From positions 420,001 through 452,000 of the forward strand of contig CAZKBG010000001.1 of assembly GCA_964551375.1 (NCBI GenBank): a DNA stretch of 32,000 bases. Reading direction: 5' to 3'. Below, one piece after another: positions 1 to 32,000 of the stretch (within the stretch, counting starts at the first letter, position 1; every line of letters starts with the position of its first letter). The translations under genes and the position numbers were made by a program. The notes under the pieces are model-generated. The model saw nothing but the letters and a program-made list of their open reading frames with translations, was not told where the DNA came from and made no database searches. The stretch is from an uncultured archaeon (GTDB lineage Archaea; Iainarchaeota; Iainarchaeia; Iainarchaeales; JAAZKV01).

Positions 1-484
1 AAACCTTCTTTCCCTCTTTAAGAAACTGGACAATTTTTATCTGAAGCTGGGTTAAATTTCTCAAAGAATCAATAAACATTACTCCGTCAAAATCTTCTGC
101 GTTTGAAATGCTTTTTGAAACGCAGTCAATTACAAAAAACTTCTGATAAACGCCTGATTCGCTCAAAATAGAAGCAACCCCTTTGTAATTTCCGTTAAAA
201 AGAACCAGCACCGGAATTTCGCCGTTTTGAATGACAAGCTTTGAAAGCGCTGCAAAAAGATCCCTTGAATTTGTTACATCGCAGGAAAAAAGCGCCTGCC
301 CTTTAAAAGAAGCCGGAAGCTTTGACTTAACTTCAGTCAAAATCTTTTCAGGACCCAAAAGAGAAGAAAATGCGTCAAATTTAGCGGACTGTTTTGAAAC
401 TTCAGACGCGGTTGTCTCGCGATTTGATAAAATCGCCTCAAAAGCCTTTTTCTGCTCGTCAGTCAAAGTAAAAGATGATGCCAT
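1..484 (-). CDS. Edge-truncated CDS (N-terminal 161 aa visible): RecA/KaiC(FlaH)-like protein without a recognisable P-loop; paralog of 11181..11744
   Basis: Hand translation of the minus strand from ATG (484..482) gives MASSFTLTDEQKKAFEAILSNRETTASEVSKQ...GVYQKFFVIDCVSKSISNAEDFDGVMFIDSLRNLTQLQIKIVQFLKEGKKV with no stop down to position 1. It is absent from the ORF track because it leaves the window. The listed 231..512(+) ORF is its antisense shadow. It shares the block ..IDC.S....(I/F)....LT.LQ... with the 11181..11744 product. Confidence 0.6.
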   Translation of the reverse strand, partial: MASSFTLTDEQKKAFEAILSNRETTASEVSKQSAKFDAFSSLLGPEKILTEVKSKLPASFKGQALFSCDVTNSRDLFAALSKLVIQNGEIPVLVLFNGNYKGVASILSESGVYQKFFVIDCVSKSISNAEDFDGVMFIDSLRNLTQLQIKIVQFLKEGKKV

Positions 485-663
485 GCAAGAGAAATATGAC
501 TTAACTTGTTAATAAATCTAAAGTAGCGAAAAAAGATGGATAAATTTAAAATAAACTGAAAAAATCAAAAAAAATCCAATAAATAACTCTGCAAAAACTC
601 CATAAAGCCATCTTTATAAACAAGAAAGAAGTAATATTGATTGAAAAAAAAAGCGTGAACTTG

Positions 664-3045
664 ATGGGGTTATTCTCTGGAAAAAAAGAAGCCAAAGGCG
701 GCCTTGGGGAGATAAAAAACCTGACAATGGGCGCAAATAAGGCTGATTCGGGCAATAAAAATGAGGAGAAGTTAGTGTCAAGCTCCGTGGATAATGATGT
801 AAAACTATTTAAGGAACAGCAAAAAGCAGCAGAGAACCAGTCAATCGAACTTGATAAAGAAAAAACAAGCCTGTTTGAAGAAGCTAAAGCGCCAAGCGCG
901 TTTGACAAACTGCGAAATCTTTCAAACACAGTAACTGAAATCCCTAAAACAAAAACAATCACCACTGAAAACTTTTCAAAACCCGTTGTAAGCCAGCCCG
1001 CTCCTGAAAAAGTGGTGCCGACGAATGTTGGATTTGAAATTAAAAGAGAAGGAAATGCTCCAAAAATAATAAAAGAAAAAAATATTGCCAGCGCGCTTGA
1101 AACCCAGAGCACAAAAACTGACGCTGGGGATAAAAAGGACGTTTTCTTTGACTGGATGAAACAACCCCCAATTGATGCTCCGCTTGCTGATGATTTTAAA
1201 GAACAAAAAGAAGCCCCTATTGTTAATGAAGAAATTAAAATCAGCGTTGATACGCAGCTAAAGACTCCTATTGACGAACTTTTCAATACGCTTGAACAAT
1301 ACCCTATGCTTGATACTGGAAGACTCGCAGAGCTTTCAGGATTATCCTCTGAAATGATAGAACAAATAGCAAAATTGTTTGAAGAAGACGGGGTAATTGA
1401 AATAGAATATCCTGCAAGCCTTACAAAAAAACCAATTTTGAGGCTGAAAAATCCGGTAACAAGCAAAATAAACAAAGTGCCGAATGGAAAAGTGCTTGAA
1501 GAGTATCTTCTTGAAGTGGATTATGTTCCTGCAAAAATAAAAATAATACTTGCAGCAGGAGAAGCAAGGCCGATTTATGCTGTTGAGCTTCCTTCAATTG
1601 GAAAATACACTCTGCGGTTTTTGCAGTTCATAAAAGATGAAGTAGCAGAAACAATGCCGATTGATCTTGAAGAAATTGTCGACCCTAAAAAATCAAGAAA
1701 ACTAAAAGAAAGATTCTTTAATGAATTAAACTCTCACATGACAAAATACTTCCCGACTTCCCCAAAAGAAATTATCAGCATGCTTTCAGGAGTACTACTT
1801 CATGACATGTACGGACTGGGAAATATTGAACTAATAATGGGAGACGACATGCTTGAAGAAGTAAGCATAAACTCTTCAAAAACACCAATCACTGTTTATC
1901 ACAGAGTACAAGGATGGCTAAAGACAAACCTGCAGCCTGGAACTGAAGAAGAAATCAATAACTTATCCTCGCAAATCGGAAGAAAAATCGGAAGGGAAAT
2001 AACAGTTCTAAATCCAATACTTGATGCGCACTTATTATCAGGAGACAGAGTTAACGCAACCTTATTTCCAATCTCCGCTGAAGGAAACACCATAACAATT
2101 CGAAGATTTGCAAGAAAACCCTGGACAATAATTGATTTTATTGGAAAAGCGCACACAATGAACTCTGAAATGGCCGCAACACTGTGGCTTGCAATGCAGT
2201 ATGAATTAAACATTCTAATCGCAGGGGGAACAGCATCAGGAAAAACAAGCGCGTTAAATTCAATGCTTGCGCTTGTGCCAACATATCACAGAATACTAAC
2301 TATTGAAGATGTAAGGGAAATAGTGCTTCCAAAATATCTTGAATGGAACTGGGTGCCAATGGTAACAAGATCCTCAAACCCTGAAGGGTTAGGAGAAGTA
2401 ACAATGCTTGAACTAATGGTAACAAGCTTGAGAATGAGACCTGACCGTATAATTGTGGGGGAAGTAAGAAGAAAAAAAGAAGCAGAAGTACTAATGGAAG
2501 CAATTGAAACAGGACACAGTATTTACTCAACACTGCACGCTAACTCTGCGTACCAGGTTCTTAGAAGACTCGCAGAACCGCCAATTAATATTCCACTAAT
2601 GCAAATTGAACTAATTGACTTAATTGTAGTACAGTACCGTGACAGAAAAACAAACAAAAGAAGAACTTACGAAATTGCAGAAATTGAACAAACTTCAACC
2701 GGACAGGGACTCCAAGTAAACACAATATACAAATGGATTCCAAGAACTGATTCATGGGAGAAGTTAAATCGGCCAATAAAACTAATTACGCTATTAAACA
2801 TGCACACGGGACTAACTGAAGAAGAAATCGGCAGAGAAATACAAGACAGGCAGGAAATACTTGAATGGATGCAAAGACAAAACATAAACGAACTTGACAT
2901 AATAGGATTTTTAGTAAAATTATATTACTCAGATGCGAACATGATAAAGAAAATGGCAAAACAAAACACTCCATTTTCAAAAATAAAAGAACTGCTTGAC
3001 GAAGATAACAGACTGAATGAGGAAAATCAGCCAATACAACTGTAA
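664..3045 (+). CDS. Type IV pilus / archaellum-family secretion ATPase (FlaI/PilB/TadA/VirB11 superfamily) with a long N-terminal extension
   Basis: Walker A LIAGGTASGKTSALN, Walker B region RPDRIIVGEVRRKKEA and His box TGHSIYSTLHAN. It lies immediately upstream of two T2SSF platform genes. Start is uncertain: ATG 664 (preferred, downstream of TATA-like CTTTATAAA at 612-620) or TTG 637 as in the ORF track. Confidence 0.9.
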   Translation: MGLFSGKKEAKGGLGEIKNLTMGANKADSGNKNEEKLVSSSVDNDVKLFKEQQKAAENQSIELDKEKTSLFEEAKAPSAFDKLRNLSNTVTEIPKTKTITTENFSKPVVSQPAPEKVVPTNVGFEIKREGNAPKIIKEKNIASALETQSTKTDAGDKKDVFFDWMKQPPIDAPLADDFKEQKEAPIVNEEIKISVDTQLKTPIDELFNTLEQYPMLDTGRLAELSGLSSEMIEQIAKLFEEDGVIEIEYPASLTKKPILRLKNPVTSKINKVPNGKVLEEYLLEVDYVPAKIKIILAAGEARPIYAVELPSIGKYTLRFLQFIKDEVAETMPIDLEEIVDPKKSRKLKERFFNELNSHMTKYFPTSPKEIISMLSGVLLHDMYGLGNIELIMGDDMLEEVSINSSKTPITVYHRVQGWLKTNLQPGTEEEINNLSSQIGRKIGREITVLNPILDAHLLSGDRVNATLFPISAEGNTITIRRFARKPWTIIDFIGKAHTMNSEMAATLWLAMQYELNILIAGGTASGKTSALNSMLALVPTYHRILTIEDVREIVLPKYLEWNWVPMVTRSSNPEGLGEVTMLELMVTSLRMRPDRIIVGEVRRKKEAEVLMEAIETGHSIYSTLHANSAYQVLRRLAEPPINIPLMQIELIDLIVVQYRDRKTNKRRTYEIAEIEQTSTGQGLQVNTIYKWIPRTDSWEKLNRPIKLITLLNMHTGLTEEEIGREIQDRQEILEWMQRQNINELDIIGFLVKLYYSDANMIKKMAKQNTPFSKIKELLDEDNRLNEENQPIQL

Positions 3046-3060
3046 AAATGTGGTGAAAAA

Positions 3061-3963
3061 ATGGCAAACAAAAACAAAACTCCGGTGCTAATGCTTTATT
3101 CAGTAGAGAATGCAAAAAAATTCAGCGAAAAATACTTATTCATCGGAAGATTTCTTTCAAAAATAATATTTTCATTAAAATATGACCTGCAAAAAGCAGA
3201 AATTGATTTGGATGTTGAAAGATACTGCCTTGCAGCACTCATCTCGGCAAGCCTCTACGGATTAATGTTTATTTTTGTAGGAATGGCATTTGGAGCAATA
3301 ATTACCCGAAGCTTTGGAACACTGACAATAGGAATAATGGCAATAGCAAGCATTGGCTCATTTGTAGGGGCCCTAATTTTTCACTTATTTTACCCAAAAA
3401 TCGCATCATTCCAGTTAGCAGGACTTGTAGACCAAGACTTGTTATTTGCATTAAGAACAATGCTAATCCAGTTAAGCTCAGGAATAAGCTTATTTGAAGC
3501 AATGAAAAATGTTTCAAAATCAAGCTACGGACAGGTGTCAGTAGAATTTGCGCTTGCTATTAGAGATATTAATTCAGGAGTAAGCGAAACAGCCGCTCTT
3601 GAAAAACTTGCATTTAGAACAAAATCAGAGATCCTGAAAAAAACCGCTTGGCAAATAATTACCACAATGAGAAGCGGGGGCTCAATTGTAAATGCGCTAA
3701 ACTCACAGGTTGAGACGCTGGTTGAGCAGCAAATGGACGCAATAAAGTCATACTCTGCGGAACTAAACCTCTGGACACTTGTTTACTTAATAATTGCAGC
3801 AGCAATGCCTTCACTTGGAATAACATTTTTGGTAATTGCATCATCCATCGGCGGAAGCGGAATAGGAGCGGAAACAGTAATACTAATAATAGTAATGTCA
3901 ATTTCTGTACAGGTTGCCATGATTTTACTAATCAGGTCAAAAGTTCCAAAGGTAGTGAAATAA
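3061..3963 (+). CDS. Pilus platform membrane protein with a single T2SSF-like domain (FlaJ/TadC-like half)
   Basis: Polytopic membrane protein. A cytoplasmic helical block, LIQLSSGISLFEAMKNVSKSSYGQVSVEFALAIRDINSGVSETAALEKLA...RSGGSIVNALNSQVETL, is typical of T2SS protein F / FlaJ. GGTGA RBS at 3052-3056. Confidence 0.85.
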   Translation: MANKNKTPVLMLYSVENAKKFSEKYLFIGRFLSKIIFSLKYDLQKAEIDLDVERYCLAALISASLYGLMFIFVGMAFGAIITRSFGTLTIGIMAIASIGSFVGALIFHLFYPKIASFQLAGLVDQDLLFALRTMLIQLSSGISLFEAMKNVSKSSYGQVSVEFALAIRDINSGVSETAALEKLAFRTKSEILKKTAWQIITTMRSGGSIVNALNSQVETLVEQQMDAIKSYSAELNLWTLVYLIIAAAMPSLGITFLVIASSIGGSGIGAETVILIIVMSISVQVAMILLIRSKVPKVVK

Positions 3964-5025
3964 ATGTTTGCAGGACTCTCATCAATATTTGGAAGCCTCC
4001 TACCAAGAGAATTTGTTGAGACACAAGTAAAGGTTGCGCTTCAAAGAGCAGGCTCAAAAGACGACCCACGCACATGGGTAGGATTAAGAGTATTCATTGC
4101 AATTTTAACCGGAGCAATGGGCTTTCTTATCCCATTTAGTGTTTTCCCTCTTGCTAATATTTTGTTTAACGCTAACATTTACTTTGACCTGCCAATTCGA
4201 ATCGCGCTAATGATTGGATTTGCACTTGCAGGATTAATGGGAAGCTTGGTGATTTTTTATCTGCACATATCATATGTAATTGACGGAAGAAAAAAAATGG
4301 TTGAAAGCATACTTCCTGACTTTTTATTCCTTGTCGGAAATAATTTGAAAAGCGGAATGGCTCCATTTTATGCATTCCGCTCAGCTGTGCGCCCAGAATT
4401 TGGACCACTGAGCGAAGAAATCAAAATTGCCACTCAAAAAAGCTTAGGAGTTGAATCATTCTCTGACGCGTTAAAGCAAATGGGGGAAAGAATTGATTCA
4501 AAAATACTTGAAGACACAACAAAATTCTTCGGACAAGCACTTCGCTCAGGCGGACACTTGGCGCAATTAATAGAAACAACAGCGCTTGATATTAAACAAA
4601 CAAACAGATTGAAAAAAGAACTTGTAACTTCAACAAAAATGTACACTATGTTCATTTTATTTGTTGTAATAGTTGCTTCCCCAATGCTCTTAGCTGTAAG
4701 CGTTGAATTTTTGCATATTCTTGGAGGCATAAGTGAAAAAACCGCAGGAGTAAGCGGAATGACTAACGCAGCAATATCAAAGCAAACTGGAATGGGCTTA
4801 ACCGCGGGAGCAGTATCAATCACCCCTGACTTTATGCAAAACATAGGATACTTTATCATTCTTGTCAACTCGCTCCTTGCGAGTGTGTTTATTGGAATAC
4901 TTGGCGGGGGAAAAATAAGAGACGGACTCAAATATGCGCCTGTAATGATAATCGCAGGACTTGTGCTATTTGTTGTCTTCTTAACTCTTGTAAGCGGAGT
5001 ACTAAAAGGATTCAGCGGAGTATAA
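3964..5025 (+). CDS. Pilus platform membrane protein with a single T2SSF-like domain (FlaJ/TadB-like half)
   Basis: Contains LVGNNLKSGMAPFYAFRSAVRPEFGPLSEEIKIATQKSLGVESFSDALKQMGERI...RSGGHLAQLIETTA followed by TM helices. Its ATG directly abuts the TAA of the previous gene (3961-3966), which suggests translational coupling. Confidence 0.85.
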   Translation: MFAGLSSIFGSLLPREFVETQVKVALQRAGSKDDPRTWVGLRVFIAILTGAMGFLIPFSVFPLANILFNANIYFDLPIRIALMIGFALAGLMGSLVIFYLHISYVIDGRKKMVESILPDFLFLVGNNLKSGMAPFYAFRSAVRPEFGPLSEEIKIATQKSLGVESFSDALKQMGERIDSKILEDTTKFFGQALRSGGHLAQLIETTALDIKQTNRLKKELVTSTKMYTMFILFVVIVASPMLLAVSVEFLHILGGISEKTAGVSGMTNAAISKQTGMGLTAGAVSITPDFMQNIGYFIILVNSLLASVFIGILGGGKIRDGLKYAPVMIIAGLVLFVVFLTLVSGVLKGFSGV

Positions 5026-5116
5026 TTAAATAGCGGCTTATTAATAAACTCAAAAACCCACAAATCAGCTATAGAGTATAATAAAACTTCTTTACGTATG
5101 AATCCTTCGCAATAGG

Positions 5117-5125
5117 TTTAAATAC
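5117..5125 (+). promoter_or_regulatory. TATA box (TTTAAATAC) of the major pilin gene
   Basis: TTTAAATAC lies about 48 nt upstream of ATG 5173, with a GGGAGG RBS at 5159-5165. The identical 9-mer precedes the 58-aa ORF at 13045(-). Confidence 0.6.
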
Positions 5126-5172
5126 TACCCAGATATTATTGTATCAATAAAACTTCAAGGGAGGTAGTAAAA

Positions 5173-5634
5173 ATGATTGCAAAGAAAGGACAGGGAACAA
5201 TCGAATACTTGGTAATCATAGCAATTGTAATTGTAATTGCTTTGGTAGTTGTTGGATTGTTATTACAGATACTTCAGAACAGCGGAGGCGCAGGAGATTC
5301 AGCAGCGAAAGCTACTTGGAAATCAGGCTCACCGTGGGGAATTAGCGACTGGGCTTACGGTTCAGACGGTAATTTAACTTTAGTACTTGTGAACAACTCA
5401 AGCGACACATTAGAATTGAATAATGTTGCAATAACAGGCGGAACATACAGAACAGCTTCTGTAACAACAGTTCCACCAAGCGGAGGACAGTCAATAGTAA
5501 AAGTTGCTATTACATGCACAAGCGGCACAAAAGCAGCTTTCAAGAAATCAGATGTATCAATTGACTATAACTCACCATCAATCGACAACAAGACACAAGG
5601 CGGAGCAGCTGACATTGTAGTTAACTGCCCATAA
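5173..5634 (+). CDS. Major type IV pilin (archaeal class III signal peptide protein)
   Basis: N-terminus is MIAKKGQGTIEYLVIIAIVIVIALVVVGLLL: a short basic leader, then G/Q, E at +5 and a hydrophobic helix (the QGxxEYL class III signal motif). It has its own TATA box, a strong RBS and a terminator hairpin, and carries several N-x-S/T sequons. Confidence 0.85.
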   Translation: MIAKKGQGTIEYLVIIAIVIVIALVVVGLLLQILQNSGGAGDSAAKATWKSGSPWGISDWAYGSDGNLTLVLVNNSSDTLELNNVAITGGTYRTASVTTVPPSGGQSIVKVAITCTSGTKAAFKKSDVSIDYNSPSIDNKTQGGAADIVVNCP

Positions 5635-5650
5635 AAACCTCCAATTTTAA

Positions 5651-5691
5651 TTGAAGAAGAGCCAAAAGCTCTTCTTTCAATATATTTTTTT
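5651..5691 (+). terminator. Hairpin plus T-run terminator after the pilin gene
   Basis: TTGAAGAAGAGC (5651-5662), loop CAAAA, then GCTCTTCTTTCAA (5668-5680), followed by a T7 run at 5685-5691. Confidence 0.6.
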
Positions 5692-5809
5692 AATTTATTC
5701 CCTTGTGAAAAGAGTCCCCTATAAAGTAAGCGCTTTACTTCAATTATAAAAAAAGCAGAGGGGTTGATGAAGTAAATCAAAAAAAAACAAGCATAATTTA
5801 ACAGAGCAT

Positions 5810-6661
5810 TTATCTGTAAATTGCAATCAGTGAATTAGAATCAAACCTTGCATCACTTATTTTAATCCAAGAATTCCACTCAACAGGCATTATTTTTTCA
5901 AGCAGTTTAACCCGAAGAGAATAATCAATCTTTTCAGTGCTGTTTGTAAAAATCTCTACCCCAGCATCCTCTCCTGTTGACACAGTCCCAAATGTCACAA
6001 GCATATTTGAGTCATCGCTAAATACAAGAACAATGCTTGAAGCGGAGTTTAAATCAAGAAGCTCTGAAACTAAAAATGCATTTGAATCTCCAGAAAAATT
6101 AAAATTCACTGAAGAACTGCCGATAACAGGGCCCGCAGTCCATAAATAATAATTCAAATCCTTCCCAGCCCTGATGTTTAAGTCAATTGAAGATAATTCC
6201 CCATACCCGTTTTTTGGAGCAAATACAACTGATTTAGCGGAATAATTATTTCTAAAAACATAATTAGCGCCAGTATTGATTTCTGCTGCGCCGTCTGAAA
6301 GGCTTGTTAAGTCAGTGCTTTCAACCCATGCGTTAGAAGGAAACACCTTATTTGAAATAAAATCTGAATAAGACGATATTATGGAAGAATAATTTAAACT
6401 TCCTGAAACTGAGCCGTTAAACTCCAAAACCCCGTTGCCGTCAGCGTAAATTGAGAGCCCAAAAACCCTCAACAAATCATATGAAACATCATCAATCAAG
6501 TTAGGCACAAACACCGCTTTTGAAGAAAGAATAATCTGTTTCTCGTTAACAGAATTATTATTCGCATAAGTCTGGGCAAAGAACAAAAGAGTTGAAGCGA
6601 ATAAAATTATTGAAATGGTGAACAAAAAGCCCCTTGATTTATGGTTTAGTTTAAAAGTCAC
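5810..6661 (-). CDS. Pilin-like / pilus-associated secreted protein (degenerate class III signal)
   Basis: N-terminus is (M)TFKLNHKSRGFLFTISIILFASTLLFFAQ: basic residues, G, then a hydrophobic helix. The GTG start sits in a GTGA overlap with the upstream stop, and GGGGTGGG lies upstream. It is the last gene of the six-gene minus-strand cluster. Confidence 0.55.
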   Translation of the reverse strand: MTFKLNHKSRGFLFTISIILFASTLLFFAQTYANNNSVNEKQIILSSKAVFVPNLIDDVSYDLLRVFGLSIYADGNGVLEFNGSVSGSLNYSSIISSYSDFISNKVFPSNAWVESTDLTSLSDGAAEINTGANYVFRNNYSAKSVVFAPKNGYGELSSIDLNIRAGKDLNYYLWTAGPVIGSSSVNFNFSGDSNAFLVSELLDLNSASSIVLVFSDDSNMLVTFGTVSTGEDAGVEIFTNSTEKIDYSLRVKLLEKIMPVEWNSWIKISDARFDSNSLIAIYR

Positions 6662-7080
6662 TTAACCCACCCCTCAATTCTTGCGACAAAAAATGAAACA
6701 CTATTGCCGTCATTCACAACAAAACTCCTCTCAATTGAAGCAACCTCGCTTGCATTTTTAACACAGCCTGTTTTTACTGCATGCACTACTGGAAGAGAAG
6801 TAACTGGATTAGTTATTGTAACTTCAAAGCAGACATTCATAGCGCTCTCATTGAGCTTTGACAATAAAGCATCGCTTGAAGACTGGTTAACTGAATACTC
6901 AAGCGTCATTGTTTTTTCAAGAACAGCAGCTTCATCATTAACAATATTTCTCAAATCAATTAAGTTCCATGAAGTAAGCGATACTTGGGAAAGATAAAAG
7001 AAAGAAATAATTATGAAAAGCAAAATCAGGGTAGCGCCCAAAAATGCGTCAACTGTAATCACAAAGCCCTTATTATTCAC
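6658..7080 (-). CDS. Minor pilin-like protein (class III signal peptide)
   Basis: N-terminus is (M)NNKGFVITVDAFLGATLILLFIIISFFYL. GTG at 7080 is preceded by GGTGA (7090-7086) at 5-nt spacing. The ORF-track start at 7089 is an alternative. Confidence 0.6.
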   Translation of the reverse strand: MNNKGFVITVDAFLGATLILLFIIISFFYLSQVSLTSWNLIDLRNIVNDEAAVLEKTMTLEYSVNQSSSDALLSKLNESAMNVCFEVTITNPVTSLPVVHAVKTGCVKNASEVASIERSFVVNDGNSVSFFVARIEGWVK

Positions 7081-7085
7081 ATAAA

Positions 7086-7643
7086 TCACCCTGCGGAAGA
7101 AAGAATTACCTCAAAAATTGCATTTGAATTATTAAAAATAACAAGCCGCTTGTAAGAAAATTTAAGCTTTGGATTTGTTACAACCCTTCCCCCTTCAACA
7201 GGAGCTCCATTATACACTATTGTCGAGCCGTCAGAATCCGAAAGCCTAAAATACAAATCATAAGCCCCGAGTCCAAGCTTTACTCTCGTCTGAAGATAAG
7301 TTACATCATTATTCAAAAGATTTGCAAGCGCAACAACTTTCCCTGATTCAATAACATTAGGAGAAAAAGAAAGCCCTAAGAGAGAAACATTAGCAAAATC
7401 AAGAGTTTCCCAATTCCACGGCTCTCCGCTTGAAAGAAGCATCGAATTCATTGCTAAATGCGCTGATTCATCCGCAAGCTTTCTATCCTCAAAAATTGCC
7501 ACATCATTAAACACTGCGTTGCTTGAGCTGAAAAAAACAAGAAGCGCAAAAACAAAAACCGACATGGCAATCATAAGGTCAGGAGAGAAAAACTGTCCTT
7601 TATTATTCAAAAAATCACCCATTTCGAACAACAACCTTTCCAT
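7086..7643 (-). CDS. Minor pilin-like protein (class III signal peptide)
   Basis: Contains ...MGDFLNNKGQFFSPDLMIAMSVFVFALLVFF. An alternative start at ATG 7622 overlaps the upstream stop by 8 nt (ATGGGTGA). Confidence 0.65.
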   Translation of the reverse strand: MERLLFEMGDFLNNKGQFFSPDLMIAMSVFVFALLVFFSSSNAVFNDVAIFEDRKLADESAHLAMNSMLLSSGEPWNWETLDFANVSLLGLSFSPNVIESGKVVALANLLNNDVTYLQTRVKLGLGAYDLYFRLSDSDGSTIVYNGAPVEGGRVVTNPKLKFSYKRLVIFNNSNAIFEVILSSAG

Positions 7644-8022
7644 TTTCTTTTGAAAAAATAACCGTGCCGCTCGGCTCGCTTGTCAAAAGCTCCACTTCCT
7701 TTGCGACAAAAGGAACGCTCACTTCAAACTGCCCCTCATACACCACAACTGTGCTCCCTTCTATTGCAATTCTTCTCGCCCCGCCGCTCCATACTATTGA
7801 ATCAATAATCATCGCGTTGTTATCAAACAAATCAGCATTGCTTATGTCCCTTGCAATTCTAAACGCCACATCTTTTGCAATCCAGTTTGTGGTATAAGTA
7901 TAATTCATATCCATTCGGTCCTGAAAAATCGTAACGCCGAAAATAAAGACAAATAAAATCATAATAATTGTGACAATGAATTCCATAGTCACCTGCCCTT
8001 TAATGATTCGCGCTTTTACCAT
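7615..8022 (-). CDS. Minor pilin-like protein (class III signal peptide)
   Basis: N-terminus is MVKARIIKGQVTMEFIVTIIMILFVFIFGV (KG/Q, E at +5, hydrophobic helix). ATG 8022 is preceded by GGTG. The ORF-track GTG at 8031 is an alternative. Confidence 0.75.
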   Translation of the reverse strand: MVKARIIKGQVTMEFIVTIIMILFVFIFGVTIFQDRMDMNYTYTTNWIAKDVAFRIARDISNADLFDNNAMIIDSIVWSGGARRIAIEGSTVVVYEGQFEVSVPFVAKEVELLTSEPSGTVIFSKENGKVVVRNG

Positions 8023-8033
8023 AAACACCACTA

Positions 8034-9899
8034 TTATGAAACAACCCTTGTATAAGAAATATTAACATCAATTAAAATCGGAGAAATATTTGAGTCAACT
8101 GTGTTAAGCACTGCGAGATACTGGACATATCTTCCGTTTGGAACTGAGAGCACAACAGGGCTTGTATTTCCAGCGTTAAACCAATCGCTCCATACCGCGC
8201 CAAGAATGCTTGAGCGGACAAAAATATTTATGTTGGTATCCGATTCGCTGCCCCCTCCTTCAAAGGATTTTGCCCACGCTATAGAATCAAATTCCGCGGA
8301 GCCGAGCAAATCAAACTCCCTTGAGTAAAAGTTTCCGTCAAGAGAATAAACTCCCGCATCCTGCAAAAGCAAAAGCCCGCCAGCGCTTGAAGATACATTA
8401 AAATCTTCCGCCCCTATTGCTGAAGAGAAATTATTCTCTGAATTATCAATAACACTATTCATCGGGTCAAAAATTCCTGACCAATAATAAGCCCCTCCTT
8501 TTGAGAGGAAGCCTGCTTTGAACTTTTCAGAATCATTTTTAATATTTCCATCAAAATTCATGTCAAGAATTCTTGAAGTGTTAAAAATAAAATTAAAATC
8601 ATCCACATCAGCCCAAATACCGGCCGGAATGCTTGAGGACGGAGGAAGCAAATCAACGCCATTTAAGTACATGTGCGTCATGTTTGAATCCTCAAGGTCA
8701 TTTGAGGACAAGAACAGCACTTTATCCACCAAAATATTTGAATCATTGTTGAACACATTCCCGTCAGCAATAGAAAAACCATCTTCTGATACTATTGCGC
8801 TGCTCCAGTCAAAAACAACCGTGCTTGGAACAAGATTTTCAACCACAATAAAATTTATTTCAGACATTGCATCAAGCCCGGCTGATTGAACTCTTAAAAT
8901 CCCGCCATAAGTTCCTGTTGAAGCTGGAGGAATTAAATTTAATTCAAGGGTTTTGCAGGAATTTTTAGGCAAATCGCCAATGCTTTTTGGAAATACATAA
9001 TTTGAAGCCGCGCCGCTGATTGAAATCAAAGCCGAAGCAAAATCCGAAGTTGAATTATTGCAAATAATTACTGAATCAGAAGAATTCAAAGACACCTGCG
9101 CATAAATATTTTTATCAACAGGATAAAGCCCAAGCTTCTTTTGGGAAGAAGCGCAGAAAACATTCACTGGAAATGACAACGGAGTATTTGCACCCGCAAC
9201 CGGAGCGAAATTTACTATTCCTGAATAAGAGCCGAAAGAATCGCTCCCGCAGGATATTTCAAAATTCAACAAAACATTTTCATCAGCGTTAAGAGTAATT
9301 TCCCCCGCATCAATTGAAGAAACAACTGCCCCGCTTCCACTGACAGGGAAATTAATTGACATGTCATAAGTTATTGACTCTTGAGAATAATTAGTAAACA
9401 ACACTCCCGCTGATTTTGACTGGGACTGAATAACTGTTTCTGAAATGCTTGCAGGAACAAAACTTGCTTTTGTCACTGAAACGTGAACAAAATCGTTAAA
9501 TGAAGTGATAACAAAATTAAACGAGCCAGTGGTGTTTGGCCAAATTCCCCTAACATCAATTTTTGTTGAAGCAGTGTGATCGGTTCCCGCAACGCTTAGT
9601 ATAATCGCCCGCCCGCTGATAAAAGATTTGTTTAAATCAACCCCTTCAGGCATGGGAAGAGTAATGCTTCTCACTGTTCCAGGCCCCAAAAAATATGCAT
9701 CATCCACTTCCTTGGCAAGGGCTCTTACCGCAAGCTCTGCTGTGTTCTGCTGCTGCTGGGCATAACCGTAATTCATCTGCTCATAAACCATTGTGACAAG
9801 CGCTGCAAGAATAAAAATCCCAATAGCCATTATCATAAGGGATTCAATGGAAGTCTGTCCAATACGCCTTTTCACATTTTTAGCCGACAAATAAATCAA
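8034..9899 (-). CDS. Large pilin-like surface protein (class III signal peptide plus ~580-aa Ser/Asn-rich extracellular region)
   Basis: N-terminus is ...KNVKRRIGQTSIESLMIMAIGIFILAALVTMVY. I count about 15 N-x-S/T sequons by hand. The internal motifs DSFGSYSGIVNFAP and SCKTLELNLIPPAS are shared with the 9970..11076 product. Start is TTG 9899 or in-frame GTG 9875. Confidence 0.75.
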   Translation of the reverse strand: MIYLSAKNVKRRIGQTSIESLMIMAIGIFILAALVTMVYEQMNYGYAQQQQNTAELAVRALAKEVDDAYFLGPGTVRSITLPMPEGVDLNKSFISGRAIILSVAGTDHTASTKIDVRGIWPNTTGSFNFVITSFNDFVHVSVTKASFVPASISETVIQSQSKSAGVLFTNYSQESITYDMSINFPVSGSGAVVSSIDAGEITLNADENVLLNFEISCGSDSFGSYSGIVNFAPVAGANTPLSFPVNVFCASSQKKLGLYPVDKNIYAQVSLNSSDSVIICNNSTSDFASALISISGAASNYVFPKSIGDLPKNSCKTLELNLIPPASTGTYGGILRVQSAGLDAMSEINFIVVENLVPSTVVFDWSSAIVSEDGFSIADGNVFNNDSNILVDKVLFLSSNDLEDSNMTHMYLNGVDLLPPSSSIPAGIWADVDDFNFIFNTSRILDMNFDGNIKNDSEKFKAGFLSKGGAYYWSGIFDPMNSVIDNSENNFSSAIGAEDFNVSSSAGGLLLLQDAGVYSLDGNFYSREFDLLGSAEFDSIAWAKSFEGGGSESDTNINIFVRSSILGAVWSDWFNAGNTSPVVLSVPNGRYVQYLAVLNTVDSNISPILIDVNISYTRVVS

Positions 9900-9969
9900 C
9901 TCTAAAGAGCATTATATTAACCAAATTGAGCTTTAAAATAGTTTTTAGAGCGAAAAAATGGCTTCTTAA

Positions 9970-11076
9970 TCAGCTGACTGCAACTTCAACAAACCCAGCT
10001 GCCCTGTTTGAATCATTATAAACGGCAAAAAAGTTTGAATCATAAACCATGCTGGGCGCCCCTGGAGGAATATTAAAAGTTAAATTAAATGACTTGCACG
10101 CTCCCGAGTTAATTGAATCAATAGGATTTCCACCCAAATCAAGGGCGGGAAGATTATACCAGTCAAGCATATTGGCATCGCTTCTTGAAACTTTTTCCCA
10201 AACAATTCCTGAAACTAAATTTTCAGAAGAATTGCATATTGAAAAACTTTTCACAGCAGAACTGCCCGCGGAAGCTGCAAACGAAGTGCTTTTTGGGTAA
10301 ATTGCAAGCGCGCTCGCGTCAGGAAAAGCTTCAATTGAGAAAACAATTCTCTTTGAATAATTTGAATCGCTAACTCCGTTGCTCAACTGCGCATTTATAT
10401 CAAACACCCCGACATAATTTCCGTAAGCAGAAGAACTCAAAGAAATATTAAAATCAATTAATTTTGACTCGCCTGTGTTTAGAACAAACTCAGAGCACCC
10501 TTCGCACATTTGAAAACTTGCCTCGCTTCCGCCCTCAAAAGTCTGGCTAATCCAAAACCTTGCGCCAAAGCTTGATAAATTTCTTATAGTAAAAAAGCTC
10601 CCCGCCGTGCTTGACTGCTTTGCCGAAAGAGAAACGCTTTCAGCGCTCAATTCGAAATCATCATACAATAGTTTTACCACATTTCCGTCAAAGTACATGT
10701 TAGCAAAATAAGAGCCAAAAATATATCTGCCGTTTTCCTTCTTCCAGTCCCCGAGAATTATCACATCGGCAGAACTAATCACATCCCCGCCGTTTGAAAG
10801 AGCCAAATTAACTTCCCTGCCGTTAATCGCGCTCGCATTCATCCTAAGCGAATCAGGAAGTTCAATTAAAATCCTTGATTTTGAGCCCGCGCCAGAAGCA
10901 TAAAGCACATTGGCAGTATTAACAATTCTATCAACCGTAACTTTTGCAGTGGTCTGCTCTCTTGCAATCTGGCTTGAGTTAACCTGATTTGTGTAAAGAG
11001 AAAAAATTATGCTCAAAGCAAGCATGGAAGCGGCAAGGATTAAAATCAATTCAACAGTAGTCTGCCCTCGATTCAT
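9970..11076 (-). CDS. Large pilin-like surface protein (class III signal peptide)
   Basis: From ATG 11076 the product reads MNRGQTTVELILILAASMLALSIIFSLY. ATAAATAC (minus strand, 11105-11098) sits about 22 nt upstream, consistent with a leaderless transcript. The ORF-track start at 11133 is GTG and adds 19 non-signal residues. An oligo-T run follows directly after the stop. Confidence 0.75.
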   Translation of the reverse strand: MNRGQTTVELILILAASMLALSIIFSLYTNQVNSSQIAREQTTAKVTVDRIVNTANVLYASGAGSKSRILIELPDSLRMNASAINGREVNLALSNGGDVISSADVIILGDWKKENGRYIFGSYFANMYFDGNVVKLLYDDFELSAESVSLSAKQSSTAGSFFTIRNLSSFGARFWISQTFEGGSEASFQMCEGCSEFVLNTGESKLIDFNISLSSSAYGNYVGVFDINAQLSNGVSDSNYSKRIVFSIEAFPDASALAIYPKSTSFAASAGSSAVKSFSICNSSENLVSGIVWEKVSRSDANMLDWYNLPALDLGGNPIDSINSGACKSFNLTFNIPPGAPSMVYDSNFFAVYNDSNRAAGFVEVAVS

Positions 11077-11180
11077 GAATAGTAAAACGATTTTACTGTA
11101 TTTATTTATTGCTAAATGGGAAAAAGCCCTCACTAACCGCCCTCAAAAGTATTTTATAAGGAAAAACCCCTTTATGTTGC

Positions 11181-11744
11181 ATGATAAATGCAACTTTCAT
11201 GAAAGAAGCGATTGCAACTTCGGATAAAAAAGTCACTTTTGTGATGCTTAATCAAAAACAGGGAAAGGACGCTGTTGAATTCACAATTAACGCGCTCTTA
11301 AATCAAATGAAAAAAATTGTTTTAATTGCGTTCTCAAAACAGCCATCGGAGTCATTCAGACAAATAATAACTCAAAATGATAATATTTCGCTTATTGACT
11401 GCTCAGGAAGCTTGAACGAAAATCCAAGGACAATATCAATAGGAAACCCTTCAGATTTGACAAGCCTGCAGGTGGCGCTTGATAAAATTGACAAGGAAAT
11501 CGCAGGACCCAAGACTATAATATTTGATTCAGTAAATATGATGGCTATTTACAACAAAAAGGATGATTTTGGGAGATTTATTCACTTACTAAGCAACAAA
11601 ATGCGGCTTAAAGAAAATTCAATTATCTTTTTCACAACAAAAGAATCCACAAACCAGAATGCTCTTGATGTAATGCAGGAGCTTGCGGATAAAACATACG
11701 ATTACAGCAGCCTCTTAATCGGCGCAATATCAGTTTACGAATAA
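11181..11744 (+). CDS. RecA/KaiC(FlaH)-like protein with degenerate P-loop; paralog of the edge gene 1..484
   Basis: Has a RecA-like beta-strand/helix pattern: KKVTFVMLNQKQGKDAVEF (only GK remains where GxxGxGKT would be), a Walker-B-like TIIFDSVNMM, and IIFFTT. It shares ..LIDCSGS...ISIGNPSDLTSLQVALDKI with the edge gene. An alternative start is ATG 11199. Confidence 0.5.
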   Translation: MINATFMKEAIATSDKKVTFVMLNQKQGKDAVEFTINALLNQMKKIVLIAFSKQPSESFRQIITQNDNISLIDCSGSLNENPRTISIGNPSDLTSLQVALDKIDKEIAGPKTIIFDSVNMMAIYNKKDDFGRFIHLLSNKMRLKENSIIFFTTKESTNQNALDVMQELADKTYDYSSLLIGAISVYE

Positions 11745-11814
11745 TAACCAAGAAACAAAAAGTTTGATCCTGATAACCCTGATTTAGAGAGGAAGAATTC
11801 TAAAAAAAATATTT

Positions 11815-12705
11815 TTAGAACACTTCAACATCAGGATAAATTGCAATTCCATCTTTTTCAAAATTCATCGCGCAAACTTTATTTGTGTGCCGAGTGCCGC
11901 GCATCTTAATTACTTCAAGAGAGTGAATTCTAATTCCTCTTTCCTGATCATGCGCATAATAAAGCGAAACAATCGCATCGCTGATGAACCCGATGCTCCC
12001 CTCTTCTTTTTCAATATCAGCAGGAGAATCCTCGCAAACAACCATGGAAGTAACCCCCCATTTTCGAAGCAGGTTAAAAAATTCAAGTATTTTTTCTCTT
12101 CTCTTATACTCATCCCTGAAAAGAAGCCCATATGCTGTCACTGAATCAACAACAACCCTCTGCGCGCTTACTTCCGCAAGCGCATCCCTAATCTGCCCGC
12201 CCCCTTCTTCAAGTATTTTAGTTACCTGGTGCGGCTTAAACTCAAGCAAACGAAACTTATTTTCCTTTTCAAGCTTCTCAAAATCCCAGCCGAATTGATT
12301 TGCATGCCTAAACAAAGATGTTCTATCTTCTTCAAAAGTAATGAAAACGCCAGGCTCGTTAAACTCTTCAGCGCCTTTATACAAAAACTGAAGACTCAAA
12401 AGGGTTTTTCCAGTTCCTGAAGCGCCGACTACAAGAACAATTGATTCCCTCTCATACCCTCCGCTAATAAGCTCATCAAAACCGTTAATCCCTGTCTTAA
12501 CTCTTGTTTGAGGAGTGCCCTTATTTACACGCTCAACAACAAACTTTTTGTCATCAAAACCGCCCAAATCATCATCAGGACCAAGCGGAGAAGTGAGCGG
12601 TTTAATTTTAATTGAGCCGCTCGGGTCAGTATTTATGCTAAAACCCGGCTGGGAGAAAGAAAGCTTATTTTTATTCAAAGAAAAAACATTTTCTTCATCA
12701 GGCAT
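11815..12705 (-). CDS. KaiC/RadA-like single-domain RecA-superfamily ATPase
   Basis: Walker A LVVGASGTGKTLLSLQF, Walker B RVVVDSVTAY, and the KaiC-family pattern GINGFDELISGGYERESIVLV. There is a ~60-aa Pro/Gly/Asp-rich N-terminal extension. Confidence 0.85.
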   Translation of the reverse strand: MPDEENVFSLNKNKLSFSQPGFSINTDPSGSIKIKPLTSPLGPDDDLGGFDDKKFVVERVNKGTPQTRVKTGINGFDELISGGYERESIVLVVGASGTGKTLLSLQFLYKGAEEFNEPGVFITFEEDRTSLFRHANQFGWDFEKLEKENKFRLLEFKPHQVTKILEEGGGQIRDALAEVSAQRVVVDSVTAYGLLFRDEYKRREKILEFFNLLRKWGVTSMVVCEDSPADIEKEEGSIGFISDAIVSLYYAHDQERGIRIHSLEVIKMRGTRHTNKVCAMNFEKDGIAIYPDVEVF

Positions 12706-12745
12706 TCATACCACGCAGTAAATCCACAGATAAACGATTTTAATC

Positions 12746-12753
12746 TATTTAAA
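12746..12753 (-). promoter_or_regulatory. TATA box (TTTAAATA on minus strand) of the KaiC-like gene
   Basis: Minus-strand reading is GGCTTTAAATAGATT, about 41 nt upstream of ATG 12705. Confidence 0.45.
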
Positions 12754-12810
12754 GCCAACGTTTAAAGCAAAACACGAAAAGCAGCGCTCATAAAAAATTG
12801 ATTCTTTTAT

Positions 12811-12848
12811 AAAAAAATAGATACTTGGAAAGCTATTTGCTTCCCAAG
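12811..12848 (-). terminator. Hairpin plus T7 terminator after the 58-aa ORF
   Basis: On minus-strand RNA, CUUGGGAAGC, loop AAAUA, then GCUUUCCAAG forms a 10-bp stem including one G-U. A T7 run follows (plus-strand A7 at 12811-12817). Confidence 0.5.
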
Positions 12849-12868
12849 ATAAGGATTCTCTAATTAAC

Positions 12869-13045
12869 TTAGAAATCGCATGCTCTAACAGTCTTTCTGC
12901 CGTTTTCTTTTGCTCTTGCAGCAGCTTTCTTTATCATTTTAGCTACTTCAGCGCTTAAAGCGTCAACAGCGTCGCCTGCAGTGTTGCAGTCTTCAGCCTT
13001 GATTGCGTCTTTTACTTTTGATGCTACTACCAATACTTCTGTCAT
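12869..13045 (-). CDS. Small (58 aa) histone-fold-like protein, resembling the DUF1931 family
   Basis: Hand translation gives MTEVLVVASKVKDAIKAEDCNTAGDAVDALSAEVAKMIKKAAARAKENGRKTVRACDF. It is below the ORF-track size cut-off. A GGGGG RBS lies 8 nt upstream, TTTAAATAC is upstream, and a hairpin/T-run terminator is downstream. The DUF1931 family assignment is from memory. Confidence 0.65.
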   Translation of the reverse strand: MTEVLVVASKVKDAIKAEDCNTAGDAVDALSAEVAKMIKKAAARAKENGRKTVRACDF

Positions 13046-13129
13046 AAATAAAACCCCCTTTGCCTAGCGAGAATCACTAAATTACTAACAACTCTCACCA
13101 CAAAGCTATCCAAAAATGAGATGTAAAGG

Positions 13130-13138
13130 GTATTTAAA
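13130..13138 (-). promoter_or_regulatory. TATA box (TTTAAATAC on minus strand) of the 58-aa ORF
   Basis: The 9-mer is identical to the pilin promoter element and lies about 85 nt upstream of ATG 13045. Confidence 0.45.
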
Positions 13139-13251
13139 TTAAATGGTTCAAATTGACGATTTAAGGCACTTTAACCCTGTTTTTGCTTTGATTAAATCAG
13201 CTTTTCGCCAAAAAAACGAGTTAAAAAGACTTTTTGCCACCAGTATTAACT

Positions 13252-13307
13252 GCCTGTGATGATGCATTTTACTCTGAATAGTGATGAGTGATGGGCGAGC
13301 TGAGGCG
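13252..13307 (+). ncRNA. C/D-box sRNA (2'-O-methylation guide)
   Basis: The parts, in order:
- C box GTGATGA (13256-13262);
- 11-nt guide TGCATTTTACT;
- D' box CTGA (13274-13277);
- 3-nt spacer;
- C' box GTGATGA (13281-13287);
- 12-nt guide GTGATGGGCGAG;
- D box CTGA (13300-13303).
Terminal GCC/GGC can pair. A TATA-like TTAAAAAG (13221-13228) lies about 24 nt upstream, and a T-rich tract follows. Confidence 0.8.
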
Positions 13308-13374
13308 CTAATACTTTTATATTTGGAAAAAATAAAAAAATGCATTTTAAGATTAGTTTCTTGTTTTTAGTGAT

Positions 13375-13902
13375 TTACAATAAAATTCTTTCAGCAGAGT
13401 AATAATTCACAAAATCTTCAGAATCAATAACCGCAATTAAAACAACTGTGTGAATATTGCCTGAGAGTCTTGTCATTCTGCTCAACTGAGGCATGGTAAG
13501 TTTCTCTGATTCAGGAGCCACATGAATTACATATTTTGAATGCTCCTCGCCCATTTTCTTTCCTTTGGGGTAAACTCTAAAATCAAATCCAAACTTCAGC
13601 CCTGTTTTAACGCAGTAACCTTTTTCCCTTAAATCAGAATATACTAAAAACTTGGAATAAAACCGCTTATCCTTCTCAAGCGCAAGAGCAAGAAGCTTTT
13701 TTTCACCCACTAACTTGTTCTTCTTATCAACAACATTTAATTTGCTGTTTTTTGACAAATAAACTGATTCAAATAAATCAAGCACCAAATTTCGTCCCTT
13801 GTTTTCTCCAAAACCCTTCTCGACAAGAATCCCCTTAAGAGTGGCGTCCTCAACAACAACCTTATTCTCAAACAAATGAGCAATATTCTCAATTTCGGCC
13901 AT
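13375..13902 (-). CDS. endA: tRNA-splicing endonuclease (short, homotetramer-type size)
   Basis: Contains ...GLKFGFDFRVYPKGKKMGEEHSKYVIHVAPESEKLTMPQLSRMTRLSGNIHTVVLIAV, matching the catalytic-domain pattern of archaeal EndA. The start is taken as ATG 13902 (MAEIENIAHLF...). The ORF-track start at 13956 would overlap the upstream gene by 41 nt. Confidence 0.85.
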   Translation of the reverse strand: MAEIENIAHLFENKVVVEDATLKGILVEKGFGENKGRNLVLDLFESVYLSKNSKLNVVDKKNKLVGEKKLLALALEKDKRFYSKFLVYSDLREKGYCVKTGLKFGFDFRVYPKGKKMGEEHSKYVIHVAPESEKLTMPQLSRMTRLSGNIHTVVLIAVIDSEDFVNYYSAERILL

Positions 13903-13915
13903 AAAATCACTTATC

Positions 13916-14320
13916 TTATCTCTTCTTCTCCGCATCAACTGACACAGCAACTTCAACTACATCCACATGCACTTTATTTTTTTTCAGCTCTTTTACTATG
14001 TCATCAAAAAACTGAATTTCCTGCTTTACTAAAACCACTTTGTCAACTTTCTTAATCAAAGCAATTGAAACGATTTTTGGAATTGTTGAACCCCACTCTG
14101 TGAGCTCGTCATACTTCTTCCTTTTAGCACCAATTTCTTTTTTAATCCCGTCAAGAACAATCCTAAACTGCCTGACTTCACCCATAGCAGAGCCAGCTCT
14201 CGGGCTAAAATCCTTATCCACTATCTGAAGCAGAATAATTTCATCCACTTTATTTGTAATAGCCTCAATAAAAGCAGGCTCTTTTTCTCTGCCTGTTAAG
14301 ACAGGAACTAAAATCTTCAT
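13916..14320 (-). CDS. Hypothetical protein, possibly USP-like (adenine nucleotide alpha-hydrolase fold)
   Basis: MKILVPVLTGREKEPAFIEAI...VDKVVLVKQ shows the alternating strand/helix pattern of USP-like proteins, but no clear ATP-binding G-x2-G-x9-G(S/T) motif. It appears to be in an operon with endA. Confidence 0.35.
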   Translation of the reverse strand: MKILVPVLTGREKEPAFIEAITNKVDEIILLQIVDKDFSPRAGSAMGEVRQFRIVLDGIKKEIGAKRKKYDELTEWGSTIPKIVSIALIKKVDKVVLVKQEIQFFDDIVKELKKNKVHVDVVEVAVSVDAEKKR

Positions 14321-14321
14321 A

Positions 14322-14376
14322 AGCGTTCAATACATTAGTAGGGGGTTAATCAGATTAAAAACCTATTTTGAACGCT
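14322..14376. promoter_or_regulatory. Perfect 9-bp inverted repeat in a divergent promoter region
   Basis: AGCGTTCAA (14322-14330) and TTGAACGCT (14368-14376) are separated by 37 nt. They bracket the TATA-like TTTTTAAT of the minus-strand gene. TTAAATATT (14381-14389) serves the plus-strand gene. Confidence 0.4.
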
Positions 14377-14408
14377 ACACTTAAATATTACAAAGCAGTG
14401 TTCTTTTC

Positions 14409-14963
14409 ATGAAAACGCTTGAATATGACATAAGCGAAGCCTCAAGGCTTTTTTCTGAAAAAAAAGTCATGGATTTAAGGGGCTTAGGAAATCGGCTTAT
14501 TAGAGAAGCCGCGCTTGGAAATGATTACGCAAAAGCGGAGCTTGGCGTAATTGCATATGCTTTGCACAAAATTGAGACAAAACCCCACTTTATAAAAAGC
14601 CCGCAATGGGGAAAAATAAAACAGCTAATTACAAATGATTTCAATAAAGCGCAAAATGCGACAAGACAAAATGACGCAGCAACTTTAATGGCTGCACTAA
14701 AAGAGCTTATTAGAAATATTGTTCAAATAGACAATGAGCTTGGAAACTACGCGCAAGGAATATACGAAAAAGCAAAAGTAAAGCAGGCATCTTTAGCATA
14801 CAGCTACGGGTTAAGCGTGGCTCAATCTTCAGCCCTCACAGGAGCCGACCCAAAAGAGCTTCAAAGTTATATCGGATTTACAACAATGCATGATGAAGAG
14901 CTTGAAATAAAATCAATAAAAGAAAGAGTGGTTGAAATGAAGAAACTGCTCGAAGAGGATTGA
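14409..14963 (+). CDS. Hypothetical helical protein with C-terminal HTH-like segment (UPF0175-like antitoxin-type motif)
   Basis: The C-terminal KQASLAYSYGLSVAQSSALTGADPKELQSYIG resembles the UPF0175/COG2886 pattern (A..LY..G.LS.G.AA.LAG.....). It lies immediately upstream of a PIN-like gene. Confidence 0.35.
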   Translation: MKTLEYDISEASRLFSEKKVMDLRGLGNRLIREAALGNDYAKAELGVIAYALHKIETKPHFIKSPQWGKIKQLITNDFNKAQNATRQNDAATLMAALKELIRNIVQIDNELGNYAQGIYEKAKVKQASLAYSYGLSVAQSSALTGADPKELQSYIGFTTMHDEELEIKSIKERVVEMKKLLEED

Positions 14964-14977
14964 ATTTTGGTGAAAAC

Positions 14978-15664
14978 ATGAAGGCAGTAATTGACACAGG
15001 AACAATGATTACCCTTTCAGGAACATGCTTAATGAATGTGTTTAAGGGTTTTGTAAGAGCAAATAATATTGAGCTTTTAGTGTCAAGCACAGTTGCGGAA
15101 GAAAGCGTGTGGAAACCGCTTACAAATAAAAGATTTGCATTAAACGCCGCAAGAATAAAATACGCCATGACTGAAAAAACGGTGCAAGTAATTCCGTCAA
15201 ATCAGGAAATATCAAACATGGAGCAGAGGATACTAAATATTTCAAATAACTGCTTTTATGCGCAGGGAAGCCCAATGAAAATAATACAGGCAGGAGAAGC
15301 AGAAGCATTGGCTCTTGCAAAAATCTTCGGAGCAAAAGCGCTTTTTGTCGATGAAAGAACAACCCGCTCGCTTATTGAAAACCCAATCAGATTAAAACAG
15401 GTTCTTGAAAGAAGACAGGACCAGGAAATAACAATGAACGAAGCCAACATTAACACAATAAAAAATATGTTCCCAAAATTACTCATGTTTAGAAGCGTTG
15501 ATATAATCGCATCCGCATACGAACAAGGATTATTCAACCACGAACTTGCCCATGGAAAACTCGAGCTTGAAGCGGCATTATACGCCGCAAAATTCAACGG
15601 ATGCGCGGTAAGCGAAAAAGAAATACAGGAATACATAAGCACATACAGCGCGCACAAAAAATAA
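14978..15664 (+). CDS. PIN-like domain protein (COG2405/DUF3368-like)
   Basis: Contains MKAVIDTGTMITLS (first acidic residue), QAGEAEALALAKIFGAKALFVDERTTRSLI (the GEAEA.ALA....L..D(D/E)..(A/T)R signature) and SVDIIASAYEQGL. ATG 14978 is preceded by GGTGA (14968-14972). Confidence 0.5.
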   Translation: MKAVIDTGTMITLSGTCLMNVFKGFVRANNIELLVSSTVAEESVWKPLTNKRFALNAARIKYAMTEKTVQVIPSNQEISNMEQRILNISNNCFYAQGSPMKIIQAGEAEALALAKIFGAKALFVDERTTRSLIENPIRLKQVLERRQDQEITMNEANINTIKNMFPKLLMFRSVDIIASAYEQGLFNHELAHGKLELEAALYAAKFNGCAVSEKEIQEYISTYSAHKK

Positions 15665-15709
15665 AACAATAATATTTTTGCAAAGCAGTTATTTTCACGG
15701 TGAAGGAAT

Positions 15710-16183
15710 TTGAATATCGAAACCGCAAAACCGGAAGACGCGGCATGGCTCAACGAAAAAATAAGCGCTGAATTTCCCTACACAAAATTCACTCCTCAAA
15801 AAATAGAGGAAAAAATTAAGGACCCAAAATATCTTGTGCTTATAGCAAAGCAGGAAAACATTTACACAGGATTTAGCGAAATAGAGCTGTTTTTTGACAA
15901 AAAAGAAGCAAGATTAAACGGAATTTACGTGGAAGACTCGTGGAGAGACCAGGGAATAGCAAAAGCAATGATTGCAAGAATGATAGAGTACTGCAGGGCA
16001 AACAGCATAGAAAAACTATTTTTACTTGTGAAAAAAACAAACGAAGACGCAAAAGCGCTTTATAAAAAAACCAAATTCACTTTTGAAAAAATGCATGAAA
16101 AAGAAATTGAAGGAACGCCTGTTGAAGTCTGGTCGCAGATAATTCCAAAAGACAATCCCCACAGACACCATTTAATCAAGTAG
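15710..16183 (+). CDS. GNAT family N-acetyltransferase
   Basis: Contains LNGIYVEDSWRDQGIAKAMIARMIEYCRANSIEKLFLLVKKTNEDAKALYKKTKFTF, which matches acetyl-CoA-binding motif A (R/Q-x-x-G-x-A). TTG start is preceded by GGTGAAGG. Confidence 0.8.
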   Translation: MNIETAKPEDAAWLNEKISAEFPYTKFTPQKIEEKIKDPKYLVLIAKQENIYTGFSEIELFFDKKEARLNGIYVEDSWRDQGIAKAMIARMIEYCRANSIEKLFLLVKKTNEDAKALYKKTKFTFEKMHEKEIEGTPVEVWSQIIPKDNPHRHHLIK

Positions 16184-16681
16184 CAAATCTTCCATCGCTA
16201 CTTCTTTCTTCTTCTTAGGGTCAAGGAACTCTTCAATAATCGGCTCTTCAAAATTCGTTGGCGCTCGGAGCATTCCCTTCTCGATAACAATTTTTCCAAG
16301 ATGAGGAACTCTAACAAATGAAACCCCCCTGTGAGGGCCGTGAATCTGCGCTTTCAAAGTTATTTTCCCAGTTCTTATTACAACATGCTCTGGAAGAACA
16401 GCATAGCGCCACACTTCATCCTTTGGCTTTTTTAAAACAGCTTCAGCTATATCCAAAAGAGTTGAAGAAGGTTTGCTTGGCACAGCATGCGCTTCTTCAG
16501 GAGACTCTGCAGCATGAAGCAATTTAACATTAAATTCACCCATAAACCAAATGTGGCTGATTGGGTCAAACTTTGCCTTAGGAGTAACTAAATGCTGATA
16601 ACTCTTTCTTTTCCTTAATAGCGCCAACAAAACACCTTTATTAAAAAGGGTTTTCTTAATAAAAAAGATTGCTATCCGCAT
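16172..16681 (-). CDS. Hypothetical protein
   Basis: A 169-aa ORF with TATAAAT (minus strand, 16727-16721) about 40 nt upstream. I recognise no family. Its 3' end overlaps the convergent GNAT gene by 12 nt. Confidence 0.4.
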   Translation of the reverse strand: MRIAIFFIKKTLFNKGVLLALLRKRKSYQHLVTPKAKFDPISHIWFMGEFNVKLLHAAESPEEAHAVPSKPSSTLLDIAEAVLKKPKDEVWRYAVLPEHVVIRTGKITLKAQIHGPHRGVSFVRVPHLGKIVIEKGMLRAPTNFEEPIIEEFLDPKKKKEVAMEDLLLD

Positions 16682-16794
16682 AAAAGAGCAAAAATATGAA
16701 AAAATGCCCCAAAAATAAGTATTTATACCATAAAATGCAGCACTAAAATCAAAGAAAAATTATCTAAAAAAAAAGAAAAATACAATAGGAAGCC

Positions 16795-17616
16795 CTATTG
16801 TATTTCAAACACTACTGAAACTTCAGCAGTAACACTCACATCATTTGGAGTGATTGGAGTCGGAGCTTTTGCTGCAACCAAATCCATTGCTCCTGAAGAA
16901 TTGCTGTAGTTAGGATAATAGAAGTAAGAATTTTCAGTTATTGATTTAATCTTACCAATTGATACTCCCAAGCCTTGCCCAATACTATCAGCTTTTGATT
17001 TAGCAAGAGAACCCGCTTCTTTTAAAGCAGCAAGCTTTACTTCAAGCTCTTTGTCTTTGCTTAAACCGAATGAAATGCTTGACACGCTGTTTGCTCCCGC
17101 ATTTACCGCAGCGTCAATTACTCTTCCAGCCCCGCTAACATCAGCGCCGTTTAGGGTAACCTTGATCTGATTAGTTGTTCTATACCCAACCGAAACAGAT
17201 TTTCGCTCAATATCATTCCACTCAAACTCTTCGTTAACCGAATAGCCAAGAGTTTTTACATCGGCCCTAACTGAACTCATTGAAGTAAGAGCGCTATTCA
17301 CTCTATCCGCAATTTCAGCATTATCAGACTGGCTCTTCTGAGCTGATTTATCAAGCGTCTGAACGCTTAATACAATTTCAACCTTGTCAGGAGCAACTAT
17401 TTTTTCAACAGTCCCTGAAGAAGACAATGTTCGCACATTATCATTTCCATTTAAACCGTCAACCTGAATTGTCCCAATTTGAGCCGGTTTTGCTGTAGAA
17501 CTTCCAATGCTAAAAGCAATCATTACAATTGCCACAAGCACCAAAATTCCAACTATCATAAAAGGAGCTTTATGCATGCAAGAAGCACCTTCACTTTCAA
17601 AAGAATTTCTACTCAT
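16795..17616 (-). CDS. SIMPL/DUF541 family membrane-anchored protein
   Basis: N-terminal TM segment APFMIVGILVLVAIVMIAF, then ...VEIVLSVQTLDKSAQKSQSDNAEIADRV...VGYRTTNQIKVTL...AGRVIDAAVNAGANSVSSISFGLSKDKELEVKLAALKEA, typical of DUF541. ATG 17616 is preceded by GGAGGG at 6-nt spacing. Confidence 0.8.
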   Translation of the reverse strand: MSRNSFESEGASCMHKAPFMIVGILVLVAIVMIAFSIGSSTAKPAQIGTIQVDGLNGNDNVRTLSSSGTVEKIVAPDKVEIVLSVQTLDKSAQKSQSDNAEIADRVNSALTSMSSVRADVKTLGYSVNEEFEWNDIERKSVSVGYRTTNQIKVTLNGADVSGAGRVIDAAVNAGANSVSSISFGLSKDKELEVKLAALKEAGSLAKSKADSIGQGLGVSIGKIKSITENSYFYYPNYSNSSGAMDLVAAKAPTPITPNDVSVTAEVSVVFEIQ

Positions 17617-17736
17617 AGAATTCCCTCCATTTAACCAAAACTCAGACAAAATCTGTTTAAAAGCAAATCGATAAACTCAGGAAAAAGCCGTAAATGGACA
17701 GGAAAGATATTTATTCAATAAAAATCTATTATACGC

Positions 17737-18489
17737 ATGGAAAAAGTTGAATTTATCAACCCACGCGGAATAACTATTTCAGCCAACTTTTGGCCGACAA
17801 ACAAAGACGCTGTAATAATAATGAGCCACGGATTCACAGGAGACAAAAGCGAATGGGGAAAATTTGACAAAATCGCAAAAGAGCTTCACTCAAAAGGATA
17901 CGCAGTCCTAAGCTATGACTTTTCAGGGTGCGGAGAAAGTGGAGACGATTCAATAACAATCGCAAAAGAGCTTGAAGACCTTTCAACCGCGATAACATTT
18001 GTAAAAGCGCTCGGATACAAAAACGTGGGACTCTTCGGACACAGCCTTGGAGGATTTATCAGCCTCAAATCTTACGCTCCGCAAATTAAAACAATGGTGC
18101 TAACTGCGCCAGTGACACACTCTTCTGAAAATGACTGGGGAGAACGATTCACAAAAGAACAGCGAGCAGAAGCAAAAAAAACAGGGGTAATAATTAAGAC
18201 ACGAAATAAAGGCGTTAGGAAAAAAATTGTTATTGGAAAAGAAATTATAAAAGAAAGAAATAACATAAACCCAAAAGACTACCTTCGCAAGATAAACTGC
18301 CCTGTTTTAATAATTCACGGAGACAAAGACGAAGATATTCCGGTACAGCATTCAGAACTTGCTATGAAACAACTTCCAAAAGGCTCAAAAATTGAAATAC
18401 TAAAAGGCGCAAACCATGATTATGAAAAGCAGATAAATAAAGTCGCAAAAATCACTACAAAATGGTTTCTAAAACAAATGAAAATCTGA
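17737..18489 (+). CDS. Alpha/beta-fold hydrolase
   Basis: Nucleophile elbow GHSLGG, acid region LIIHGDKDEDIP and His region GANHDY. N-terminal HGFTGDK resembles an oxyanion-hole segment. Confidence 0.8.
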   Translation: MEKVEFINPRGITISANFWPTNKDAVIIMSHGFTGDKSEWGKFDKIAKELHSKGYAVLSYDFSGCGESGDDSITIAKELEDLSTAITFVKALGYKNVGLFGHSLGGFISLKSYAPQIKTMVLTAPVTHSSENDWGERFTKEQRAEAKKTGVIIKTRNKGVRKKIVIGKEIIKERNNINPKDYLRKINCPVLIIHGDKDEDIPVQHSELAMKQLPKGSKIEILKGANHDYEKQINKVAKITTKWFLKQMKI

Positions 18490-18745
18490 CATAAACAATA
18501 TTCAAAAAATAAATTACACTAATAAAAAAATATTCCTAAAAACATTTATCCTTGAATGAGCCGCCAAGTCTTTTTTTGATCTTTTTCTTTTGTATAAACA
18601 TAAATATCCATCTCCGCAAATATGCGCTGCAATTTCTGCCTCTTCAACTGAACACGAATCAAAATCTATTTGAATAAGACCACAAAAATAGAAATTGATT
18701 TGGCGAATTTATTTCTTTTCCAGCTACTTTGCCGGTTAAAAATAA

Positions 18746-18818
18746 TGGGGATGCGAGGATTTGAACCCCGGTTTGACGCTCCCAAAGCGCCGGTCCTACC
18801 AGGCTAGACTACATCCCC
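18746..18818 (-). tRNA. tRNA-Pro (anticodon UGG)
   Basis: Minus strand reads GGGGATG TA GTCT AGCCTGGTA GGAC C GGCGC TTTGGGA GCGTC AAAC CGGGG TTCAAAT CCTCG CATCCCC A. This gives a full cloverleaf with G37. No CCA is encoded. Confidence 0.9.
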
Positions 18819-18897
18819 TTAATCGCCAACATCAACTTTAACTACTAAGTATAAAACGCCAAGCAGGGTTTTTAAAAGTTTGGAGAAGGCAAAAACT

Positions 18898-19386
18898 CTA
18901 CTTCTTCGGCTTATCCTTTGATTTCATCTTCTCATTCTTCACTTCAATCTCGCTCTGCACAAAAAAATAAACTATTGAAAATGCTGAAAAAGGAAGCCGC
19001 AGCCAGTCAGGAACCATGGAAAAAATAAAAAGCATAATCCAAAGAGGCAGAAAGTTTTTTGCAACAGTTTTCATGCTCTGCTTTAACACAACTTTTTGAG
19101 CCCAGACAAAAACAAGAACAACAATAACGCCAACCCAAATTGAAGGAATGTTCAAAAATGAAGCCAAAAGAGCCCCCGCCATTGAAATAGCGGAAATTTC
19201 AACCGCCTTATCCCACGCCTTATCTTCAGTAGCCCTTATTCCAAGATATGTAAAGATTAAAAGAAAGCAGAAAATGAAGAGCGTGCTAAACCAGCCCATT
19301 GCGAAAACATCAAGCCCTGCGAAATACTCAGCACCCATGCCCATAAATAAAATACCTAAAGAGGAGTATAAAAGGATTATTACCAA
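18898..19386 (-). CDS. Hypothetical polytopic membrane protein
   Basis: Four to five hydrophobic helices and a Lys-rich C-terminus. TTG start, so the start is uncertain. Confidence 0.5.
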   Translation of the reverse strand: MVIILLYSSLGILFMGMGAEYFAGLDVFAMGWFSTLFIFCFLLIFTYLGIRATEDKAWDKAVEISAISMAGALLASFLNIPSIWVGVIVVLVFVWAQKVVLKQSMKTVAKNFLPLWIMLFIFSMVPDWLRLPFSAFSIVYFFVQSEIEVKNEKMKSKDKPKK

Positions 19387-19416
19387 CTATAAGTTAGAAG
19401 TCATAGTGTGATTAAA

Positions 19417-21258
19417 ATGCTGTTTAAAGAAGCAAGTGGATACTTTGACAAAATAGAGCAGGCATCATCAAGGCTTGTGATGACAGATTATTTAGCCGAG
19501 CTTTTTGAAAAAATGCCTTCAACTGACGCTAAAAAAATAGTTTATCTTCTGCAGGGAAGAATCGCGCCCCAATTTGAAGGAAAAGAAATTGGGTTTGGAG
19601 AAAAACTAATCGCTGAAGGAATAGCAAAAGCAACTGGATTTACTAGAGAAGAAGTTGATAAGAAATTCAACGAAACGGGAGACCTTGGAAACACCGCTGA
19701 AGAATTTACAAAGAGAAGAAAACAGCAGGGATTAAGCGCGCAAGAACTTACTATTGAAAAAGTATTTGCAAACTTAAAAAAAATGTCCGAAACTGAAGGA
19801 ACTGGAAGCCAGGAGCTGAAGAAAAAACTTCTCGCAGAGCTTTTCAACTCAGCATCTCCGACAGAAGCAAGATACATCGGCAGAATTCCGCTTGGAAATA
19901 TGCGGCTTGGAGTGGGCGACCCCACAATTATGGATGCATTCGCAATGGTGCTCACAAAAGAAGCGCAGGAAAAGCTTGAAAAGACAAAAAAAGATGCTAA
20001 AAGTAAAAAAGAAAATAAGGCAATTGAAGATGCGCAGAGAAAACTAAAAGTTGAGATACGCGAAAAAATTGAAGGCGCGTATAATATATTTTCTGATCTT
20101 GGAGAGCTATCTGAACTGCTCAAAAGCAAAGGTCTTAAGGGACTTAGAGAAATACACATAAAACCTGGGACTCCAATACGCCCAACCGCGGCTGAAAGAC
20201 TCCCGAGCGCAAAAGAAATAATCGAGAAACTCGGCAAATGCGCGGTTGAAGCAAAATATGACGGATTTAGAATGCAAATAAGCAAAGACGGGGAGAAAGT
20301 AAAAATATTTTCAAGGCACAGCGAAGAAATCACCCAAATGTTTCCCGAAATAATTGAAGCGGTTAGAAAGCAAATAAAAGCGAAAAAATGCATTGTGGAA
20401 GGAGAAGCGCTGGCATATAATGACGAGACGCAGGAATACTACCCTTTTCAAATAACAATACAAAGGAAAAGAAAATATGAAGTGGAGAAGAAGGCAAAAG
20501 AATACCCGCTCAAATTATTTTTGTTTGATATAATGTACTGCGAAGGGGAAAGCCAGATGGAAAAACCTTTTGCTCTCCGAAGAGAAAAACTTGCAAGCAT
20601 CTTAAATGAAGGCGAAATAATTGTATTAAGCGAACAAAAAATTGTCACAACCCCAGAAGAGCTTGAAAAATTCTTCACTGAAAAAGTCGCGCAAGGATTG
20701 GAAGGAATAATGGCAAAAGACTTAAGCGCGCCCTACATTGCAGGAGCGAGAAAATTTGCTTGGATTAAATTAAAGCGCTCGTTTAAGGGAAGCTTAAACG
20801 ACACAGTGGACCTTGCAATAATCGGATATTACACTGGAAAGGGAAAAAGAACTGAATTCGGACTCGGAGCGCTACTTGTCGCATCGTATAATGGCAAAAA
20901 TGATTTATTTGAAAGCGTTGCAAAAATAGGAACAGGAATGAGCGAAGAAATGCTTTCTGAACTTGAAAAAATACTCTCGAAAATCACTGCAAAATCAAAG
21001 CCTGCAAGAGTGGTATCCGAACTAACTCCTGATTTTTGGGTGCAGCCACAGTATGTAATTGAAACACTTGCTGATGAAATTACTGAAAGCCCGCTTCACT
21101 CATGCGGCAAAGAAGCAGGGAAAGGATACGCGCTAAGATTTCCACGAATGATAAAAATTAGAAGCGAGAAAAAGGCGGAAGAAGCAACTACCACTGAAGA
21201 GATAATAAAAATGTACAAAATGCAGAAAAGAGTGGCAATGGAAAACCAGCAGGAATAA
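19417..21258 (+). CDS. lig: ATP-dependent DNA ligase
   Basis: Adenylation motif I EAKYDGFRMQI. N-terminus MLFKEASGYFDKIEQASSRL is typical of archaeal Lig. Later motifs are LFLFDIMY, EGIMAK and WIKLK. The ATG at 19417 is preferred over the ORF-track GTG at 19408. Confidence 0.92.
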   Translation: MLFKEASGYFDKIEQASSRLVMTDYLAELFEKMPSTDAKKIVYLLQGRIAPQFEGKEIGFGEKLIAEGIAKATGFTREEVDKKFNETGDLGNTAEEFTKRRKQQGLSAQELTIEKVFANLKKMSETEGTGSQELKKKLLAELFNSASPTEARYIGRIPLGNMRLGVGDPTIMDAFAMVLTKEAQEKLEKTKKDAKSKKENKAIEDAQRKLKVEIREKIEGAYNIFSDLGELSELLKSKGLKGLREIHIKPGTPIRPTAAERLPSAKEIIEKLGKCAVEAKYDGFRMQISKDGEKVKIFSRHSEEITQMFPEIIEAVRKQIKAKKCIVEGEALAYNDETQEYYPFQITIQRKRKYEVEKKAKEYPLKLFLFDIMYCEGESQMEKPFALRREKLASILNEGEIIVLSEQKIVTTPEELEKFFTEKVAQGLEGIMAKDLSAPYIAGARKFAWIKLKRSFKGSLNDTVDLAIIGYYTGKGKRTEFGLGALLVASYNGKNDLFESVAKIGTGMSEEMLSELEKILSKITAKSKPARVVSELTPDFWVQPQYVIETLADEITESPLHSCGKEAGKGYALRFPRMIKIRSEKKAEEATTTEEIIKMYKMQKRVAMENQQE

Positions 21259-21327
21259 CTATTTTTAACAGAGCTTATTTTAGCTAAGCAAGTAAGGTTT
21301 AAGTATTGAAAAACCGTATTTTAGCTT

Positions 21328-21537
21328 ATGAAAATATTCAAGTTTCTAACCCTTATGCTTTCACTAATAGTTGTGCTTTGGCTACTCTTTGGAATAGAAT
21401 TATACAAACACGACTGGGTGGCAATATTTTTGCATACAGACAATTACCCAATGCTCATAATAGTTTTTGTTGGGGCGCTTGTGGTAGGAATGATTATAAA
21501 AAAGCTTTTTGTAATTGAATACAAATTATTGAAGTGA
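21328..21537 (+). CDS. Small two-TM membrane protein
   Basis: MKIFKFLTLMLSLIVVLWLLFG...MLIIVFVGALVVGMIIKKLF. It ends 4 nt before the next gene's ATG. The overlapping alternative frame 21306..21518 has no such features. Confidence 0.45.
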   Translation: MKIFKFLTLMLSLIVVLWLLFGIELYKHDWVAIFLHTDNYPMLIIVFVGALVVGMIIKKLFVIEYKLLK

Positions 21538-21541
21538 TTTT

Positions 21542-22495
21542 ATGAACGCAATGCAGTTAGTGGTTTTTGGAATAGTCGCAGTGGCAATGCTTGCGGTGTT
21601 TGCTTATGTTATTACCCCGACTGTTCCAAACAGCGTTGATATTATAAAAAATTCTCTGCAAGACGCGCAAGTCCCAGGAAATATGGGGAAAACAATTTCT
21701 CTTGGAGCGCTTCCTTACCCAAAAAACGCAACAATAGGAAAAGAAGACCTTACTTACTCGCAAATGAGCGTTGCAATTGAATGCACAAGCGCAAGAGAAT
21801 GCTGCCCAAGAGACGCGGACCTTGGCGGGAAGAAATGCGACAAAGTATTATCATGGGATTATGACCATCTCACAGTAAGCACTGATAAGAGAATTGACAC
21901 TTATGTTAGATGCCTCTCGGAAAAAGGATACCCTGTGTGCAGAGTATACTTTGGAAGCGCGCCCGCGCAGGCAAAAATTGACTCTATTTCAAAGCCTGTT
22001 GAAACTCAAAGCGGGGAAATTAATCTCACAGTTACAATAAAAAATCTTGGCGCGGTTCCCGCTCCAATCGGAGAAAACTCCTTAGTGCTTCTTAAAAAAG
22101 TAAACGGCGACTGGCAGGAAAGCGATTATGATTCAAATGCAAAAGAAACTCCGGCAGTAATGCCAGGGGAAAAGCAAATAATGTACTGGACAATCAGCCC
22201 TAAGAATATCGGCGAATACAAGGCACGATTTAGGTACTCCGCGCTTGATTCAGGATTTGATGAGAAAAGCGTTGATTTTAACAGAGCGGTTATGAGTCAG
22301 TGCAACAGAACTGAAGGAACCACAACAATATTCGACCCTGAAAGCCAAAAATTTTGGGAAATACACAACTGCGAAAACTGCAACTATTCCTTTGAATGCG
22401 TCGCAGCATGGGCTAATTATACTAAAAAAGAATTCTTTGGAATCAACGCAACAAGCGCATACTGCAATAAAGACACAGAAAATGGAAGCTGTTAA
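21542..22495 (+). CDS. Secreted or membrane-anchored Cys-rich protein with a CARDB-like beta-sandwich segment
   Basis: N-terminal anchor is LVVFGIVAVAMLAVFAYVI. I count 14 Cys clustered at both ends. The middle segment GEINLTVTIKNLGAVPAPIGENSLVLLKK resembles CARDB-type domains. Confidence 0.55.
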   Translation: MNAMQLVVFGIVAVAMLAVFAYVITPTVPNSVDIIKNSLQDAQVPGNMGKTISLGALPYPKNATIGKEDLTYSQMSVAIECTSARECCPRDADLGGKKCDKVLSWDYDHLTVSTDKRIDTYVRCLSEKGYPVCRVYFGSAPAQAKIDSISKPVETQSGEINLTVTIKNLGAVPAPIGENSLVLLKKVNGDWQESDYDSNAKETPAVMPGEKQIMYWTISPKNIGEYKARFRYSALDSGFDEKSVDFNRAVMSQCNRTEGTTTIFDPESQKFWEIHNCENCNYSFECVAAWANYTKKEFFGINATSAYCNKDTENGSC

Positions 22496-22516
22496 AATTA
22501 CTTTTCCAGCTATACT

Positions 22517-23311
22517 TTAATCTCTTTTTAAGAAAGAAAGCAAAAGAAGCACTGTTGAAAATACAACCAAATACCCTATTTCAAATATAAATTCTGAAAT
22601 ATAAATTCCTTTAACTATAAGCCCCAAAAGAAGGTTATTTGCCACAGTCATTGGAAGATAGGAACTGACAAACTGCATTACTCCCCCCATCGCATTTATT
22701 GGAAAAATTATCCCGCTTAAAAAAAGCATTGGGACAATTAAAAGCAAAGTGGCAAGAACTGCTGTTGACTGGCTTTTTGCAAAAGATGCTACTAAAAGCC
22801 CCATTGAAATAAAAGCCACTGAAACAAGAATCACTGCCAAAAGCAGATTCCACACTGGAACGTTTAGAACAAGCCCAAAACCAAAAGTGCTTACTCCCAT
22901 TAAAGAAAAAGGAAGCTCAAATTTTGAGAATGCAACCGCAAATATTATGCCTGCTTCAAGAAGCGCAATGGCAAACTGCCCAAATACTCTCCCTAAAATA
23001 AACATAAAGCGCCAAGTCACACTTAAATTTAGGCGGAGAGTAACGGACTGCACTCGTTCAATAATCACCGTTATTGAAGAAAGAAGCATACAAGTCAAAA
23101 TAAGCACAATTACAACTAAATTTGATACAAGAATCCCGAAATTGCTTCCCTCAAAAGCAATGCCTGTGAGCCCAACCACAAACAAAGGATAAAGAATAAT
23201 TAAAAGAATTGCAAACCTCTGGCTCTTTACAATCGCAACTTCCTTTGAAGCAATCGCAATCAATTTCAGAAGATGGCTTATAATCGGAATTTTTTCAATC
23301 ATTTTGCCCAC
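22517..23311 (-). CDS. ABC-2 type transporter permease
   Basis: Six hydrophobic helices. It overlaps the upstream ABC ATPase gene by 17 nt. Confidence 0.7.
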   Translation of the reverse strand: MGKMIEKIPIISHLLKLIAIASKEVAIVKSQRFAILLIILYPLFVVGLTGIAFEGSNFGILVSNLVVIVLILTCMLLSSITVIIERVQSVTLRLNLSVTWRFMFILGRVFGQFAIALLEAGIIFAVAFSKFELPFSLMGVSTFGFGLVLNVPVWNLLLAVILVSVAFISMGLLVASFAKSQSTAVLATLLLIVPMLFLSGIIFPINAMGGVMQFVSSYLPMTVANNLLLGLIVKGIYISEFIFEIGYLVVFSTVLLLLSFLKRD

Positions 23312-24227
23312 CCAAAATATTTATGAAAACATCATCAAGAGTAGGCTCTTTTGTAACTGACGAAATAATATTATACCCTTTTCCGATTAAATAACTTGAA
23401 ATTGAAGACACTCTCCCCACAATTCTTTCTTCCTTAAACGGAATAAACAAAAAATCTTTTTTGGAATAAATATCCGCCCCTCCCGCAAGTTCCTTAATTA
23501 CATTAATGTCCTTATCCTTAACCCCTCCCTCAATCTTAAACACAACCACTCTTATTCCTCCGAATTTGCTCACAAGTTCTCCAGGAGGGCCTGATGCAAG
23601 AAGACTTCCATTTTTTAGAATAATTATATTATCGCACAATCTTTGAACTTCATCCATATAATGAGTGGTTATTATTATTGTTTTTTTGGATTTTTTTAAT
23701 TCAATAATCTTATCCCAAAATACCTGCCTCATTTTTGGATCAAGCCCTACAGAAGGCTCGTCAAAGAAAATAAGGTCCGGATCATGAATCATTGAAATTG
23801 CGGTATTTAAAAGACGCCTGTATCCGCCGCTCAAATTCTCGGCAATTGAATTTTTAAATTCAAAAAGATCAAGCCACTTAAGCAAAAAATCAATTCTCTT
23901 TCGCTTCCTTTCAGCAAAGTACCCGGCAACGCTTGCAAAGAAATTCATATTTTGCATAACTGTAAGGTTGTAAAAAAAAGAATCTTTTTGAGAAACAAGC
24001 GCGATTCTTGAGTGCAAATTTACCCTTTTATCCCCGTTGAAAAGAACAACTTCCCCTTTTGAAGGCTTTTCAAGCCCCAAAATTATGGAAGTAATAGTGC
24101 TTTTTCCAGACCCGCTTCCTCCCAAAAGCCCAAAAACCTCCCCCGGACTAATGTCAAAAGAAACATTATCCACAACCTTTTTCTTGCCAAAATTCTTGCT
24201 CACACTTCGAACTGAAACAACAGGCAT
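23295..24227 (-). CDS. ABC transporter ATP-binding protein
   Basis: Walker A GLLGGSGSGKST, signature LSGGYRR and Walker B LIFFDEPSVGLD. Start is taken at ATG 24227 (MPVVSVRSVSKNFG), since the longer ORF-track N-terminus is atypical for the family. Confidence 0.9.
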   Translation of the reverse strand: MPVVSVRSVSKNFGKKKVVDNVSFDISPGEVFGLLGGSGSGKSTITSIILGLEKPSKGEVVLFNGDKRVNLHSRIALVSQKDSFFYNLTVMQNMNFFASVAGYFAERKRKRIDFLLKWLDLFEFKNSIAENLSGGYRRLLNTAISMIHDPDLIFFDEPSVGLDPKMRQVFWDKIIELKKSKKTIIITTHYMDEVQRLCDNIIILKNGSLLASGPPGELVSKFGGIRVVVFKIEGGVKDKDINVIKELAGGADIYSKKDFLFIPFKEERIVGRVSSISSYLIGKGYNIISSVTKEPTLDDVFINILGGQND

Positions 24228-24384
24228 AAAACCAACTGGCACTCTAAAGACAACAAAAATGAAATATATAAAGCTGCTTTCAATAGGCGATAAAGAGGCA
24301 TAGCGCCTGATTTTAGCCCACAATAAAGTAATATAAAAGCTAACGAACTAACATAATGCAGTAAAGCAATGGAAGGAATTAGAA

Positions 24385-25713
24385 ATGGCTGTTAAAGAAT
24401 TTTACTCTAAAAACAAAATCAAAGAAGGAACGCTGATTGAATTTGAATACAACAAAGAAAAAATAAGCGGGACAGTAATTCCCACTAATGATAATTTATT
24501 GAACGTTAAACTTGCTTCAGGATATAATGCTGGATTTGAAACTGACAAAATTAAAGCGGTCAAAGTTCTTGGCGAAGCAAAGAGTGTTGGAAAGCCAAAA
24601 ACGGTTGAAATAAAGAAAAATCCATCTCTTCCAACAATTGCAGTTCTTCATACAGGCGGAACTATAGCATCAAGAGTAAATTATTCCACAGGAGGAGTAA
24701 TTGCGTCATTTAATTTAGAAGACTTAATCACATTATTTCCAGAACTTACTACAATAGCAAACATTGAGTCAGTATTTGTAGCAAATATAATGTCGGAAGA
24801 TATGAGCGCGAAAGATTATCAGGCAATATCAAGCGCAGTGGCTGGACAAATAAAAAAAGGAGTTAAAGGAGTCATAATCGGGCACGGAACTGACATGCTT
24901 GGATACAGCGCAGCAGCGCTTACATTTGAACTTGAGAATTGCCCAATACCTGTTCTTATTGTTGGAGCGCAGAGAAGCTCAGACAGGGGCTCAAGCGATG
25001 CCGCAATGAACTTAATCAGCGCCGCAACTTTTATTACAAAAACTAATTACAAAGGAGTGGCTGTCTGCATGCATCACAAAAGCGATGATGACACATGCGC
25101 AATAATGCCCGGCGCAAAGGTAAGGAAAATGCACACTTCAAGAAGAGACGCATTCAAAACAATAAATGACACTCCAATCGCGCTTGTTGATTACAAAACC
25201 AAGGAAATCAAATGGATGAAAGACAGAAAGGAGCTTGAAAAGTCAAAAGGAGAGTTTAAGCTTTTAAATAAATTTGAAGAAAAAGTCGGGCTGATTAAAA
25301 TGCATCCTTTTGTTACTGAAAAAGAGCTTGAATTTTATGCAAAAGAGAAATATCGCGGAGTAATAATTGAAGGAACCGGACTTGGACACACTCCAATACG
25401 CGAAAATGATTCATTTGTTAAAAAAATTAAAGCGCTTGTTGATGCTGGATGTGTTGTTGGAGTTACTTCACAATGCATAAATGGGAGAGTGCATCCATTT
25501 GTTTACACTAACCTTCGAAAAGTTAATGCAACAGGGGCAATTTACTGCGAGGACATGATTCCAGAAACTGCGCTAATAAAGCTGTCCTGGCTGCTTGGAG
25601 ATTACCCTCCTGCAAAAGCAAAGGAACTATTGGCAAAGAACTTGCGAGGGGAGATAAGCGAATTTACGAGAACCGACACTTATCTTGAAGACGAAATTAA
25701 TGCTTCAAAATAG
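24385..25713 (+). CDS. gatD: Glutamyl-tRNA(Gln) amidotransferase subunit D
   Basis: Asparaginase-type motifs VLHTGGTIAS and IIGHGTDML, an N-terminal GatD-specific domain, and a length of 442 aa. GGAAGG RBS. Confidence 0.92.
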   Translation: MAVKEFYSKNKIKEGTLIEFEYNKEKISGTVIPTNDNLLNVKLASGYNAGFETDKIKAVKVLGEAKSVGKPKTVEIKKNPSLPTIAVLHTGGTIASRVNYSTGGVIASFNLEDLITLFPELTTIANIESVFVANIMSEDMSAKDYQAISSAVAGQIKKGVKGVIIGHGTDMLGYSAAALTFELENCPIPVLIVGAQRSSDRGSSDAAMNLISAATFITKTNYKGVAVCMHHKSDDDTCAIMPGAKVRKMHTSRRDAFKTINDTPIALVDYKTKEIKWMKDRKELEKSKGEFKLLNKFEEKVGLIKMHPFVTEKELEFYAKEKYRGVIIEGTGLGHTPIRENDSFVKKIKALVDAGCVVGVTSQCINGRVHPFVYTNLRKVNATGAIYCEDMIPETALIKLSWLLGDYPPAKAKELLAKNLRGEISEFTRTDTYLEDEINASK

Positions 25714-25818
25714 CCCTAATCGCCAATTAGACCAAAAAGCCATAATTTCGACATTTAACTTAATCTTAGCCTTAATTCGCCATAGCCACTAATTCACTTA
25801 TTCACGTTAATAGTAATG

Positions 25819-25827
25819 TTTATATAC
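25819..25827 (+). promoter_or_regulatory. TATA box (TTTATATAC) of the Tyr-rich protein gene
   Basis: Lies about 36 nt upstream of ATG 25863. AGGTGA RBS at 25851-25856. Confidence 0.5.
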
Positions 25828-25862
25828 TACTTCCCTGGCAATATGTATGAAGGTGAGCTTTG

Positions 25863-26213
25863 ATGAGAGCAGCTTTAATTGGATTAATATTTGTAATACT
25901 CTTGATGCTAACAAGCGCAAGCTTTGCTTATTCAGGATTTAACAGATACTACTACACAGACAACTACTACCCAACAACTTACTACGCAGCACCATACGCA
26001 AACTCATACTACTACCCTACATCATATTACTACCCATCATACACATACAGCACATACTACCCAGTGGTAACTTACACAGCACCTACATATTACTACCCAA
26101 CAAACTACTACTCAGGATACACAAGCGGAGTTAGCGTATACGGAACTACAAGCTCTGGAAATTGGGGATTCTCAGTAACCAGAAGCAATTGCGGATACTA
26201 CGGATATTGTTAA
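25863..26213 (+). CDS. Secreted tyrosine-rich low-complexity protein
   Basis: Signal-peptide-like MRAALIGLIFVILLMLTSASFA, followed by YSGFNRYYYTDNYYPTTYYAAPYANSYYYPTSYYYPSYTYSTYYPVVTYTAPTYYYPTNYYSGY...CGYYGYC. It has its own TATA box, RBS and downstream hairpin. Confidence 0.65.
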   Translation: MRAALIGLIFVILLMLTSASFAYSGFNRYYYTDNYYPTTYYAAPYANSYYYPTSYYYPSYTYSTYYPVVTYTAPTYYYPTNYYSGYTSGVSVYGTTSSGNWGFSVTRSNCGYYGYC

Positions 26214-26230
26214 ACACAAGCAAAACAAAT

Positions 26231-26265
26231 CCCGCTTTGATTCTTGAGCGGGTTAACTAATTTTT
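26231..26265 (+). terminator. Hairpin followed by T-run
   Basis: CCCGCT (26231-26236), 10-nt loop, AGCGGG (26247-26252), then TTAACTAATTTTT. Confidence 0.4.
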
Positions 26266-26317
26266 AATCCTTTTCATACTATTTTTAGTCATGCAAAAAC
26301 AAAATAACTCAAAGCCT

Positions 26318-26362
26318 GATTATGAAAAACTTGGACTCAAAGCAGGACTTGAAGTTCACCAG
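26318..26362 (+). repeat. Direct repeat copy 1 (45 bp, gatE 5' coding sequence)
   Basis: GATTATGAAAAACTTGGACTCAAAGCAGGACTTGAAGTTCACCAG matches 26421-26465 at 42/45 positions. The last 30 nt are identical. Confidence 0.95.
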
Positions 26363-26413
26363 AGCCGTCACGCCGGCTCGCGGGCGGAGTTCGCTTGCGC
26401 TCACGGGGTGAAC
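26363..26413 (+). other. GC-rich 51-nt insert between the gatE 5' repeats
   Basis: AGCCGTCACGCCGGCTCGCGGGCGGAGTTCGCTTGCGCTCACGGGGTGAAC has 37/51 G+C by hand count, in an AT-rich genome. It contains the hairpin GAGCCG/CGGCTC (arms 26362-26367 and 26374-26379; the 5' arm starts 1 nt before the insert). Its 3' end GGTGAAC (26407-26413) is both the gatE Shine-Dalgarno sequence and the complement of GTTCACC (26354-26360). Confidence 0.8.
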
Positions 26414-26417
26414 TAAA

Positions 26418-28310
26418 ATGGATTACAAAAAACTAGGACTCAAAGCAGGACTTGAAGTTCACCAGCAGCTTGATACTGGAAAATTATTCATTAGAACGCC
26501 AAGCATATTAAGCGATGAATTTGACTTTACAATAGAAAGAAAACTAAGGCCGGTTCCGTCAGAGCTTGGAGAATATGATAAAACCGCAATTGACGCATTC
26601 AAAAGAAATGAAACTTTTTACTACTCGGGAAAAAAAGAAAATATTTCACTGGTGGAGCTTGATGAAGAGCCGCCGCAGCCAATGGATAAAGAAGCGCTAA
26701 AAACGGTTCTTGAAGTATCATCACTGTGCAATTCAACTATTGTGAGCAAAATAATTCCAATGCGAAAAACTGTAATTGACGGAAGCAACACAAGCGCATT
26801 TCAAAGAACAGCATTAATTTCTCTTGGAGGACACTTTGATATCGAAAGCGAGGATGCAAAAGGAAAAAAATCCAAAAAAGAAATCAGCGTCCAAACAATA
26901 CTCCTTGAAGAAGACGCTGCAAGGCCAATAAAGAAAGAAGCTGGAAAAATATACTACAACCTTGATAGACTTGGAATTCCATTAATTGAGCTTGCAACAG
27001 GCCCTGATATTAGAACTCCAAACGAAGCAGTGCTTGCAGCTGCAAAAATAGGGGAACTAATGAGAATAACTTGCAAGGCAAAAAGAGGAAAAGGAACAAT
27101 AAGACAGGATGTGAATATTTCAATCGCAGAAGGGGCAAGATGCGAAATAAAAGGGTGCCAGGAACTTGAACTAATCAGAACAGTTGTGGAAAAAGAAGTT
27201 GAAAGGCAGATTGATTTACTGGAAGTAAAGAAAAAGTTAAATTCAAAATACTCCAAGACAAAAGACAAAACCAAAATATTCGGCGGGGCGACTGATTTAA
27301 CTCAAACCCTGAAAAACACTGAATGCAAATTTGTGAAAGGAAAAACTACTTTTGGAATTAAAATTGAAAATGCAAAAGGACTGCTTGGAGAAAAAGTGGG
27401 GGCTAAGCGATTTGGAAGCGAACTAAGCGCATATGCTAAAGCAACAGGCGTAAGCGGACTCATCCACATAGACGAACTCCCAAATTATGGAATCACTGAA
27501 AAAGAAGTTGAGCTAATCGCAAAAGCGCTTGACTGCAAGGCAGAAGATAATTTTATTTTAATAGTGGCTGAAAAAGAAAGAGCTCAAAAAGCATTTGAAG
27601 CTGTGAAAGAAAGATTCTTAGCCGCGTTTGAAAAAGTCCCTAATGAAACGCGCGGAGCGCTTGAAGACGGCTCAAGCGAATACCAAAGACCGCTCTCAAG
27701 CGAGGCAAGAATGTACCCTGAAACTGATTTGCCGTTTGAAATTATCACAAAAGAAAAACTTGCTGAAATTAACAAAGGCTTGCCAAAAAGCGTAATTGAA
27801 AGAGAGAAAGAATACGCTAAAATGGGATTAAGCACTAACCACGTGGAAGAAATGAAATTATCCAATTATGCAAGATTTTTTGAAAACGCAGTGGCAAAAG
27901 GAATAAATCCAAAAACAGGCGCAAGCACACTGCTTCAAACACTTACCGAACTCAAAAGAAAAGGAATTGAAGTTGAACGAGTAAGCCTTGAAGAAATTGA
28001 AACTCTGCTGCTTGCTGAAGCCAAAGGAAAAATACAAAAATCCGCGCTTGAAGAAGCAATTATTGAACTTTCAAAAGGAAAAACAACAAGCGAAATACTT
28101 TCTGAAAAGAAAACTGCAAAAGTCGACACTAAAGCAGCTGAGAATAAAATTGCTGAAATTGTGAACAAAAATATTGCGCTAGTAAGAGCAAAAGGAATGG
28201 GTGCAATCGGACCTTTAATGGGAGATGCTATGAAAGAACCTGCTCTGAAAGGAATTGAAGGCAAAATCTTAAGCGAAATGCTTAGAAAAGAAATAAGCGC
28301 AAACAAATAA
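26418..28310 (+). CDS. gatE: Glutamyl-tRNA(Gln) amidotransferase subunit E
   Basis: N-terminus MDYKKLGLKAGLEVHQQLDTGKLF is characteristic of GatE/GatB. At 630 aa, it has the archaeal GatE-size insertion and a C-terminal helical tail domain. Confidence 0.92.
   Translation: MDYKKLGLKAGLEVHQQLDTGKLFIRTPSILSDEFDFTIERKLRPVPSELGEYDKTAIDAFKRNETFYYSGKKENISLVELDEEPPQPMDKEALKTVLEVSSLCNSTIVSKIIPMRKTVIDGSNTSAFQRTALISLGGHFDIESEDAKGKKSKKEISVQTILLEEDAARPIKKEAGKIYYNLDRLGIPLIELATGPDIRTPNEAVLAAAKIGELMRITCKAKRGKGTIRQDVNISIAEGARCEIKGCQELELIRTVVEKEVERQIDLLEVKKKLNSKYSKTKDKTKIFGGATDLTQTLKNTECKFVKGKTTFGIKIENAKGLLGEKVGAKRFGSELSAYAKATGVSGLIHIDELPNYGITEKEVELIAKALDCKAEDNFILIVAEKERAQKAFEAVKERFLAAFEKVPNETRGALEDGSSEYQRPLSSEARMYPETDLPFEIITKEKLAEINKGLPKSVIEREKEYAKMGLSTNHVEEMKLSNYARFFENAVAKGINPKTGASTLLQTLTELKRKGIEVERVSLEEIETLLLAEAKGKIQKSALEEAIIELSKGKTTSEILSEKKTAKVDTKAAENKIAEIVNKNIALVRAKGMGAIGPLMGDAMKEPALKGIEGKILSEMLRKEISANK
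26421..26465 (+). repeat. Direct repeat copy 2 (within functional gatE)
   Basis: GATTACAAAAAACTAGGACTCAAAGCAGGACTTGAAGTTCACCAG. See copy 1. Confidence 0.95.
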
Positions 28311-28459
28311 ATCCTTTGGTTAATTACTGCAAAATAAGAGCAGTTTAGAAAAAATTATTTAAAATTACTTTTGAGTCCCGCTTCTTGCAAGATACACAAC
28401 ATTCCCGCCGCTGTGACCCAACTCAATTAACTTTGCCCTGCTTAAAAAACCCCATTATA

Positions 28460-28702
28460 TTAAAGCATCCCTTTTGCGCCTTTCCTTATTTTTCTTAAAC
28501 ACTTCTTATGAAAATACTGGCCCGCCCAGTGCTTATCCGTAGGGGCTTTTCCGCACAAAGAACACTGTTCGTTATATTTTCCAACTCCTGCATCAGAAGA
28601 ATCATCATCTGAATCTTCTTTTTTCTCATCAGGCTTTTTGTTAAATAAATTTAAACCCATTAAATCACCTAAACCAAATAAATGTCCAACAAATTGAGTC
28701 AT
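28460..28702 (-). CDS. Small protein with acidic linker and C-terminal CxxC...HxxC zinc-ribbon-like motif
   Basis: MTQFVGHLFGLGDLMGLNLF, then KKPDEKKEDSDDDSSD, then CSLCGKAPTDKHWAGQYFHKKC. It lies 8 nt downstream of the NUDIX gene stop, so it is probably in an operon with it. Confidence 0.45.
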   Translation of the reverse strand: MTQFVGHLFGLGDLMGLNLFNKKPDEKKEDSDDDSSDAGVGKYNEQCSLCGKAPTDKHWAGQYFHKKCLRKIRKGAKGML

Positions 28703-28710
28703 GCTTTAAT

Positions 28711-29223
28711 TTATTTTTCAACGCTCAACCCAAGCATCTTTATTGCCTTAAGCATTGTGCTCTTCATATTCTTATGCTTAAGCATCTTAACCGCCTCGGC
28801 GGGACTGCACCACTTAAAATCATCATGCTCAATAGTCTTCTCGCCTTTTGACGAATCCTGATTCTCAAAACTGATTTTATTATTGCTTGAAACGCGTATC
28901 AAAAAATTCTGAACGTGGCTTTCCATATTCCTTGAACTGTCAAAATAATACAACTCATCAACTTTCCCAAGCGCCTCATGCCGAGGAATGCTTGTCTCTT
29001 CAAACAATTCCCTCTTAATAGCACCCTCAATAGACTCGCCTTCATTAATTCCGCCTTTAGGAAACTCCCACCCAGACCAGTGAAGAACCCTATGGAGCAA
29101 TAAAAACTTCTCCCCGTCAAAAACAACAAGCCCAACAATCTCCCTATTCTTCGCTCCGCTTGCAATAGGCGCCGAACTAGTCTTATGCTTCTTTGACTTG
29201 ACAAAACTTCCCTCAGGATACAT
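28711..29223 (-). CDS. NUDIX hydrolase
   Basis: Nudix box GGINEGESIEGAIKRELFEETSI fits Gx5Ex7REUxEExGU, with S in place of the final G. Confidence 0.85.
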   Translation of the reverse strand: MYPEGSFVKSKKHKTSSAPIASGAKNREIVGLVVFDGEKFLLLHRVLHWSGWEFPKGGINEGESIEGAIKRELFEETSIPRHEALGKVDELYYFDSSRNMESHVQNFLIRVSSNNKISFENQDSSKGEKTIEHDDFKWCSPAEAVKMLKHKNMKSTMLKAIKMLGLSVEK

Positions 29224-29290
29224 CAAAAACCTAGAAAATCATGAGTTAAAAATATAAAAACCCTGCTGAACACCCTATTTAGTGATAAAA

Positions 29291-30361
29291 ATGGCAAAAG
29301 TCTACTTTAAAGCAGTTGATTCATACAAAAACACTCAAGCAGTAAATGAAGCAGCAGCAGCCCTATTAAAGAAAATCCAAACAGAAGAACAATTGCTTGA
29401 CTTTAAAAAACCGATTCCAATAAAAGTTCACTTTGGAGAGGACAAATGCAACACTTACATCACTCCGCAAAACTTTGAAGGGCTGATTAATTACTTAAAA
29501 CAAGAAACAAAAACCCCTCAAAATTCAAAAGACAGCAAAAAAATATTTTTCACCGACACAAATGTGCTTTACAAAGGAAGAAGAACAACAAGAGACTCGC
29601 ACACAGCGCTCGCAAAAGAACACGGATTTACACAGCTCCCAATAATAATAGCCGACGGAGAAGCGGGCGAAGAATTTATTGAAGTGGATATTAAAGAAAC
29701 TAATTCAAAACACTTTGACTCATGCAAAATCGGAAAAATAATATCAGAAAATGAACAGCTGATAGTTCTTGCCCACTTCAAAGGACACATGCTTGCAGGA
29801 TTTGGAGGCGCGATAAAACAGCTTTCAATGGGATGCGCTTCACGCCCTGGAAAACTTGCAATGCACTCAAAATCAAAACCAATAATTAACCCGCTCAAAT
29901 GCAAAAAATGCATGACCTGCACAAAAAACTGCCCCGCAGACGCATGCATCATAAGCACAATTCCCCACATTGACGGAAAGAAATGCATCGGCTGCGCAAA
30001 ATGCATCGCAGTATGCCCGTTTGACGCAATAGACGCCAACTGGATAAGCACGCTTCAAAACGAATTCCTTGAAAAAATGGCTGAATACGCATACGCTGCC
30101 CAGAAAGGCAAGAAAGTAGTTTATATTAACTTTATTTTCAACGTGACAAAAGAATGCGACTGCATGGACAAAGCGCAAAAAATAATTGCAAAAGACATTG
30201 GAATCATGGCTTCAACCGACCCCGTGGCGCTTGATAAAGCAAGCCTTGAGATATTAGCGAAAAGCGAGAAACGAAAACTATTCGGCGGAGAGCATGTGTT
30301 TGAATATTCCGAAAAAATCGGGTTAGGGAATAGAAAATACGAACTGATAAACATGAACTAA
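29291..30361 (+). CDS. DUF362-type protein with two 4Fe-4S ferredoxin motifs
   Basis: Starts MAKVYFKAVDS... Ferredoxin motifs CKKCMTCTKNCP and CIGCAKCIAVCP, plus the C-terminal CDCMD that is typical of DUF362 proteins. The ATG at 29291 is preferred over the ORF-track GTG at 29282. Confidence 0.8.
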   Translation: MAKVYFKAVDSYKNTQAVNEAAAALLKKIQTEEQLLDFKKPIPIKVHFGEDKCNTYITPQNFEGLINYLKQETKTPQNSKDSKKIFFTDTNVLYKGRRTTRDSHTALAKEHGFTQLPIIIADGEAGEEFIEVDIKETNSKHFDSCKIGKIISENEQLIVLAHFKGHMLAGFGGAIKQLSMGCASRPGKLAMHSKSKPIINPLKCKKCMTCTKNCPADACIISTIPHIDGKKCIGCAKCIAVCPFDAIDANWISTLQNEFLEKMAEYAYAAQKGKKVVYINFIFNVTKECDCMDKAQKIIAKDIGIMASTDPVALDKASLEILAKSEKRKLFGGEHVFEYSEKIGLGNRKYELINMN

Positions 30362-30428
30362 CTTTTCAAAAGCAAGCATTTAGAACAAAACAATTACTTA
30401 TATTAATCCCTAAAACAAAGATGATATT

Positions 30429-31634
30429 ATGCCAAAAAAAGAACAAAACTTAAAAAATATCAAAAATACCAATAATGCAAACCAAAAAGAAGACAAAAAG
30501 ACAATGAAGGCATTCTCGATTGCGACTTTTTTAAACGATATGGGAAGCGACATGATAAACCCAATCTGGCCGATGTTTCTAACATCATTTCTTGGAATCA
30601 ACATGTCGCTTTTGGGACTGATTGACGGACTGGGAGACGCAATTGTATCAATTTCACAGGCAATAAGCGGATACTACTCCGACAGATTAAGAAAAAGAAA
30701 AATATTCATCTGGACAGGATACTTCTTCTCAGGAATAGCAAGACTCGGATACGCAATTTCAACCACTTGGCCGATGATAATACCTTTTAGAATAATTGAC
30801 CGCGCAGGAAAAATACGCGGAAGCCCAAGGGACGCAATGGTGGCGGATATTTCAACCGAAAAAAACAGGGGAAAGAATTTCGGGCTCCTAAGAACAATGG
30901 ACAACTTTGGCGCAGTAGCAGGAATTTTATTATGCTTATTTTTCATAAACATACTCGCGCTTGATTTGACAACAATTCTGTTAATCGCATCAATCCCCTC
31001 AATAATCGGCGCGGGAGCAGTAATATTTTTAATAAAAGAAAAAAAACTTGAGGGGTTAAAACTTTTCAAAGGACTCCAATTCAAAAACTTGAACAAAAAC
31101 TTCAAGCTGTTTGTGGTAATAAGCGCAGTATTTGCATTAGGCTCATTCAGCTACTCATTCTTACTGCTCTTCGCGAAGTACCTTGGATGGAATATAACAA
31201 CCGTGCCGATACTTTACTTAATTTTCACTCTTGCCGCAGCTTTTCTCTCGCTTCCCTTTGGAAAGCTTTCAGATAAAATAGGAAGAAAAAAAGTAATTTA
31301 CATTTCACTTGCGCTATGGGCATTAAGCTGCATATTATTCATCACCATGAGCGCATGGTGGATAATAGTAATTATATTTATCCTCTACGGACTTCACAAA
31401 GCAGCGCTTGAACCTGTGCAAAAAACCTTTGTGGCAGAACTTGCACCTGAAAAATTCAGGGCAAGCGCTCTTGGAGGCTTTCAAATGGTAATCGGACTCT
31501 GCGCGCTCCCCGCATCAGTAGTAGCAGGAATCCTCTGGGACAACATTAACCCGACAGCCCCGTTTATTCTTTCATTAGGACTCACAATAATTGCATTTGT
31601 GCTTTTAGTATTTGTAAAGGAAAATAAAAAATAA
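30429..31634 (+). CDS. MFS transporter
   Basis: About 12 hydrophobic helices. MFS motif A-like GYYSDRLRKRKIF between TM2 and TM3, with a second copy, GKLSDKIGRKK, in the C-terminal half. Confidence 0.85.
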   Translation: MPKKEQNLKNIKNTNNANQKEDKKTMKAFSIATFLNDMGSDMINPIWPMFLTSFLGINMSLLGLIDGLGDAIVSISQAISGYYSDRLRKRKIFIWTGYFFSGIARLGYAISTTWPMIIPFRIIDRAGKIRGSPRDAMVADISTEKNRGKNFGLLRTMDNFGAVAGILLCLFFINILALDLTTILLIASIPSIIGAGAVIFLIKEKKLEGLKLFKGLQFKNLNKNFKLFVVISAVFALGSFSYSFLLLFAKYLGWNITTVPILYLIFTLAAAFLSLPFGKLSDKIGRKKVIYISLALWALSCILFITMSAWWIIVIIFILYGLHKAALEPVQKTFVAELAPEKFRASALGGFQMVIGLCALPASVVAGILWDNINPTAPFILSLGLTIIAFVLLVFVKENKK

Positions 31635-31669
31635 AAAGCTTTTTAAAAACTAATTGAAAAAAATAAGAA

Positions 31670-31742
31670 TAGCCCCTCCCAGATTCGAACTGGGGTCCTA
31701 GGCTTCAAAGGCCTATGTCCTTAGCCGCTAGACGAAGGGGCT
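31670..31742 (-). tRNA. tRNA-Gln (anticodon UUG)
   Basis: Minus strand reads AGCCCCT TC GTCT AGCGGCTAA GGAC A TAGGC CTTTGAA GCCTA GGAC CCCAG TTCGAAT CTGGG AGGGGCT A. Full cloverleaf. No CCA is encoded. Confidence 0.9.
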
Positions 31743-31869
31743 TGCTAATTAGCTAACACAATTACGATTGTAAAATAATTGATTATGGGTAGCAATTTAA
31801 AGCTTTTCATGAACTAATTTTTATGTAATATAAGGTGAGCCAGAGGCAATCTTAGATAATTAAGCAAAA

Positions 31870-31943
31870 GGGCGGTTAGCTTAGCTGGTTGGAGCACACG
31901 ACTGATAATCGTGCGGTCGGGAGTTCAAATCTCCCACTGCCCA
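31870..31943 (+). tRNA. tRNA-Ile (anticodon GAU)
   Basis: GGGCGGT TA GCTT AGCTGGTTG GAGC A CACGA CTGATAA TCGTG CGGTC GGGAG TTCAAAT CTCCC ACTGCCC A. Full cloverleaf. TATA-like TAATATAA lies about 37 nt upstream. Confidence 0.9.
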
Positions 31944-32000
31944 CTATTTTATTCAGCATTCTTAAATTTCCAAGTCACTTCTCTTGCAATAACCATAATG

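Follow-up and report, generated by a model that had tools for sequence, protein, structure and literature searches.

A probable non-archaellar type IV pilus locus with a conserved cassette of minor pilin-like genes in an Iainarchaeota (DPANN) archaeon

Pilus loci with a split platform, "dark matter" pilins and KaiC neighbours are known in DPANN and other archaea (Makarova 2016, 2019; Sivabalasarma & Albers 2026). The Epd pilus of Methanococcus maripaludis represents "clade 1" (Makarova 2016) or "System 1" (Sivabalasarma & Albers 2026), which has been reported in methanogens, Thermococcales and DPANN (Sivabalasarma & Albers 2026). The euryarchaeal "clade 2 / System 2" includes afGspE of Archaeoglobus fulgidus and the PilB-type system of Haloferax volcanii. 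KaiC association with archaeal pilus loci has been described as well (PMC4858521). For DPANN, Makarova, Wolf & Koonin (2019, Fig. 2A) describe loci with a FlaI-like ATPase, TadB and TadC, together with consecutive genes for signal-peptide proteins that show no detectable similarity to pilins of other archaea.

We analyzed a 32,000-nucleotide stretch of DNA (the window), of which positions 1-12705 hold a T2SSE ATPase gene, two single-domain T2SSF genes, the gene for a 153-aa pilin and six convergent genes (Table 1). The analysis covered about 50 kb of this genome in total. The genes of the locus are likely to specify a type IV pilus other than an archaellum in an Iainarchaeota (DPANN) archaeon, operating by the mechanism proposed below. 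Every gene and motif listed in an earlier note on this DNA was found where it had been placed, including the secretion ATPase and the two T2SSF-type membrane genes, but the inventory had overlooked a KaiC-family gene and two pseudo-KaiC genes within the same coordinates.

The locus shares with Epd its two separate platform genes, its many minor pilins and large adhesin-like proteins, and PF04021/DUF361-type pilins in which position -1 is G, +1 is Q and +5 is E (g4, g8, g9 and g10 in this locus; PMC3875500, PMC4858521, bioRxiv 10.64898/2026.04.22.720090). It differs in that the major pilin has 153 aa and a beta-sandwich head, whereas that of Epd is headless and has about 70 aa, in that EppA peptidase and FleN/MinD genes are absent from the locus, in that orthologous adhesins carry LamG_3 rather than DUF2341, and in the long extension at the N-terminus of the ATPase. 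An extended ATPase N-terminus is also found in System 2, as are KaiC-family neighbours; among ATPases of solved structure, afGspE of that system comes closest to g1 (3e-68, the alignment starting from the N-domain of afGspE), and g9/g10, a duplicated beta-rich pilin of variable size, is reminiscent of arCOG02911 (PMC4858521; bioRxiv 10.64898/2026.04.22.720090). However, System 2 has a single platform gene by the definition of the 2026 preprint, not two, and Haloferax pilins lack the E5 present here (PMC3875500). The DPANN loci of Makarova, Wolf & Koonin (2019) share the layout given above; their prediction is a general one, and they report no conserved four-gene cassette, acid-free subunit, lectin-domain variability or pseudo-KaiC pair. 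In the narrow sense, the locus indeed matches no named operon, as the earlier note had it, but the novelty that this implied is overstated, since published surveys already depict the split-platform architecture in DPANN as well as in other archaea (PMC4858521, PMC6393860, bioRxiv 10.64898/2026.04.22.720090).

Table 1. Features of the pilus locus (positions in the window; a slash marks the predicted processing site)
Feature	Position	Strand	Description	Evidence
g0	1-484	-	pseudo-KaiC (DUF7504/KaiC-like, no Walker A)	first 161 codons of conserved 225-aa gene
g1	664-3045	+	secretion ATPase, 793 aa	Pfam T2SSE E=1.3e-33
g2	3061-3963	+	platform half (TadB/C-like), one T2SSF, ~4 transmembrane segments	Pfam T2SSF 3.4e-16
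g3	3964-5025	+	second platform half, one T2SSF, ~5 transmembrane segments	Pfam T2SSF 6.1e-12
g4	5173-5634	+	predicted major pilin, 153 aa, MIAKKG/QGTIEY...	Class_IIIsignal 28.7 bits
hairpin	5653-5677	+	hairpin then T-rich tract, terminator-like	convergent g4/g5 gap; consensus match only
g5	5810-6661	-	pilin-like, 283 aa, ...SRG/FLFTIS..., last cassette gene	motif conserved
g6	6658-7089	-	minor pilin-like, 143 aa, ...NKG/FVITVD..., D at +6	
g7	7086-7622	-	minor pilin-like, 178 aa, ...NKG/QFFSPDL..., D at +6	gene call from L017
g8	7615-8022	-	minor pilin-like, 135 aa, ...IKG/QVTMEF..., E at +5	
g9	8034-9890	-	large pilin-like, 618 aa, ...RIG/QTSIES...	
g10	9970-11076	-	large pilin-like, 368 aa, MNRG/QTTVEL..., first gene of six-gene operon	Class_IIIsignal 17.8 bits, sub-threshold
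g11	11181-11744	+	pseudo-KaiC (DUF835/DUF7504/KaiC-like, Walker A degenerate), 187 aa	weak Pfam matches
g12	11815-12705	-	single-domain KaiC-family ATPase, 296 aa	Pfam KaiC 2.3e-59; PDB KaiC 1e-61

By its sequence, g1 is a hexameric-type ATPase of the T2SSE family, with GGTASGKTS at nucleotides 2224-2250, DRIIVGEVR at 2443-2469 and TGHSIYSTLHAN at 2509-2544. A variable K/E-rich linker (residues 1-200) and a weak winged-helix-like segment (about 205-265; HTH matches sub-threshold) precede the N-domain and T2SSE core, which the conservation profile places from about residue 280 on. After afGspE (2OAP), its best solved relatives are FlaI (4II7, 5e-48) and CpaF (1e-38). Each platform gene encodes one T2SSF domain, a split arrangement in keeping with the Epd/Tad-like core proposed before, and g2 is 60-80% identical across orthologous loci.

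All seven predicted filament proteins begin with a short basic leader (4-11 residues in the six convergent minus-strand genes g5-g10), followed by G, then Q or F, and a hydrophobic helix. Only g4 exceeds the Pfam Class_IIIsignal cut-off of 23.7 bits (one of seven), but within each family the leader motifs are retained in 8-10 orthologous loci in which overall identity is only 30-55%, which upholds the count of seven class III substrates. In a six-frame scan of the whole window with a loose class III pattern, N-terminal matches were confined to 5.1-11.1 kb; the scan gave two false positives, both internal transmembrane matches, and missed g5 owing to the hydrophobicity threshold. The observed clustering of pilin genes and conservation of their motifs is far beyond chance expectation.

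The structure prediction that the earlier note had called for gives g4 a pilin-like helix (residues 9-35) plus beta-sandwich (AF2, pLDDT 85.6). The seven best Foldseek matches include five archaeal pilus subunits (6W8X, 8Q30, 6W8U, 8FK7 and 6NAV; E 3e-3 to 9e-3), although the fold matches are weak, none reaching E<=1e-3 and TM being about 0.3-0.4. E at +5 is invariant among 64 homologues. Upstream of g4 lie an A/T-rich box, TTTAAATA, and a strong ribosome-binding site, GGGAGGT; the terminator-like hairpin downstream was the only one found, against 0.2 expected in shuffles, and in sister loci the g4-type pilin often occurs in two tandem copies. Invariant E5, an own ribosome-binding site, a terminator-like hairpin and frequent tandem copies are typical of a shaft subunit.

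More than 20 related loci of Iainarchaeota (Diapherotrites) MAGs show the same motifs and gene order, and an identical pilin is found on a 946-kb contig, which bears out the DPANN-like lineage suggested before. The shared layout (L001-L021) starts with a pseudo-KaiC gene, the ATPase gene and two T2SSF genes, continues with one or more pilin genes and the four-gene cassette, and closes with two large pilin genes, another pseudo-KaiC gene and a KaiC gene. The proposed extent of 1-12705 is right for the gene positions, but not for the cluster boundary, since the start of the window cuts through g0, which is divergent from the ATPase gene. A full-length g0 orthologue is present in 15 of 16 related loci, and also in L017 and L019-L021. 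Upstream of it, outside the window, are three further conserved genes, among them one for a beta-rich protein with a transmembrane anchor and one for a membrane protein of the coiled-coil type. Weak Pfam matches link g0 to DUF7504 and KaiC, and g0 and g11 are paralogues (hhalign probability 98%, E=1e-13). By contrast with the degenerate Walker A of g11, g12 has an intact one (GASGTGKT), behind a disordered N-terminal segment of 65 aa; the NCBIfam model KaiC_arch_3 gives it 153 bits, and its identity to the counterparts in L013, L019 and L020 is 59-71%. In all four loci long enough to show the region, g11 adjoins g12. A role of the KaiC proteins in the pilus is suggested through guilt by association.

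The genes g10 to g5 form a translationally coupled six-gene operon of pilin-like genes with conserved class III leaders, in which g8-g7-g6-g5 constitute a fixed cassette whose acidic residues are, in this order, E5, D6, D6 and none. The four genes change place together: in L007 they are inverted, and in the distant lineages L022 and L023, the latter also sharing the g6 motif, they are found immediately upstream of the ATPase gene with the same motif order. Gene order and charge pattern are kept even in distant archaeal lineages. In g5, whose family has 222 representatives, there is no acidic residue near the mature N-terminus, and D or E is absent from +1 to +8 in 137 of 137 representatives counted. 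Its AF2 model (pLDDT 82.5) combines a helix (9-46) with alpha/beta and beta domains and has no fold match in the PDB. Four consecutive small pilin genes, the last one largest and acid-free, are reminiscent of bacterial GspH-I-J-K, FimU-PilV-W-X and ComGD-GG; GspK lacks the conserved acidic residue. No similarity of sequence or fold to the bacterial complexes was detected, and two of the four proteins here use D at +6 instead of E at +5, so that the parallel is an organisational analogy rather than demonstrated homology. By this analogy with GspH-K, we infer a tip-complex role for g5-g8, with g5 as candidate tip or cap subunit.

The layout of ComGA-GG, in which one ATPase and a platform serve a single major and four minor pilins, is mirrored here in a single-membrane cell. 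The filament could be a DNA-uptake or DNA-exchange pilus, like Gram-positive Com or Sulfolobus Ups, through which a metabolically reduced archaeon would acquire nucleotides or genes. The frequent lack of nucleotide synthesis in DPANN archaea (PMC8561730) and the winged-helix-like segment in the ATPase would fit. However, the conserved neighbourhood is devoid of ComEA, ComEC, Ced and nuclease genes, the variable subunits bear lectin (LamG) and not DNA-binding modules, and the winged-helix signal is sub-threshold and resides in the cytoplasmic ATPase rather than the filament, which makes this reading improbable.

The evidence on the large subunits speaks for adhesion instead. The earlier note had pointed to two pilin-like proteins of more than 360 aa, and g9 and g10, which are paralogues, agree with this. 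In g9, a candidate adhesin, a conserved core of about 350 aa precedes a C-terminal extension of about 270 aa that varies between lineages; in the orthologue P0137, LamG_3 takes the place of this extension. Positional orthologues of g10 have 723-1639 aa and one to seven LamG_3 domains each, in line with the adhesive role suggested before. Pfam and PDB sequence searches found no recognisable adhesin or lectin domain in g9 and g10 of this genome, and for g9 no match of any kind; the argument for adhesion therefore rests on the orthologues.

Alternatively, the machinery might build no long adhesive filament but a short pseudopilus, or a bindosome-like assembly at the cell surface, by which g9, g10 and further class III proteins would be anchored or presented. 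The 2026 preprint proposes that type IV filament machineries can be functionalised (bioRxiv 10.64898/2026.04.22.720090), and near the locus in L001 and L005 are large class III proteins (F16) whose domains are of enzyme or adhesin type and whose N-terminus resembles that of a major pilin. There is a match to the BasE model, but at 155 bits against a cut-off of 1000; g5-g10 all lack a substrate-binding-protein domain (Pfam), and g4 is of the shaft type by the traits listed above. We give this possibility little weight.

An archaellum or archaellum-derived rotary apparatus, with the KaiC proteins as ArlH and the two upstream membrane proteins as stator or scaffold, would account for the homologous ATPase and platform superfamilies, the class III substrates, the KaiC-superfamily genes at the flanks and FlaI/ArlI as best NCBIfam model for g1 (259 bits), but is extremely unlikely and largely refuted, because the archaellum-specific models all stay under threshold (FlaI below half of its 550-bit cut-off, with afGspE the closer solved relative; ArlJ 13-22 bits against 400-550; g12 29.8 bits against 215 for ArlH, and much nearer to KaiC), the platform is split in two, the archaellin domain is absent from all seven filament proteins (Pfam), ArlC, ArlD, ArlE, ArlF, ArlG and ArlX are without matches, and the upstream proteins match none of ArlF, ArlG and ArlX. 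The non-archaellar assignment of the earlier note holds.

For the non-archaellar pilus that we favour, we suggest the following model. A prepilin peptidase encoded elsewhere would cut after G (or A) at -1; no A24 enzyme was found in the window, as noted before, nor in extensions of 4.8 kb upstream and 6.9 kb downstream or in the flanks of 16 related loci. The products of g8, g7, g6 and g5 may then assemble on the platform as an initiation or tip complex, with the acid-free g5, the largest of the four, on top, by analogy with GspH-I-J-K and FimU-PilVWX. g9 and g10 would enter the filament via their pilin helices and display adhesive modules, which in sister genomes are LamG lectin domains. The ATPase would next polymerise g4 into the shaft, using the invariant E5, and the KaiC protein and its inactive paralogues may modulate assembly or expression. 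The filament would attach to a glycan-bearing surface or a host cell.

The gene cluster of this tiny-genome archaeon looks complete for a type IV pilus of a non-swimming kind. The type of system is already known, and its accessory proteins are without names. The filament is probably sticky, with subunits that bind sugars.

The first 12.7 kb of the window holds thirteen genes (see the table). Together they speak for a type IV pilus cluster that is conserved in Iainarchaeota and most likely makes an adhesive filament whose pilins are modular. On the plus strand, the secretion ATPase gene g1 and the two membrane genes g2 and g3 are tightly spaced, and g4, for the predicted major pilin, follows after a gap of 147 nt. 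The six minus-strand genes g10 to g5 converge on them. Four of the five junctions between these six overlap or are 1-11 nt apart (g10-g9, about 79 nt), and we read them as one operon. A scan with one genome per species found the ATPase in 16 loci, at 57-80% identity. Their MAGs are labelled archaeon, Candidatus Iainarchaeum, "ainarchaeum" or Ca. Forterrea, the last being a member of the phylum Iainarchaeota in the kingdom Nanobdellati (DPANN). Wherever the contig of a related locus is long enough, all genes are present and in identical order. In one sister genome (L021, 12888-15200), AbiEii toxin-like, unknown and Bro-N-domain genes lie inside the pilin operon, between the small and the large pilin genes.

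Genes of the pilus cluster and other features of the window. Gene starts are from an independent gene call on the identical public contig L017; a slash marks the predicted cleavage site, from which positions are counted.
Feature	Position	Strand	Description	N-terminal motif	Acidic residue
upstream gene			~237 aa, transmembrane-anchored, beta-rich
upstream gene			~216 aa, helical, two C-terminal transmembrane segments
upstream gene			~270 aa, internally duplicated unit LPFP[RK]ATIT...RK
g0	1-484	-	pseudo-KaiC, divergent, first 161 codons; left border
g1	664-3045	+	secretion ATPase, Pfam T2SSE
g2	3061-3963	+	membrane protein, one T2SSF domain
g3	3964-5025	+	membrane protein, one T2SSF domain
g4	5173-5634	+	predicted major pilin, 153 codons	[GA]/QGTIEY	E at +5
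g5	5810-6661	-	minor pilin-like	G/FLFTIS	none
g6	6658-7089	-	minor pilin-like	G/FvITvD	D at +6
g7	7086-7622	-	minor pilin-like	G/QFFSPDL	D at +6
g8	7615-8022	-	minor pilin-like	G/QvtmEF	E at +5
g9	8034-9890	-	large pilin-like	[GA]/Q[ST][ST][IV]E	E at +5
g10	9970-11076	-	large pilin-like	[GA]/Q[ST][ST][IV]E	E at +5
g11	11181-11744	+	pseudo-KaiC, 187 codons; right border
g12	11815-12705	-	KaiC-family ATPase, 296 codons; right border
tRNA-intron endonuclease	13375-13956	-
DNA ligase	19408-21258	+	putative, ATP-dependent, 616 aa; read by eye
GatD	24385-25713	+	putative, 442 aa; read by eye
GatE	26418-28310	+	GatB_N/GatB_Yqey domains
three tRNAs	18746, 31670, 31870

The tRNA-intron endonuclease, the ligase, GatD/GatE and the tRNAs confirm that this is archaeal chromosome, and no mobile elements were found around the pilus cluster within the window. 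Two further genes, both on the plus strand and without a Pfam match, were observed there. A 117-aa ORF (25860-26213) between the GatD-like and GatE-like genes has a signal-peptide-like start and a body made almost wholly of Tyr-rich repeats (YYYP, TYY, SYY), and the gene just downstream of the ligase (21542-22495) encodes a Cys-rich protein of 317 aa whose N-terminus has a hydrophobic segment.

The ATPase, platform and pilin of the generic archaeal type IV filament machinery are present. As the earlier note had proposed, there is a secretion ATPase (Pfam T2SSE, 1.3e-33), with the three motifs quoted for it at nt 2224-2250, 2443-2469 and 2509-2544, two T2SSF genes (3.4e-16 and 6.1e-12) and a class III pilin (Class_IIIsignal, 28.7 bits, cut-off 23.7 bits). 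Among solved structures in the PDB, the closest to the ATPase is afGspE, which is non-archaellar (3e-68); FlaI (5e-48) and CpaF (1e-38) come next. About 280 residues precede the region aligned with afGspE, forming an extended N-terminus. Its residues 1-200 (window 637-1260) are K/E-rich, poorly conserved and variable in length, and the length of the whole ATPase differs among sister genomes (783-1130 aa). Residues ~205-265 are conserved and repeatedly gave sub-threshold winged-helix matches (HTH_Crp_2, HTH_24, TrmB, LrpA); the same faint match was seen on the ATPase of one distant locus.

Two other machines were compared with the locus. An archaellum would share the FlaI-related ATPase, but the archaellum-specific models all stay below their cut-offs: g1 reaches 259 of the 550 bits required of an ArlI/FlaI equivalog (NF058587), and g12 reaches 29.8 of 215 bits as ArlH and is KaiC-like instead. 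ArlJ is one protein with two T2SSF domains, whereas the platform is here split between g2 and g3, which score 13-22 bits against cut-offs of 400-550. None of the seven filament proteins matches archaellin (PF01917) in Pfam at E<=1, and neither the window nor the conserved genes upstream of it gave matches to the accessory proteins ArlF/G, ArlX or ArlC/D/E. The archaellum reading thus fails, and the locus is non-archaellar, as had been claimed. A bacterial Tad pilus has only the split TadB/TadC-like platform in common with the locus, as g1 reaches 169 of the 373 bits required by the TadA model, g4 is long and lacks the features of a Tad/Flp-type pilin, and a Pfam scan found no match to RcpA, TadZ or TadD.

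Seven proteins of the locus have class III leaders. Only g4 exceeds the Pfam threshold; g10 stays below it at 17.8 bits, and the remaining five have no match. Between orthologous loci, however, where the filament proteins are 30-55% identical overall, the N-terminal motif is kept family by family. In all seven, a basic leader of 4-11 residues precedes the motif and some 20 hydrophobic residues follow it. In a six-frame scan of the 32 kb with a loose class III pattern, N-terminal matches were confined to 5.1-11.1 kb; two internal transmembrane false positives were also returned. The conservation of the motifs within families and the pattern scan together confirm that the seven class III genes reported from the sequence are not a product of chance.

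The g4 protein looks like the shaft subunit: its gene is preceded by a strong ribosome-binding site (GGGAGGT) and, ~50 nt upstream, by an A/T-rich box, and is followed by a hairpin with T-tract. It is also tandemly duplicated in several relatives and belongs to a large family (178 matches). The AlphaFold2 model (64 homologues, glutamate at +5 invariant; pLDDT 85.6) predicts a helix spanning residues 9-35, another, short helix, and a beta-sandwich. A sequence search against the PDB found nothing. Five of the top seven Foldseek matches in the PDB are archaeal pilus subunits (S. solfataricus, S. acidocaldarius Aap, two Pyrobaculum pili and S. islandicus), all of them weak (E 3e-3 to 9e-3, none <=1e-3). 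The possibility raised earlier, that the N-terminal helix is an ordinary signal anchor on an unrelated protein, is thus not what the model suggests for g4, whose predicted fold fits an archaeal pilin instead. A few kilobases upstream of two related loci (L001 2819-5932, L005 1-5738) lie genes for further large proteins of 497-1037 aa, which begin almost exactly like the major pilin (GQGTIEYLVILAIIVV). PEGA, DUF5018 and GLUG domains were identified in the one protein scanned, that of 1037 aa from L001. The large proteins look like extra modular pilins and could share the machinery.

The large pilins g9 and g10 are paralogous, and their relatives vary greatly. Positional orthologues of g10 in sister genomes range from 369 to 1639 aa, some of them cut off at contig ends, and the long ones have one to seven LamG_3 (concanavalin-A-like lectin) domains. 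One g9 orthologue has LamG_3 in place of g9's own 270-aa extension, which matches no known domain. For g9 itself, the homologue search yielded 4 homologues, too small a set for a dependable structure model, and a sequence search against the PDB nothing. Its C-terminal extension has no phmmer match in the large orthologues, and tblastn aligns 67 residues of it (45% identity) with the C-terminus of an L001 protein. Motor and shaft are thus stable and the pilin-anchored surface modules are exchanged, which is the pattern of modular adhesive pilins. As no lectin domain is recognisable in the window's own g9 or g10, the adhesion reading comes from the orthologues; their LamG_3 domains suggest that the adhesion-type pilus proposed earlier is indeed most likely an adhesive filament.

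The four small minor pilin genes g8-g7-g6-g5 behave as a unit. In L007 they are inverted as a whole block, and in two distant lineages, one of them a MAG labelled Altiarchaeota, the block immediately precedes the ATPase gene and two T2SSF genes, with one large pilin gene before it. The motif order is the same there: GQxxxE, GQ...D, G[FI]xxTxD and then an acid-free subunit. In the Altiarchaeota-labelled locus (L022, 6400-7350), a gene for a MinD/ParA-family ATPase separates the secretion ATPase gene from that of the acid-free pilin; it is the FleN/MinD partner predicted for such systems (Makarova et al., 2016, PMC4858521); the window's locus has no MinD/ParA-family gene. With a g5 profile, 222 cluster representatives were found in a set of 1.84 billion proteins, and almost all of them have 270-300 aa. 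The 137 full-length representatives examined are all free of D and E in the first eight mature residues. Family members with a label are all called "hypothetical protein", and those with a lineage label belong to Diapherotrites/Iainarchaeota, except one Altiarchaeota-labelled MAG. The g5 model (13 homologues, pLDDT 82.5) predicts an N-terminal helix of 38 residues and, after it, alpha/beta and beta-rich domains, with no meaningful match to any solved structure in the PDB.

In bacteria, four minor pilins (GspH-I-J-K or FimU-PilV-W-X) prime assembly and remain at the tip. GspK is the largest of them; as the top subunit it has no neighbour above it and so lacks the glutamate at +5. The archaeal cassette is organised along the same lines, which we take as an analogy rather than as proof of homology. 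By this analogy, g8, g7, g6 and g5 would prime pilus assembly and remain at the tip, with the acid-free g5 as cap.

The earlier note's list of genes was borne out, but three KaiC-type genes within the same coordinates had been missed. g12 is a single-domain KaiC-family ATPase with intact Walker A motif (Pfam 2.3e-59; KaiC in the PDB, 1e-61). g11 and the truncated g0 are paralogous to each other (hhalign probability 98%, E=1e-13), match KaiC, DUF7504 and DUF835 weakly in Pfam, and have no Walker A motif. Since hhalign gave no significant match between this pseudo-KaiC family and g12, the "KaiC-like" label of g0 and g11 comes from the weak Pfam matches only. In 15 of the 16 loci, and also in L017 and in the further relatives L019-L021, g0 stands upstream of the ATPase gene in divergent orientation. 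Four loci extend far enough to the right, and in each of them g11 and g12 come as a pair after the large pilin genes. The extent of the cluster also needs correction: the genes placed at 1-12705 are there, but this is not the full cluster, as conserved genes continue upstream of base 1. Three of them lie beyond g0 (L017 908-4572) and recur in L001-L021. They had no sequence match in Pfam, NCBIfam or the PDB, and profiles of the conserved upstream proteins F2, F4 and F6 returned nothing from the PDB. They are possible parts of the pilus machine.

An A24 prepilin peptidase, the remaining defining component of such machinery, was found neither in the 32 kb of the window, in agreement with the earlier note, nor in 4.8 kb upstream, 6.9 kb downstream, L017, L018 or the flanks of L001-L016 (genome ~0.95 Mb).

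Compared with known archaeal systems, the locus mixes features of different subsystems. With Epd (System 1) it shares the two platform genes with one ATPase, and g4, g8, g9 and g10 share G at -1, Q at +1 and E at +5 (DUF361/PF04021), a signature of EppA-type Methanococcus substrates unlike Sulfolobus and Haloferax pilins (Nair et al., 2013, PMC3875500). From this signature g7 differs by its D at +6, despite Q at +1, and g6 and g5 by F at +1. The Epd major pilin is headless and ~70 aa long (arCOG06620), so that the 153-aa pilin with its predicted beta-sandwich head is unlike the Epd shaft subunit. Epd loci often include a dedicated 9-TM EppA, of which there is none in or near this locus. With euryarchaeal clade 2 (System 2), the locus shares the extended N-terminal region of the ATPase and KaiC neighbours. 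System 2, as defined in a 2026 preprint, has a single platform gene and the locus has two, but many clade 2 loci have two tadC genes (Makarova et al., 2016, PMC4858521). The same authors (Makarova, Koonin and Albers) describe archaeal pilus loci in which two tadC genes occur with at least five minor pilins, large adhesins, a duplicated minor pilin of Ig-like type (arCOG02911) and neighbours of the KaiC family. Makarova et al. (2019, PMC6393860) report DPANN loci with FlaI-like, TadB and TadC proteins and "dark matter" pilins, and Sivabalasarma and Albers (2026, bioRxiv) report split-platform "System 1" and "4A" loci in DPANN and, for the ATPases, N-terminal domains specific to the subsystem. 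Type IV pili were general among the reference and LFWA-III DPANN genomes, two Diapherotrites references included, compared by Vazquez-Campos et al. (2021, PMC8561730).

A bolder reading, which we consider possible but rather unlikely, is that the cluster encodes a distinct, Iainarchaeota-wide filament subtype outside the current subsystems. It would be defined by a split platform, an ATPase with a winged-helix-like N-terminal extension, a bacterial-style tip of four minor pilins with an acid-free cap, interchangeable lectin-bearing pilins, and a control module of KaiC and two pseudo-KaiC proteins, and would serve as an organelle for recognising and holding host cells. The locus adds no new kind of system to those already known. 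Most DPANN archaea have not been cultured; they are thought to be host-attached, by a mechanism that is poorly known. The stable shaft and motor, set against the gain and loss of lectin domains in the large pilins, point to a candidate attachment organelle and candidate specificity determinants. Much is known of pilus initiation in bacteria but, to our knowledge, very little work has addressed it in archaea; the fixed E5/D6/D6/none cassette (acidic residues by position) provides a testable model for it. For work on DPANN attachment and archaeal pilus initiation, candidate leads are the cassette and the acid-free subunit that may cap it, the pair of pseudo-KaiC genes, the membrane proteins encoded upstream and the N-domain of the ATPase.

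Follow-up and report, generated by a model that had tools for sequence, protein, structure and literature searches.

Why does gatE, the gene for subunit E of the Glu-tRNA(Gln) amidotransferase, carry its own beginning twice in an uncultured archaeon of the Iainarchaeota, once on either side of a short GC-rich insert? The window that we analysed is a stretch of 32,000 nt with a G+C content of 38%, and all features described here lie on its forward strand. The functional gatE gene (26418..28310, 630 codons) is full length and 46–76% identical to gatE of 40 out of 40 related genomes searched. Its codons 2–16 form repeat copy 2 (26421..26465), and the same stretch occurs upstream as repeat copy 1 (26318..26362, encoding DYEKLGLKAGLEVHQ), the putative upstream half of a target duplication. 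A repeat search lists the pair as family D2 with a period of 103 nt. Direct rechecking confirmed what a sequence-only reading of the locus had reported, namely that the copies are identical at 42 of 45 positions and throughout their final 30 nt, and that 37 of the 51 nt in the insert (26363-26413) are G or C. That reading had interpreted the arrangement as an insertion or duplication that displaced a leaderless start, with a mobile or structured insert and a translation start governed by reinitiation or by a stem over the ribosome binding site; as a whole, this interpretation is partly supported.

The putative ancestral gatE promoter is still recognizable ahead of copy 1, where a TATA-like box, TTTTTAAT (26261..26268), is followed after 22 nt by the ATG at 26291, with the leaderless-type spacing that had been pointed out. 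An upstream open reading frame (ORF) of 41 codons (26291..26416) begins at this ATG and runs through the ancestral leaderless start, copy 1 and the insert. Its translation is MQKQNNSKPDYEKLGLKAGLEVHQSRHAGSRAEFACAHGVN, with Gln codons at positions 2, 4 and 24, and its stop codon, TAA at 26414-26416, overlaps the gatE start at 26418 as TAAAATG, as had been described. The insert begins with what we call element E proper (26363..26404, AGCCGTCACGCCGGCTCGCGGGCGGAGTTCGCTTGCGCTCAC), which scores 41.7 bits with our covariance model R1 and includes hairpin 1 (26363-26367 with 26374-26378), a proposed second helix that would form a pseudoknot (26371-26374 with 26383-26386) and a 3' module, GTTCGCTTGCGCTCAC. 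Between E and gatE lies a junction (26405..26417) that holds the stop codon of the upstream ORF and a Shine-Dalgarno (SD) sequence, GGTGA (26407-26411), 6 nt upstream of the gatE ATG. The counterparts of this junction are GGTGGACTAAAATG in contig L092 and GGTGAACTAAATG in the G014 type, and GGTGAT precedes the internal operon gene L24e of genome G001 at equal spacing.

Comparison with relatives shows what the locus looked like without the insert. Among 55 distinct gatE loci, 46 are insert-free, eight have the layout copy 1, E, (SD), ATG, copy 2, and a ninth carries another insert. The interrupted loci are scattered over four to five subclades with insert-free sisters. Insert-free relatives retain the TTTTTAAT promoter and a leaderless start, ATG-CAA-AAA-x-GAT-TAT (MQK-x-DY), and this bears out the proposal that an insertion with duplication split an ancestral leaderless 5' end. 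A box of the TTTTTAAT type lies 20–30 nt before the leaderless ATG in uninterrupted gatE, and also ahead of the upstream ORF of other interrupted loci. Termination-reinitiation, which had been suggested for gatE, fits eight of the nine interrupted loci, in which the upstream ORF reads across the insert without interruption and its stop codon lies at −3 to −14 from the start of gatE. In the remaining locus (G017), an apparent intron in gatE proved to be a gap filled by a run of N, and copy 1, E and copy 2 are in fact fused in frame.

The repeat periods at gatE differ by locus (79, 90, 103, 104, 107, 111, 154 and 168 nt), and the DNA between the repeats amounts to 43–121 nt only. Copies are 81–100% identical to each other within a genome versus a mean of 80% between genomes, which points to gene conversion, renewed insertion or both. 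The insert arrangement is old enough to be common to the source genome of the window and L092, which are 86% identical in the protein. The gatE inserts have in common a 3' module, the reading frame and a similar junction, and trees and junctions fit either a single origin followed by many losses or repeated insertion at a hot spot. An assembly artefact or chimeric join might be suspected in a metagenome-type assembly of 10 contigs. However, the architecture occurs with lineage-specific sequence in at least eight independent assemblies, including those of other studies (G008, G013, G017, G018 and contigs L066, L070 and L092), which makes an artefact so unlikely that we give it almost no credence.

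As an extension of the earlier stem idea, the gatE arrangement could alternatively be a selected regulatory leader. The upstream ORF ends in His-Gln codons adjacent to an anti-SD sequence, and the position of the ribosome on this ORF would govern access to the gatE SD and so couple GatDE synthesis to the supply of Gln-tRNA(Gln). The complementarity between GTTCACC (26354-26360) and GGTGAAC (26407-26413), noted in the sequence-only reading, is present, and in the minimum-free-energy fold it becomes a predicted stem of 8 bp (26353-26360 with 26407-26414), which would close off E, enclose two hairpins of the insert and cover the SD, although the z-score of the fold is only −1.85. L092 has TCCACC/GGTGGA in place of TTCACC/GGTGAA, an apparent compensatory change; the Gln codons of the upstream ORF would also suit such a device, as would the persistence of the arrangement across species. 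However, the stem is missing in G018, G013, G008, L066 and L070, so the idea that it is a conserved device for sequestering the SD is not supported, and copy 1 of G018 and L070 ends short of the His-Gln codons. An SD-covering stem is found only where the SD is GGTGA or GGTGG, in the source genome, L092 and, imperfectly, the G014 type, and it arises almost automatically there because such an SD pairs with the CACC of Val-His codons. The large insert-free majority of gatE loci speaks against a regulatory leader, as does the occurrence of an equal layout in unrelated genes. In a mevalonate-kinase-like gene of G075 the repeat spans SD, ATG and 16 codons, and the TGA of the upstream ORF overlaps the ATG as ATGA. 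A second G075 gene, which begins MKEFNCDLHFHG, has a repeat of about 27 nt and an upstream ORF that stops with TAA 12 nt before the ATG. A stop codon close to a downstream start with an SD is a feature of gatE in the source genome, of eight of the nine interrupted loci and of both of these g7 genes. We consider the regulatory reading clearly unlikely.

Removal of one 103-nt period, as had been calculated, places the ATG at 26291 in the gatE frame (127 − 103 = 24 nt). The segment might then be spliced out as a bulge-helix-bulge intron or skipped by translational bypassing, giving an N-terminally extended GatE that starts at 26291. The two splice sites of bulge-helix-bulge introns are marked by a pair of 3-nt bulges with a 4-bp helix between them. 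By inspection, the sequence and its predicted fold have a 4-nt bulge beside a 4-bp helix, and a second canonical bulge is absent; moreover, direct repeats cannot pair into the required helix. Removal of E alone would restore no ORF. We rejected both the intron and ribosomal bypass. The occurrence of E in true tRNA introns would agree with splicing, and splicing endonucleases of broad specificity are described for DPANN archaea (PMC3239211). Against this stand the variation of repeat periods between loci and the retention, in eight of nine loci, of an SD-like sequence with a start codon and of the upstream ORF stop, which would serve no purpose in a segment destined for removal. Hence, removal or skipping is extremely improbable.

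The insert is one copy of a family of GC-rich elements of approximately 42–65 nt in the Iainarchaeota (DPANN archaea), and the suspicion that it is a miniature dispersed or mobile repeat is supported by further copies in the source genome and in relatives. The core of E, AGCCG-N6-CGGCT-CGCG-GGCG, matches at three other loci of the source genome, beside three tRNA genes, and a hairpin scan added a fourth. These sequence and hairpin searches place the further copies at C1:161190-161244, C1:356047-356104, C1:401970-402025 and C6:4443-4491, and the genome has 4–5 copies in all. A search with the core pattern gave 32 matches in 14 of the 22 genomes of the genus versus one control match. Model R1 finds E in 19 of these 22 genomes at a low copy number (0–5 per genome). 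All 10 genomes sampled from the family also have E, and at least 10 copies each are present in G027 and G075, which represent another genus and family of the order, whereas many families of the order have none. The sites are tRNA introns, positions directly abutting tRNA ends, and gene ends flanked by direct repeats of 17–56 nt. Neither the occurrence in tRNA introns and at tRNA ends nor the long repeat as a general feature of E at many loci was part of the sequence-only reading.

By inspection of the copies, the left end of E is sharp and the right end variable, and no convincing terminal inverted repeats were seen. Scanning the window against Rfam 15 at the gathering threshold returned three tRNAs only, and an E-value scan of 26200-26520 returned nothing on the insert. 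Our literature search did not find a description of such an element; E is apparently an undescribed small insertion element of DPANN archaea.

That the insert contains structure, another of the earlier suggestions, is backed by covariation analysis, in which the 24-nt core of E behaves as a co-varying hairpin/pseudoknot. In hairpin 1, pairing holds for 98.7% of cells, and three of the five pairs have compensatory changes, with the variants AGCCG/CGGCT, AACCG/CGGTT, GGCCG/CGGCC and AGCTG/CAGCT. For the two helices (core positions 1-4/13-16 and 9-12/21-24), the paired share of cells is 98.4%, versus 21–45% in slid controls. With the second helix included, double changes occur in four pairs and 20 cells, a score that was reached by none of 500 shuffles, and core positions 4, 13 and 20 co-vary as C:G:G or T:A:A. 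These compensatory changes support two predicted interleaved helices of an H-type pseudoknot core. According to the folding models, the core can form, as RNA or as single-stranded DNA, a hairpin that is extendable to a compact pseudoknot. Among the 14 copies in tRNA leaders, the forward strand has the more stable folding energy in 10, an advantage not seen at the other classes of site, and G-U counts in the pseudoknot are approximately equal for both strands.

The same data could mean that E is a functional structured RNA or single-stranded DNA motif, bound by a host factor and kept in translation-related transcripts (tRNAs, rRNA, gatE and a ribosomal protein operon), with its spread being secondary. 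Positions of E look orthologous across species at the tRNA-Met leader, the tRNA-Gly(CCC) intron and gatE, and compensatory changes occur at these three sites; the three-way covariation within the core points in the same direction. Between the source genome and L092, E in gatE is 90% identical versus approximately 71% (32/45) for the flanking codons, and the high G+C content of E is kept in a genome of 38% G+C. However, which strand of E is transcribed depends on the site. Transcripts of gatE, introns and g7 tRNA trailers contain the sense strand, whereas every g1 tRNA leader and the S28e-L24e operon of G001 contain the antisense strand, and both strands fold about equally well. In addition, close relatives differ in the presence of E at three loci (gatE, tRNA-Arg(GCG) and S28e-L24e), and there is no Rfam match. 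We regard this reading as rather unlikely.

Evidence of insertion comes from the S28e-L24e spacer, in which G001 has a 51-nt E between perfect 40-nt repeats. The corresponding site is empty, with one copy of the repeat and without E, in G006, G020, the source genome and G007. The flanks in G007 are 99% identical to those of G001, and its empty site coincides with a contig break, where the overlap is 55 nt. A filled and an empty site at 99% identity, the one clean pair documented, indicate that E inserted recently with a target duplication of 40–45 bp. Across loci, the flanking repeats measure 17, 19, 21, 23, 28, 33, 40–45, 46 and 56 nt, and the copies of the 56-nt repeat are perfect. The 17-nt repeat lies at the gatE promoter of G017, and a second flanking repeat in the source genome, of 33 nt, is located at C1:470919-471056. 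Hence, the short target-site duplication of fixed length by which miniature inverted-repeat transposable elements (MITEs) are recognized is not a feature of E.

The two 45-nt repeats could also be the attL and attR sites left by a larger integrase-encoding element that targeted the gatE 5' end and tRNA genes, with E as what survived an internal deletion, like a cis-mobilisable remnant. In favour of this, E lies beside tRNA genes, which are classical integration targets, and G008 has a longer gatE insert (102 nt) that opens like E, continues with AT-rich DNA and closes with a related GCTAACACTCAC module. Disruption of tRNA genes in archaea through integration of an element that encodes a recombinase has also been proposed (PMC3293823). 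However, the flanking repeats, which lie in promoters, 3' ends and spacers, differ in sequence and length at every locus and therefore cannot be explained by a fixed att core. Nowhere do the repeats enclose a large element, a search of the source genome for partial tRNA copies found none, and a Phage_integrase search of that genome returned a single XerA-like tyrosine recombinase, 281 kb away. In the search for tRNA copies, contigs C6 and C2 proved simply to share 55 nt where C6 ends and C2 begins. A remnant of an integrated element is thus highly unlikely.

Profile searches of the source genome found no Y1 (IS200-type) TnpA, no TnpB and no reverse transcriptase. Within the genus, DDE_Tnp_1 is found in 7 and Cas1 in 2 of the 22 genomes, and neither matches the distribution of E, although the genomes are 62–93% complete and may have further genes in their missing parts. 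DDE genes are absent from the source genome and from G001, the bearer of the fresh insertion, and the E core is absent from the five DDE transposase loci examined. A search of viral contigs with one E-core pattern gave no exact match.

We think it probable, with ample room for doubt, that E is a family of mobile elements that insert with a long target duplication, and that its effect at gatE has been neutralized by a rebuilt gene end and by reinitiation. E enters DNA with a target duplication that is unusual in its length and variability (17–56 bp), as the filled and empty sites and many flanking repeats show, and the process behind this step may be host replication or repair; homologous recombination has been documented for a Diapherotrites population (PMC5905446). 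Since these genomes have almost no spacer DNA, a copy of E would persist only where the cell neutralizes it. In tRNA leaders and trailers E would be tolerated because it is cut off, and in tRNA introns because it is spliced out. It could also be tolerated between duplicated promoters, and at most a few tens of bases from the end of a gene, which the long duplication would regenerate in intact form. At gatE, E would have landed after codon 16–24 of a leaderless gene; the duplication would have rebuilt codons 2–16 downstream, and a start codon and SD would have been present, or would have evolved, directly ahead of them.

As judged from sequence and comparison, gatE would now resemble the second cistron of a mini-operon. 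Overlap of stop and start codons in operon-internal genes is a known arrangement for translational coupling by termination-reinitiation, and gatE resembles such coupled genes in its TAAAATG overlap and the spacing of its SD. Ribosomes would start at the old leaderless ATG (26291), read through E, stop at the TAA at 26414 and re-initiate at 26418; alternatively, they may load directly on the GGTGA Shine-Dalgarno. In this candidate for coupling, unlike in coupled operons, the upstream cistron would be a relic, composed of the old 5' end and a translated mobile element, rather than a functional gene. At the positions that look orthologous, the compensatory changes could reflect selection for a function in place, beyond selfish persistence.

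Small palindromic repeats are well known in bacteria, including MITEs and related families such as Correia/NEMIS, BOX and REP, and Rickettsia palindromic elements (RPE) were reportedly described by Ogata et al. in 2000. E resembles these in being short, non-coding, hairpin-forming and dispersed in reduced genomes, in occurring within protein genes, where it can be translated, and in lying beside RNA genes. At gatE, E is part of an in-frame fusion in G017, and G011 has an in-frame GC-rich hairpin insert. However, E duplicates 17–56 bp of target versus none or 2–10 bp, it has a pseudoknot-capable core, is GC-rich in an AT-rich genome and occurs in tRNA introns, and, unlike for those repeats, visible terminal inverted repeats or a partner transposase were not found. 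Long direct repeats of variable length (8–514 bp) without a mechanistic model have been reported for the IS1634/IS1549 family, preferentially among Euryarchaeota (PMC2266710). E shares the long, variable target duplications with these elements, but they are 1.5–2 kb in size and encode a DDE transposase, whereas E is approximately 50 nt.

It is possible, but on the present evidence doubtful, that E represents a new class of archaeal insertion element, which would be transposase-less or served by a novel enzyme, have a pseudoknot core, abut tRNA-like ends, produce duplications of 17–56 bp and perhaps, by the same process, give rise to tRNA introns or replace existing ones and interrupt protein genes near their ends. 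If true, such a class would be a concrete and testable route for the gain of archaeal tRNA introns, which a 2026 census of Asgard tRNA genes explicitly left open (bioRxiv 10.64898/2026.10.13.758758), and, if the link to intron gain holds, it would offer an experimental way into how these introns arrive. E would link three subjects that are usually treated apart, namely small palindromic repeats, the structured leaders and trailers of tRNAs, and rapidly changing tRNA introns. It would also indicate how selfish insertions can be tolerated without spare DNA, given that the duplication would rebuild the gene end and translation would restart behind a relic upstream ORF. For annotation, short ORFs that duplicate the first codons of a gene and GC-rich islands beside DPANN tRNAs would be signatures of E rather than assembly errors or new genes.

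Mobile tRNA introns of archaea have been reviewed (PMC4090602), and a model for the disruption of tRNA genes has been put forward for Caldiarchaeum (PMC3293823). As with those introns, sequences related to E are found in introns of different tRNAs, and introns are present in some and absent from others of a set of close relatives; unlike them, E also occurs in tRNA leaders and trailers, in promoters and at protein-gene ends, with target duplications. The gene for tRNA-Arg(GCG) is intronless in seven genomes of the genus, and three types of intron are found in 10 others.

The GC-rich insert at the gatE 5' end, here called E together with its family, is best read as a tolerated insertion and not as a dedicated regulator. 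In the window, the 51-nt segment (37 G+C, against 38% G+C for the window overall) lies between two direct repeats at 26318-26362 (copy 1) and 26421-26465 (copy 2, inside functional gatE), which are 42/45 identical over a period of 103 nt and fully identical over the last 30 nt. A TATA-like box, TTTTTAAT (26261-26268), stands 22 nt ahead of an ATG at 26291, from which an upstream ORF of 41 codons reads through the insert to a TAA at 26414-26416 that overlaps the gatE start as TAAAATG. These features, all listed in the earlier sequence-only reading, are present, and its claim that deleting 103 nt gives a single frame is borne out. GTTCACC (26354-26360) can pair with GGTGAAC (26407-26413), and RNAfold extends this to an 8-bp stem (26353-26360 with 26407-26414) enclosing two insert hairpins; the advantage of the fold over shuffled sequences is only moderate (z = -1.85). 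An assembly artefact is very unlikely, given that independent assemblies show the same layout. Between gatD and gatE the window also holds a Tyr-rich ORF of 117 codons (25860-26213) ending in CGYYGYC before the stop; it resembles a small, conserved protein that is secreted or lies at the surface, because in many relatives terminal GYYGYC, YYGYC or IYGYC recurs shortly before the gatE promoter.

The suspicion that the insert might be dispersed proved right. Its first 25 nt were found at three further places in the source genome (10 contigs totalling 1.09 Mb, C-numbers below; the organism belongs to the Iainarchaeota/Diapherotrites, within DPANN), each running antisense to a tRNA whose mature 5' end lies 0–3 nt downstream: tRNA-Ser(UGA) at C1:161247, tRNA-Trp(CCA) at C1:355973 and a tRNA-Met that spans C6/C2. 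One more copy, a diverged one, is at C1:402025. A degenerate pattern gave 32 matches in 14 of the 22 genomes of the genus, compared with one match for the reversed control. R1, a covariance model built on the 30-nt E core, detected E in 19/22 genus genomes (0–5 copies per genome), in 10/10 genomes sampled from the family and in a small number of the order's other families; G027 and G075, two genomes of another genus of the order (g7), have 10 copies apiece. Rfam scans of the window and of 26200-26520 returned no match to the insert. Regarding the assembly, C6 (at its end) and C2 (at its start) share a 55-nt overlap that falls in the E/tRNA-Met region, and the short contigs C3, C7 and C10 (57–59% G+C versus 38% elsewhere) may be contamination.

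The E core has the consensus AGCCG-YCMMGC-CGGCT-CGCG-GGCG. Hairpin 1 (positions 1–5 with 12–16) is paired in 98.7% of cells, with compensatory double changes in three of five pairs (AGCCG/CGGCT, AACCG/CGGTT, GGCCG/CGGCC, AGCTG/CAGCT); its covariation score was reached by 0/500 shuffles, and pairing in slid controls did not exceed 46.5%. Adding g7 copies brought support for a second helix (9–12 with 21–24), which pairs the loop with the G-run downstream, C11:G22 changing to T11:A22 four times. Together the helices form an H-type pseudoknot that is 98.4% paired, with double changes in four pairs. Position 20 co-varies with pair 4:13 as C:G:G or T:A:A (five T:A cases, zero exceptions), which fits either a base triple or an alternative helix. 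The selected strand was not indicated by folding energies or by G-U counts.

E occurs in four settings: tRNA introns, tRNA ends, promoters or intergenic spacers, and within a few tens of bases of protein-gene ends. At promoters, spacers and protein-gene ends, target direct repeats stand on both sides, measuring 17 nt at the gatE promoter of G017 (G-numbers are relatives' genomes), 19 nt at a G004/G018 locus, 21 nt at a G004 promoter, 23 and 28 nt at g7 loci, 33 nt (perfect, period 105) at C1:470919-471056 of the source genome, 40 nt (perfect; 45 nt with one mismatch) in the S28e-L24e spacer of G001, and 56 nt (perfect) in a mevalonate-kinase-like gene of G075. At the C1:470919-471056 site, ~19 kb past the window end, a minus-strand gene carries at its 3' end an insert of 72 nt that is GC-rich and has two hairpins; the repeat duplicates that gene's final 10 codons and stop. 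For the S28e-L24e spacer, G007 provides an empty site, with flanks 99% identical and a single 40-mer without E, which shows a recent entry of E into G001 with duplication of ~40–45 bp; G006, G020 and the source genome also have the single 40-mer without E. Because this insertion point is intergenic, with no gene end to rebuild, the duplication belongs to the insertion itself and not to a rescue event.

Two G075 genes have the same layout as gatE. In the mevalonate-kinase-like gene, E lies between two copies of AAGGTGAA(A)TTAA-ATG plus 16 codons, and the upstream ORF encodes MNSGIGFGKTILFGEHF-SRHAGWRALHCCFATGLNQGEIK and ends in a TGA that overlaps the second ATG as ATGA. In the second gene (MKEFNCDLHFHG...), a ~27-nt repeat takes in the SD and ATG, and the upstream ORF stops 12 nt ahead of the real start. 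These fresh cases could model the origin of the aged gatE structure, with the start region carried in the duplication. Separately, gatE of G011 (L161, G011:C7:29200-29500) has a mid-gene, in-frame 57-nt GC-rich two-hairpin insert (NPAKAGAFAGRSEATASPR) that is missing from gatE of the source genome.

We compared 55 distinct gatE loci from species representatives and metagenome contigs (L-numbers). E is at the 5' end in eight. A ninth interrupted locus (G014 type) is occupied by another insert, 109 nt long and rich in hairpins, whose right junction is the same, GGTGAACTAA-ATG. In the gatE tree the nine are spread over 4–5 subclades within the genus, and every subclade also has sisters that lack the insert (source genome versus G004, L070 versus G015/G016, G013 versus L076, G018 versus G010). 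Insert-free genes retain the TTTTTAAT promoter and a leaderless ATG-CAA-AAA-x-GAT-TAT; the upstream copy is therefore the ancestral 5' end, and the proposed displacement of a leaderless start is upheld. The nearest relative with the insert, L092 (86% protein identity over the first 261 residues), has an E and junction 90% identical to those of the source genome; its repeat copies differ from ours at 13/45 positions, yet match each other at 47/50. Identity between copies 1 and 2 is 100% in G017 (46/46) and G014 (47/47), 93–96% in the source genome, L092, G018 and G008, and 81–85% in G013, L066 and L070, compared with a mean of 80% between genomes. This greater likeness within genomes needs gene conversion, renewed hot-spot insertion, or both. 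For a Diapherotrites population, homologous recombination has been documented (PMC5905446); the G017 locus has two E copies, and in G018, G008 and G013 the duplicated stretch includes a junction and ATG from an earlier stage. These sequences do not separate a single origin followed by many losses from several insertions. Metagenome contigs L081/L082 have, after the Tyr-rich ORF and ahead of the gatE promoter, an E variant (hairpin AACGG/CCGTT plus a ATCTTCGCTGACGCTCGAT module), apparently a further insertion at this locus.

In 8/9 interrupted loci the upstream ORF starts 20–95 nt past a TATA-like box, reads through the insert and stops 3–14 nt before the gatE ATG (at -4 in four, and at -3, -5, -8 and -14 in one each). 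In G017, copy 2 starts with ATA and the entire segment is fused in frame to gatE. A purine-rich SD-like sequence precedes the gatE ATG (GGTGA with a 6-nt spacer in the source genome), and in G001 GGTGAT stands at equal spacing ahead of a gene inside an operon. Most simply, the locus is read as two cistrons: ribosomes would begin at the former leaderless ATG, translate through E and unwind it on the way, then terminate and re-initiate at gatE, with or without direct SD-dependent entry. The translation model of the sequence-only reading thus stands in its re-initiation layout and not in its regulatory stem: the SD-sequestering stem is present in the fold, but since it is limited to GGTGA or GGTGG SDs and is missing in five other lineages, we provisionally treat it as incidental.

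How E moves was approached through candidate enzymes. The source genome has a single XerA-like recombinase, and no IS200-type TnpA, TnpB or reverse transcriptase was found in it. DDE transposases (7/22 genus genomes) and Cas1 (2/22) do not track E; the E core is absent from five DDE loci searched, and one E-core pattern had zero exact matches in viral contigs. Long variable duplications are made by IS1634/IS1549, with no model for them (PMC2266710). Speculatively, template switching in replication or repair could also yield an insert with flanking duplication. E works like small palindromic selfish repeats such as RPE, MITEs and REP; it fails on those defining features of a MITE that were tested (terminal inverted repeats, short fixed duplication, partner transposase). 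Our literature search found no description of an E-like element.

At tRNA ends, E is antisense at the 5' end in the genus and sense, directly after the 3' end, in g7; in both genera its forward strand comes after the equivalent of the acceptor-stem 3' strand. The tRNA-Met leader is AT-rich in its 5' part, with the promoter further upstream. In introns, E is sense, at position 37/38, from the second intron base, and was found in tRNA-Gly(CCC) (source genome, G009, G011) and tRNA-Arg(GCG) (G009, G018, G001). Comparison of tRNA-Arg(GCG) (L056, L058, L198-L205) showed no intron in seven genus genomes, including the source genome (C2:96550-96622), and one at 37/38 in 10 others: E type A in G009 (L056), E type B in G018 (L058) and G001, an AT-rich hairpin family in G017, G019, G021, G002 and G013, a further 51-nt type in G020, and a putative intron in G003, inferred only from a split BLAST match. 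This pattern indicates rapid intron gain, loss or replacement. E itself overlaps, as a phenomenon, with mobile archaeal tRNA introns; a 2026 preprint on tRNA introns of Asgard archaea leaves the route of arrival open (bioRxiv 10.64898/2026.10.13.758758).

A second repeated intron family, CCCTTTTCTTT...AAAGAAAAGG followed by GTTGCCCAAAAGAAA, is common to tRNA-Thr(CGU), Glu(CUC), Asn(GUU), Cys and Arg(GCG) (C1:178371-178521, C2:2173-2321 and C2:39707-39886 in the source genome; L050, tRNA-Cys of G009). The source genome has two quite different tRNA-Trp(CCA) genes (C1:355973-356043 and C1:504054-504124); the GC-rich one has E upstream and an E-like variant (GAAGCG-TTTCGC-CGCTTC...) directly downstream, and a similar variant lies near tRNA-Leu(UAG) (C1:394097-394150). 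Many of its tRNA genes are preceded, 15–35 nt upstream, by a GCGAAG/GCAAAG motif that frequently forms part of a small hairpin (window tRNA genes considered: 18746-18818, 31670-31742 and 31870-31944); the reverse complement of GCGAAG, CTTCGC, is the conserved motif of E 3' modules.
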